A DNA stretch of 64,000 bases. It comes from Octopus sinensis (Eukaryota). The stretch spans positions 62,001 to 126,000 of the forward strand of contig NW_021833032.1 in assembly GCF_006345805.1 (NCBI RefSeq). Reading direction: 5' to 3'. The notes beneath the pieces were generated by a model, which did not search any database, was not told the origin of the DNA, and saw only the letters and a list, made by a program, of their open reading frames with translations. Position 1 is the stretch's first letter. Each line of letters opens with the position of its first letter. The translations under genes were made by a program, and so were the position numbers. This document shows, piece after piece, positions 1 through 64,000 of this stretch.

Positions 1-454
1 TTTTCTATAATTCCTATATTTATAGTTTGTAATAGTATTATGTATAAGTTAGCATGAAGTTTTATAATATATATCACATAATTAGAATAATATTAAACTT
101 AGATGCTTATTAAATATATACATACATAACTAATTTAATGGATATAGATTAAATTATAGTAATTTAACTTAACGTAATGTATATTATGTGCTTTAAATAT
201 TTTGCTTTAAATACTTGGACTTTAATTTTCCAGCAATGATATACTACAGTTTATCTTCTCTAAGCTAAAACATATTTTCATAGATAAAATACATATTTCT
301 ATCTATTTATTCTATTGTTATTTACACCACGTTTTTAGCGGAATAAATTTATTATAAGCACTAAGTTCTACGTATTAAGTTTAAAATTTTAGTTAACAGA
401 ATTTATTGAATAAGATAAGTCATTTTTATTTTAAGAAATAGTGTTGAATTTTGC

Positions 455-815
455 TCGACACCAATGCTAGAACGGGACAACACTGCATAGTGCCAAAGAT
501 CCCAGCAATGCCATCACGCTTCAGGACCAGCTTCTGCAACAGCCTGGGTTTCAGGGGCCCACAGCTTTTTAATATTCTCCCAAAGAGTCTGAGGAACTTG
601 CACTAAGTAGATGTAGCAGTTTTTAAATCAAAGCTGGACATCTTCCTGTCGAGAGTCCCAGATGAACCTACCTCACGGCAAGAGGTGCAAATGAGAGTCG
701 CTGTATCAAACTCCATTCTTCACCAAATGCCACATATTAGAGGAGGTTCTTCGTAATAACAGTGTAGCACAAAACGGTGGTGCATCAGCATGGCCGCAGC
801 TCTAAGCTGAAACAA
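455..815 (+). mobile_element. CR1-type LINE 3' fragment (ORF2 C-terminus, decayed)
   Basis: Translates to RTGQHCIVPKIP...NSLGFRGPQLFNILPKSLRNLH*...FKSKLDIFLSRVPDEP, the same C-terminal pattern as the element at 1050-1960; has an internal stop. Confidence 0.75.
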
Positions 816-906
816 GCAAAAAGAAAATACATACGTAAAAATATATATGCAAATATATATTCTTATATATAAATATATATTTACACATACATATATATAT
901 ATATAA

Positions 907-958
<52 letters not shown>

Positions 959-984
959 GGATATATGCATGTATATATATATAT

Positions 985-1021
<37 letters not shown>

Positions 1022-1049
1022 CATGTCTATATGCTTATATATATATATA

Positions 1050-1960
1050 TGCTGTGAGTCAATGGGCAGACAAATACAAAATGCAACAGAACGAGGGAAA
1101 ATTTGAGCTGATGCATTTTGGGAGAAAGTCCACACGAAAACAGCCATATTCTCTTCCTTCAGGGGAACCGCTCACAGCCTCTAACAATATCAGAGACCTG
1201 GGTGTAATTGTTGATGACGAGCTCAGTTGGAGTGCACACATCAACAATAATGTCGATATAGCTCGTAGGATGAGTTCCTGGATCTTAAGAATCTTCCGGT
1301 CCAGGGAACAAGGTGTAATCATACGACTGTTCTCCTCCTTTGTACGGCCACACCTCGAATACTGCTGCCTACTGTGGTCTCCTCATACAAGACAAAGCAT
1401 CTCGAGGATTGAATCACCCCAGAGGGCACTCACTAAAAGAACTGAAGGCATGACTGCTCTCGGTTATTGGGATTGCCTTAAAGCCTTGAAACTCTACTCT
1501 CTGCAGCGTCGCCGCGAGCGGTACATCATTTGTACGATGTGGATAATATACCACCAACTTTGCCCAAACGACCTGAACATAAGTTTCAAGGTTTATCCAA
1601 GGCTGGGATCACGGGCCATACGTCCCCTGCCCAATTTAGGATCACAGCATATAGGTACACTGCAACATATTTTCTTTTCCTTATCAGGCCCTACCCTGTT
1701 TAACATTGTCCCGAAAGAGATCAAAGAAGAAAAGGATCTCATCAACTTTAAACGGAGTCTGGATAGATTTCTTCAAGGAATACCGGATAAGCCACCAATA
1801 ATAGGATACAACTCACCCAACAAGAACTCACTACTTGAATGGACCATAAACAAAACTTGACTTAAACAGGATTTAGATAATCCTATCAGGTGGTGCAATT
1901 CAATTAGACATGGCCTGGACCAATCTTTTATCGAAACATATCTAATTTTTATCTAAGTTT
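1050..1960 (+). mobile_element. 5'-truncated CR1-type LINE (RT C-terminal region plus 3' UTR)
   Basis: ORF 991-1860 contains RDLGVIVDDELSW, FVRPHLEYCCLLWSP and [13 protein letters not shown]; ends in an ATCTAAGTTT-type tail; microsatellite on both sides. The ORF N-terminus is a (GT)/(TA) artefact. Confidence 0.9.
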
Positions 1961-1974
1961 TATATATATACATA

Positions 1975-2305
1975 CCGTATTTGATGTCCTATAAGGCGCA
2001 TTTGTTTACCAAAAAATAGCTTAAAAATCGCTTTGCATCCAATGCATATAATATAGGCTCAAAACGGTAAGCATATTTACAAAACTTGTGCTGCCATCTA
2101 TTGCTGGACAATCACCTACGATATATTTGTTTCGAATGTGGATGCAATAAATTGCTACAATTTACCGATAATAACATAAAGATATACAGGTAAGTAGAAT
2201 GGAGGTATTAAATCATTATTTTAGCTTTAAATTATTTTACAAGAGTATACCCAAACCTTGTATACATCCTATGCACTTGTGCGTCTTATTGACCATCAAA
2301 AACGG
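1975..2305. mobile_element. Non-autonomous Tc1/mariner/pogo-type MITE
   Basis: 26-bp imperfect TIRs (CCGTATTTGATGTCCTATAAGGCGCA vs reverse complement CCGTTTTTGATGGTCAATAAGACGCA, 21/26) with TA on both sides. Confidence 0.7.
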
Positions 2306-2507
2306 TATCAATTATACATATAAACATATATATATAATATGCATATGTACATAAGTAGACACATATATATATGTATACATACATATTTTATATACATATA
2401 AATATCTATATATATACATATATATATAGACATCGATTCATATATACGTACATAGATATATACACATAAATCTATATATCTGTACATACATATAAATGTA
2501 TATATGC

Positions 2508-2540
<33 letters not shown>

Positions 2541-2914
2541 TATATATATGCATGTATGTATGCATGTATATCCGTAAGTAATATCATAATTTCAGTATGT
2601 ATATTTTATATACATCCTGAAAGCATTATTAATGAAACTATTCAATCTGAGAGTATTTTCTCACATAGAATATAGATGATATTGTTTCAATTTTGACGCG
2701 TAATACTTAAAGAGTGTAAGAGATAGGAGACTGCTCTGGGTTCGTATTAGCCAAGTAGTTGAAAATGTTTTTTGCCCCTGGCACTGCATGAACCCTATGT
2801 AATTCATGTGTAACATTTAAATGAAATCATTTGAGTAGTTCTTTTGTCTTAGTGATGCACACATACAGACAGATAGATGGACACACTTTCTCAGTATATA
2901 TATATATATATATA

Positions 2915-2981
<67 letters not shown>

Positions 2982-2994
2982 TATATGTTTGTGT

Positions 2995-3200
2995 GTCTGT
3001 ATGTGCCCCACCCACGCTAGACAATCGGTTTGGTGTGTTTAGGTCCCTGTAACTTAGCGGTTCGGCAAAGTATAACGATAGAATAAGTACTAGGCCTCCA
3101 AATAATAAGTCCTGTGGTCGATTTGTTCGACTAAAGACGGTGCTCCAGCATGGTCGCATTCAAATGACTGAAACAAGTTAAAGAATAGAAGAATAGAAAA
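2995..3200 (+). mobile_element. SINE 3' part (Octopus-type family)
   Basis: Homologous to 47220-47425 (GTAACTTAGCGGTTCGGCAAA...AGAATAAGTACTAGGC...TTGTTCGACTAAAG...CTGAAACAAG) with an AAGAAT-type tail. Confidence 0.75.
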
Positions 3201-3204
3201 TAAA

Positions 3205-3700
3205 CTAGTTAGGCCCATGGGAGAGGAGAGGGATAGCAAAGAACGTGCTAGCAGTGATAATAGATCTCGACCATTTCTTCGACGTGAAACAGGAAGGTTA
3301 CATTATTTGAGCTACTATGCGTTCTCTGAAACATGCAAGCTCATATATTGTAAGGTGGGCTCGTGTGGTTGAGGCACAGCATACCATTGTAGCAAGAATG
3401 CAGTTAGTAGCAGACCACAGCGATCATGTGCTCTCCTATTCCAAGAAATGAGCGCCACATTTCAGTCGCACTTCGTCAAACTGGTTTCGCAACTGTGGAC
3501 TTTAAGGGCTACTTCGATGGTTTGACGCGACTATCGGTCAGGGAGACTGAGTGTTGTGAGAAACTAATTTCAGCAGATGAAGTGGCAGATGTAGTGATCC
3601 GCTGTGAAGGGCGTAAATCACTGGGATTGAATAATCAGCATTCTGTGTTATATTTCTGTATGGTAAACGTAATGTAAGTGAATCGAGAATAGATCTGGTT
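3205..3700 (+). mobile_element. Decayed Tx1/L1-clade LINE fragment (EN-RT linker)
   Basis: DFKGYFDGLTRLSVRETECCEKLISADEV...RKSLGL resembles the E-x-I-T-x-x-E...KSPG region also seen at 16750-16850 (-) and 60330-60460 (+). Confidence 0.5.
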
Positions 3701-4050
3701 TTGGCAATTTCAATCAGCCTAAAGCATTTGACAGGGTAAGTCCTCGCTACCTGTCTGATCGTTCCCGTCTTCAGAAGCTGGGTCACCACAATGCCCAGCG
3801 GCATCTCCTCGCTGGTCAGATTCAACGTATCAGACACTTTCAGTATTAAACTTGCCTCCCCGAAGATGCTCCGTCTTCTCGTTCTTATATGTTTCGGCGT
3901 TAGATCCTGTGTTGCGAAGGCTTAGTTTGTGAGAGTCCAGTGCAAAAGAGTGTTGGGCTGAAACAAATAAAAACTACAAAAGAAATGCTTAAATCCAAAT
4001 CTTTATGATGACGATGATGATGATGATAATAATAAATAATAATAATAATA

Positions 4051-4121
<71 letters not shown>

Positions 4122-4134
4122 TTTGCCCCATAAA

Positions 4135-4775
4135 AAAACAGGTGGGAACACAAACCACCTCCAGTGCTTGAAAATGGCCACATCTCACTCCTCTGGAACT
4201 TCACCATTCAAACTGACAGAAAGATAGATGCAAATAGGCCAGACATCATATTGAAAGACTTCAGACAAAGAACATGCCTCCTCATTGATATGACTGTCCC
4301 AATCGATATTAACGTATCTGTCAAGACCTACCAAAAACTGAGCAAATATAAAGATCTTGAAATAGAAATCAGCAAAATGTGGAACCTGAAGACTAAAACA
4401 ATACCTGTTGTCATAGTGCCCTGGGAATGATAGCGAAAGGGGATGATTGCTACCTAACTCAGATACCAGGAAACCCCAAAGTGGCAGAAATTCAAAAGAT
4501 AGTGCTCATGGGAACTGCTCATATCCTACGCAAAATACTTTCTATGTAATCTCAAGGTTTAAAACAAACAATTTTTATTTTATTTCTTTTCTTTTTTTTT
4601 ATTTTCTTTTTTTATTTATTTATTAGACATTCACTAGTACAACACCAAGAAAAAACCCAAATATATGGCACACTAGGCACAACAACAACGTAAAGTTCCA
4701 ACCTGTTGTCTCTTGAGGTCTCTGGGTGAGACTTGGAGCCAACTTGTACAAATATAAAGCAAAAGTCAAACATAT
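4135..4775 (+). mobile_element. R4/Dong-type LINE 3' end with restriction-like endonuclease
   Basis: WNFTIQTDRKIDANRPDIILKD...LLIDMTVP...KLSKYKDLEIEISKMW (RPD...D...K-x-x-KY RLE motif); bounded by (TAA)n arrays. Confidence 0.85.
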
Positions 4776-5647
4776 AATAATAATAATAATGATGATGATG
4801 ATGATGATGATAATAATAATAATGATAGTCATCTAGTATTGATGTATCAATTCCAGCAGCTGACAACGTGTCTCTAAAAGAAATGGAGAAACTTTCAAAA
4901 TACAAAGACCTGGAAATAGAGGTAACTAGAATGTGGAATCTAATAACAGAAACCAGCTCACCTTATGTGTGTATGTGTCTATGTATAGACATATGTATAT
5001 AATGAGATATTCTCTTCTCCATTCCCCCTCTCTCTCACTCTTCCTCCTTGACTCTCTCCTTGCTCACACGTGACCAACGGATATTCCCTCTTTCTTCCAC
5101 TTCCTTCCTAAAGACAAGACGTGCTTTTATCTGTCTCATCTCAAAGCTCGTTTTTCCAAGCGTTCACCTCTTCACGTCGTCTTGGCTTAACAACCCCAAC
5201 CGTTTGTTTTTACTGTTTTGTTCTCACTATCCTCTTTTTGTTACCACTTTCCCACCCTCCGAAAAAACAATCCCAAATTTATTTAATTTGCTTTTTCGAG
5301 AAGGATTGTTTTAACGGAGTCGCGTCTTGACTTTTCCTTCGAAACGCGGAGTAGATAAAACAGGGGACAACTGATGAAGAGAATATGCTTATGCTGCATG
5401 TCTCCTTTCTCTGTTGGCTTGTTTTTTTCGTTGTTCGAAAAAAGTTCGTTTTCTGTGTTTTTGTTTTTATATTCTCGTTTCTCATTCTATCCACGTTTTT
5501 TGATGTCCTGTACCCATATATGCATGTATATATACATATATATGTAGGTATGTACATATATGTATATATGCATATATTTATATATTATTTATATTATTAT
5601 ATAAATATACATATATATATATAGATACATATCTATATATATATATG

Positions 5648-5695
<48 letters not shown>

Positions 5696-5710
5696 TTATG
5701 TATATATATT

Positions 5711-5763
<53 letters not shown>

Positions 5764-5779
5764 GTATATATATTATTAC

Positions 5780-5984
5780 TATTTCAAATTTTTGCCACAA
5801 TAGCAGCTTCGGTGAAGTGGAGATGAGTCGATTATGTCGACTCCAGTGTTCAATCGGTACTTACCTTAATCGATCCCGAAATGATGAAAGGGAAACACGA
5901 CCTCGGCGGAAATTGATCTCGGAAAGTAGAGACGGACGAAATACTACTGAGCATTTCGACGGGCATGGTTCTGCCAGCTCGCCG

Positions 5985-5987
<3 letters not shown>
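5780..5987 (-). mobile_element. tRNA-derived SINE (second Octopus-type family)
   Basis: Minus strand begins GGCGAGCTGGCAGAA...; homologous to 46755-46955 (+). Confidence 0.65.
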
Positions 5988-6059
<72 letters not shown>

Positions 6060-6061
<2 letters not shown>

Positions 6062-6608
6062 GCAGTACCAGGCAGTGGCTCTCATGGCTTCTGATCTTAA
6101 CTGATTGGAAGTGTTATCATGTACATTGTTTTGTCTTGGTATAAAAGATGGGCTACAGCAAATATTCTGCTCAATACCACAGATTTGCTTGTCAGTTGTT
6201 TGACCTTAACCAGTTGAGCATGTCCCTTAGTGGCTGACAATATGTGCATCTCTGATCATGAGCAGAAGTAGTGGGGGAGCATCATAGCCATGTGTTGAGA
6301 GGGATTCTTTGGGGTTTGAATAATTCACCTCTGGAAACATGGGTGGTTCTTTCAACATCTTTAAAGAACCCTTATTCAGGGACCTTTTGAGCGGGATGGG
6401 CTACTCAACCTGAAGAAAATTCTAACTGGGCCCCACCTGCAAGGTCATGTGCTGTTTATCTTGATATGAGATCACCATGTCGCGCACATATGGTTGTGAT
6501 GCATGTGCCTGGTGTATCCTTATCAGACGGGCAGTCATGATGGGTATATTGGGCTTCGTATATTTTACCCCAGTGTCACTTTGATGGCATGAACTGCTCT
6601 CTCACTCA
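6060..6608 (-). mobile_element. TAA-embedded repeat, probable 5' end of an R4/Dong LINE
   Basis: Unique-looking ~550 bp precisely bracketed by (TAA)n arrays; family assignment is from recall only. Confidence 0.45.
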
Positions 6609-6610
6609 AA

Positions 6611-6691
<81 letters not shown>

Positions 6692-6782
6692 TAATAATAA
6701 TAACAACAACAACAACAACAACAATAATAACAATAATAACAAAAACAATAAAAATAATAACAATAATAACAATAATAATAAC

Positions 6783-6820
<38 letters not shown>

Positions 6821-6884
6821 TAATAATAACAATAACAACAACAACAACAAAAACAACGACGACAACAACAACAACAACAACAAC

Positions 6885-6935
<51 letters not shown>

Positions 6936-6948
6936 TATTATTATTATT
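6609..6948. repeat. (TAA)n/(CAA)n compound microsatellite
   Basis: Direct reading. Confidence 0.95.
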
Positions 6949-6949
6949 T

Positions 6950-8960
6950 CAAAACATTTTGTTCTCATATCACCACTATGATGGATATTAAGTAAGTTTA
7001 TTTTTGGATAACAAAGCCACCACCTATTACTTCTGCCATCCAAGAATCTTCGTATGATCTTTGCCGTTCCAAACAAGCAGACCAGTTCCATGTATTCTAT
7101 GTGCTTCTGCAAGCCAATCTTTTGTGTCCACTCCTTGTACCTCTTCCCTTTTTCTTAAGGTTCCAATAACAATTGGTAAGACCTCATTCTTTGTGCAACC
7201 CCACAACCTGCTTATCAGTCTCTTCAGGCTGTGATATATATATATATCTACCTAATTGGTTTATTTTTCTTATTTTCTCTTACCAAATGCGTAAGCATTT
7301 ACGTTGGAAGTACGTTCCCTCTTATCAAACACCAGGATATATCTGGTCTGTTTTGCATTATGACATGACCCGTTTGGGTGAGAAAGTTCCAGATAAGTTT
7401 AACCTCGTAATTCTAAGTTAATTTTTCAGATACATGTTCATATCACTTTACGTCCTGATGGAAGTCCATACTTTTTACCCATTTCCCAGTGGATGATCTT
7501 CATGTCTCCAACATTTGTACCGTTTCCGTGCGAGTTTGGAACATTTACTTACTATGTGGATCACTGTGTCTTCTCCTTTATCATAAAACCTGCGCAACAG
7601 AGACACATTAACTCCTGTCCTGCATTTGTACTATTCGTCCAGAAAGATTGATCCTGATGTGTCATGAATCCCTCTGTCGCTTTATTGAGAATTCCCGTCT
7701 TCAACCAGTTCCACGCGTCTTCTGCCTCAGTATTCTTTATAAACTGGGTGTGTAAATGTTTTTCCACATCATTTTGCTTTCTCGTTTCAGTTACTTCAAC
7801 TTTCCTTTGATCTACTTTTAATATCTTTGCATTGCTTACTGCTGCTACCATTTCTTCAGTGCTTTCGTTAATATACTGATTGAGATATTTCATTCCCATA
7901 TTTCTCCACTCGGACCAGTCCTCTTCCCCCATTTTTGAATTTCATGTACAGTCTGTCCACAGGTGCACTTTTTATGCAAAGCCTTCTATATCGTCATTAT
8001 TATCCGAGTTTTTCGATCTGATCAATATCTTGTAGTTCCTCTTTGTTCCAACTCACAGGACCTGCCACATATCTCACAATTGATACAGCCCTTGAATTCA
8101 TCACTTTTACAATTTTTCTAGAATTTAACTTAAATTTCAGTATCAACCTGATCTTCCAGTACTCCTTCGAAATGGTTTCTTTCATTTCGCTTCTGTTGTT
8201 GATATCTGACTCCAAAATTCCCACATACCTTTATCGCTGACTTCGCTTAAACTTTGACTGATTATTCGACTTTAAGTATTTGATTCCATTTTATCTCACC
8301 ACCTCTTCTATATCAAATAATACATTTATGCATACCAAATTCCATGCGTATGTTATTAACGAAAATGCTTACTGTATTCACAAATGTGCCAAGTCCATCT
8401 TCATTTTTCCTATAAAGCTTTTAATCGTCCATGTATTGTAGGTGGTTAACCTCTTCCACTCCATTTCCAAAATTATATCCAACTTTACCATTTCGCAAAA
8501 TCATCGACGACAGATGTATTAATATCAGCACAAACAAGAGTAGTGAGCGATTATATCCATGAAATATCCCTCTTCTGATGTTCCCTGCATCAAATGACTT
8601 ACCTGCAGATGTTAACTCCGGTTTCCAGGCTGTCATATTTCTTTTTAACAGTCTTTGTACACTTACTGCCACTCCAAGTAACCCCATATATTTCCCTATC
8701 CAACTGTGAGACACAATATCATAGGTTGTTTGTAATCTAGGCAGGCTATTCCTAGTCCCGTTAATCTTCTTCTGCAGTTCCTTAATATCATATTGACCAT
8801 CAAAACCCAGGTTATCCCACTTGACCTACATTTACATCCCTTTTTGTCATCTGATAAAAATCTTTCATAATCTAAAAATGTCTATAGTTCCCACATGATT
8901 GGTAAATATGTTATTTGTCGATAGTCTGACACTTCATTATCTTTTGAGGCATCCCTCAAG
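6950..8960 (-). mobile_element. Decayed R4/Dong-type LINE (RT plus RLE)
   Basis: Minus-strand RRGIFHG...SLLLFVL, EVNHLQYMDD (YMDD), WNWLKTGIL..ATEGFM..QDQ and C-terminal LFGTAKIIRRFL; many stops and frameshifts; 3' end abuts the TAA/TTA array. Confidence 0.85.
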
Positions 8961-9084
8961 ACAAAAAAGGTTTTCCCATGTGTCAATCACAGTGGAACAT
9001 AACCAACTCAATCGTTACAGTGATGCCAGCCGTTGGTGGTCCTTTCTTCATTATCATGCTCGGACACTCAACAAATGCGTGTTC

Positions 9085-9315
9085 AACTAGTTGAGGGCTG
9101 TGTACATCTGACGACACTTTAGGTGCCAGGCAGAGAATTTAGGGCTTTCCTCCCCCCAGGACTGCAACCCTGCCAAGGAAACGAACTGTGGGAAAACGTG
9201 CCTCACAAACGGTGATGACACACGTTCTCCGTCAAGAAATCGTTGCAGGTGTCGCAACCTCAACGCGTGCCTGAGCACCAACAGCCAGAGCATGCCTAGG
9301 CCGACACGCAGAGGG
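9085..9315 (-). mobile_element. Tx1/L1-clade LINE fragment
   Basis: GMLWLLVLRHALRLRHLQRFLD matches [25 protein letters not shown] at ~15870-15950 (-). Confidence 0.6.
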
Positions 9316-9626
9316 GAATCCAGTCGATACCTGTCAGACTGCTGGAAATTTCTAAGGTTTTCGTGACTTCACACCCCTCTTGAAATGTGCTGGCTTTACA
9401 CAGTCCTTCCGTCCGTCAAATTCTATTGACGTCTAAAGAAATATGTCTTTCCATCCCCTGTCAGGGTATAAACAGTCACTATTCTGAAGGCGCTAATTCC
9501 GTTGTTATTCACGTCCAGTACCACTACGACAACCACGACGACGACCACCACCATCATCACCACCATCACCACAACCAAGGAATCAGTGTTAGATGATGAG
9601 GTTTGGTCGAAAAAAAAATTAGTGCA

Positions 9627-9880
9627 TTGTTGTTGGTTTGGAGAGCAGGCAAAATTGGGAAGAGCTTGCTCTTCCGAGGAATCAGAGAGCAAACATTTCC
9701 AGTGCCGATGTTGAGGTGTTGGGGTCCTCAGCTGTTCGTGGCGTCGTTGTTGTTGGTTTGGGTAGCAGGCAATTTGGGAAGAGCTTGCTCTTCCGTGGAA
9801 GCACTGAGCAAACATTTCTGGCGCCGATGTTGTGGCGTAGGGGCCCTCAACTGTTCATGGCGTCGTTGTGGTTGTGGTGT
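9627..9880. repeat. Tandem duplication of a ~120-bp unit, each copy with an 18-bp hairpin
   Basis: Units start at ~9627 and ~9747; GGAAGAGC-TT-GCTCTTCC at 9658-9675 and 9777-9794. Confidence 0.85.
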
Positions 9881-10025
9881 TATCAACAGATAGGGAGTTA
9901 TTAGGTGTTGCATCTCCACAAAATATCTCCATGGAATCTGAAGCGAGACGAAATGTTGATGGAAAGGAAAACAAAGAAAACCGAAAGAACATCAAACACA
10001 TGCACATGCACTCACACACATATAA

Positions 10026-10067
<42 letters not shown>

Positions 10068-10366
10068 GTGTGTGTGTGTGTGTATTTGTGTGTGCATGTG
10101 TATGCAGGGGCGATTGATGTTCAGTTTATCTTCGACGTTATCACTTATTAAAGCTATAATCTATTATGTTCACCACATTGAATTATCATTGAATTCAGTT
10201 TCGTAAGTGTAAATATTAAACTGAAAGTGCAATCAAAGATAAAGTCATCTCATGGAACAGGGGCCAAAGCTTGTCCTACGAAGAATTTGCAATGGGAAAG
10301 AACTTGCATTGAAGTTTCTGGTATTTTATATTTTCTTCTTTTACAGATTAATCAACGCCTGAAAAT

Positions 10367-10548
10367 ATGTTCCAACAATTGAAATTGAATTTTGTGTTGA
10401 TAATCTCTATGAGTTTCTGTTTGGAGTCTCATGCTGCATCAGACATGTGCAGCATTTGCTTCTGTGACGGTTCTCAGACAAATATAGATTGTTCATTTCG
10501 GCGACTGACTTCGATCCCGCAACCCATTCCACCAAATGTTGAATATTT
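10367..10548 (+). CDS. Coding exon 1: signal peptide, LRRNT cap and start of first LRR
   Basis: [60 protein letters not shown](L); acceptor tttacag at 10346 implies an upstream UTR exon; donor TT|gtaagt. Confidence 0.92.
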
Positions 10549-13500
10549 GTAAGTATTAGACCCATTCTACATAGTTTCCACATTCAATGCTTTAAATTCC
10601 CGTTGGTAATGTTCTTAACTAATACATTATGTTTTTGATCTCAGCTTTAAAACGTGATCTTATGTTGGAGTAAAAAAGGCAAATATGTTAACTGCTGTAA
10701 AGTCAGATAGACTGGTCCATTGTACATGCTGACTGAAATGGAATCTATAATTTACAATATCTGAACTTTGATGATGCTAGTTTATTACATCAAAACTCAT
10801 TATGGCAATATTCAGGGAACGGCGAGTAGGAAAACTGTTAGCATAACGTGTTGCATGTATTGTTGTTATGAAGGAGAGTATAAAATGGAAGAAATATTCT
10901 GATAAATATAATTCTAAATGGTACTAATCGAAATACTGTTCTCTAGTTCTACAGTAGCAAACCAATAATGGATCTGTAAGTCATTCTAATGAGAAATAAT
11001 GTTCGTGGATCGTGCGGCTGATTTAAAGCATGTTAAACGTTCTTTTCTACGCTTTTACTGAGAGGCGGACAATTCAAATTAGTGATGGAACGCGTGGCAG
11101 AGGTCAGCCGGCGATGAGAGTTGTTTGAGTTAGTCATCTTTGACCACAGTACGATAGAGGAAGTTTTGTGTTTTCAAGACTTCCTGTTGATATTATTGTT
11201 GAATTTATTATTGTTGAAGCGACCTACGCGTATTTGGTATTTGCTAGTATTATTGTTTTTTGCTCTTTTTCTCTCCATTGTGGGTGAGAAAACAAAACTT
11301 AGCTTTTCCAGCATAGAAAGCTATGCAAAGATGGCTGCGGCGAAAAGAGCTATTCTGTTAGAAGCAAGGCAAATAAAAGGTGACAAGGAACACATTTTGA
11401 AAAGTGAACAACTTGTGCAGAAGGAAGGAGACACTATCAAGCTGGGCCCTCCGCAGGAGAAAGTGAAAGATAAGAGTGACAGGACGGTAGAGTATCGCAT
11501 AGAAGCGGTCGTCACCAGCAAGATAGAAAAATTGTCAGAGGAAGATATTGAGGAGTGACAAGGAAACATAACGAACAAGGCTACTTCTTTTATTAGCAGA
11601 GGAAGAAGATACGGCACGGTGGAGACGAAGTTTGCTACCAAAGAAGAGGCGGCCTCTCATTCCACCACCATTCTTAGGTCGAGCAATGTAGCACTGTTAC
11701 CCGCGTATAGGGAAAGGCGCAGTGTTCGAGTCAGAGTAGAGTGAGTGCCACCCGAAATCAAAACAGAGTGGTTGGTGGAAACTATTCTGGCTGCCACTGA
11801 AGACAATCCGGAACTGGGACCGATAGGAGAGAGAAAAATGTTAAACTGGTGGGGATTCGGGGTCAGGATGTAATTTTGTGCCACATTTGAAGATATGGAG
11901 CTAATCCCATGAGGGCGAAGCTATCCAGAGAGGAGTTTGACGGAGATGATAGAGGAACTGTGGTGCAAGACGAAAGGTTTGATAGATTTGTGGATACATT
12001 CGGTGGATCGGTAAGTATGGTGGATAGGATATAGTTGCGTGATGCTCCGCCATCTGCAGGGAGTATTAAGAACTAACAAGAATGGCGATATGAATAGTAT
12101 AGAAAAAAAAGATGACGGGAATGTGAACTTTTTGGTCAAAAAATTGGGGAAAAACCGTAAAAAAATTATGTATAAATGTAATCACTCGACTTCAAGTTCG
12201 AGTGGTCATTGCGCTCCATTTTTATCATTCTTTCATAATTTCATTCGTTTCTTTTCTTTTTCTTCTTTACTCAATTTCTTTTTAGTAATTTTTAGTTCCC
12301 CGAGTTTGTTTTGTATTGTCTTTTTGTATTGTAAGGCACTTTTATGTAGCCTTTATGGGTAATAAAAAATGAGGTCAGTTGGTGATGAAAGTTGCTTGAG
12401 TTAGTCAATTGTGACCACGGTGTGATTGAGAAAGGTTGACTTTTTTGAGACTGTTGAGTATATTGTTATTTTTACTGTTAAAATTTGTTGTTGAAGCGCT
12501 CGTGCGTGATTTTGTTTGGTGTTGTTGTTTTTAGCTATTTTCTCTCTATTTTGGGTGTGAAAATATTAGCTTTTCATCATGGAAAACTATGCGAAAACCA
12601 CTTCAGTGGAAGCAGCTGCGCCGCTGGAAGCAAAGAAGATGAAAATTAAGATGGACAATATTATAAGTAGCGAAAAGTTTGTGCAGAGAGAGACGAAGAC
12701 ACAATCAAGCTGGTCCCTCCGGAAGAAAGAGTATAGGACGAGAAGAGTAATAGGACGGTGGTGCACTGCAGACAAGCGGTTGCAACCAACAAAATAGCAA
12801 TATTAACGGAAGACGATATTGAAGAAGGTTTGGCAGCCATTATGAAAACAAGCGACATTTGTGATCAGAGGAAAGAAGTACAGCAGGGTGGAAGTGAGTT
12901 TTGCACACCAAAGAAAAGGTGGCCTCACATTTTACCACTATTCTGTAGTCGGACAAGTTGGCGCTGCTGCCCACGTATAGGGAGTAATTGACTTTGAATT
13001 TTTACCACCTAATGCAACAATCAATGCTCAATTCTACTGTCAGCAATTATGTTCAAGTCAGAACCATTCATTCGAGCTCTTCTTGCAACATTTATACCCC
13101 GCCCAAAAAAAACTGCTTACTGTTTTGGCTGAAGGGAGGGTGAGTGGTTTTCTCACTCCTCAGGCTGGTTGTGGCTTCTTTCACGGTCAGAATTATGTGA
13201 AGAGTTTTACTTATAGTTTTCTGAAATTTGCCCACCGCATTGGGATACCTTTCTTGTATGTCAATGAACGTGTTATTTGAAACGCTGAGGATCTGTATGT
13301 GTAATGGTTCTTTGGGTGGTGCACAAAGAACATTTCTTGCGGTAATGTCGCTGTGTTCTTGTATGTGTATTTTTTGTGTTTATTTCAGTAAGGTTCATTG
13401 TGCTTTCTAATGTTAGTTTCTGTTCTGTGTGTGATGCTGGGAGTGGTATTGGTGGTGTTGGTAATGTAGGTGTTATGGTTAGAGGTTGTGTGATAGTGTC

Positions 13501-16500
13501 TCTGTTGTGAAGAGGTGCTGTGGTTGTGACCATCTTTCGTTTTGTTTCTTTGTGGAACTTCTTTCCACTCTGTCCGTTTTTATCTTTTTGCATATTTCCA
13601 AATCAAACTCGAGAAGGGGTAACTCTCTTGGGCCGGTCTCTCTTGCTGTTCTTTTTAGGGCATATTTTTGAGATTTTTTTGTTGTTGATTTTTCTTTTGT
13701 TCCGTTGTTGTGGTTTCTGCTGTGGTTTCCACAGCCAGTCCTGTTGCTTTTGCTGTGTTTGCTATTCTTCCCATTGGTGATGTTGCTGTTGCGGTTACTG
13801 TTGCTCTTCCCTGGTTTGTTTTTCGTTGTTGTTTTCTCTTCTATTAGTTTTGTTGTATTTTCTATACATTGTGTTGACGTTGCTGCTTTGGGTGGAGGTG
13901 GTGTTGCTTCTACTGTAGTTTACCTCTGCTATTGTTGGTGTTGCTGTGATAATGCTTTTGGTGGAAGGATAAGTTTCCCAACTGATCCCTCCGGGAAAAA
14001 GGTTCTGAGGTGGTCCCTCTGTCGCAGAGATAGCAAATTGGTTTACGACCCTTCACCGATAAATGCAGCTTTGCGCCTTCCGGTAAGTGGTTGAGATCTG
14101 GTATTATTCCGAGCGTTTGATAGTCTACTTGAATTAACAGCTAAGATCCTTGACCCCGCCAATTATAATAGTGTAACTTGTGTATTTGAAGAATCTCAAC
14201 TTTAACTTCATTGTCAATTAGGACGGACGCCACTTACCATAAATGTCGAATTCTGGGGGTAATTAACCAATTTTTATTTTGGAAAATCACCGACCAAGGT
14301 AAGGCGGTAAGAGCACTTGTTCCTCTGTCTTTAGAGGTACTGTGGGGTGTTACCTTGCTTCGTCTTCCGTGGTGGACCTCACTTCGACAGGGCCATATGT
14401 TCTTCCCCTTGCCACGTATGCGATTTTGTTCTAGACTGGTTGCAAACATTTTCCAACTTTTCCTTTGTAGCCTGTTCATTTATTTTCATCGTTAGAGTCT
14501 TGTAGGACTAAGGTTTGCGAACTGTTTTTGTATAATATCAAAAGGGTGGTGGTGTTAATAAGACATTTCTACCGTTTCTTTGTATTAATCATTTATATTT
14601 CTGTAAATTGCCAACGTTTATATTCTCTCTTGATTGACTTTCACGACAGCGGCGAAACTGCGACTGTTGCATTTATTTTGCTTATTTTCTTCGCTGGGTT
14701 CAATTCTTTTACTGGTTGTGGTAGCGGTGGCATTGGAAACTTGTCTATGTGGTGTTGCTCGTGTTTTCATTTGCAAAATTTTAATTTCTTCTTGTTTGTG
14801 ACAAGGAAGAGTGGGAAACATTCCTTCGTACTGCCAAATTTGGTGGGTGGAGGCCGTTGCTTCCTGCGTAGCCGGAGGCCATGTTTGTGTTTTAAAGTTA
14901 AATTAATACATGATTGAAGTCCAGATTGAGATTCGCCCCCAAAACGGCGAATTTGTACGGTCAAAGAAACTTCCCCTGTCAAGAAGGTTCAGTTTTAAAG
15001 ACTTAAAAGGTCCAAAATATTCACAAAGTTTGTGAAAGTGAAAATTAAAACCTCACGGGCGCAAATAAGCAAGTCCGTTCAGCAAGAAATTCGTTTTTTA
15101 TTAGCCATTGAGAGTTCAACATAGAGGAACAGTACAGGACATACGGGTGGGGACATACATGAAAGTCGTGTACAAAACAATTAACAATAGTAAAAGATAA
15201 AAAAAAGATTATGTAGAAATATTCAGCAACTGTAATTTCCCAAAAGGGGGAGGTTTCCTGAGTTGGTCGTGGAAACCCCACAAGTCACGAAACAACCTCA
15301 TAATTAGGACAAAAAGCCTAGATATTTATGCTCGAGTCAGACCCATATATTCAAGCAATGTTTACCTATCCTTCCAGTGCGATATCCACTAGACAGAGAA
15401 AAACTGCCCGCCTTTCCCGGTTAAAGGAAAACGGTGGAGCAATATTTATAATGGACTCAGTTGACATCTGTGATCGTCCAAAATGCGACAGCGGGTATTC
15501 AACATAAACCATAATTCAGATAATTTTAGGCACTGTACGAGCGCGTGTAGAAAAGTCTCAAGACTTGGTCGCATCATGGGCTGGTCCGACTTTTGTGCCT
15601 GTATAGTTTATATCAACAAGTAGTGCCCTCCGGTAGCACCGTCAGGCCAGGAATTTATGGTTGTTATCCATGGAGCCTGGCCCGAAAATCCTCCAGAACA
15701 GACTAACGAGTTATTATCGTCGACGCAGTCTCCCTGAGAATAACATCGCACATATTAGCTACTAAATGTCCATAGAAAGCCAAGGTGGAACCCCCACTGA
15801 TCCATGGGTTCTGCTCATCGAAAGAGACGACCTGTGGGAAAGCGAGTCTGAGAAAGGGTGACTACATCTACTCATCGTCAAGGTAAAGCCGGAGATGTCG
15901 CAGCCTCAGCACATGTCTGCGCATTTTTAGCCACGGCATTCCCAGCCCTCCATTCAGTGACTGTTGGCAGTAGATAGAGCGCCTGGCCAGCGGGCCGGGT
16001 TCCTTCCACAGTAAGCGCAAAAGTAACTGTTCCAGTTTGTTCAGGCACGAATTAAGGCAAGAAACGACGGCCAGGAGGTAGAAGATGACGGATGCGATGT
16101 ATATATTCGATACTTCTGCCCGTCCTTTCAGCGAGAGCTTTTTTTCAGCCCATTTCTGGGTGTTATTGGCTACCCTGTCCGCTACCTCGTCCCAGTTCTT
16201 CTCTACCTGGACGTTCGGACCGAATCAGGCGCCGAACCGTTCGTCAATCGTCAGACGACGTTGCTAGACGTCATCAATCTGCCTCTCCAGGTGCCAAGTT
16301 TGCATGCCGGCTGACTATTCTGGGTTTACTTTTGTTCCTATCACCACCTATTCTTTTCCGACATGAACAAAAAGGTGCAAGTGGTTGTCATTCACAACTA
16401 TGACGGTGACATCATCCGCATATGACGAGACAGATCTTCTGCACCCTAGTTCATACGGCATGCTCCTCAAGGCCTCCAGTTTCTGCAGTAATGGTTCCAG

Positions 16501-19500
16501 ACTCAATACATAAAGTATAGAGAAGAGTGAACATCTTTAAATCTGCATTTAGCAGTGTGACGGGCCTAAAGTTATTAATTACAACCTCCTTGTTTGGGTC
16601 TTTTTTTAGCAGTACCACAAACCTAGGCTCTCAGAGTTAGGAATTTTCCTATTCCGTCACAAGTTGCCCTAGATATCTGCCAAAATGCATTCAAACAGGT
16701 CTGGCATGCATACTATAATAACTTTCATACGAAATACTATCCACAACCGACGACTTGCCCACCGTGCAGCCAGCAAATTTATCCCATACCTCTGTGGCTT
16801 TTATCGCCAAGAGTCGTGGAAGGCCAACAAGGAATTCCGTGAAGTCCATGCTGCGTTTTGGCCATCCTCTCGTCCCAATTGGGCGATGTGCTTCTGAAAG
16901 CTCGTACACATCCGGCCGAGTTCGTGTATCATGCACCCATTTTTGTCAACTAAAGACCGAATGGTGGCTTTGCTGTTACGCTGCACCTCTACCACCCGGG
17001 CCCACCGATCCCTCATGTTTCATAGCACGTGCCTGATCTCTGACAATGCAACCCTCGTGCTTAGTATTGACGTATTGGTCGAGGGACAGTCACGCTGCCA
17101 GCACATCAGTTGCAAAGCCTACCCTTAACGCCTCTTATAAGGTTCTAAATAAATCATCCTCTTATCTGTTTTTTCTAACGCTAAAGCCTCGCTAAACCTA
17201 ACTGATGCTATTCTTATCTTCTAACCTAATGAAAACTATCGAGATATTATATGGAAGACCCGATGCGGTTGGTCCAAGTCCACATTGGTACATTCGGATA
17301 ATCCAGTCGATACCTGTCAAAAAACTGTCTATGCAGGTTTGCGAGGCATTCGTTACCTCTTCTTTAACCTCTTGACCCCACGCTATCCACACGTGCATCG
17401 AGGATGATGTTAAAGTCGCCAAATAATACTAACCTTCCAGACGTTCATAGGAAAACCTCCAGGAACTTAAAATAATCCGATTGTCCAACATCTGTTGGTG
17501 AAGCGACTAGTGTGAAGGCACGACCGTCACTGCCATTCACATCGAGGATAACTAGCCTGTATTCTGGGTCCACAAAGACTGCCCTGATCTCTAGATCCAG
17601 AGATTTCCGGAATAGAACCGCAGCTCCACCACCCACTCTCAGCTGGAACAGAGACGCGTAGATCTTGTATCCATCGCAGAGAGGCATGCCAGTTTGCATC
17701 CCTGTCAGTCTGGTTTCGCTAATGGTTTCCTTGCTTCCAATGCGATCTCAGGCCACGTACATTTAAACTACTTAACTTGAGCAAGACCATGATGGATGAA
17801 AATGGGAAAAAACGGGACGAATAGTTACTTACGGTTTTAGCTGAGGGGAGTATGAATGGCTGACTTCCACGATCAGATTTCTATAAAGCTGTTTGTTTAG
17901 GTTTGTTTGGAAGTTGCCCATCGCGTTGGGGTAGTTCATTTTAAGTTAATGTAAGTAATGTTCGAAATGCTGAGGATCTGTACGTATGATGGAACGTTGG
18001 GTGGTGCGCAAGAAAAATTGTTTGGGACGATATCTGTGTCTTCGTATATGTATTTCATGAGCTGTGTGTTATGTGTGTTTATTGCCGTATAGGTTTGCAA
18101 TTTATTGGATGGTGGTGTTTGTTTGGTATGTGGTACTGGCAGTGGTATTAGTAGTGTTGGTAATGTGTGTGCTGTGGTTTATGTTTGCGTGAATGTGGTG
18201 TCTGTGTTGTGGGGAAGTACTGGGTTTGTGTCTATTTTCCTTTTTGCGACTTCTCTCCACTCGTTGCATTGCAGGTTTCAGAGTCGGACTCGGGAAGGAG
18301 TATATCTGTTGGGTTGGTGTCTTTTTTACTTGGTGCTGCTGTTGTCGCGTCTGCTGTACTTTCCCGCACCCAGTATTGCTGCTGTATGGAGTGTCCCTTC
18401 CAATGAAGATGCTGCTACTGCCGCTGTTGCTGTTGTCGCTTCTGCTGCTTTCTACGCTGCTGTTCTTGTTGATGTTGTTGGAGTCCCTTCTGCAGCTTGA
18501 GTAGTCGCTACTGGTTTAAGTGGTGGTGGAGCAGCCTTGAATGCAGCATGCACCTGTTGCTCTCGGTGCAGCTGTGTTACCATCTTTGCTGGTCGTCGCG
18601 GGCAAAAGCCTTGGAGGTGGTTCCTCTGCCCGCAGAAATAGCACCTAGCTCTATGCCGCTCCACCGATACGTGCAGCTTTGCACCTTCTGGAAGGTGGAT
18701 AAGGTCTGGAACCCTTTCAAGCGCTTTCTGGTCTGCCTATATCAAAATCTTCACTTCCTGCTGCCCACCAATTCTGTTGGTGTATTTCGTTTATTTATCT
18801 TTTTTATCTTCTTCGATGTCGAGTAACGCGGATGCTATTTCCCAAAAGATGTGAAATTCTGGAGGAACCTCCTCAATTTTTATCGTTGGAACTCTCCGAC
18901 CGAAGTTAATCGGCAGGAGAACTACTGTCTTTAGAGCCCCTGTGGAGTGAAACCTGACTTCCTCATTTGAAATTAGCTTTTTGTAGGTGACAGCTCTACA
19001 TGAAGTGGGTTGTGTGATATAACCGGAGGCGGGGGTCAATGTGAAATTTGTTCCTTTTCTTTTGATTGGATATTTGATTTTTTAAAAATCATCCATATTT
19101 ATGTTGAGCGTTTCTTGGTAGAGTTTTGCTACGGAAGTGAAACCGTGACTGTCGAATTTGTTTCTTTATCTCGATAGTATCAAGTGATTTGCTGACTGTA
19201 GTGACGTTCGAAATTTTCTCCGACGTGATTTCATTTGCCGATACTTTTTACATCTTTCCTCTTGTTCGCATTGCGGAAGTGGAAGAAATATTTTTCCAAA
19301 GTTTACTTTGAGGGAGGGGGCATTTCTTTTTCCAGGGCGAGAGGCAATGTTTAGAAGAATAAAAAAAAATGAGTGCCATAAATCAAACTCACAGTACACA
19401 AAAGAGGATAAAGATTCGTTCCCAAAGGGCGATATGTATATTCCAACCCCCCCTTAAAGCAGCTTCCCTTTTATAGACTTTAAATATTTAAAATAAATTA

Positions 19501-22500
19501 TACATGTTTGGACACACAAGAAAAATCTGGAACCAAATTGCAGTTTCATCGCCTTGTCTCGGGTGCCACTGAAACGTTAGATTTTGTATCCTCCAAAGAG
19601 GGGCGAGAAAACTTGTGGTCCGGTCAGTCTGGCTTCACTAATGACTACACCGTCCAAATCCAGTGAACTGAGGTCGTTTAGAAAGCGTCCTTACTTGAAA
19701 AATGAACCCTGTCCACGCACGTTTAAACTGCCTTGCTTGAGCAAAACAATGTTGAGAGAAATGGGAAAACAAAATGATGCACAACTTACTTTTTGGGCTG
19801 CGGCGAGGGTGAATGGTTTCTCTCACCCTTCTCGGTGGTTGTAGGAGTTTCCACGATCAGGTTTTGTATAAACTTTTGGTTATTGTTCTTTGGAAATTTC
19901 CCAGCGCAAAGGGGTAGATTTCTTTTCAAGAAATTAAGGTGTTGTTAGTTATGCTGAGTATTTGTATTTGAGGTGAAGCGTTAGGTGCTGTGATCTTTTG
20001 GTGTGATGTTGGTAGTTTTATGTATGTATTTCATTAGGGCTTCAATATGTGGATTGCAGGGAAATTTACGAAGGTGATTTCGAAGGGGATATTTGTATGG
20101 CGGGTGGTGTTGGCAGCGGTATTAGTGGTGTTTGTAATGTTGGTGTTATAGTAGATAGTTGTGTGTATGTGTTGTGGGGAGGTGCTTGGATGGTGTCCTT
20201 CATGCATTTTTTCCATTTAGGGACTTCGCTCAACTAGTGTTTGTTTCCTTCTCTGGAAGTGTCTCCTACTTGTTGCTCCTCTTCTCCTTCTTTCCCTTCT
20301 TTTTTTCTTCTTCTTCTTCTTCTTCTTCGCCCTCGCCCCTCCTCATTCTTCTTCTTCTTCTTCTTTTTCTTCTTCTCCTTCTTTTTCATCATCATCATCT
20401 TCTTCTTCTTCTTCTTCTTCTTCTTCTTCTTTTTCTTCTTCTTTTTCTTCTTCTTTTTCTTCTTCTTCATCATCATTATCTACTTCTTCTTCATCATCTT
20501 TTTCTTTTTCTTTTTCTTACCATAAATGTTCTTCTTGACACAATTTTATATTCCAGGTATTTGGCTGGTAACGAAATCGAAGAAATCAACGAAAACACTT
20601 TCCAAAATCTCTCCAGTTTAAAATATCTGTAAGTTGAATCAATCTTCTTTTATACTATTGCACTGAAGATATCTTCCTAAATCCGTAATGTCTTTCCATA
20701 CTTCAATTTAAGGTCTACATCCGTCTCTCTATACATGCATTTTATTGATTTTGGATGTTTGTGAAAGTGAGTCTGGGTCCACTTTTAAGATAGGAGATAT
20801 ATGCGAATGATTGTGACTGTGAGTGTGGTAGCATTTCTGACAGTTGGTATATATATATATATATCAGTGTGACACTTGAGGAGGCATAGTTAATGCATAC
20901 CTGTGTTTATATATAAATACTTGTCTCGGTGTATGGATGAGTGAATGGGAGTGTAAAAAAATGAGTGTGTAATTCAGTGTCTATATCATGTACGTTGTTT
21001 ACCTCGAGATCTGTGGTTCTTAACCTAGGAGCGCACCTCCTGGGGCAGGATGTGCGTCAGTAACTGTGAAGGGAGCGCGACCGCTTGCGAAAAAGTAGAA
21101 GTTTCTCTAATTATATGTGTTATTTTCTTAACGAGAACATGGTCAAATAATGACAAGTTTATGAAAAAAATGCAAAATTATCGCCTAATACCTTTAGATT
21201 TCTTATTCTACTATCTTAGCGCCACTCATCATTTTCTGTAATTTCATATCCTTGAAAACTCTCACTTATTTCTGAATTGTAGCTTTAACATTTGCCTATA
21301 TTTTAACACTTTAACATTTGCCTTTTATTTTTGTGTTGTTACAAGAAGACTCAGGTTAATAACCCCTGCTACAAGGCATAGATACTATTAACATCTTTTC
21401 CAGTTAATAGATTATAAACAAGTTTGATCCACAGTTTTCATATATATGAAATAATGTGATTCTTAAAAATCAAGAGACATGCTGAAACATTATCAAATCA
21501 TTATAGTAACATACTAAGAAATATTGACTTAATTTAACAAATTGAAAACTATTTTAAAATATTAGGAAGATCAAAAGTATTATATAATTAAAAATAGGAA
21601 ATAAAACAAAAATAATAGATTCTACTATTTCTCAATTTAATAAAGTCTCAAAACAATTAAAACACACATTAGAAAAAAATATTGGCAATAAAACCAAATT
21701 TTTTTTTATTAAATGCTTATGTGAAAGATATAGTAAACACGTTCGTAAGAAAATAATTATAATATAAAGCCAAATGTTAAACTAAAATCAAACTTAAATA
21801 TTACAGAAAGTACTAGGTAAAACTAAAACCTATGCAAAATGTTTTTTTTTCTCAAGAAACTTTTTTTTTATATTTTCGTACAAAAACTACATTTTATTGT
21901 ACAAATGTTTCGTATAACTGTTCTTTTACTCCAAATATTAAAAAAAAAATTTCAGAACTTTGTACTCAAAATGTTCCAACTTGGTCCTTGAGATAACCTT
22001 ACGCGTGTCTTACCATTTGTTCTCATATTTCTGTTGTCCACTGCACATGAAATAATTCGCAATGAGTACAGAGTAATCGAAGTATCTTGACGAATTTATT
22101 TCGATTTGGATTCGTGTCCCTCCAAACGGGTGACACAGAAGTCCCCCAGTGCGTGGTATGTTACAAAACTTTGAGCAATGATGGAATGCGACCCTCACGC
22201 TTGGAATGCCACTTGAGGACAACACATCCTACTCTTGCAGACAAGCTCAAGACATTCTCTGAAACAAAAAGAAGTTTCTTGAAGCAAGCTAGATTTGCTT
22301 GTGGGGCATTTCGGCAACAAATTTCAATAATTGTCGAGACTTCCTATGAGATCGCCATGTTGATTGCAAAGAGCAAGAAGAGCCATAATATCGGAGAGTC
22401 TCTCCTAAAACCAAGTCTACTACCTGCAGCAGAACTCGTTCAGGGAAAAGATAGTCCATACAAGCTTTCCCCGATTTCACAATCAAATGATACAGTCAAG

Positions 22501-23537
22501 TGAAGGATCGACGACTTGTCTGAAAACATCAAAGATCAAATTCTCGACCAGGTAAAAGTGTGTACTGATGGAGCTCCGGCCATGCTTGGTCTGCAGTCTG
22601 GATTCATTGCTAGAGTGAAGGAAAAAACTTCATCTGTTGTAGTACACACTGCATACTTCATCGTGAAGACTTACTATCCAAAACCTTCCCAACTGAAATT
22701 AGAAAACTCCTGAACGTGGCTATCATGGTTGTCAACTTTGTTAAAGGTGGAGCCTAAACAGTCGTCTTTTTAAACTGCTCTGTAAAGATATGGATTCTGA
22801 AAGGAAGCATCGCTTTCTCACACGCATGTGCGATGGCGATCAAAAAGGGAACATGCTTGGACAGCTTAATGAACGACGAGAAGTAGTAATACTTCTAGAT
22901 TTGCAACCGAAGGCAGATCTCCATGACAATTTCTAGTCTGAAGGCTTTCAGCTATCTCTAGCATACCTGGCGGACAGGTATGCTAGAGAATGCTCTCGAC
23001 TTTAAACTATAATGGTAAAACATCAACATTCTCACATACCACGACATCATTGGAACCTTCATGATGAAACTCGAAGATATATAATTTAAACATTAGTTTC
23101 CTTTATATTTAACCTTCACTATCAATATCCCTGCTCTTTCTGTAAGCTACTTCTGACGTTATATCATATAACGTTTTTTAAATAATATTAATAGCGTTCA
23201 GTTAATTGCTATACAAATCCATCATTTTTTGCTATAATTTCGTATTGATGAGATTCGTTTTTCACTTTCCTGAAGAGAAAATTGCATTGTTTATACCGTT
23301 TATACTTTTGAATGGTATCAGTGGAATTTTCGAAACATGTGTCAAAAGTAAAGATATTTGATTTATACCTGCGTTAAACTCCATTTATTTATTCATATAT
23401 TATACAAACAATTGCACGTAAACATGAAGTTTCTACCTTTATAAACAAGGAGTTACAACCGCTTTACTTGTGAGATTTTTGCTACCCTGGTAACTATTTA
23501 TTTTTTCCGTGTTAATTGTTAACAAGGTAAAAATACA

Positions 23538-23582
<45 letters not shown>

Positions 23583-23624
23583 ATATATATATATATATAT
23601 ATTATATACATACATATATATATA

Positions 23625-23664
<40 letters not shown>

Positions 23665-24124
23665 GTCATAACATAGCAGTTTTGTGAAGAGGACAGTAAT
23701 GTGGCAAATACCTTATATAGCATGAAATTATACCCACCTCATTGTGGATTAACTATGGATAAATTCATCGTCTGTGAGTATGAAATACCTCCTCATATCT
23801 CTGGAAATTTACACCTACACTATGGATGGATCAAACTTCTCTGTGAAGCTAATAAGCTTTTTTAAAACCTGTGATAAGACTGTGCATCATCATTAAAGAA
23901 CTTTGGAAGTCTGTTTACAACCTGAATCTGCTTTTAATGAAATTATCTCCAATACTTCATGAGCGTAGCCTCACCCACTAAGATGTTTGGAGAACTCATA
24001 TGTGTTTTAGCTGATGAGTACGGGACACTTTTATCTGCTGCAATATTTGCAACTTTTAGTAAAGCCTGTCTTTGTATGAAACAATTGTACTAAAAACTAA
24101 TCCATTCCTGTTGCTTCTTTTCTC

Positions 24125-24166
<42 letters not shown>

Positions 24167-25494
24167 GAAATATTTTACAAAAAGGAAATATAAAATACAC
24201 GTGGAAATGTAAGGGTAAAATATGAAAAATCAACGAAAATGCACATTGCAAATAAAAAAAGGCTATTTATGACAGGTAACGACAAATATAAACATTTAGA
24301 TTTACTGAGGTAGTGATAAGAGTCATAAAAGTCATTATTATTAGATGATTATAAGATGATAATAAAGTAAGAGAACAAAGCGAAAAACACCGGCTAATAC
24401 ACGGTGTTAGGTCTAATAGTTCCTGAGAAAAAAGATTATTTGTAAGAGAGGTAAGTAGTTCTGTATTATTTGTAAGGGAGGTAAGTAGTTCTGGATTTAG
24501 AGATGTGAGTGGTGTAGGGAGTGTATAGGGGTTAGTGGTTTCAATTGAAGAGTTAGTGGTTTCAATTGAAGAATTAGTGTTGTTCTGCATTGAGTTGTGT
24601 GTTCATATTTAGTTGGGGGAGAAATTTATTGATGAAAAATGCCTCTTTATTCAACCTTTGTTGCATTGTGGTGTTCTGTGAACATTGGTAAAAGGGAAAT
24701 ATTTGGAAATTGGGATTAAGATTCCTGGCACACCTATGTGTTCACTCACCTTTAACTGTCTGTATTGTGTGTGACGGATTTGTTCTTTGTGAATGGTAAT
24801 TCTTTGACGGAGCGAAATTTCTGTTTGTCCAATATAGAGTTTACCACATCCTATGCATGTCATGTCATAGATTACATTTACTGAGGCGCAGGTGAAATTT
24901 GATTTGATCTTAAATATTTGTCCTTGTTTGAATTGGAATTCTGAACCCTCCAGAAGGTGGAGGCATGTTCCACAGTTAGAACGTCCACATTTTGTCACTT
25001 TTGGCTCTGTTGTTAGTGGATACAGTCTAGCGCTGGTTAAAATTTTTTCAGTGACTTCGGTTGCTTTTTATAATTTTATATGAGCTCAAAGTTTCGTTCA
25101 TTGTTTTGTCTGCTGTGAGGATGGGAAGATTTTGGGTGATGATGTTGAAGGCTTAGTTGTTTCTAGGGTTATGTGGGGAAATGTACTGCAGTATTTTTAA
25201 GTCTTGTTTAGTATTTCGGCTAGTTTTCCTTAACATTTGTATATCTATTTCCTTAGCTCTTTTGATGCCTTCATTTACTAATGAGATTGGGTAATGTCTT
25301 TTAGTTAGTGTAGATCTAAGTTCAAGGAGTCTATGTTCTCGAGTGTATGTATCGGAAACTATGGTGCAGATTCTTTTCGCTAGGTTAAAGGGTATGTGTT
25401 TGGGGTGGCAGGAGTTAAATAATAGTTATTGTTTAGAATCTGTGGGTTTATAAAAGATGTCTGTTTCTATGTGGTTGTTCACTATTCTAATTAA

Positions 25495-25591
<97 letters not shown>

Positions 25592-25850
25592 CTTTGTGTA
25601 TGGATGTTTGTATGCGAATGTGCCAATGTATGTGTGTAATTCGGTAATATCATGTACAGTGTATACGTCTCCATCACCGCTAATTAACCATACTACACCC
25701 TCCTTCTTCTTCTTCTTCTTCTTCTTCTTCTTCTTCTTTCTTCTTCTTCTTCTTCTTCTTCTTCTCTTCTTCTTCTTCTTCTTCTTCTTCTTCTCCTCCT
25801 TCTTCTTGTGAATGTTATTATTACTATTATTATTATTATTATTATTATTA

Positions 25851-25881
<31 letters not shown>

Positions 25882-25884
25882 TTT

Positions 25885-25940
<56 letters not shown>

Positions 25941-28900
25941 CGTCAAACTGACAAGCCTCACTTGACATGACTATGAATTTTGTAAATAAAAACACATAAT
26001 ACGTGTATTTGCACCCTTCAAGTTTGTACTGTCGTGGAAATTGCTGTCGAGTGGTGAGTTTATTTTTCTGCTTTCTCGCCCATTTTGTGGGGACAAATCA
26101 GTTGATTTTGTTTTCCATTCAAAGTTGTTTGCGTTTAACATGGAGAAAGCAAAACAAAACACGGTGACACTCATTTGTGAGAACAGGAATGAGAGTGAGG
26201 AGCATCACCAAACGCCAATAAGAGAGAGAGAGTGCAAGAGTGGCAGACGATGGCGCGTTAGAAAAAGAAAACAGATTGCAGCTGTATTTTGGTTTTTAAA
26301 AAAAGGCAAAAAGGCAAGAAGGGCTAATTTCTTTCGAGAAAGATCTCATAAAGGAACTTTTGGAAAAACAAATATTTCATTTTCGACAACATTACTCAAA
26401 ATGAAAGCAGCAATTTCGAAAATGTAATCAATAGGCCCTTTCGTGAGTGAAGCGACGGACGATGCGAGTACAAGTAACCACAACAACAACAACAGCAGTA
26501 ATAACAACAGCAAAAACAACAGCAGCAATAACAGCAATAACATCAGTAGCACCACCAACAATAGCAGAAGTGGCAACAGCAACAACAACGATAAAAACAA
26601 CGATGGAACTGAGAAAAAAAGCTGTTGCAACGGCTTGAAGTAACTCGAAACTTTCCTTGGCTGGAGGTACCAAGTCATCTCTTCAGACAGTACAAATCTC
26701 TGAAAGGGAACATAAATATGCCAGGCAGCTAACCGAGAGAGAAGTCTTACTGTAAAGCTAAATACCCCTTTGAAATTATTCAGGTTATGCTAAGTTGCAC
26801 AGTGACGTACCGTACCATCGGATAAAAATCAAGATGGGTAGAAATATCTAAGCAGTTCAAATACAAAAGGGTGAAATCCATAGCAATAGTTACAGAAAGG
26901 AAGGGGATATAGGATGGTAGAGATCAGATTCTGCGCAAAGGAAGCTAAAATCTCACTCTCTGAATCCCCTCGAATTCCCTATTTTGAGCCAGACGAAATG
27001 TGCGTTCCTCTCCAAGCTCTCATGAATAATCATGAATGAATTAGCGAAGATGAAATTCTATGTTTTAACATAGCTCAGGATTGGAAGCTCATGAAACATT
27101 GGAATAAATTTCAAACCGAAGGTTTTAAAGTTATATTTGAAAGATTGAGTAAGAATTCTGGTCAAACCTCTGGTTTTAGGCACCATGAGTTACTCCTTGT
27201 TTGCCAAAGACTTTATCAACCATTTTCCTGCCTTACCACAAGATTTCTTGTGGAAATTCTCATCAATGTCCTATTCCCACGTCCTAAAAATGGAGGTTCG
27301 AGGGCTTTCAGATACGTGTGGGGCTACTCACAAACTGTTTTACGATCAGTTCATGCCAGATACTGACGTCCAAAGGGCTCAAACTAGGTGATGAATGAGG
27401 CCAAGTGCCCTTATCCTAAAACCTTTTCGCAAACTCATCCATGGGAAACATTTGTCTCACTACACTTGTGTCACAAAGAAGATCCTCTTACCATCAGAGA
27501 TCATGCAGTTGAAAATTATCACTTGGACACTTTTGGCTTTCTCGTGAGCTGAAACCAGAACTCAGCTGTCGCGTCGGTTTGTGTGCATATCCTGGTTGAA
27601 TATCTTCTCACTCGAAGGTTGTGTTTCACTTTGTCGCAGATGAACTTCGCCCTCTCTCTAATCATCATCTACATTTACATTTTTTAATTATATCTATTTT
27701 TTTCGTCATAATATTTAACATTTTGACACTAAACTTTTCTATATGTTTGTTATGAACTCCGTTTTATGTTTCAGGGATTTGTATGGCAATAATATAAAGT
27801 ATATTCAACGCGGTACCTTCGAAAACCTTCAAAATTTAGAAGAACTGTGAGTTGGGTCGCTTTTGTTCGTACCATCTATTTCCCAATATATCTATATTCT
27901 TAATATTTTCTCCAACTTTGTTTTCTATCTCTCTTTCTAGAGTGTATCTGTCTAACAACCGTTCACTCTCTCCATAGTTTTCTCTGAGTGTATGTGTGAA
28001 TGCGTGTTTGTGAAAGTGTAGGCGTGTGGATGAATGAGCTTCTTTTTTACTTACTTCTTATGCATAGGTAATCATGTTCTTGTTTCTAAACATCCGTTTA
28101 CCTAATATTCAAATTCTCATTATTCAGCTATATTCTATCATTTTTTCTCGTTCTTTACTTCTTTATTCTAGTTTTCTAAGTTTATCTTTTAATCTTCATA
28201 TGTTTATGTGTATGGATGTACAGACACCGAGTATATCAGAAAAAAGTGTTCAAATTTTAGATAGAACTTCGGAACGTTGTGTCTCAGTATCACTGAAAGG
28301 TAACAGAACTATCAGCGGCTTTTCTAACACAAATGGATCCTATTTTGAGCAAGACGATATGTGAGTTCCTCTCCAAGCTCTCATAAATAATCATGAATGA
28401 ATTGGCGAAGATGAAATTCTATGTTTTAACATAGCTCAGGATTGGGAGCTCATGAAACATTGGAATAAAGTTCAAACGGAAGGTTTTAAAGTTATATTTG
28501 AGAGATTGAGTAAGAATTCTGGCCAAACCTCTGGTTTTTAGGCATCATGAGTTACTCCTTGTTTGCCAAAGACTTTATCAACCATTTTCCTGCCTTACCA
28601 CAAGATGTCTTGTGGAAATTCTCATCAAAGTCCTATTCCCACGTCCTAAAAATGGAGGTTCGGGGGCTTTCAGATACGTGTGGGGCTACTCATAAACTTT
28701 TTTACGACCAGTTCATGCCAGATGCTGACGTCCAAAGGGCTCAAACCAGGTGATGAATGAGGCTAAGTGTCCTTATCCTAAAACCTTTTCGCAAACTCAT
28801 CCATGGGAAACATTTGTCTCACTACACTTGTGTCACAAGGAACATCCTCTTACCATCAGAGATCATGCAGTTGAAAATTATCACTTAGTCAGGTGTTTGC

Positions 28901-31900
28901 CCCTAAACTGACACTTTTGGCTTTCTCGTGAGCTGAATCCAGAACTCAGCTGTCGCGTAAGTTTGTGCGCATATCCTGGGTGAATATCTTCTCACTCGAA
29001 GGTTGTGTTTCACTTTGTCGCAGTTGAACCTCGCCCTCTCCAATCTTCTAAACTTTTGTCCTGGAGTATCAAGACTCCTCACAAGTTTCATATGCGATTT
29101 CATTTTCACTTCTTCTGTCGCCAGATGCCAATAAACTTATGGATTGATTTGGATCTCTTCTGATCGATCTCTTCAGCTCCAGATTGAAATGATCTTTCTT
29201 GAGGTAATGACCTCTTTATGTAGCTTTCCTCTCTACTATTCCATCTTTCTCAAACTTATACACAATTGTCTTGATATTCATTGAATGAACTTTGAAGATG
29301 GAATCTAGAGAATGAATTTCGGTACCATTACTGAAGGACTGAATGATCTTAACCCTCTCAACCTTACTCAGTCGGGTGTGGCTGACACAAAACTATTTCA
29401 TCCTGTTAACTTTCTAGCTAAATATCTCAAATGGTATTTCACTGATTCTTATAAAAACGGGTGTCAGTATGTCCAAACACCTTATGTGCAAAACATGTAA
29501 CAAAAAGCAAAAAGTGTGTTAGTTTAAAATTGTTCAAGAGTATTTGAGCATGGCAGGTTTGCTGTTACACCTGTTATATATTCATGTCTAAGTATATGTG
29601 CGAGTGCGTGTGAATGTATCAAATCTTAACCTATTCTCCATCATCATCACTAGAAACTTCACTAGCACGAACGTCAACATGAAAATCATCATCATTATCT
29701 TCAAAATTATCCTCATTAGAATCATTATCACAATCAGCACCAGCAACATTTTCTTCAACACTACCACATTCTTCCTGTCTTAAGACTGAAAACTATATAC
29801 GACGACGACGTCTGGCACCACCACCTCTCCTCCTCCTCCTCCTCCTCCTCTCCTTCACCAACACCACCATCAGATTCTCTTGTGAAAAGAAACTGCGAAA
29901 AAGCGAAACCAAATCACATGAAAATATAAAAACGAACACTAGTGACTTCTACACATTTCAAAAGTATTTACCTTAGTGCGCAATAACCTATGGCCAGGAG
30001 GATAAGCGAAATACTCAATTAACAATTCGCAAATGCTTTCAATTCCTCATTAGAAAATATGCAAATAAGCAAGGTTGATAAGTTCCTCAGAAAAGAAAGA
30101 AAACATCTGTTATTTCGATGTGAACTTAGTCACGGCTCTATTACAGGTATAATTCTCTGATCCCACATATTAGGTAAGTTATGAGACTCGTTGTCGGAAA
30201 GTAGTTGATTACATTTCGAGAACGAAACCTATTCACTAACATACAGAATGGCTTCTGTCCAGGAAGGAGTTGTCTTACTCAGCAGCTACTGGAATGTGAC
30301 TGGGTACTGAAACAACAGGTGAACTTTTCAAATATGGATGATATCTGGACATCAATATTCCAACATCAGCCATCTTTAACCAGTCTGCAATTAACATGTT
30401 AATGTTTTTAATTTGTTGTGAAGTGTTTCAATATGCGTAGATTTGTAATATTAACAGATTTTTCTTGCAGTCAGAACCTTGTGCGGGTGACCAAATATAT
30501 ACTATATCATGATTGCCAGAGTAGAGGCTTCATTATTACGTTAAGAGTTTTGGAAGAACACCTGTTAATGAAACAATGTGGACATTAGTTAGTTCTATAT
30601 GATGCTTATTTTTGTCATTAAGCGAATGCCACAAAGTTTCTGACCATTTTTGACCAATAGCAGTACTGAGTATTGGATAACTAGAATTTTATTTGAAAGT
30701 ACTTTTTTAGTATGCTGGCATCCGGAATCAGTAAATGTATCATGTTTAACTAGTGTACTTTACGGGTAATTCATGATACTATATAGTATTTTGCACATTT
30801 TACCTATTTTCTAGTATTTAAATAAGATTTTAAAGTATTATTTCCCGTGAAGTAGAATTCAAGTGTCTATGGACTGATACTATTAGGTCGTCAAGTATGA
30901 AATTTGTACTAAGGTATATGGTAAAATTTGATAGCTTCTCGTTTTGCGCCATTATTATATTTTGATAACCTATATTTGTTTTAGAAAGCTGACGCATCTA
31001 GTTCTTTATACTTTGCGCTTTATAAAGTATTTATTAATCGCTTTTTGCTATTTTTGTTTAGGGATGGATAAGTCAGAAATTCGTACAGTTTTTAAATATG
31101 AGTTCTCTTTTGGAAATACAGCATCACTGATAGCTCGGAATATTAGTAGGAAATTTCATTCTAATGTTATTACACAGCAGACAGTATCAAATTGGTTTGC
31201 AATATCTAGTTCTGGTAATTTTGATTTCTCAAATGAACAATGCGATCGACCAGAAACAAAGTTGGATATTTTCGAACTGAAAGCAACCATCGAGTCTGAT
31301 CCATCTCAAAGTGCCTGTGAATTATTGTTGTTGTTTTATGTAAGCAAGCAATATTGACTCACCTAGTTCAAATCGGTAAAGTGAAAACTTTGGATAAGTG
31401 GCTTCGACATGAATTCAATGAAAATCAGAAATAGGAACGTCTGAAAGTCTGCATTATGCTAGTTTCTCGTCGCAAAAATGAATTATTTTTTAATCAAATT
31501 GTAGCGTGATGAGAAATCGATCCAATGCCACAACTGTAGAGGTTAACCACAATGGCTGGACAAAGATGAGCTACCAAAACATAGTTCAAAACGCAAAAAA
31601 GCTGATGGTGTGTGTTTGGTGGTCTGGTCCAGGTCTGATCCTTTATGATATCATTAACCCTGGCTCATTAATCTCAACCGAAGTACACTGCAGCCAACTG
31701 GAACAAATTATGCACAAACATACAAAAACAACCTAGATTAGTCAACAGATCACTCCTATTTTACTGCAAGACAACGCCGGATCATAAATCGAAAAAATAA
31801 CTTTGGCGAAACTACAGGGTTTCGAGTTGGAAGCTCTCCTTCATCTACCTACTCACCCGATATTGCCCCCACTGACTACCACATCTTTCAGAATTTCACT

Positions 31901-34322
31901 AACTTTTTGCTAGGAAAAAACATTAATTCCGATGATGCTATAAAACAAGCCTTCCAGGAATTTATTGTCTCTAGACTGCCAGGCGTTTATAGTTCCGTGC
32001 TGCACAGGCTATCGCTGAAATGGCAAAAGTGTATTGAAAATATGGGTGCATACATTGAAGAATAAAACTATTCCTTGTATTTACAAAACATTGGTTTTCG
32101 ATAATTTTCATACTTGACGACCTAATATGAAAGAAGATACATGTTTTTCTAAACAGTTAAGAGACAAACATTAATTCCTACATATATTTTGAATATGTTT
32201 CTTAAAGTTGTGAATTGGTGTTAAGATAAATGTTTTAATTATTCATGATTGATTTTTGCAATTTCGTCATTATATTGCTCCTGGAATATATAATATTTGT
32301 ACATTCGATGAGAATGTGATGTAAAACCAACATCGTGCACAAAACAATGTCTCGATGTCTTGTTATTCTTATAGCTTATTTTCGGCCATCTTTTGTTAAT
32401 CGGTTATCACAGAAACCTTCTCTTCCCTCAGGATATCTAAGTGAGAATAATGGAAACTACTCTTGTCCAAACTATAGGCAGAAACCTCATAGAGAAATAA
32501 ACATCTTTGTAGTAAACATGTGCTTCTATTTGGTTAGTTTAGACAGTATATTAAAAGTAGAAAACAGACTTATTAATTGTACATATTTTAACTTATAGAA
32601 TACTTGTTTCTCTTTTCCAGATATTTGGGAAACAACCAAATACGAAATTATGAGGATGGCGCGTTCTTATTCCTTCCCAGTATTTATAACATGTATGTAC
32701 AACAATTCTTTCTTTATTGGAAAACCAAAAGTTTGTGTAAACACATGAATAGATGCCATCAGACTAAAATCATAAAAAATGATATCATCAAATTCACAGA
32801 TATTCAATACAGTTGACAATAAATAGCAATGTTTTGGTTTTCATTTTAATGTGGCACCATGAATATTTCTGAGTATTGTGTTTTGTCATTGCAACGTCAG
32901 TGTTCAAACAACATGAAGGTTGGTTTGATATAGTTTCATCCATGTTCGGAAATACGAGGTGTATTCAAAAGGCGTCCAATATTTGGCTAGAAAAGTATCC
33001 AACCTTTGTACATTTCATAAATTTTATTTAATCTTCTTCAAAATACTCCTCTTGGGATTTCACTCACTTGTCTCAAGTTTTGTCATTGATTCTTTCATTT
33101 CTGGAACACCTTGTTGAGAGTGTTATGCAGCTCTGCTGTCCTCTCTCCACTCGGATCGCTTCTCTTTCAGCGTCGTTTTTACTTGTGGAAAGAGTCAGAA
33201 GTCACATGGCCATGTGGGGAGAGTTGGGAGCCTAACGAAAAAGGGGTCTGTTGCTTTTGATCATGAAAGCTTGGATTACGAAGTGCATTCAAAATGTATC
33301 TGAATTTATGTTTTCGCTGGTATTCGCTGCATGTACAAATCCTCCGTTAAATTATAATACACTGATCCTCTGCTTATTTCAACTTCGTGAATAATTCCCT
33401 GGATTGTTACATTACGATCTGCGATGACTAATTACCGAAGCTTCTCAATCAGCTCCTCGTTTTGCCTTCTTTATGGCCTGCCTCAGCGTGCTTCGCTCGC
33501 CTCTGAGGTTCGGCCAATTGTACCACTCTTTGTTCTACGATTTGCCCATCATTAATAAGAGCCTGCCGAATCTAGTCGTTGGTGTAAGTTTGAGTAACAG
33601 CCTTCTTCGACACTAAATGCAATATCTCTGCCCGATGTACCCCTAACACCCAGAGACTGGTGCAGCATTTCCTGTTTTGACATTCACTTAACAAACATCC
33701 TAAATTAAGCACCACATGGATTTAATCACATGGATCTCAATCCTCCAAGGTAATTTTTCCAAGAACTATCATTGAACTCGAGATACACAAACATTTTACA
33801 ATGTTTCGGTGAACCTATTTTTAAATTTTTGTATATGTTTATTATTTTTTGCAAAAAACAATGTAATTTTCTGTTTTCCCCATCTTCAATTATAAAAACA
33901 ATTTCTTTTCACCTTATAATTCTTGAAAAGTCGCATTGCCACGAAAAAACCGGTTTGAATTGATATATATATTTATTTTTTTAAAAAATTTTCCATACAC
34001 CCATTATCAACACAACCCCACCATTTATTGATTTATATATAAGTATATATATATATATATATACATATATATACGTATATATGTATATATATATATGCAT
34101 ATATGTATATATATATATGTATATATGTATATATATGCATATATATATGTATATATATATATATATATATATGTATATTATATATGTATATATATATGTG
34201 TATATATATATAGGTATGTATATATATATATATGTATTGATGTATATAAATATATATGTATATATGTGTATATATATGCATATATGTAAATATATATGTA
34301 TATATATGTATATATATGTATA

Positions 34323-34361
<39 letters not shown>

Positions 34362-35089
34362 GCATAGATTTATATATATACATGTATACATATATGTATA
34401 TATACATATATGCATTTATATAAATAACAATTCATAGCTTGCTGTCTAGGTGGGTGGATGTTTGTCTACTAGCTTGTTAGTCGCTTGCTACCTGTCTGGC
34501 TGGCTGGCTGGTTGGTTGGTAACTATAGGGAAAGAGAATTACCAAAAGCTCCACGTTCTGGAAACAAATTCAAAATAACAGTTGCGTCCACATATATTTT
34601 TTTGGAACTTTAAATAGACGAAGCGAATGGTAGGTTGTGTTTTATGTCTACAGAACTGGGTTGGTGTCCCACGATAAACATTGGAATTGTTTGTATCGAA
34701 AATCGTTTTTAACCCAATGTTCCCAATTTGAAGTAGAAAAAGATCCAGAGAGAAATATTTAGTCAATGCCCTCATCTAAGACATTTCCTACTTCAAACTT
34801 GGAATTCCCCATTCGTTGAATAGTCCTACCACAGTTCTTTCGAATATCGTCAAGAGCAAAGCCCCGATGTATGGAGACAACACAATCATGCTAATCCAGT
34901 CCTGCCCGCAGCATCGATAATTTATTTCTTCTTTACGAAACTAAGTAACCGTGGCGTATTTCTTCCTCCAGTTTCCAGAGAGGTTATGCGTCTTCAGACA
35001 TTTGACACTGACGAGGTGACATTGCTGCTAATCGCTTTGTAGGCGCGAAATTAATGGTGCTTATCTTTCGTATACATGTACTACAGACG

Positions 35090-35120
<31 letters not shown>

Positions 35121-38100
35121 TAAAAGGAATTCCAACCTTGTCTGATTTTCACGTTTTATTTACAATCTTATAATGATATATTATAAGATAATATAATATA
35201 ATAGAATAAAATAAAATAAAATAGTAGAATGCTAAATGTTCATTCTGATTGAACTAGTACTTTCATACATTAATTTCTGCAATCTTCAGGTTTATGTAGT
35301 AGTGGTGACAGTCATGCTTCACAAATTTTGACTGTAGCAAGATGATTGAATCTGTGCCTTAAATACAGATGGGTAGGCACCAGATTGCTAGGTTTTGCAA
35401 ACTGTATTCTGACCAATCAGTGTGTAGTATCACTCAATTACTTAAGCTGATTGGTTGGTTGAGCTGATTAGTTTAGGCGTCACGCCTTGTTGAACATGTC
35501 AAGAGTCCTGTAACTTGACCCTGGGCGAGGCAGCAATTGTTGGGCTATTTTTAGAAATGTTGTAAATAGCCTTTGTCAGAGATTTTTATATTTTTATGTT
35601 TCAATTGTCATCATCATCATTGTCAGTACCTTAATTATTGTTGCTAGTGGTGATGGTGGTGGCAATAGAACTTTTAACCCTAAATAAGATAATTTTCCTG
35701 CTATCCAGGTATTATTATTATTGCTTATTTAGCTTGGGTTCGAATTTATCAATAAAATTCTTTTCTCTAATTTTCCTCTCGATTTCACTTGGGTTGTGTA
35801 ATTTATAGAATGGAAATATTATATATATTTTCCGACCACATGTTGCTAGGTGGTTACTCAAAGGTATCTGACGGACCTCTGGGTCTCTAATCTGTTGTCG
35901 GTGTACACGTGAGCGTTCTGATAGTGCATTTCCCGTCTGACCTACATATATTTCTTCACAATTTGGGCATTTGATGCAGTAACTTAAATTTCTGCTTTCG
36001 CAGTTCATATTCGCGTTTGTGAATATTTTCCCGGTTTTTGTATTTATATATTGGCCGGTATGTATGAATTGGCATTTATATTAGACACAGTCAAACTTAT
36101 TCTAGAAAACAACACATTCTCCTTCAATGGAAAGAATTACATCCAAATTAGAGGCACGGCGATGGGAACGAGGTTTGCTCCCGTTTACGCCAACTCTGTA
36201 ATGGGATGCTTAGAACAACAACTCTACCAAGAGGTGGAGGTAAACTATGGCACTGGATTTAGAAAGTATATTGAAAAGGCATGGAAGACTGCTTCATAAT
36301 CTGGACAGAATCTCTAAATACTCTGGAAGAGTTCAATATCCTCCTGAACAACCTACACCCATCTCTCCAATTTACAAAGGAGATAAGTAGTACCAAATCA
36401 CCATTCCTAGATATAACGGTAATTAAAAAAGACACCACCATCATCACAGATATATTCTATAAACAGACAGACACACATCAATGACTAAATTTTAAGTCGT
36501 GCCATCCACCACATACAAAAAGCAATATCCTATACTGCCTAGCCAGAAGAATTTGTACCATTATAGAAGATGCAAATATCATGATCAAACGCCTAACAGA
36601 ACTAAGAGAATATTTGCTCAAACAAAAATACCCATACAACAACTTAGGACAACCCAAGGAAGAGGAAAACAAGAACAAGTCATACCATTCATAGTGACAC
36701 ACAACCCATGTCACCAGATAATCTTCAACATTACCAAAGAAAACCTGCCAATCATTGCCCAAAATAATGAATTAAAAGACATAATCACGGATCGAGCTAT
36801 GTTTCTTAGTAAAAGACAGCCTAAAGTCTTGAGAAAATTACTAACAAAGGCAAAATTTGAGATTAGCAACAAATTTCTTAATTATATTTAATTTCTTTCG
36901 TCATAATATTTAACATTTTGACACTAATCTTTCCTATATGTTTGTTATGAACTCCGTTTTATGTTTCAGGGATTTGCATGGCAATAATATAAAGTATATT
37001 CAACGCGGTACCTTCGAAAACCTTCAGAATTTAAAATATCTGTGAGTTGGGTCGCTTTTGTTCGTACCATCTATTTCCCAATATATCTATATTGTTAATA
37101 TTTTCTCCAACTTTGTTTTCTATCTCTCTTTCTAGAGTGTATCTGTCTAACAACCGTTCACTCTCTCCATAGTTTTCTCTGAGTGTATGTGTGAATGCGT
37201 GTTTGTGAAAGTGTAGGCGTGTGGATGAATGAGCTTCTTTTTTACTTACTTCTTATGCATAGGTAATCATGTTCTTGTTTCTAAACATCCGTTTACCTAA
37301 TATTCAAATTCTCATTATTCAGCTATATTCTATCATTTTTTCTCGTTCTTTACTTCTTTATTCTAGTTTTCTAAGTTTATCTTTTAATCTTCATATGTTA
37401 TGTGTATGGATGTACAGACACCGAGTATATCAGAAAAAAGTGTCCAAATTTTAGATAGAACTTCGGAACGTTGTGTCACAGTATTACTGAAAGGTAACAG
37501 AACTATCAGCGGCTTTTCTAACACAAATGGACCCTATTTTGAGCAAGACGAAATGTGAGGTCCTCTCCAAGCTCTCATAAATAATAATGAATGAATTGGC
37601 GAAGATGAAATTCTATGTTTTAACATAGTTCAGGATTGGGAGTTCATGGAACATTGGAATAAAGTTCAAACGGAAAGTTTTAAAGTTATATTTGAAAGGT
37701 TGAGTAAGAATTTTGGTCAAACCTCTGGTTTTTAGGCATCATGAGTTACTCCTTGTTTGCCAAAGACTTTATCAACCCTTTTCCTGTCTTACCACAAGAT
37801 TTCTTGTGGAAATTCTCATCAATGTCCTATTCCCACGTCCTAAAAATGGAGGTTCGAGGGCTTTCAGATAGGTGTGGGGCTACTCATAAACTTTTTTACG
37901 ATCAGTTCATGTCAGATGCTGACGTCCAAAGGGCTCAAACCAGGTCCTTATCCTAAAACCTTTTCGCAAACTCATCCATGGGAAACATTTGTCTCACTAC
38001 ACTTGTGTCACAAGGAACATCCTCTTACCATCAGAGATCATGCAGTTGAAAATTATCACTTAGTCAGGTGTTTGCCCCTAAACTGACACTTTTGGCTTTC

Positions 38101-41100
38101 TCGTGAGCTGAATCCAGAACTCAGCTGTCGCGTAAGTTTGTGCGCATATCCTGGGTGAATATCTTCTCACTCGAAGGTTGTGTTTCACTTTGTCGCAGTT
38201 GAACCTCGCCCTCTCCAATCTTCTAAACTTTTGTCCTGGAGTATCAAGACTCCTCACAAGTTTCATATGCGATTTCATTTTCACTTCTTCTGTCACCAGA
38301 TGCCAATAAACTTATGGATTGATTTGGATCTCTTCTGATCGATCTCTTCAGCTCCAGATTGAAATGATCTTTCTTGAGGTAATGACCTCTTTATGTAGCT
38401 TTCCTCTCTACTATTCCATCTTTCTCAAACTTATACACAATTGTCTTGATATCATTGAATGAACTTTGAAGATGGAATCTAGAGAATGAATTTCGGTACC
38501 ATTACTGAAGGACTGAATGATCTTAACCCTCTCAACCTTACTCAGTCGGGTGTGGCTGACACAAAACTATTTCATCCTGTTAACTTTCTAGCTAAATATC
38601 TCAAATGGTATTTCACTGATTCTTATAAAAACGGGTGTCAGTATGTCCAAACACCTTATGTGCAAAACATGTAACAAAAAGCAAAAAGTGTGTTAGTTTA
38701 AAATTGTTCAAGAGTATTTGAGCATGGCAGGTTTGCTGTTACACCTGTTATATATTCATGTCTAAGTATATGTGCGAGTGCGTGTGAATGTATCAAATCT
38801 TAACCTATTCTCCATCATCATCACTAGAAACTTCACTAGCACGAACGTCAACATGAAAATCATCATCATTATCTTCAAAATTATCCTCATTAGAATCATT
38901 ATCACAATCAGCACCAGCAACATTTTCTTCAACACTACCACATTCTTCCTGTCTTAAGACTGAAAACTATATACGACGACGACGTCTGGCACCACCACCT
39001 CTCCTCCTCCTCCTCCTCCTCCTCTCCTTCACCAACACCACCATCAGATTCTCTTGTGAAAAGAAACTGCGAAAAAGCGAAACCAAATCACATGAAAATA
39101 TAAAAACGAACACTAGTGACTTCTACACATTTCAAAAGTATTTACCTTAGTGCGCAATAACCTATGGCCAGGAGGATAAGCGAAATACTCAATTAACAAT
39201 TCGCAAATGCTTTCAATTCCTCATTAGAAAATATGCAAATAAGCAAGCTTGATAAGTTCCTCAGAAAAGAAAAAAAACATCTGTTATTTCGATGTGAACT
39301 TAGTCACGGCTCTATTACAGGTATAATTCTCTGATCTCATATATTAGGTAAGTTATGAGACTCGTCGGAAAGTAGTTGATTACATTTCGAGAACGAAACC
39401 TATTCACTAACATACAGAATGGCTTCTGTCCAGGAAGGAGTTGTCTTACTCAGCAGCTACTGGAATGTGACTGGGTACTGAAACAACAGGTGAACTTTTC
39501 AAATATGGATGATATCTGGACATCAATATTCCAACATCAGCCATCTTTAACCAGTCAGCAATTAGCATGTTAATGTTTTTAATTTGTTGTGAAGTGTTTC
39601 AATATGCGTAGATTTAACAGATTTTTCTTGCAGTCAGAACCTTGTGCGGGTGACCAAATATATACTATATCATGATTGCCAGAGTAGAGGCTTCATTATT
39701 ACGTTAAGAGTTTTGGAAGAACACCTGTTAATGAAACAATGTGGACATTAGTTAGTTCTATATGATGCTTATTTTTGTCATTAAGCGAATGCCACAAAGG
39801 TTTTTCCATTTTTGACCAATAGCAGTACTGTGTATTGTATAACTAGAATTTAATTTGAAAGTACTTTTTTAGTATGCTTGCATCCGGAATCAGTAAATGT
39901 ATCATGTTTAACTAGTGTACTTTACGGGTAATTCATGATACTACATAGTATTTTGCATATTTTACCAATTTTCTAGTATTTAAATAAGATTTTAAAGTAT
40001 TATTTCCCGTGAAGTAGACTTCAAGTGTCTATGGACTGATACTATTAGGTCGTCAAGTAAGAAATTTGTAGTAAGGTATATGGTAAAATTTGACAGCTTC
40101 TCGTTTTGCGCCTTTATTATATTTTGATAACCTATATTTGTTTTAGAAAGCTGACACATCTAGTTCTTTATACTTTGCGCTTTTGTTAATCGGTTATCAC
40201 AGAAACCTTCTCTTCCCTCATGATATCTAAGTGAGAATAATGGAAACTACTCTTGTCCAAACTATAGGCAGAAACCTCATAGAGAAATAAACATCTTTGT
40301 AGTAAACATGAGCTTTTATTTGGTTAGTTTAGACAGTATATTAAAAGTAGAAAACAGACTTATTAATTGTATATATTCTAACTTACAGAATACTTGTTTC
40401 TTTTTTCCAGATATTTGAGAAACAACCAAATACGAAATTATGAGGATGGCGCGTTCTTATTCCTTCCCAGTATTTATTACATGTATGTACAACAATTCTT
40501 TCTTTATTGGAAAACCAAAAGTTTGTGTAAACACATGAATAGATGCCATCAGACTAAAATCATAAAAAATGATATCAAATTCACAGATATTCAATACAGT
40601 TGACAATAAATAGCAATGTTTTGGTTTTCATTTTAATGTGGCACCATGAATATTTCTGAGTATTGTGTTTTGTCATGGCAACGTCAGTGTTCAAACAACA
40701 TGAAGGTTGGTTTGATATAGTTTCATCCATGTTCGGAAATACGAGGTGTATTCAAAAGGCGTCCAATATTTGGCTACAAAAGTATCCAACCTTTGTCCAT
40801 TTCATAAATTTTATTTAATCTTCTTCAAAATACTCCTCTTGGGATTTCACTCACTTGTCCCAAGTTTTGTCATTGTTTCTATCATTTCTGGAACACCTTC
40901 TTGAGAGTGTTATGCATCTCTGCTGTCCTCTCTTCACTCGGATCGCTTCTCTTTCAGCGTCGTTTTTAGTTTTGGAAAGAGACAGAAGTCACATGGCGCC
41001 ATGTGGGGAGAGTTGGGAGCCTATCGAAAGAGGGGTCTGTTGCTATTGATCATAAATGATTGGATTACGAAGTGCATTCAAAATGTATCTGAATTTATGT

Positions 41101-42066
41101 TTTCGCTGATATTCTCTGCATGCACAAATCCTCCGTTAAAATATAATACACTGATCCTCTGCTTATTTCAACTTCGTGAATAATTCCCTGGATTGTTACA
41201 TTACGATCTTCGATGACTAATTACCCAAGCTTCTCAATCAGCTCTGAGGTTCGGCCATGTTTGAAGTGGTTGTACCACTCTTTGTTCAACGTTTTGCCAA
41301 TGGCATCATCAATAAGAGCCTGCCGAATCTTCTCGTTGATGTCAGGTTGAGTAACACTCAGTCTTCTTCGAAACTAAATGCAATATCTCTGCTCGATGTA
41401 CCCGTAACAACAGGGGACTGGTGCAGCCTACCGGCGTGGGACACTGATGCGCCATACCGGCGTGTAATACCAAGGCGTCAGGCTGGCGCGGCATATTAGC
41501 GAGGAAAGTTCCAGGCATATGCAGGAAGGATGGCGTCACATCCCACCTAAAGGATTTTGCCCACGAAGCATAAGTTTTGGCGAAACAATCATACATTTTG
41601 AATGTATTTCGTACATAAAATAAATTGAAACTGGTTCACAGGTATACACATACACACACACACACACGCACACAGACATTTAGAAGATTCAAAAGCTGGA
41701 GGATAGCTGTGAAAAGGTTAGAATGTTGAGTGAAAATACACTTTCAAGATGAGGTAAAGGAGCCAGTAAGTAGACTCAAACTGAACAATTCAAATTCTAC
41801 ATGAGCAGTCAGCACCATTGAGCTATATGATCAATGCTAGTAAACGGTGCCTTTAACAAGGTTAAATTATAACGTTTGGAATGTGGATGCATTTTTCATA
41901 AACAAACATCAAAGTTTTGAGTGTGTTCGATTCTCTCTCTCTCTCTATATATATATAATTATATATATACATATATGCTGATACCCTCTTCGGTCATGAC
42001 TGACCATGGGATTGCACCTAGAATGTTACCCTCCCAGGGCAAGTCCGGGAGGGCAAGATTATTATG

Positions 42067-42129
<63 letters not shown>

Positions 42130-42195
42130 TATATATGCATATATATGTATAATATGTATATATATATATGTATGTATACATATATGTATATATAT

Positions 42196-42243
<48 letters not shown>

Positions 42244-42282
42244 CATGCATAGATATATATGTATACATATATGTATACATAC

Positions 42283-42344
<62 letters not shown>

Positions 42345-43080
42345 ACATATATGTATATATACATATATGCATATATATAAATAACAATTCATAGCTTGCT
42401 GTCTAGGTGGGTGGATGTTTGTCTACTAGCTTGTTAGTCGCTTGCTACCTGTCTGGCTGGCTGGCTGGTTGGTTGGTAACTATAGGGAAAGAGAATTACC
42501 AAAAGCCCCACGTTCTGGAAACAAATTCAAAATAACAATTACAAAATCCTTAACCACACAGCCTTACTTGCGTCCACATATATTTTGTTTGGAATATTGA
42601 AACTTTAAATAGACGAAGCGAATGGTAGGTTGTGTTTTATGTCTACAGAACTGGGTTGGTGTCCCACGATAAACATTGGAATTTTTTGTATCGAAAATCG
42701 TTTTTAACCCAATGTTCCAAATTTGAAGTAGGAAAAGATCCAGAGAGAAATATTTAGTCAATGCCCTCATCTAAGACATTTCCTACTTCAAACTTGGAAT
42801 TCTCCATTCGTTGAATAGTCCTACCACAGTTCTTTCGAATATCGTCAAGAGCAAAGCCGATGTATGGAGACAACACCATCATGCTAATCCAGTCCTGCCC
42901 GCAGCATCGATAATTTATTTCTTCTTTACAAAACCAAGTAACCGTTGCGTATTTATTCCTCCAGTTTTTGGAGAGGTTATGCGTCTTCAGACATTTGACA
43001 CTGACGAGGTGACATTGCTGCTAATCGCTTTGTAGGCGCGAAATTAATGGTGCTTCTCTTTCGTATACATGTACTACAGA

Positions 43081-43122
<42 letters not shown>

Positions 43123-46100
43123 TAAACTAGAGATAAAACCACTATTAGGCAAATAAAACAATGAAAAATATAAACCAAAACATAAAAATAATTAATATAA
43201 TATACAAAATATGTAAAATATAAAATTTAAAAATTTAAATTATTTAAATTTAAAATTAAGATTATTAATTTATTTATTTATCTTTTTATTTATTTAATTT
43301 TTTTATATTAAATATATATAACTATCAAAAAGTATATATATATGTATGTATGTATATAATACGTACGTACATACATACACACAATAAAAATACACCAAAC
43401 GGAAAATTGCAGCTAATTCCTCATCAGTGATCATCTAAGACATCATAAAAACTTTGTGCCTTTAACTACTATATTGTACACTTTTGGTGGAGCCGACAGC
43501 GAGGGGGAAAAGGAAATGGATGAGAGAGATGCGACGGATCACCGGTTATGTAGTAGTGGGAGGAGAGAAAAAGAATGGTGGAATGTAGAAGGACAAGAGG
43601 CAAACAGAGGAAAATGTTAGTAGTGGAAGGAGAAAACGACAGAGGTAAGGCGAGAAAAGAGAGACAAATAAAACAGAAGAAACAGAAAGAGATGCCAGAA
43701 TTAAAAAGTTATATATAACGTTAGATAGTGAAACTAAGTAAAACGTTTCATATAACGTTAGAGTGTTCAACCTGTCCATCACAAACGTAATTTTGCTTAC
43801 GTATAACCAACGTCCTCACAGTCGTATTCTGATGGGAAGTTTTCTGTGTATACACATTTAACTGGCTTCACATTTTTTTAATTTTCAAAAGTGTAATTTA
43901 TGAGAAACGTGGAGCTGTGTCGCGAAATATTCCTAGAAATCGTTTACGTTTATAGAAAGAATGCGTCTCAAATCACAATCAGTCAAGTACAGATTGATTG
44001 GTTGAATCTGGTCAAGTTGTATGGTAAGGGGATCTTTGAGCTGTTATATGTTGCGGCCGTCTATTACAATCTTGTGATAGTCACGCGTAAAAGTTACGTG
44101 AAAGATTTAGTCCTGTAGATTTGTCATGTGACAGAACAATAAGTGAATGGGTTGTTTTAGTCTGCTGTTTGTGTCAAGCAGCTCTGTGTGAGTAGGCAGC
44201 TATAATCTTATTTATCTGGTGACGGCTTGGTGCAACTCTAATGAAGGATTCATTCCATCGTACCATATTCCAAGTGCCGAAAAATATAAATTACTCTTAA
44301 ACTGTATGGAGTTTATAACAAATTTGAATCGTTTGTAAAAATCACTGTAAAACATGAATTATTTACGCGCGTGAAAGTCAGATCAAATGTTTAATTAGAA
44401 GATATGTGATATGGCAGTTAATAGCTTTGAAAGATAAAAGCCACTTCTGAATCTAGGTCTGTTTATCCTTTTGGTTGTGTCCAGTAGCTGTGTGAGCAGC
44501 TGTTATCTTATTTCACTAATGCATGTTGATATTTTTTGTGTTACACATAGAGTTTTAGTGAATGATTTAGTGTCTCTCACCAAATGCGATGAAACGGGTG
44601 AGAAAGTAAAGTTACTTTTAAACTAGGTTAAAAATTTGCCAAAAAATATCAGGGGAATAGTATATAATTACACCCCGTCCTCGACTTACGATTGACGGTA
44701 AGTCAATCTGGTCGTATGTCGGATTTATTTGTCAACACGATTTTCCTTGCAACGGATTATAAAGCTATAAAACACAAATATCTCAACCATAATTATTGTG
44801 CATAAAGTGAAAAAGGCATTTGTACTCTATTGTACTTTCAAGAAAAATACAATCTAAAATTAATCTAAAAATTAATACAAAGGAAATTCCGCATACATAC
44901 AATGGCAATGAATTGTTTCTGTGAAAAAAGTTTAACTGACAAGAAATGTTCATTCTTCACAGTGTTGTTCTTGGATTGAGGTCGACGGTGTTTCGAGGAA
45001 CATGTTGAGCTTTGAATAGTTCTTTTCTTTTTTCGTCATATATCTTACGATAACAGTAAACAACATCTTGAATGATGCATTTACTTTTTGTGGTCGTAAG
45101 TGCGGATCGTCGTACGTCGAGGTGAGGGTGTACTTAGTTCTTAAAGTTTTACGATATCTATCAAACATTCTAGTATTTATAGATTACATAAAAATATAGT
45201 ATGCCATCAACATTTTGTATATTACCTATAGTAAATATATATTCAAGCATGTCTTCTACGTCTGTATATCGTCTGTCATCTGCAACTCGTATATTTCCCA
45301 TATCTAGTATATCACTTATATCCACATGTCATCTATACTATGTATGTCATCTATATACAGAGATGTACTTGCACAGCAAGTGATTTGATCTGAGATCGTA
45401 TGCTGAAACGGAAACAATTGCAGCGTGGAAGGTGTTTGTAAGCCATTTAAGAAACACACAAAAGCCTTTCGATTCACTTTACATTTAAGTTTAATTTGTC
45501 AAAATATTTTCGTCGCTTTAAGACCGCGACCTGTTCACTGACAAAAATCCGTGCTGCATCTATATACAGTATGCCATTTATAACCAGTATGTCGTCAATA
45601 TCCAACATGCCATCTATATCATCTATATCAGCTATATACAGTATGGTATCTATATCGCATGCCATCTATATTTTGTATATCCTCTATATTCTCTACATCT
45701 CAAAACTTTCGAATATGTCCGCTGTCTACTGATTATGTTTTATTATATTACGCATGTCTTAAAAGTTTCAATTGTCTATCATCTAAAGAAGATACCCTAT
45801 CTGCATTCTACGTAGATTTAATTAATTCCCTGATAACTGAGAAATTGATATTCCTTCAAAATAATAACATGAATTCTTATTTTTGAGCAAGTTTTAATAT
45901 TTTCTATCAAAGTAACATTTGTATATTTATCGCCGTATTTAAATAAGAAGAAAAACTAAAACCAAAAAGTAAGATATATGATTACCTTATGTTTCACTCC
46001 TGGTGAAATACATTTTCTTAGTGTCAACGATTTAAAAAAAAATTGTGATTTACTCAGTTCTTCTCTCTATTACACAGGATGGTGAGTTAAGTTTACTTTA

Positions 46101-47462
46101 ATGCCTTCCTGTTATAGGTTCAGAGCTCCCTTGAATCATCTTCACTCAAGGCTTTAGGGACAGAAAATTGCGTGTAAAATGTTTTACTCAATACCTGAGG
46201 CACCAAATTGCCTCCATATAATTTCTGGCACCAAACCGCCCCTAATCCATCATTTAAAGGGATCGGTTTACGTGGTTCTAAATATGCTCCTTGTTTAAAT
46301 TAACTTTTATTATTTAAGACATAAGCTATAAGAGAGTAGGAACTTAATATATTTTCGGTTTCCACCAGAAACCATATCGATTTATTGCTGTTATCAACAC
46401 CTGGCACGAAATATGAATGTCGTTAATTATATTCTTGCTGGAATTATATTATCCTTCTTTCTTGTCAAATACAACAGCAGTTTCTCTTTACCTCTCAAGT
46501 ACATTCACTTAGGGTTTTGTTTATAATTTCAGTGATCTAAGAAACAATAAAGATATGATGTGTGGATGTCACCTGCCAGCCTTGGTAAATTATACTAAAT
46601 CAAAATTCAGCAGAACTGTGTGGGTCGACGGCGAGTGTCAGACAGATCCAGGCAATAACCAAAGCAAAATTATACCTATAATGAAATACTCGCAATGTCA
46701 AAGTTAGTAAAATCTTCCTTGTTTTTGTTATTTAATTATTAGCACTAACAACGTCGGCGAGTTAACACAATCGTTGGCCCGCCGGACAAAACGCCCAGCA
46801 ACATTTCGTGCAACGTTACAGTCATAGTTCAAACTCCGTCCAGAACGATTTTGCTTTTAACCCACTCGGGATCGATAACATAAGAATCACTTGAACGCTG
46901 TGGTCGATGTAATCAACTAAATCTCTCCACACAATATTTCAGGCCATGTGCCTAATTGCCATAAAGAGAACTCGGGATATTCTCTCCTGCTCATAATATG
47001 TATGTAAATATATATATGTACACATACATACCCACACATACACACACATATACAGAGTGGCTCTGTGGTAAGAAGCTTGCTTCCCAACCAAATGGTTCCG
47101 GCTTTAGTACCACTGCATGACACCGTCCGACTAAGGCCTTGTGAGTAGATTTGGTAGAGGGAAACTGAAAGAATCCCATCGTGTATATACATATATATGA
47201 GTGTGTGTGTGTTTGTCTATCTGGGCTTGTCCCACTCACCATCGCTTGATAGCCGATGCTGGTGTGTTTACATCCCCGTAACGTGGCTGTTCGTCAAAGT
47301 AAACCGACAGAATAAGTACTAGGCTTACAAAGAATAAGATATGGGATCGATTTGTTCGACTAAAGGCGGTACTTTAGCATGGTCGCAGTCAAATAACTGA
47401 AACAAGTAAAAGAATAAAGAATAAGAGAGTATAAAACACACAGGCACACGCACAGACACATG

Positions 47463-47512
<50 letters not shown>

Positions 47513-47534
47513 CATACATATATTAAATATATAT

Positions 47535-47583
<49 letters not shown>

Positions 47584-48127
47584 TATATATTATATATATA
47601 TATGAATAAAAAATGGAGTTAACGCAGGTTTAAACAAGTATTTTTACTTTCTACATATGTTTCAAAAATTCCACTGATACTTATTCAAAAGAATAAAAGG
47701 TATAAACATTGCAATCTTCTCTTCGGGAAAGTGAAAAAACGAAACTTGTCAATACGACATTTTAGCAAAAAATGATGGATTCGTATAGCGATAGACAGAA
47801 CGCTATTAATATCGTTTAAAAAAACGTTATATGATATAACGTCATAAGTAGCTAACAGAAAGAGTAGGGATATTAATAGTGAATGTTAAATATAAAGGAA
47901 ATTAAAGTCTAAACTATATATAATGATAGAGACTACTTATATGCACTAAAAGTATGTTTCTGCCAATGCTTACATCTGTATGCTCGTTCTATAACCGTGT
48001 TTACTAGAGTATTTTTAGAAAAAATAATGAAAAATAGCTCAGAATTGCAGGGAAGACAGAATTTCTTGCCTTTGTAACTATTCATTCATTTATCCGTGTT
48101 AATTGTTAACAAGGTAAAATAAACTCA

Positions 48128-48212
<85 letters not shown>

Positions 48213-48629
48213 AATATTAGGGAATAAATCCAAATTTACAGGGAAAAAATCAGATTTAGGATTAAATCCAATTTTATAGTAAAATATTATATAATATTAA
48301 TTCGAGACAAAACCACTATTTTGCAAATCAAACAAGGAAAGACTTAATCAATACATAAAAAAATTTAATATAAAGTAAATAAACCGCCATTACAATTGTT
48401 TCATGTCTTCAAATGACATTCGTCAGGTGGATTTCCGATCTTCTAATCAGTTTTAATTTATGAAGTCCATAAATTAAAACTGATTAGAAGATCGGAAATC
48501 CACCTGACGAATGTCATTTGAAGACATGAAACAATTGTAGTGGCGGTTTATTTACTTTATATTAAATTTTTTTATGTATTGATTAAGTCTTTTCTTGTTT
48601 GATTTGCAAAATAGTGGTTTTGTCTCGAA

Positions 48630-48670
<41 letters not shown>

Positions 48671-51091
48671 TGGTCTCGCCCCACACAACGGTCCTCCACA
48701 ATCCAGGCTTCACTTGGAGCAACGATTCATTTTCACTCTACAGACCCCACACGGACCCAACACAGCCCCTCCTCTTAGTTACTGCGCTCCACCTCTCCCC
48801 ACTAGCAATTTTTTATATTTTTTTACTTTATTATTATTATTTTTTTATATATATTTTTTGATATTTTGTCCTTATACAGAAACATATACACACACATACT
48901 CACGTATCCACGAACACATACTTCCAACACACCACACAAATACAACATACATGCACATGTACACACACATACTTCCACACCTATACATACACCCACACAA
49001 CCATACGCGCACACACACATGCCCGTGCACACACACCAACAGACAATACTCATACAGATACGCAAACACTTATAAACACCTAGCAGAGACACACACACAC
49101 ACATACACGCAAGTAAGCGCACACACGCACACAAGCACACGCATGTACATTACGCCCACACAACTCCAAGAAACCCCCCACACACGCATAAATTAACACA
49201 CACACATACACATACATACATACATACACACACATACATACATACATACATTCATACATACATACACACACATACACACATACACACATACACACACATA
49301 CACACATACATACATACATACATACATACATACATACACACATACATACGCACATACATGCATACACACATACACACACACATACACACATAAACTCATA
49401 CATACATACACACACATACACACATACACACATACACACATACATACATACATACATACACACATACATACATACATACATGCATACACACACATACACA
49501 CATACATACATACACACACATACATACACATATACATACATACACACATACATAGATACACATACATACACACACACACATACACACATACACACATACA
49601 CGCATACACACATACATACATACACACACATACATACATACATGCACACACACAAACACACATACACACATACATACATACACACATACACAGACACACA
49701 CATACATACATACATACACACATACATACATACATACATACACACACACATACACACAAACATACATACATACATACATACACACATACATACATACATA
49801 CATACATACACACATACATACACACATACATGCATACACACATACACACACACATACACACATACATTCATACATACATACACACACACATACACACATA
49901 CACATATACACACACATACACACATACATACATACATACATACACACATACATACATACATACATGCATACACACACACATATACACACATACATACATA
50001 CACACATACATACACATATACATACATACATAGATACACATACATACACACACACACATACACACATACACACATACACGCATACACACATACATACACA
50101 CACATACATACATACACACACATACACACATACACACATACATACATACATACACACATACACAGACACACACATACATACATACATATACACATACATA
50201 CATACATACACACACACATACACACACATACATACATACATACATACACACATACATACATACACACATACATACACACATACATGCATACACACATACA
50301 CACACATACACACATACTTTCATACATACACACACACACATACACACATACACACATACACACACACATACACACATACATACATACATACATACACACA
50401 TACATACATACATATATGCATACAGACACACACATACATACATACACACACACATACACACATACATGCATACATACAACACACATACATACATACATAC
50501 ATGCATACACACACACACATACACACATACATACATACACACACATACATACACATATACATACATACATACATAGATACACATACATACACACACACAT
50601 ACACACATACACACATACACGCATACACACATACATACACACACATACATACGTACATACACACACATACACACATACACACATACATACATACAAACAC
50701 ACATACACATACACACATACATACATACATACACACATACATACATACATACATACACACACATACACACACACATACATACATACATACATACATACAC
50801 ACATACATACATACACACATACATACACACATACATGCATACACACATACACACACATACACACATACTTTCATACATACATACACACACATACACACAT
50901 ACACACATACACACACACATACACACATACATACATACATACATACACACATACATACATACATACATACATACATGCATACACACACACACATACACAC
51001 ATACATACACACATACATACACACACATACACACATACACACATACATACACACATACACACATACACAGACACACACATACATACATACA

Positions 51092-51122
<31 letters not shown>

Positions 51123-52230
51123 GGGGTTGGCTGTATTGCAGGCGTGTGTCAGTGTGTGTATGTGCCTGTGGATTCACATACACCCACACCAATTTTTTCC
51201 ATCAATCTTTCAATTATAAAGTGTGTGCCTGCATACATATATATACACACATATAAACATATAAACACACACATAAACCTCTACATTTGTACACACACGC
51301 ACATGTATACATACATTCACTCGCACGCACGTACACATACACGCACACACACACATTTACATATATATACAATACACGCACACACACATACACACGTACA
51401 AACACACACAAATTAACATACACACCGATACATATACATACACACAATATATACCTACTCGCGCACGCACACATACACATACGTACACACATATAGGCAC
51501 AGACACACACACATACATACACACACAAAAACATGCGCACACATAGGCACGCACACACGCACACCAATGCACACACTCAAAATTCACAACCCCACAGATA
51601 CACCCATCTACATCCATATACACTTACACACACACACACACATACAAACGCACACATACACGAACACACAACTACACGCACATACATACACACACAAATG
51701 AACCCACACATACATCTCATACACACTGCACGCAATTATACATACACGCACACAATTCTGCATACATATATATACACACACACGCACGTACAAGCACACA
51801 CGCACACATACTTCTTTGACCCGTGGCTGGGACACAAAAAACACCACTCCTTATTCTTACAAACTGGCCAGCTACTAGCCTGTTGTTTGCAGCCAGAACC
51901 ATACACACATACACACACACGCACATACACACACACACGTGTCTTCATTGCACACATACACACACACGCGCACACGCAGACCTCCGCGCACGCACACATC
52001 CACACACATCCCCCTCCTACATTCCTTGTCTTTGACATACTACCATACTGTCTTTGAAAGCTCTTCTGTATTTGAAAACAACCTTCTTCACCCTTTCGAC
52101 TTCCGGCCTTTCAAAATGTGACCTCGTGTGTACCGTTGGCGATTTTTTTCCCCCTGTCTCTCCTTCTCGGGATCTTTCCTTCTCCTGTTTCCGACGAAGA
52201 GCTCCGCTCGAAACATTAAACCCTCCTTCT

Positions 52231-52269
<39 letters not shown>

Positions 52270-55200
52270 TATTAGAGACAAAACCACTATTTTGCAAAAC
52301 AAACAAGGAAAGACTTAATCAATACATACAATTTTAATAAATAGTCAAAAAAACCGCCACTACAATTGTTTCTTGTCTTGATCGACAATCTTCAGGTGGA
52401 CTTCCAATCTAAAATATCAATATTTTAAAATATAAAAATAATAATTTTAAAATAATTAAAGTATGAATGAAGAAATATAAATATATAATCCATATATAAC
52501 CTATATATAATCCATATATAATCAATATATAAACAATATATAAACTAAAATAAACCTATCAACAATTAAATATAAAATATAAAATATAAAATATAAAACA
52601 AAACAAAAAAATTATAATAATATAATAATAAACTATATATACACCCATACACATATACCTAATTATATATAACCATATCTAACTACATACACTAAATCAC
52701 ACCCCTATATATATATCCCTATACATACACATAAAAACGTCTAGGCAACTATAAATTAATAAAATAGCTAAATACTTCAACACAATACTTATTCATACTC
52801 CCACACACACACACATACAACCCACATTCACGCTCTAGAAAACGGACATCACTTAAAATTATGAACGGAGAAATGGAATAAATGGAATTAAAAATTATAT
52901 TCACTTGGTAAAACGAACACTACTTAAAAATTATGAATGAAACAATGCAATAAAACAACAGACATCGCAAATAGACACAAATTACTACGAATTCCTTAAC
53001 AAACCTACCATGATAAACCAAAACTCATAAAAACATATAATGATAAAATCTCCCTTTACTAAACTCTATAACATACCTATATAGCAATCCCCCTAACCTA
53101 AACATTCACACACAAATACACACACGTAAACCACACACCCACGACATATACAAATACCCACACCACTTACACAAACCTATACATACATATAAACCTCAAC
53201 ATATACTCCAAAAACCCATTCAACCCCACACAGACAAATAAACACAAAAATTATGAATGGATTCTTTTATAAAACTACCATGATAAGCTAAAACTCACCG
53301 CGTACCTGGAATTGCATGTGAGCCTCAACATATACACCAAACGGCCACTCCCGCCCTATACGGACAAATAAACACATACATCCCCAAAAATGGGCGTAAT
53401 CCCACTCACACCAATCATATGTATACAATTATACACACTAGAATAATACATAACTAACCCAAATATACAGAACATATTAAAAATCACCAACAAACCACCA
53501 TCACAAATGAAACCTACACCCATACAATGACAAAACTCCCCCCTCTATACCCAATTTACACCCACATAGCAATTCCAATATATTCATCCATACATGGACG
53601 CACGTGCGTGAAGCACATGCACACAATAAATACGTACAACCCCCCAATACACACTCATATACATACGTATCAAGCTCGACATCCACAGCAATACGCTTAC
53701 ACCCACTCACACCCAGATGGGTGAATTGCACAACCAGTGAACGCACACACACACGTGTGCGTATTTTGATTGTGCAACTCGCCCATATGCATGTATGCGG
53801 GCGCGATTACATTGTTGCACATATCGAGCCCAACTAGCATGCATATGTACATGTGAGGGGGTACACGTACATGCCGTGCGCGTGTACCCCCTGCATTTAT
53901 ACCGTGCGTGTATATACACATGGAGACTACCACACAGGTACAAATGTGTATAGTAATGGGAGCCCCATCACTACACTCAATGTATACTCTCACCCATCCG
54001 CACGGATTGAAAGCGAATATCCGGTGTATATGTTGAGGCTTATATGTAGCGCTGTGGAGTTGAACGTCGTTGAAATTGTGAATGAATGGGTGGAGTTGGG
54101 AATTGTAACCGGGTGGTGGGCTAGCGTTGCTTGGAATTGGGAATGGAATAGTGTAGTAGTAAGGCAGGCATCGAGAATAGATTTGGGTTACTGCAAGTTG
54201 TTTGTTAGAGCTGCTAAGATGAGCTAAAGCTCATAATTGTATATAATAATTTATTATGGCAGTTTTATTAAAGAAACCATTCATAATAAATTTTTTTAAG
54301 TAGTGTTGGTTTGCCACGTGGATATAGTTTTTAGTTCCATTTATTCTATTTCTCCATTCATAATTTTAAATGACGTTTACTTTCCATGGCGCGTATTCTT
54401 TTTTTACATAAGTTATATTTCTATGGTAACGTAATTTTGGTTTGGTTTTTTTAACGGCTAAGAATTTAATTTCACTTCATAATTTGAAACTGACTTGTAA
54501 GTATGTATTTTATTTCTCCTTATGTCATATTGTTATTTTTGATATTCTGGTTAATTACGATGTATTTAATGTTGTTTTTTATTGGAGTGTTTATGTATAT
54601 GAGATTGTGTGTGAGTTTTCAGTTGTATAATTTATTTATCTGTATGAGTGTGGGTGTGTAAATATTGTTGTATATATCGATTTAGTGAGTATGTATATGC
54701 GTATATGTGAGGGAGTATATGTATCTGTTGTGTGTGTGTGTTTTTCGTGTGTGTGTGTTTGTGTGTGAATGTGTATATGGGTTTGTTATTAGGTTTTGGG
54801 ATGTATGTATTAATTTGTCTGTGTGGGGAGGGAGTGGGTTTTTGTGTATATTGAGGTTTATAAGTTAGTATAGGTATGTGTATAAGTCGTGGGTCTGTGG
54901 TTTACGTGTGTGTTTTTTTGTGTGTGAATGTTTAGGTTAGGGGGATTGCTATATAGGTTTGTTATAGAGTTCAAAGGGAGATTTTATCGTTATATGTTTT
55001 TAAGAGTTTTGGTTTATCATGGTTTTTTTAGGGAATTCGTGGTAATTTGTCTATTTTCGATGTTGGTTGTTTTATTACATTGTTTCATTCATAATTTTTG
55101 AGTGGTGTTCGTTTTGCCACGTGAATATTATTTTTAATTCCATTTATTCCATTTCTCCATTCATTATTTTAAAAGATGTTCGTTTCCAGAGCGGTTATAC

Positions 55201-56529
55201 TTTATACATATGTTAAGTTCCTTGGTAAAGTAATTTTGTTTGGTGTATATGTTGAGGCTTATATATACTTGTGGGTGTGTGTGAGTGGGGTGGGTGTTTG
55301 TATTTGTTATGGTGTGTGGTTTACGTCTGTGTATTTGTGTGTGAATGTATAGGTTAAAGGATTGCTATATAAGTATGTTATAGTGTTTAGTAAAGGGAGG
55401 TTTTATCATTTATGTTTTGTGAGTTTTAGCTTATCATGGTAGTTTTATAAAAGAATCCATTCATAATTTTTGTGTTTATTTGTCTGTGTGGGGTTGAGTG
55501 GGTTTTGGAGTATATGTTGAGGTTTATATGTATGCATAGGTATGTGTAAGTGGTGTGGGTATTTGTATATGTCGTGGGTGTGTGTTTACGTGTGTGTATT
55601 TGTGTGTGAATGTTTAGTTAGGGGGATTGCTATATAGGTATGTTATAGAGTTTAGTAAAGGAGATTTTATCATTATATGTTTTTATGAGTTTTGGTTATC
55701 ATGGTAGGTTTGTTAAGGAATTCGTAGTAATTTGTGTCTATTTGCGATGTCTATTGTTTTATTTTGCATTGTTTCATTCATAATTTTTAAGTAGTGTTCG
55801 TTTTACCAAGTGAATATAATTTTTAATTCCATTTATTCCATTTCTCTCCGTTCATAATTTTAAGTGATGTCCGTTTCTAGAGCGTGAATGTGGGTTGTAT
55901 GTGTGTGTGTGTGGGAGTATGAATAAGTATTGTGTTGAAGTATTTAGCTATTTTATTTATTTATAGTTGCCTAGACGTTTTTATGTGTATGTATAGGGAT
56001 AATATATATAGGGTGTGATTTAGTGTATGTAGTTAGATATGGTTATATATAATTAGGTATATGTGTATGGGTGTATATATAGTTTATTATTATATTATTA
56101 TTATTTTTTGTTTTTTTTTATATTTTTATTTTATATTTTATATTTTATATTTAATTGTTGATAGGTTTATTTTAGTTTATATATTGTTTATATATTGATT
56201 ATATATGGATTATATATAGGTTATATTGGATTATATATTTTATTTCTTCATTCATACTTTAATTATTTTAAAATTATTATTTTTATATTTTAAAATATTG
56301 ATATTTTAGATTGGAAGTCCACCTGAAGATTGTCGATCAAGACAAGAAACAATTGTAGTGGCGGTTTTTTTGACTATTTATTAAAATTTTATGTATTGAT
56401 TAAGTCTTTCCTAGTTTGTTTTGCAAAATAGTGTTTTGTCTCTAATAATATTTTATAATATTTTACTATAAAATTGGATTTAATCCTAAATCTGATTTTT
56501 CCCTGTAAATTGGATTTATTCCCTAATAT

Positions 56530-56573
<44 letters not shown>

Positions 56574-57873
56574 TGCAAATAAGAAAATGAAGAAGCACAT
56601 TAGTTGGTTCATCAACTTTAGGACATTAAAATGTTGACTATTTATCAAAAACGACACCAAAGTAACATACATACATATAGTATATTATTCAATGCATATA
56701 ATACGAGCAGTTATTAAAAAACCTGAATATAAATTATCAATTATATATATATATATATATATATAATATGTGTGTGTGTGTTGTATATATATATATATAT
56801 TATATATATATATATATATAATATATATATATATATATACATACATATATACATACATAATATATATGTATGTATATATAAATACAAACATACATACACA
56901 CACATATATATATATATATATACATCATTTTGTGAGGAGGGAATTAGTTGATTACATCGACGGCAGCGTTCAACTGATACTACTTATTGCCAAACTAATG
57001 AGGTAGTCCATAGATATAGGAGGAATTCTGCTGTTGATTAGCTCAGATCGCCTCTAGCTAGCTATATAACGCACAAATCTGTGTCCATAAACCTTCGAAC
57101 GGGATAGGTCATCAACTTCCCCTTGCTTGCTTGGCATCAACAGACCGGTTTCGGGGTAGTTGCTCCTTATCAAAGTGGAGCAGCCGAGGCCAGCAGGGGT
57201 CACTGTTGACCTCTGTTCAGCATTCGTTCTATTTCTCTGGACTGCCAAGTTAGTTTGGCAATACGTATTAATACCTCTTACTGCTGAGATTTTGAAATTA
57301 TAACATTTCTATTTCTGAAAATCAGGGAATGTGTTTCACTGAATAGAATCTTCAAACAGAGGTCGACCCCTACTGAACTCGGCTGCTCCACATTGATAAA
57401 GAGCAATTACTCCGAAACCGGTCAGTGAGTGTGAAACCAGCAGAGGGAAATCGATGACTTCCCCTCTTCGAAGGTTTTTGCACGCAGATTTGTGCGTCAT
57501 GTAGCTAGTAAGATGCGATCCCTTCTCGGAGCTCATCAACAGCAGCATTCGTCCTACTTCTCTAGACTACTACGTTTGTTTGTCAATAAATATTAATACC
57601 CAGTACTGGTGCTGTATCTCTACTTAAGAGAGACTTAGAAATTATAACATTTCTACTTTTGAATATCAATGACAGTTTCATTGAATATACACACGCACAC
57701 ACATATATATATTAGGAGAGATATCAGAAGAGATAACTGGGATTAACATGGATTTCAGTCATGGATTTCAGTCATGCGAAGGTGGAACATCACCTTTAGT
57801 CGAACAAATCAACTCTTTGTACTTATTCTGTCGGTATTTCGCCAACCGCAAGTATATATATATATAATATATA

Positions 57874-57920
<47 letters not shown>

Positions 57921-58331
57921 TTAGGGAATAAATCCAAATTTACAGGGAAAAAATCAGATTTAGGATTAAATCCAATTTTATAGTAAAATATTATATAATA
58001 TTAATTCGAGACAAAACCACTATTTTGCAAAACAAACAAGGAAAGACTTAATCAATACATAAAAAATTTTAATATAAAGAAATAAACCGCCACTACAATC
58101 GTTTCATGTCTTCAATGACATTCGTCAGGTGGATTTTCGATCTCCTAATCTGTTTTAATTTATGAACTAAATTAAAACAGATTAGGAGATCGAAAATCCA
58201 CCTGACGAATGTCATTGAAGACATGAAACGATTGTAGTGGCGGTTTATTTCTTTATATTAAAATTTTTATGTATTGATTAAGTCTTTCCTTGTTTGTTTT
58301 GCAAAATAGTGGTTTTGTCTCGAATTAATAT

Positions 58332-58406
<75 letters not shown>

Positions 58407-58700
58407 GTATAAACTTAGATAAACTTAGATATGTTTCGACCAAAGGGGACGTATAGCCCGTGGTCCAAGTCTTGGATGAACCTTGAAGCTAATGTTAGGT
58501 CGTTTGGGCAAAGTTGGCGGTATATTTTCCACATCGTACAAATGATGTACCGCTCAAGGCGACGCTGGAGGGAGTAAAGTTTCAAGGCTTTAAGGCGATC
58601 CCAATAATCGAGAGCAGCCATGCCTTCAATTTGTTTAGTGAGAGCCCTCTGGGGTGACTCAATTCTGGAGATGTTTTGTCTTGTGTGAGGAGACCACAGT

Positions 58701-58741
<41 letters not shown>

Positions 58742-61700
58742 CTGTGTGTCTGTGTGTAGTTTCTCCTGATGACCCCACAAGCCTGCTAGTTTCCAGTATT
58801 ATCAGTGTCTTTTTCCGAACCGCTAGGTTATGGCGAGGTAAACACAGCAACATCAGTTGCCAGAAAATTTTAATGACATTCATAGATTTTATAAAGGAGT
58901 TCATTCTACAAAAACATAAATCACCAGTTTAGCATTATTTCCCTTTATTTGAGTTGTTCCACAATTTTCGCGCTTTTTGTGAGAGCAAAATACAAATAGA
59001 AAAGACCATCAAATAGCTTCCATAGTATTCTTCGTTGAATTTCTAACAACTGAAATAATTGTAAATGAAAGTCGTAACATGCTCTTATAGTCTTCATTAA
59101 TAATTTTCTTTAAATATCTCACATGTATTGATTCCAACCTTAACACTTTTACATTTGGTTTACACCACAAAGTGTTTATTTCCTCTTATTCTTATACATT
59201 ACATATTTGGTTCCTAATACGAATATTTTTGTATTGTATAGATTACTCGTTATTTCAACGCAATTTGCAGTGTCAAACATGTTCAGCTTTTACGTGCAAG
59301 GAATCAGAAATGACAAACTGTATAGGCGATGAGGTAAGCTGAAATGTTACATTCTTCTTTTTAATATACACTTAACCCTCACTTAAAGCCAATATGGCTA
59401 CGTAACCTGTCCCAAGATTTAGCAAGTTGTTATAGGTGCCCATGAAATCGTAAGTAGATACATACATCCTCTCAGTCTTTCCATCCTTGAATCAGCAGAA
59501 CATAGATTAGTGGAATGTGTGAACATACGTGTCTTGGAGTCAGCTTGGAAGCTTGTTCAGGGACCTCCGATCGCATGACTTATGAGATATTCCTGTATCT
59601 TAGAATTTTCGTTTGAACGATGGCTATGTTATCAGGCAAGTCACTGATTTCAAAGTACGGGCAGTTATTCTCCACATCTGTGCTACCAGATGCTCCACAA
59701 CGATGTTCTGAAAGCAATGCATTCGTACAGTGAAGGTGGTATTCCCAGTTTAGTAGTTGTGTGATACCTCTGTGTGAAGGGGGATCGATTTCTCAGGGCA
59801 TCAGAAAGTTTTCCTAGGGAACCCTCGATCTCAATTAGGTGAATTTGAAACTGCACTTTATACACAAGGCTGTGTGAGAGTAATGCAAAGAAGGGGCTAC
59901 AGAGAACATCGAAATCCTGCTTTAACGGTTCCAGGGGTCTATAGATTTACGACTGGATTTTACTGATGTAACTGTACAGACTCGGAGCATCCCAGATTGG
60001 TCATCTTAATCGGATCTTGAAAGAGTGTTAGGCCAGCAGATAAGGATAGTGTAGGATACCCTTAGTTTGAAGTGGAAGTTGGACGTGTGTCTTCGAACTT
60101 GCAAAGATTACAGGGGTTACACTAATAAATTTGTGAAGCAATACAATAGTTGAAAGGGATTATCATCCACGACCAGTGGTAGTGCGTCCTTAAAGGGACG
60201 AAGAGGACATTTAAGTTAAAGAGCGTTTAGCGAAGTGCTATCGATAGGGTCCACGCAGAGATATGAAGCTTTCCCACAGCATTTCGTTCATCTGTTCGGG
60301 ACAGGCAATGGATCGGAGACAGTAGTGTTCTGCAGTACTTATATCGATGGACTATCGGCAGATGTGAAATGTAGCGAGAAGCCGATTACATCATTTGAAA
60401 TATTGAGAGCAATAGACTCTTGCACAAGGCGTAAATAGTCCAGTTTGGATGGTCTGCCTTTCAGGTTTTAGTAATACATGCCAGACGAAATCATTCTGCA
60501 GTCACTCGTTCAATGTCCGGATATTGCTGATTTGTGGAGTTATGATAAACAACTCCTGTCTGATGGGGGACGGTTCTGGCTATCAACCGAGTACAGCATG
60601 ATGAATGCTCCGCCACCAAACTTTAATCAGAGTAGGGAAAGTAGTTTTCCTCTGTCTGGTGACTATAACGAAGGAGGTTGAGTGTAAGATGTAAGTTATG
60701 AGTTCTAAGACATTCCTCTTTTGGTCGACGCCTCATTGACCTCTTCAAGATTCAATTACGAAATAAATTGTGTGTGGAGAGGAAGGTGCTGTCCATAAGT
60801 GAATTTATTGAAAGGTTGGTGAAAACGGTTGACGTTGCAAGAGCGAATGGCACTGCTCTAAACGTATAGACCCGTGTGACGGAAGAAAATTAATTGGAGA
60901 GGGCAGTTGCCCTTAATATTCAGGGTGAGGTTGGATGGTGGGGTTCTTCGATTGGTTCCAGAGGTCCTCCTTCATTACGAGGATCACATCACCATCGTCT
61001 TTAAACTCGTATGCCATTCTCTTTTATATTGTATACCGTGCATGCTTATTTGCATATATTTACGATTCCATTCTATGAGCATCCACACACTTTATGTCTT
61101 TATTTGTATTGGTCACTCATCAGTCGCCCATTACCAAAATACAAAAATGATTATTACAATCATTATTATTGGGATAAATCCAACTTTACCAGAAATAATT
61201 ACTTCACGTTTTTTTTAAAGTTTATAAATTATTAAGACGTCAGCAACATAGAATTTTCGCTGAAAACAATAAAGTTTCTAAAACGGGTAGAGAGATGCGA
61301 AGGATTGCCTTGGTCTGATGTTACAACACCAATCATGATAACAGGAGATGTGGGTTCGAATTCCGCAGGTAGCCTCCGACACCATTTTTATCCAAAGGGT
61401 TTTCTAAACCAATATTAATACTCTATTATTTATAGCTTGCCTAATTCAAGATTCATCGTTTCAAGAAAGAATTATCAAGAAGTGTGATGTTTTTCAGTGA
61501 TTCTTCATGATCTGGGATATTTTCTCTCCAACTTTTATGCGAATATTGTGTATCTTCATTTTATTGCAATAGAATATGCATGCCGAGGAGAAGCATATAC
61601 TACACCTTTTTTTCCCCAAAACCTAAGTGTTTAAGTCCAGCCCTTTTTTTGATTATCCTTATTTACGGCAGTTACCGCTGCGCTTGTTTCTGTTGTTGCT

Positions 61701-62322
61701 GAGGTTCACACCTAAGATATTTCGTACACTTTCTATGAAGACTTCACTGTGCAATACGCAAAAAGTATCGGTTAAATGATAAGGTTTTCAATGGAATTTA
61801 TCATTTCTTTTTTTCTGCGTTTGGGAATGGGTGACAGAGCGGTGTTGATATGGTTTCGTTACGTATCTCCAAAGTATATCACACATCATTTACAAGCGAT
61901 AAATATAAGTAAAATCTCCAGAACATTGCTTATGCAGTTGTCTTTCAAGACTTGATCAGTTTGTATCGATCCGATCCAATTCGTTGCTTTTCGATAAGTT
62001 TTTGAATTATCATTCATTTAACTTTCGCGCATTCTAAATATTCCCTATGCTGTTGCTGTTGCTTGCAGCAGCAGTAGTAGTAGTATCATCATCAACAGAA
62101 GTAGTAGTAGTATATGATTTTTGTATTTATTGCAACAGCCTGTATGTGAAAATAAGATAACGATGAAGGGTGTTACACTGGAGTTTGAAAAATCCTGCAG
62201 CACATACAGAAAATGTATTGCAGCTCTGAGAAACAATCCCTTTACATGCAATAACTGGACCAGTGGCGCTTCTTGTGTTAGTTGTTGCACCGGAAACTTA
62301 TGTAACGGGAACCATTCCATTG
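10367..62322 (+). CDS. Spliced gene for a secreted or cell-surface LRR protein with a Ly6/uPAR (three-finger)-like domain; 3' end probably outside the window
   Basis: join(10367-10548,20557-20628,27775-27846,32621-32692,36970-37041,40411-40482,46533-46702,59242-59333,62139-62322). All introns are GT-AG, phases 2,2,2,2,2,2,1,0 are compatible, and there is no stop. Product: SP-LRRNT-LRRs-LRRCT-LU-like. Confidence 0.88.
11090..12368 (+). mobile_element. Internally deleted Tx1-like LINE (5' UTR/ORF1 start joined to a 3' end)
   Basis: Shares 5' sequence (TTGAGTTAGTCA...GACCAC) and ORF start (ESYAKMAAA / ENYAKTTSV...[12 protein letters not shown]) with 12370-12990; T-rich 3' end then AATAAAAAA. 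Confidence 0.5.
12370..12990 (+). mobile_element. Second 5'/ORF1 fragment of the same LINE family
   Basis: Diverged paralogue of 11090-11710. Confidence 0.5.
15050..19400 (-). mobile_element. Decayed Tx1/L1-clade LINE (ORF1 zinc knuckle, APE endonuclease, RT)
   Basis: Minus strand: [18 protein letters not shown] (CCHC, ~18600-18650), [12 protein letters not shown] (endonuclease), [12 protein letters not shown] (~16535-16570), [14 protein letters not shown] at 16411-16422, GGLGMP; deletions and stops. Confidence 0.85.
20285..20518. repeat. (CTT)n/(CAT)n polypyrimidine microsatellite
   Basis: Direct reading; ends ~40 nt before the exon 2 acceptor. Confidence 0.95.
20557..20628 (+). CDS. Exon 2: one LRR, 72 nt, phase 2-2
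   Basis: ttccag|G...CT|gtaagt; [23 protein letters not shown](L). Confidence 0.93.
21011..23070 (+). mobile_element. Decayed hAT (Buster/Charlie-type) DNA transposon
   Basis: 5' end CTGTGGTTCTTAACC resembles a hAT TIR; BED-type finger [24 protein letters not shown]; [12 protein letters not shown]; catalytic-region [10 protein letters not shown]; stops and deletions. Confidence 0.85.
23264..23349 (+). ncRNA. Type I hammerhead ribozyme motif (long stem II)
   Basis: ACTTTC-CTGAAGA-GAAAATTGCATTG...CAGTGGAATTTTC-GAAA-CATGT-GTC-AAAAGT; homologue on the minus strand at 47646-47732. Confidence 0.65.
24162..25497 (-). mobile_element. Penelope-like element 3' part (RT C-terminus, Cys linker, GIY-YIG)
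   Basis: [14 protein letters not shown]; [10 protein letters not shown]; [27 protein letters not shown]; bracketed by (TA)n. Confidence 0.88.
27775..27846 (+). CDS. Exon 3: one LRR, 72 nt, phase 2-2
   Basis: tttcag|G...CT|gtgagt; [23 protein letters not shown](L); not in the ORF track. Confidence 0.92.
30883..32125 (+). mobile_element. Full-length inactive mariner transposon
   Basis: Perfect 20-bp TIRs TTAGGTCGTCAAGTATGAAA, TA target duplication, 1243 bp; [14 protein letters not shown]..., [18 protein letters not shown]; stops and frameshifts. Confidence 0.95.
32621..32692 (+). CDS. Exon 4: one LRR, 72 nt, phase 2-2
   Basis: ttccag|A...AT|gtatgt; [23 protein letters not shown](M/I). Confidence 0.9.
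32953..33668 (-). mobile_element. Degenerate mariner remnant (copy B counterpart at 40740-41428)
   Basis: TACGAGGTGTATTCAAAA-type end; the minus strand of copy B reads [18 protein letters not shown] (YSPDLAP-like motif). Confidence 0.7.
35118..36873 (-). mobile_element. Penelope-like element with 5' inversion
   Basis: Minus-strand GIY-YIG (35718-36050: [16 protein letters not shown]...[10 protein letters not shown]) and 3' region; plus-strand RT part (36051-36873: [43 protein letters not shown]). Confidence 0.9.
35251..35293 (-). ncRNA. Minimal hammerhead ribozyme motif in the PLE 3' region
   Basis: Minus strand AAC-CTGAAGA-tTGCA...TGTAt-GAAA-GTAC-TA-GTT; palindromic stem III region AGTACT; weak stems. 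Confidence 0.55.
36970..37041 (+). CDS. Exon 5: LRR, duplicate of exon 3
   Basis: tttcag|G...CT|gtgagt; [23 protein letters not shown](L). Confidence 0.88.
40045..40183 (+). mobile_element. 5' stub of the mariner in copy B
   Basis: Left TIR retained; the rest is deleted. Confidence 0.85.
40411..40482 (+). CDS. Exon 6: LRR, duplicate of exon 4
   Basis: ttccag|A...AT|gtatgt; [23 protein letters not shown](I). Confidence 0.88.
46533..46702 (+). CDS. Exon 7: last LRR strand plus LRRCT cap
   Basis: tttcag|T...A|gttagt; [56 protein letters not shown] (CxC...C...C); not in the ORF track. Confidence 0.88.
46755..46955 (+). mobile_element. Diverged tRNA-derived SINE
   Basis: GGCGAG... head and B-box-like AGTTCAAACTCC; homologous to 5780-5987 (-). 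Confidence 0.6.
47055..47428 (+). mobile_element. Near full-length Octopus-type SINE
   Basis: tRNA-like head GTGGCTCTGTGGTAAGAAGCTTGCTTCCCAACC, internal microsatellite, 3' part shared with 2995-3200, (AAAGAAT)n tail. Confidence 0.8.
48212..48642. mobile_element. Fold-back Penelope-type terminal-repeat element
   Basis: ~175-bp near-perfect inverted arms around a 5-nt loop (48463-48467), ~75-bp unpaired left tail, (TA)n on both sides. Confidence 0.85.
48500..48543 (+). ncRNA. Minimal type I hammerhead ribozyme (mirror copy at 48387-48430, - strand)
   Basis: CCAC-CTGACGA-ATGTC/GACAT-GAAA-CAATT-GTA-GTGG; full core, palindromic stem III region ACAATTGT. Confidence 0.85.
48670..52235 (+). mobile_element. 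Probable PLE 3' end with expanded internal microsatellite
   Basis: Starts [30 protein letters not shown] (like a GIY-YIG C-terminus); ends with a hammerhead-like motif at 52187-52221; (TA)n on both sides. Confidence 0.55.
49197..51121. repeat. (TACA)n/(CA)n compound microsatellite, ~1.9 kb
   Basis: Direct reading. Confidence 0.97.
52261..56532. mobile_element. Large inverted-repeat element of the same Penelope-type family
   Basis: ~1-kb arms 52261-53298 and ~55419-56455, ~75-bp tail on the right, hammerhead motif in each arm. Confidence 0.85.
56319..56361 (+). ncRNA. Minimal type I hammerhead ribozyme (mirror copy at 52357-52399, - strand)
   Basis: CCAC-CTGAAGA-TTGTC/GACAA-GAAA-CAATT-GTA-GTGG. 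Confidence 0.85.
57917..58337. mobile_element. Second short fold-back element
   Basis: ~170-bp inverted arms around loop 58163-58167, same ~75-bp tail, (TA)n flanks. Confidence 0.85.
58198..58240 (+). ncRNA. Minimal type I hammerhead ribozyme (mirror copy at 58090-58132, - strand)
   Basis: CCAC-CTGACGA-ATGTC/GACAT-GAAA-CGATT-GTA-GTGG. Confidence 0.8.
58410..58702 (-). mobile_element. CR1-type LINE 3' fragment, same family as 1050-1960, internally deleted
   Basis: [23 protein letters not shown]...LKLYSLQRR; (ATCTAAGTTT)2 tail; within (TA)n. Confidence 0.9.
59242..59333 (+). CDS. Exon 8: linker plus N-terminal part of the LU/three-finger-like domain
   Basis: gtatag|AT...GAG|gtaagc; (N)[30 protein letters not shown]; phase 1-0 bridges exons 7 and 9. 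Confidence 0.85.
59400..61135 (+). mobile_element. Highly decayed Tx1/L1-clade LINE
   Basis: [29 protein letters not shown] linker motif; T-rich 3' end like the other copies. Confidence 0.5.
62139..62322 (+). CDS. Exon 9: C-terminal part of the LU/three-finger-like domain
   Basis: caacag|CCT...ATTG|gtaagc; [61 protein letters not shown] with the CCxxxxCN signature. Confidence 0.9.
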
Positions 62323-63334
62323 GTAAGCGATGTTTATTTTATAATATAAGTTAACCTGATTTATTAGACGTGAGTGCTTAATAAGAAAATTGTATAATAG
62401 TTAATATATGAAAAGGTATAATTGCCGTAATCAGTTTTCAAAATTTATTGCGTTCCCATTAAAGGTGCGTACATCACTCGACCAATCCCAGAGAAACAAG
62501 TAACACAGCTGTTTATATAAACAACAGTTCTTGTAACTTCAGACACCTGGAGACACTAATTTGTATATTATTACTATACAACACTTTATTTAAAATCGGA
62601 CATTCTGTCAACAAAAATGTCAGTCGACAATGCACACACACATACACGCACGCACACACACGCATACACACACGCACACATAACACACACTCACACATAT
62701 ACACGTATATATATTTATGTGTGTGTGCGTTTTAGTTGATGTGTCGGCTGCGTTTCAGGTTTAGGAGAATATATTCTTAAAAACACCTGAACGTAAGTTA
62801 GAGGGAAGTGAAGCAACTTACATCAAGTCCCCTTTTCTGAGTGACAGACTATGATGCATGGTCATTGTTGTGACTTTCAATGTCACGTACCGAACAAGAT
62901 CTGCTGCAAGTTATATCACTGACTATAACTATATGTTAAATGGCTTAAACTCTAATCCATAATTGAATCCTTTTCCGTGGTATCAAATACTGGGAAATGC
63001 CAATAGAGGATATTAATCTTTATATGAAACAGAATATTCAAAAATGAAATAGAAGCAGCACTCGTGTTATAAGCTTCATCGATCACATACTTAATGTGTT
63101 ATGTGTTTGAAGGTAGACTGCGATTCAACGAAGCGGGTATCATCCTGTCAAATTACAAGTTGTTAAGCATCGACGCCCATCCCCACTGAATGGAATTTGG
63201 GGCGTGTTGTCTAGCCTGTCCATGACTTTCAGGTGCTTAAAAAAACCCGGTGGTTTGTAGTAGTAATACACATCACGCTGTTTCGGAGCCTACTATGCAA
63301 CAAATCGTCTTCCTTAGTCGAAGATATATGTAAT

Positions 63335-63778
63335 TTAGAGATGTTTCGGCCAAAGATGGGTCCAGGTCATGTCTAACTTAATAGTACAGCCTAATGGGAT
63401 TTGCTAAATCCTTCTTATATGTCATATTTTGTGGTATCATGGCCCATTCGAGTAAGGAGTTCTTGTTGATTTATTTGTATCCAGGAATATGTGGTTTACT
63501 GACATCCCTTGAAGAAATTCCTCTAGATTCCCTTCAAATGTTATGGGGTCCTTTCTCTCATTGATCTGTTTTGAGACAATGTTAAATAGGGCAGGGCATG
63601 TTGAGGAAAAGAATTTGTGTGGCTGTGTTTGTGTTTTGTGATTCTGAATTGTGTATGGCCAAAGGTCCTAACCTTGGATGGATTCTGAAACTAAATTTGA
63701 GGTCGTTGGGGGAATGCTGATGGAATATTCTCTATATCGTTCAAATGATATATTGCTCACGGCGGCGCTGGAGATAAT
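63335..63778 (-). mobile_element. Older CR1-type LINE 3' fragment
   Basis: Minus strand LQRRREQYII*TI*RIFHQHSPNDLKFSFRIHPRLG. Confidence 0.8.
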
Positions 63779-63781
63779 AGA

Positions 63782-63840
<59 letters not shown>

Positions 63841-64000
63841 TGTGTGTGTGTGTGTGTGTGCGTTTGCGTATTAAAAATGTAGCATATGATAAACAAGACG
63901 AAAATAGAGAGTATATACATATAATCTAATTTATTAACTTATAGATAATTAACTTATAGATAATCAGTTTTACTCAATACCGATTACAAATTTATAAAAA

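Follow-up and report, generated by a model that had tools for sequence, protein, structure and literature searches.

The 72-nt leucine-rich repeat (LRR) exons duplicated in the 64,000-nucleotide stretch of Octopus sinensis DNA analysed here (the window) are, judging from the exons that lie downstream, part of an adhesion GPCR gene of the octopus-specific 'group 3' expansion, and across the family the evidence supports amino-acid change in four- to five-fold excess at five concave-face positions of the repeat. Concave-face selection in LRR receptors is already well known, and adhesion GPCRs are generally viewed as conserved developmental and mechanosensory receptors; the novelty here lies in the class of receptor and in the lineage, not in the concave-face selection itself.

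The family-wide evidence comes from 46 independent paralogous exon pairs, sampled in one assembly around the best matches and not from the whole family, and conversion can make such pairs non-independent. The concave positions were taken as 2, 3, 5, 7 and 8 of the LRR and omega was estimated with a codon model, which gave 4.93, 0.14 and 0.89 for concave, core and other positions, respectively (likelihood ratio test p 9e-26), the core value being lowered by construction because the exon filter demanded scaffold residues. Allowing double and triple hits, the concave omega is 4.41 (p 1.3e-17), and each of the five positions has a lower bound on omega of at least 2.7; at positions 10 and 12, too, omega slightly exceeds 1. 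The scaffold residues are conserved and positions 2, 3, 5, 7 and 8 change. When only chromosome-scale contigs are considered (28 pairs), pN is 0.337 against a pS of 0.147 (p 2.7e-9), and the concave excess persists against an intron baseline of 0.114 that was not used for pairing. Silent divergence is 0.121 in concave codons versus 0.093 and 0.138 elsewhere, and silent sites at the exon ends are not raised. Small subsets are weak: p is 0.051 both for the three exon-3-type pairs and for the eight pairs found inside the C8 gene, where the ratio is 1.5. Control pN/pS values are 0.85 for the LRRCT (5 pairs), 0.64 for the first exon (6 pairs) and 0.47 for the GAIN-TM region (one pair). Of the 49 differences in 10 protein-level pairs taken from O. 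vulgaris and O. bimaculoides, 34 lie at these five positions, a weak check as the pairs were picked on the other positions. In the structural model of paralogue P0004, beta-strands fall at positions 3-5 of each repeat, and the model matches the folds of the Nogo receptor, VLR and Slit. In an RNA-like contig of run X15, one exon matches exon 5 without a difference over 61 nt but departs from it at positions 5, 2 and 3. The diversifying selection on concave residues proposed in an earlier note on this DNA is thus upheld at the level of the family, and since the note's own exon pairs were excluded, the result is independent of those two thin pairs.

Taken alone, these two pairs are thin evidence. 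Exons 3 and 5 differ at five nucleotides (exon positions 8, 58, 65, 68 and 70, of which 58 is silent), giving Y>H and EE>KY, and exons 4 and 6 at two (exon positions 8 and 68), which change G to R and N to Y, exactly as the earlier note had counted; numbering along LxxLxLxxN places the five residue changes at positions 7, 2, 3, 7 and 3, which confirms that they fall only at positions 2, 3 or 7. However, the note had counted EE>KY as separate changes, and while the change is real it is one event, not two or three, because an exon-3-type paralogue (G000:C27:17835544) matches exon 5 over 53 nt. Concave codons make up 22% of nonsynonymous sites (31% without the core), and the probability that about four events would all be concave is 0.002-0.009, calculated after the fact and for the focal pairs only. 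Seven differences in 144 nt have P = 0.035 at a background of 2.1% and P = 0.36 at 4%, and so need not exceed intron divergence.

The pairs arose by duplication of a two-exon cassette within this gene (Table 1), and the two copies share 108 derived intron sites relative to four paralogues. Divergence between their introns is a mosaic of 0-5% per 200 nt, including a stretch free of substitutions whose length was reached in 0 of 20000 simulations and which is either a conversion tract or consensus homogenisation. The intron following exons 3 and 5 is indeed nearly identical between the copies, with one substitution (27899) in its first 350 nt, but it is part of this mosaic, so it was dismissed as a neutral baseline. 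In the spacer between the copies, the GIY-YIG domain has a Pfam E-value of 1e-5 and the RT-like remains were recognized by six-frame reading.

Short-tract exchange between paralogous exons, as judged from sequence matches, is moderately supported. Exons 5 and 2 share their last 12 nt, as had been reported, but exon 2 need not be the donor of the KY tail, because it matches exon 5 over only 12-14 nt as against the 53 nt of the exon-3-type paralogue; the 12-nt tail, which 5 of the family's 189 exon copies carry, is too unspecific to single out exon 2. What stands of the suggested exon-level conversion is exchange of short patches, to which the three-base KY tail points by distinguishing two independent sister pairs. 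Contigs aligned on copy A are dominated by paralogues and did not confirm exon 3's own alleles.

The domain order of the gene is signal peptide, LRRs, Ly6-like, SEA-like, HRM, GAIN/GPS and TM, the LRR, Ly6-like, SEA-like and HRM exons making up a long modular ectodomain. Using P0003 as a tblastn query, in which Pfam identifies 7tm_2, GPS and LRR_8, the LRRCT, Ly6, HRM, GAIN, GPS and TM1-2 exons are matched in order on the contig (C9503), where the GAIN exons form an open reading frame. Each LRR is encoded by one 72-nt phase-2 exon with its boundary inside the beta-strand motif, a layout that allows exon duplication without frame loss and preserves the frame whichever of exons 3-6 are joined, and the exons are complete and ordered, with AG/GT splice sites. 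The LRRNT of exon 1 has a weak Pfam match (E 0.021). The basis for calling a region Ly6-like is its Cys pattern together with weak sequence matches, including one to the LYPD1 structure (E 0.019), the fold being of low confidence (pLDDT under 50). The SEA-like region has a ferredoxin-like fold that matches the SEA region of TMPRSS6 (Z 9.1, rmsd 3.6, 109 aligned). The first SEA-like exon, just past the window, is 94 nt long versus 95 in the closest paralogues, and the contig ends about 5 kb after the TM1 and TM2 exons, the later TM exons being found in the C27 paralogue; with this possible frameshift and the contig end after TM2, the receptor encoded here is perhaps not intact. RNA-like contigs contain family members that appear joined exon to exon; among the sequencing runs no RNA run is listed for this stretch, and the contigs of X15 and X17 are those of relatives. 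A protein atlas search returned no usable match.

Table 1. Features of the gene and its duplicated cassette (window positions unless a contig is named)
Feature	Position	Strand	Description
Exon 1	10347..10548	+	ATG at 10367; signal-peptide-like N-terminus and LRRNT cap
Exon 2	20557..20628	+	72-nt LRR exon, phase 2
Exon 3	27775..27846	+	72-nt LRR exon, copy A; Tyr at position 7, EE tail
Exon 4	32621..32692	+	72-nt LRR exon, terminal type, copy A, now internal
Exon 5	36970..37041	+	72-nt LRR exon, copy B; His at position 7, KY tail
Exon 6	40411..40482	+	72-nt LRR exon, terminal type, copy B
Exon 7	46533..46702	+	Last strand and LRRCT cap; homologues known
Exon 8	59242..59333	+	Cys-rich Ly6/uPAR-like domain, first half
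Exon 9	62139..62322	+	Ly6/uPAR-like domain, second half; Pfam UPAR_LY6_2 E 0.038
Duplication copy A	27679..35117	+	Self-BLAST blocks 97%, 91% and 90% identical
Stretch with zero A/B substitutions	29120..30074		954 nt
mariner-like fragment	~31022-32389		HTH_48; in a copy-A part absent from copy B
Spacer between copies	35118..36872	GIY-YIG on -, RT-like remains on +	Penelope-like retroelement fragments
Duplication copy B	36873..43110	+	Self-BLAST
Gene beyond window	G000:C9503:126233-166423		SEA-like, HRM, GAIN/GPS, TM1-2; tblastn
GPS exon	C9503:157839-157991		63% identical to Pfam-positive GPS of P0003

With P0042 (A0A0L8GYU7), which is placed in group 3 in supplement 2 of PMC6408891, the TM exons share 63-68% identity, versus 32-34% with non-octopus receptors, and by this likeness to a listed member, not by a tree, the gene would belong to group 3. 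Genome-wide there are matches to 43 TM1, 58 LRRCT (exon 7) and 65 first exons; the first two counts give no hint that the family at large is without its membrane part. A literature search on the expansion found one paper (Ritschard et al. 2019, PMC6408891), which reports genes clustered in tandem, 5 of 22 sequences bearing LRRs and positive selection at the branch level, and which found no selected sites; its available text describes no one-exon-per-repeat arrays, Ly6-like or SEA-like domains, or concave-face selection. In the available part of a study of skin mucus (PMC11431876), an adhesion GPCR G6 protein is named, which may or may not belong to this family.

A family whose omega reaches 4-5 only on the binding face of its LRRs resembles immune or recognition receptors in its behaviour. 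We hypothesize that the exons form the LRR tip of an adhesion GPCR that is probably under selection for fast-changing external partners, likely microbes or parasites, although the ligand class itself is a guess, with about even chances of being microbial or parasitic. Cassette duplication can multiply LRR exons in frame, short tracts exchanged between paralogous exons would bring in concave variants already formed elsewhere, the KY tail being an example, and a candidate ligand binding or pulling at the LRR tip may signal via the GAIN domain and 7TM, by analogy with other adhesion GPCRs. The family is thus a candidate for octopus recognition of microbes or non-self, with five positions per repeat named. 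A bolder and doubtful extension is a germline variable-receptor repertoire: in dozens of adhesion GPCRs, the LRR modules of one exon each would be duplicated, patched by conversion, selected at the binding face and combinatorially spliced for microbe recognition at skin, sucker and gill, as a G-protein-coupled counterpart of the lamprey VLR.

Selection could instead be real and the partner an octopus protein, in a cell-identity or wiring code of the arm nerve cord, skin and suckers, in self/non-self recognition or in chemotactile sensing. [quoted passage not shown] We nevertheless regard this as rather unlikely, as one LRR-bearing member has 0.71 of its expression in skin, and recent, repeated change of a binding face together with a variable repeat number (5 LRR exons in this gene, 42 in one C8 array) is generally more typical of conflict with foreign partners.

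That conversion without positive selection shuffled exon ends while homogenizing introns and exon middles, the in-strand exon boundary then mimicking concave selection, would agree with the mosaic introns, with a KY patch common to paralogues and with the finding that changes at the same end of an exon are correlated (p 0.0035 over 47 pairs, falling to p 0.08 when the 24 closest are taken). However, codons 6, 9 and 1, although interspersed with the variable codons, are free of amino-acid change and have no elevated silent change, silent change in the concave codons is not raised either, the neighbouring positions 2 and 3 change jointly no more than by chance (p 0.6), and omega remains 4.4 in the multi-hit model, all of which makes this explanation quite improbable. 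An assembly artefact, with two haplotypes placed in tandem or consensus errors, would suit an unplaced 171-kb contig with homogenised tracts, for which no run contains half of copy A's words and no contig spans both copies. Yet a unique spacer separates the copies, contigs from two runs of two studies (X2 and X4) span its junction with copy B (36872/36873), and the family result stands without these pairs; paralogues show the variant bases again, as do runs X4 and X15, which speaks against the consensus errors foreseen in the earlier note as grounds for refutation, and an artefact is highly improbable. Selection for external partners remains our preferred reading.

Among known systems, the brown algal ROCO LRR-GTPases resemble the present family, as both encode each LRR in one 72-nt exon, vary repeat number by exon duplication and show positive selection on the concave face (ROCO features from the available text of PMC3341825 and PMC11378527). 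ROCO proteins, however, are algal ROC-COR GTPases (PMC3341825), whereas the octopus gene encodes an animal GPCR with a signal peptide, its downstream exons being GPCR domains and the Pfam matches of its homologues lacking ROC-COR; for ROCO, the same two sources report alternative splicing as well as spare LRR exons, intronic and inverted, none of which is shown here. The earlier note, which did not name the gene, had pointed to the hypervariability of these positions in VLRs and plant LRR receptors; the gene is an adhesion GPCR, neither VLR-like nor of plant type. The LRRNT, 24-residue LRRs, terminal repeat and LRRCT form a solenoid with a variable concave face and a fold similar to that of VLRs. 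In contrast to the incomplete germline VLR gene, completed by somatic cassette assembly and ending in an invariant stalk, the exons here are complete, ordered and spliceable in the germline, family members appear spliced in RNA-like contigs, and Ly6-like, HRM, GAIN and TM exons follow. The ADGRA receptors GPR124/GPR125, which are few and conserved, likewise combine LRR, HRM, GAIN and 7TM in one protein, but carry an Ig domain between LRRCT and HRM where this family has a Ly6-like Cys pattern and a SEA-like fold.

The five 72-nt LRR exons are modular, all of phase 2 with AG/GT ends, and lie where the earlier note had placed them; its counts also hold, with five nucleotide differences (one silent) between exons 3 and 5, two between exons 4 and 6, and residue changes at LRR positions 7, 2, 3, 7 and 3. 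Concave codons (positions 2, 3, 5, 7 and 8 in LxxLxLxxN numbering) make up 22-31% of the usable nonsynonymous sites in these exons, and the probability that four events would all be concave, computed after the fact, is 0.002-0.009. The total of seven differences is not clearly high, because intron divergence between copy A (exons 3-4) and copy B (exons 5-6) ranges over 0-5% and includes a 954-nt difference-free stretch. The finding is weak from these two pairs and strong from the family.

The family was sampled over about 0.85 Mb surrounding the best hits and over the search loci, and the 193 LRR exon hits gave 189 copies after removal of one stop-containing exon and merging of copies identical in exon plus flank. 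Disjoint pairs were then formed from nearest neighbours in intron distance (no more than 20%). Of the 54 pairs, one is the same copy taken twice and contributes no differences. Over these pairs pN and pS were 0.298 and 0.121 at concave positions, 0.014 and 0.093 at core positions, and 0.084 and 0.138 at other positions. A pairwise codon model of the 46 non-identical pairs, focal copies excluded, gave an omega of 4.93 for concave, 0.14 for core and 0.89 for other positions (likelihood ratio test against omega = 1, p = 9e-26), the core value describing a conserved scaffold and being biased low because the exon filter demanded scaffold residues, while the concave estimate is unfiltered. Omega was 4.41 once multi-nucleotide changes were allowed (46 pairs, p = 1.3e-17). 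With branch lengths fixed, omega per position was 3.9-6.8 at positions 2, 3, 5, 7 and 8 and about 1.9 at 10 and 12; elsewhere it did not exceed 1.3. The concave excess persists when the pairs are restricted to chromosome-scale contigs (28 pairs, p = 2.7e-9) or to terminal-type exons (10 pairs, p = 5e-6), and when an independent baseline from introns (0.114) is used for comparison; it is borderline in the exon-3-type pairs (n = 3) and in those inside the gene on contig C8 (n = 8; p = 0.051 for each). The earlier note's observation is real and its reading correct in outline: across the family, amino-acid changes are in excess at the residues predicted to line the concave face, which supports diversifying selection on these residues.

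Since the exon boundary falls within the strand, concave positions coincide with exon ends; the ends themselves are nevertheless unlikely to produce the pattern through mutation or splicing, given that they have ordinary silent rates and that codons 6, 9 and 1, interleaved with the variable ones, are conserved. Exon-level conversion, also proposed earlier, is moderately supported. Changes within one exon end are somewhat correlated (p = 0.0035; p = 0.08 in the closest pairs), yet no correlated change of positions 2 and 3 was detected in the family pairs, so that patch exchange contributes without accounting for everything.

A shared patch is seen at the exon tail, where bases G/A/T at exon positions 65, 68 and 70 determine EE (exon 3) or KY (exon 5). 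These bases distinguish copy A from copy B, and likewise C27:18307884 from C27:17835544, two copies on another contig whose introns differ once in 191 nt. Exon 5 is identical to C27:17835544 from exon position 58 through 38 nt of intron, and we read the KY tail as one exchanged patch, in either direction. The common end of exons 5 and 2 stands as a match of the last 12 nt, but this tail is unspecific, occurring in 5 of 189 copies. By matching depths between tables, we infer that one contig of sequencing run X4 carries the KY tail together with paralogue-type intron bases, and that a second carries the upstream intron of copy B with Tyr, not His; the Y>H change therefore looks recent. In the terminal exon, the N/Y difference at position 3 likewise recurs among paralogues.

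Copies A and B arose by cassette duplication and are sisters, with 108 derived intron sites in common when compared with four paralogues. The junction between spacer and copy B is real DNA, because it is crossed by a 125-nt contig of run X2 without a difference and by an X4 contig with two differences and a gap; no single contig holding both copies was found among the run contigs. The Penelope-like fragments lie exactly between the copies, which suggests an element-associated duplication. One copy of a repeat of about 700 nt lies directly upstream of copy A.

Features of the gene, its surroundings and paralogous loci (window positions unless a contig is named)
Feature	Position	Remarks
Exon 1	10347-10548	Signal-peptide-like start and LRRNT
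Copy A of tandem duplication	27679-35117	
Spacer	35118-36872	1.75 kb; Penelope-like remains in opposite orientations
Copy B of tandem duplication	36873-43110	
Exon 7		LRRCT
Exons 8-9		Ly6/uPAR-like domain
Ly6-like exons	59242-62322	Compared with G000:C27:17797480-17800565
SEA-like exons (three), HRM, GAIN, GPS, TM1-2	Same contig, past the window	First SEA-like exon (L082) at G000:C9503:126233-126326
Repeat, about 700 nt	26978-27656, 28339-29040, 37532-38215	Three copies, 89-92% identical
Inverted repeat, 1 kb	52255-53298, 55419-56461	97% identical; intron following LRRCT exon
ACAT array	49210-51121	1.9 kb
Transposon remains	907-1860, 22066-22503, 24651-25067, 30935-32130	Kinds: LINE-like ORF (by eye, without Pfam hit), BED-finger (weak), GIY-YIG, mariner HTH
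Array of 42 LRR exons	G000:C8:71257448-71378049	Three-exon periodicity in many
Tandem LRRCT exons of one paralogue	G000:C27:17804220, 17817992	

The contig stops after the TM1-2 exons. Two ectodomain searches returned only proteins from Octopus species (6 of 6 and 29 of 29), and the TM exons match A0A0L8GYU7, listed in octopus-specific adhesion GPCR group 3 in PMC6408891, at 63-68%. Genome matches number at least 65 for the first exon, 58 for the LRRCT exon and 43 for the TM1 exon, lower bounds that may include haplotype contigs, and LRR exon number varies from five in this gene up to 42 in one array. At 94 nt, the first SEA-like exon is 1 nt shorter than in the three closest paralogues (95 nt); the difference lies at an A run and is either a real frameshift or a long-read or assembly error. 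The exon is out of frame in one further paralogue as well. Skipping of the three-exon SEA-like block would preserve the frame, since the exons begin and finish in phase 1 and no such block was seen in the homologous protein P0003 or the C27 paralogue.

In a model of paralogue P0004, standing in for the spliced protein of this gene, strands occupy positions 3-5 of each repeat (repeats mostly with pLDDT above 90), and the fold resembles Nogo receptor, Slit2 and VLR structures. Five variable strand-turn residues are described as the usual binding face of LRRs (PMC3138743) and likewise of VLRs (PMC3900441). Selection for novel binding specificity probably acts on variants that conversion would supply, the signal plausibly passing through GAIN and 7TM; microbial or parasite ligands are a guess of roughly even chance, ranked above an endogenous identity code. 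The 72-nt exon design and concave selection are shared with brown algal ROCO genes (PMC3341825, PMC11378527). Of 22 sequences of the octopus expansion, 5 have LRRs according to PMC6408891, which reports selection at the level of branches and found no selected sites; a literature search with subscription papers mostly outside it found no published account of selection on the concave face in octopus adhesion GPCRs.

Family LRR exons are joined without introns to one another and to the LRRCT exon in contigs of runs X15 and X17, RNA by our guess; these spliced contigs come from relatives, not from the window's gene. One RNA-like contig carries an exon that matches exon 5 without a difference over 61 nt and encodes other residues at positions 5, 2 and 3. 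In the supplement of PMC6408891, LRR-bearing group-3 genes of O. bimaculoides have their main expression in skin (0.71), or in nerve cord and salivary gland, or are broadly expressed. A single squid sequence, a putative homologue that one file assigns to group 3 and the other to group 0, is expressed in light organ (0.84) and accessory nidamental gland (0.16).

The first codons of the LRRCT exons (L001-L010) and a few LRRNT residues of the first exons (L182-L193) also look variable, and would extend the concave surface. Between the Ly6-like exons and their C27 counterpart (one paralogue pair) there are 14 nonsynonymous changes and 1 synonymous change; the C27 copy is without two cysteines, and this excess may be decay.

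What the first reader, a model, noticed from the sequence alone, without database searches (positions are those of the whole stretch)
27680..43083. The exon-adding duplication looks like a multi-kilobase target-site duplication of a Penelope-like element
Seen: the order is [copy A][PLE][copy B]. The PLE 3' end sits in the (TA)n that terminates copy A. Its inverted other end (~36873) joins straight onto the start of copy B with no spacer. Known: TPRT duplicates the interval between the two nicks, and kilobase-scale TSDs have been described for L1 in cultured cells. Inference: a PLE insertion with a distant second nick, or PLE-patched break repair, duplicated two frame-symmetric exons and lengthened the LRR array. 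A unique element at the junction also argues against simple haplotype mis-assembly.
Basis: partly seen in the sequence, partly recalled or inferred. Interest (0 to 1): 0.8.

Follow-up and report, generated by a model that had tools for sequence, protein, structure and literature searches.

The report
Penelope-bridged exon duplication in octopus receptor
A jumping gene of the Penelope type sits exactly at the seam of a 7-kilobase repeat that adds two exons to an octopus receptor gene, most likely because its insertion joined two distant DNA breaks, an outcome described for human LINE-1.

Summary
Observation confirmed. Copy A (27680-35117) and copy B (36874-43119) differ by 2.2% plus large indels. 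Each carries two 72-bp phase-2 LRR exons of an octopus LRR adhesion-GPCR gene. A 1.76-kb Penelope-like element (PLE) fills the seam without spacer.

New here: the PLE has twin-priming geometry. Its endonuclease/3' part and its inverted RT part lie 47 nt apart on the family RNA and meet at a 3-nt microhomology. Its 3' end is in (TA)n; its 5' end has no TA and no short TSD. So the insertion very probably made this junction.

A literal 7-kb TSD is not shown. Best reading (0.5): one PLE RNA bridged two distant breaks and duplicated the segment. Main rival (0.25): a PLE-bridged deletion fused two pre-existing near-identical copies. The segment looks multi-copy in related genomes, A/B identity is patchy, and some A/B differences also occur in those genomes. 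No listed contig bridged the junction, and splicing was not tested.

Such events are known for L1; my searches found none for PLEs. This scan had not noted it on other DNA.

The parts
27680..35117 (+). Copy A of the repeated segment (left direct repeat), ending in (TA)14
27775..27846 (+). LRR exon A1, 72 bp, phase 2-2, open
32621..32692 (+). LRR exon A2, 72 bp; the family's terminal-type repeat (YEDGAFLF), now in mid-array
30881..32127 (+). Decayed Mos1-like mariner with both terminal inverted repeats, in A; older than the A/B split because B keeps its left end
   Evidence: (PF17906)
35090..35117 (.). (TA)14 tract: inferred first nick and priming site
   Evidence: role inferred
35118..35717 (-). 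PLE 3' UTR / pseudo-LTR region up to the element's 3' end
   Evidence: (family depth starts here)
35247..35297 (-). Minimal hammerhead-like motif (CUGAAGA core, GAAA, palindromic 4-nt loop); motif only, fold not supported
35718..36075 (-). PLE GIY-YIG endonuclease part (inferred first cDNA), open
   Evidence: (PF01541, E 1.1e-5)
36073..36873 (+). Inverted PLE RT/thumb part (inferred second cDNA); 3-nt overlap with the endonuclease part at 36073-36075; two internal deletions (near 36287 and 36624-36633) and one stop (36482-36484)
36874..43119 (+). Copy B of the repeated segment (right direct repeat), ending in (TA)18; lacks 1.37 kb of A
36970..37041 (+). LRR exon B1 (3 amino-acid changes from A1)
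40411..40482 (+). LRR exon B2 (2 amino-acid changes from A2)
10367..10548 (+). Host gene first coding exon (signal peptide and N-cap)
20557..20628 (+). Host gene LRR exon upstream of the repeat
46533..46702 (+). Host gene C-cap exon that follows the terminal LRR in homologues
59242..59333 (+). Host gene cysteine-rich exon
62139..62322 (+). Host gene cysteine-rich exon; the gene continues beyond the window

Best explanation
One insertion event made both the PLE copy and the repeat. Step 1 (inferred): the PLE endonuclease nicked the (TA)n at the right end of the original segment, and reverse transcription copied the RNA from its 3' end to just upstream of the endonuclease domain. Step 2 (inferred): a second free 3' end, 7.4 kb to the left, primed a second cDNA 47 nt further up the same RNA. 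Step 3 (junction shown, mechanism inferred): the two cDNAs were joined at a 3-nt microhomology. Because the second end lay upstream of the first, the interval ended up on both sides of the PLE. The second end was more likely a break on the sister chromatid or homologue, or a break-induced-replication product, than a staggered nick on the same duplex; I give the literal TSD about a third of this probability. Later gene conversion and deletions made identity patchy. The result is two extra in-frame LRR exons in an LRR adhesion-GPCR gene, usable by inclusion or by alternative splicing. Shown: the anatomy and junctions. Inferred: the order of events and the source of the second end.
For: (1) Both PLE ends are flush with the repeat boundaries. 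(2) Other family copies leave the window sequence behind 36873 and behind 36075 (runs X2, X20). These loose ends overlap by 11 nt and restore a 47-nt, in-frame linker, matching the spacing in intact relatives P0001-P0003. The RT part starts at 36073, which gives a 3-nt microhomology. (3) No TA and no short TSD on the 5' side, whereas a second PLE in the window (about 24164-25498) has (TA)n on both sides. (4) No PLE of this family at the outer ends of A or B, so unequal crossover between PLE copies is excluded. (5) The PLE is not pristine: 2 deletions and 1 stop in about 1.16 kb of coding sequence, about what the per-lineage A/B indel rate predicts (16 indels in about 5.2 kb over two lineages). 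The relative-rate count is 41 versus 26 changes in 361 residues (not significant). It does not look younger than the A/B split. (6) At 20 of 25 listed variant places inside the aligned blocks, A and B share a letter that public contigs mostly lack (the 25 come from the 40 best-supported rows of 685). (7) L1 precedent: 1-10 kb tandem duplications called large TSDs (10.1101/2024.12.14.628481, passages) and an L1-bridged tandem duplication (PMC7058536, passages).
Against: (1) Only 1 nt of microhomology at the PLE-B joint; 71% of 5'-inverted L1 insertions have 2 or more, and they carry discrete 12-18 bp TSDs (PMC11702581, passages). (2) 8 of 9 listed B-region contigs are about 5-24 times deeper than single PLE-copy contigs of the same run, so the segment seems present in several copies in related genomes (depth is a rough guide only). 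(3) Both the A and the B state of indels at 39363, 39613 and 34862, and of the substitution at 36933, appear among contigs of X1 and/or X20. Some A/B differences are therefore not private post-duplication mutations. (4) A/B identity is strongly patchy, which needs later conversion. (5) No listed contig bridges 36873/36874 (24 of 8746 pieces shown). In X20 no contig carries this copy's own letter at 6 of the 7 listed PLE places. (6) For L1, deletions are the more frequent outcome. (7) 0 of 34 family proteins with the terminal repeat have it twice, so inclusion of A2 is atypical.
Confidence: 0.5

Rival explanations
1. PLE-bridged deletion or fusion between pre-existing near-identical copies. The gene, or a longer tandem duplicate, already existed twice. 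The same twin-primed PLE insertion joined the (TA)n of copy 1 to an intron of copy 2 and removed what lay between. A and B are then halves of two paralogues, not a target-site duplication.
For: Several near-identical copies of the segment in related genomes, and shared A/B indel states. Patchy identity and large indels. The family is tandemly clustered in octopus (PMC6408891, passages). L1-mediated deletions outnumber duplications.
Against: It needs a second break far away that lands in the neighbouring copy. The PLE does not look younger than the A/B split. A and B share letters against public contigs at 20 of 25 listed places. No second gene copy is visible in the 64-kb window.
Confidence: 0.25
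2. The duplication came first, by replication slippage or end-joining with one breakpoint in the (TA)n. An ordinary PLE later inserted into the junction's TA tract and trimmed the few bases on its 5' side.
For: PLE clades with the CX2-5CxxC linker favour microsatellites (PMC8557442, passages). The window holds a second PLE and three other hammerhead-like motifs next to TA tracts. TA tracts are fragile (recalled).
Against: It needs three coincidences: a breakpoint in a tract class covering 1.9% of the window, a PLE hitting that tract, and loss of all TA and any TSD on the 5' side. PLE decay is not small relative to A/B divergence.
Confidence: 0.1
3. Assembly artefact: A and B are two alleles or paralogues stitched in tandem through a repeat.
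For: Patchy identity and large indels resemble allelic difference. No listed contig bridges the PLE-B joint, and the raw-read run X21 gave no coverage.
Against: No N gap in the window. The join needs a chimeric junction with no overlap between the PLE end and the start of B. The PLE lacks the short TSD or TA that a normal allele would carry on its 5' side. B-specific states occur in public contigs of X1 and X20, so B is not a consensus error.
Confidence: 0.08

Closest known systems
L1-mediated tandem duplications / 'large TSDs' (10.1101/2024.12.14.628481 and PMC7058536; passages read)
   Same: A retrotransposon copy at the junction of a tandem duplication, its 3' end at an endonuclease target, size in the 1-10 kb class.
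   Different: Those are somatic or cultured-cell events of human L1. This is a PLE, in an assembled invertebrate genome, old enough for 2% divergence, and it adds coding exons. Copy gain is not shown here by reads.
Twin-primed 5'-inverted L1 insertions (PMC11702581, PMC12350158, passages; the original Ostertag and Kazazian 2001 paper seen only as a reference entry)
   Same: Two adjacent, non-overlapping RNA segments in opposite orientation, a small loss between them, microhomology at the inversion joint.
   Different: Loss is 47 nt (1-10 bp in that L1 study), only 1 nt of microhomology at the 5' joint, no 12-18 bp TSD, no poly(A).
EN+ Penelope-like elements, Neptune-like (PMC8557442, PMC3846280, PMC11167929, PMC4209133)
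   Same: RT followed by C-terminal GIY-YIG, cysteine linker in the family, (TA)n target, 5' truncation, hammerhead-like motif in the 3' repeat.
   Different: The described PLE inversions are inverted 5'-truncated copies or pLTRs that form inverted repeats, with 8-10 bp TSDs. Here the inverted piece is the next upstream part of the ORF and repeats nothing. PLE-driven host gene gain in Adineta works by trans-mobilisation between pLTRs, not by tandem duplication.
Octopus LRR adhesion GPCRs (annotated ADGRG6/GPR126-like; probably group 3 of PMC6408891)
   Same: All nine exons in the window match this family (best 67-79% identity); LRR number varies widely between members.
   Different: None of 34 members with the terminal YEDG repeat has it twice (39 examined, 5 without it). 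GPS and 7TM exons lie outside the window and were not seen.

Membership tests
EN+ Penelope-like element | RT followed by a C-terminal GIY-YIG endonuclease in one ORF | tested here: met
   PF01541 hit; tblastn to P0001 covers residues 267-696 in four pieces at 53-62%; linker continuity from loose ends
EN+ Penelope-like element | Pseudo-LTR with a minimal hammerhead ribozyme | tested here: inconclusive
   Motif at 35289 minus, 1 of 4 hits in the window, 0 hits in 20 shuffles; no Rfam hammerhead hit; MFE fold not hammerhead-like, z 0.46
Neptune-like PLE clade | CX2-5CxxC linker upstream of GIY-YIG | tested here: met
   Lost in this copy except the last cysteine. Loose ends of other family copies encode C-x4-C-x2-C, as do P0001-P0003
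Neptune-like PLE clade | Placement in an RT tree with reference clades | not tested
   No reference PLE set was at hand
Twin-primed 5' inversion (L1 type) | Adjacent non-overlapping RNA segments in opposite orientation | tested here: met
   47-nt gap between the two parts on the family RNA
Twin-primed 5' inversion (L1 type) | Microhomology at the inversion joint | tested here: met
   3 nt, 36073-36075
Twin-primed 5' inversion (L1 type) | Microhomology of 2 nt or more at the 5' joint | tested here: not met
   1 nt; absent in 29% of L1 cases too
Twin-primed 5' inversion (L1 type) | Short discrete TSD | tested here: not met
   No short TSD; the flanks are the 6-7 kb repeat
Target-site duplication in the strict sense | Direct repeat flush with both ends of the element | tested here: met
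Target-site duplication in the strict sense | Both copies derive from one molecule and were identical at insertion | tested here: inconclusive
   A=B at 20 of 25 listed places, but both states of some A/B indels occur in other genomes
Target-site duplication in the strict sense | Empty single-copy allele at the orthologous locus | not testable with these tools
   No genome held; contigs of at most about 400 bp on the stretch; TA tract skipped
Retrotransposon-bridged tandem duplication (L1 type) | Reads across both joints with a copy-number gain | tested here: inconclusive
   No listed piece bridges 36873/36874; raw run X21 without coverage
Octopus LRR adhesion GPCR family | N-cap, 24-residue LRR exons, terminal YEDG repeat, C-cap and cysteine-rich domain | tested here: met
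Octopus LRR adhesion GPCR family | GPS motif and 7TM domain | not testable with these tools
   Would lie beyond the window end; present in relatives such as P0006

The most novel reading that the evidence does not exclude
Penelope-like elements routinely twin-prime across distant breaks in the octopus germline and so create kilobase tandem duplications at (TA)n sites. In intron-rich genes with frame-symmetric exons this would be a recurring source of LRR-exon gain in the octopus-specific adhesion-GPCR expansion, with the new repeats then diversifying on the ligand-binding face.
Probability: 0.2. Interest if true: 0.78.

Novelty: new variant of a known kind. Interest (0 to 1): 0.52.

Why it matters
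How PLEs finish insertion (second-strand priming, inverted ends) is an open question in the papers read. A copy with base-resolved twin-priming geometry whose two priming ends lie 7.4 kb apart suggests that PLEs can bridge distant breaks as L1 does. It gives a testable genome-wide signature: PLEs with TA on the 3' side only and long direct repeats on both sides. It also ties a transposon event to exon gain in a receptor family expanded in octopuses. It is a single case, and the class of event is already known for L1.

Tried and rejected
Whole genome not held, so no genome-wide search for PLEs with long flanking repeats and no direct dating against a subfamily.

Unequal crossover between PLE copies rejected: no same-family copy at the outer ends; the other PLE (ORF 24607-25488) is 36-56% identical to P0001 and lies outside the repeat.

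Mariner inserted into A after the duplication rejected: B keeps its left inverted repeat, so B lost it.

My first guess of a GRL101/relaxin-type receptor (recalled) was rejected by homologues.

Raw-read run X21 covered only 5 of 30 bins, at repeats, and was uninformative. The TA tract was skipped by the read-laying tool, so a PLE-less A-B joint could not be looked for. Reads were laid on 34420-41940 only, so A's start and B's end were not examined.

Word-based homologue search with exon B1 found nothing. Rfam gave only sub-threshold miRNA matches to TA repeats. Relative-rate dating of the PLE was too noisy.

No structure was predicted and no RNA data were searched (the one run search was used for DNA).

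Look-ups of earlier findings returned one note on a different phenomenon, which I did not use.
Full report
1. Observation. Masked self-alignment of the window shows one long direct repeat in three collinear blocks. A full alignment sets A at 27680-35117 and B at 36874-43119, with 1756 bp between them. They differ by 110 substitutions in 5078 aligned bases (2.2%) and 16 indel events. B lacks 31018-32389, most of a decayed mariner whose left inverted repeat B still has. One block of about 400-600 bp is non-homologous. Identity is patchy: the longest identical run is 952 aligned bases against a maximum of 616 in 5000 permutations. The window has no N.

2. Host gene. A profile-free search with exon A2 found 22 proteins. 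Of the 6 I looked up by name, 5 are octopus LRR proteins, one annotated as adhesion GPCR G6-like. A second search returned 37 proteins, 32 of them of this family by score; the named ones are from Octopus. P0006 has LRR, GPS, 7tm_2 and Death domains, as described for octopus expansion group 3 (PMC6408891, passages). Nine exons map to the plus strand. Read in order they give 329 codons with no stop, and the frame also stays open if A or B is skipped. So the duplication raises three 72-bp LRR exons to five. A2/B2 is the family's last repeat before the C-cap: of 39 family proteins, 34 have it once, 5 lack it and none has it twice. LRR number varies from 0 to 13 motif matches among them. The source is an octopod by homology, but no family member exceeds 79% identity to any exon.

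3. The element. The minus strand carries a GIY-YIG domain followed by about 600 bp of 3' sequence that ends at A's (TA)14. The plus strand carries the RT/thumb part up to just before the endonuclease linker. Laying contigs of three public runs and one raw-read run on 34420-41940 shows a high-copy family: summed depth over the PLE is 130,000-310,000 in X1, against 41-61 for single pieces. Family copies leave the window sequence behind 36873 and behind 36075. The two loose ends overlap by 11 nt and define a missing 47-nt linker that restores the frame and a C-x4-C-x2-C motif, as in intact relatives. The RT part begins at 36073, so the inversion joint has a 3-nt microhomology. This is the geometry of twin priming as described for L1 (PMC11702581 and PMC12350158, passages). 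It differs from the inverted pLTR copies described for PLEs (PMC8557442, passages; PMC3846280, part 1 of 5 and passages). One other joint in X1 (36039 to 36782, 1 of 15 shown of 172) has the same inverted orientation, a hint that such inversions recur in the family. A minimal hammerhead-like motif lies at 35247-35297 (compare PMC4209133, passages), without Rfam or folding support.

4. What the junctions say. The 3' end sits in (TA)n, the target reported for PLE clades with this linker. The 5' end has no TA and no short TSD, unlike the second PLE in the window, which has TA on both sides. B's far end keeps a full (TA)18. There is no same-family PLE at the outer ends. These points favour the insertion itself making the junction. 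Against a textbook case, the 5' joint has 1 nt of microhomology, and the first 23 nt of B differ from A at 4 places.

5. Age. The copy has two deletions and one stop in about 1.16 kb of coding sequence. The A/B indel rate predicts about two per lineage over that length (my arithmetic). A relative-rate count gave 41 versus 26 changes in 361 residues (chi-square about 3.4 by hand, not significant). The PLE thus does not look younger than the A/B split, but it could not be dated.

6. Evidence that weakens the strict TSD reading. In one search, 8 of 9 listed contigs on B are about 5-24 times deeper than single PLE-copy contigs of the same run. Depending on how single-copy depth is read, this means roughly 2-10 copies per haploid genome; the tool warns that depth is no copy number. 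A minority class of contigs in X1 (depth about 140-200) and X20 (about 13-17), not in X2, keeps B's state at 36933, 39363 and 39613 while the majority has A's. Both states of the 2-nt indel at 34862 occur in X1 and X2. So a B-like copy exists in other genomes: either they share the whole arrangement or B came from an older variant. At 20 of 25 listed places in the aligned blocks A and B agree against the public letter, at 4 A has the public letter and at 1 a third letter. I left out 8 listed places in the non-homologous block and the 7 in the PLE, and 645 rows were not shown. No listed piece bridges the PLE-B joint (24 of 8746 shown). In X20 no contig carries this copy's own letter at 6 of 7 listed PLE places, which may reflect absence, later mutation or dropped contigs.

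7. Mechanism. Most likely (0.5) one PLE RNA was primed from the (TA)n nick and from a second end 7.4 kb upstream, duplicating the interval. A literal staggered cut would need 7.4 kb of duplex to open (inference). For L1, authors invoke break-induced replication (10.1101/2024.12.14.628481, passages) or bridging of sister chromatids (PMC7058536, passages). An in vitro PLE cleaves and extends both strands (PMC11167929, parts 1-2 of 4), which makes a second priming plausible. Rivals: PLE-bridged deletion between older copies (0.25), later ordinary insertion (0.1), mis-assembly (0.08). The first two readings share the core claim that the PLE made the junction (about 0.75).

8. Exon divergence. The exon pairs differ at 7 of 144 bases against 103 of 4934 elsewhere (Fisher P 0.036); 5 codons change the residue and 1 is silent. 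All five changed residues fall at positions 2, 3, 3, 7 and 7 of LxxLxLxxN; positions 3 and 7 are among the four most variable in 77 family repeats (post hoc P about 0.001). That these positions line the ligand-binding face is recalled knowledge. The pattern suggests functional, diversifying exons, or conversion from paralogues.

9. Novelty. Searches for Penelope with twin priming, tandem duplication or long TSDs (listings and abstracts) found no report of a PLE-bridged tandem duplication. The library lacks most subscription papers, and I saw no supplements (for the bioRxiv L1 paper only figure legends), which may hold relevant size distributions. An octopus repeat annotation lists Penelope families but no such events in the passages read (PMC13282606). 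The class of event is known for L1, so this is a new variant of a known kind. Look-ups of this scan's notes found no earlier record.

Noticed in passing
window 26977-27656 versus 28339-29040 and 37532-38215: A 680-bp low-copy segment in three copies. The first ends 23 bp before A starts and is the most divergent (23 private differences against 7 and 12). It may be an older local repair-type duplication (compare PMC2671141, abstract only).
   Followed up: partly
window 24164-25498: A second, distantly related 5'-truncated PLE (GIY-YIG) on the minus strand with (TA)n on both sides; used as a control for an ordinary insertion.
   Followed up: partly
window 48146-48671, 52235-53298, 55419-56573, 57853-58367: A family of inverted-repeat elements next to TA tracts. 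Three places carry a minimal hammerhead-like motif with a palindromic 6-nt loop (48504, 52395, 56323). Probably pLTR-only derivatives of another PLE; 52255-53298 and 55419-56461 form a 1-kb inverted repeat at 97%.
   Followed up: partly
window 36971-36993 and 40434-40438: Public contigs carry further variants in exons B1 and B2: 5 of 6 listed change the residue, three at LRR positions 5, 7 and 8 (codons read by hand). This suggests a young receptor subfamily varying on its binding face.
   Followed up: partly
window 907-1860, 58444-58700, 63332-63781: Fragments of a LINE-like RT 3' end in three places, next to TA tracts; class recalled, no Pfam hit.
   Followed up: no
window 11100-14364 versus 12371-18964: Older internal repeats at 67-69% identity in the first long intron; not identified.
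   Followed up: no
window 22066-22503: ORF resembling a hAT-type (SCAND3/ZBED-like) transposase fragment; resemblance recalled, no Pfam hit.
   Followed up: no
window 23077-23407 and 47590-47921; 2959-3195 and 47184-47423: Short dispersed repeats at 79-87% identity beside TA tracts.
   Followed up: no
window 49210-51121: 1.9-kb degenerate (ACAT)n microsatellite with extreme strand skew.
   Followed up: no
proteins P0009, P0026-P0030, P0035: Annotated isoforms of one relative differ in steps of 24 residues (525, 501, 477 aa), so skipping of single LRR exons is already annotated in this family.
   Followed up: no
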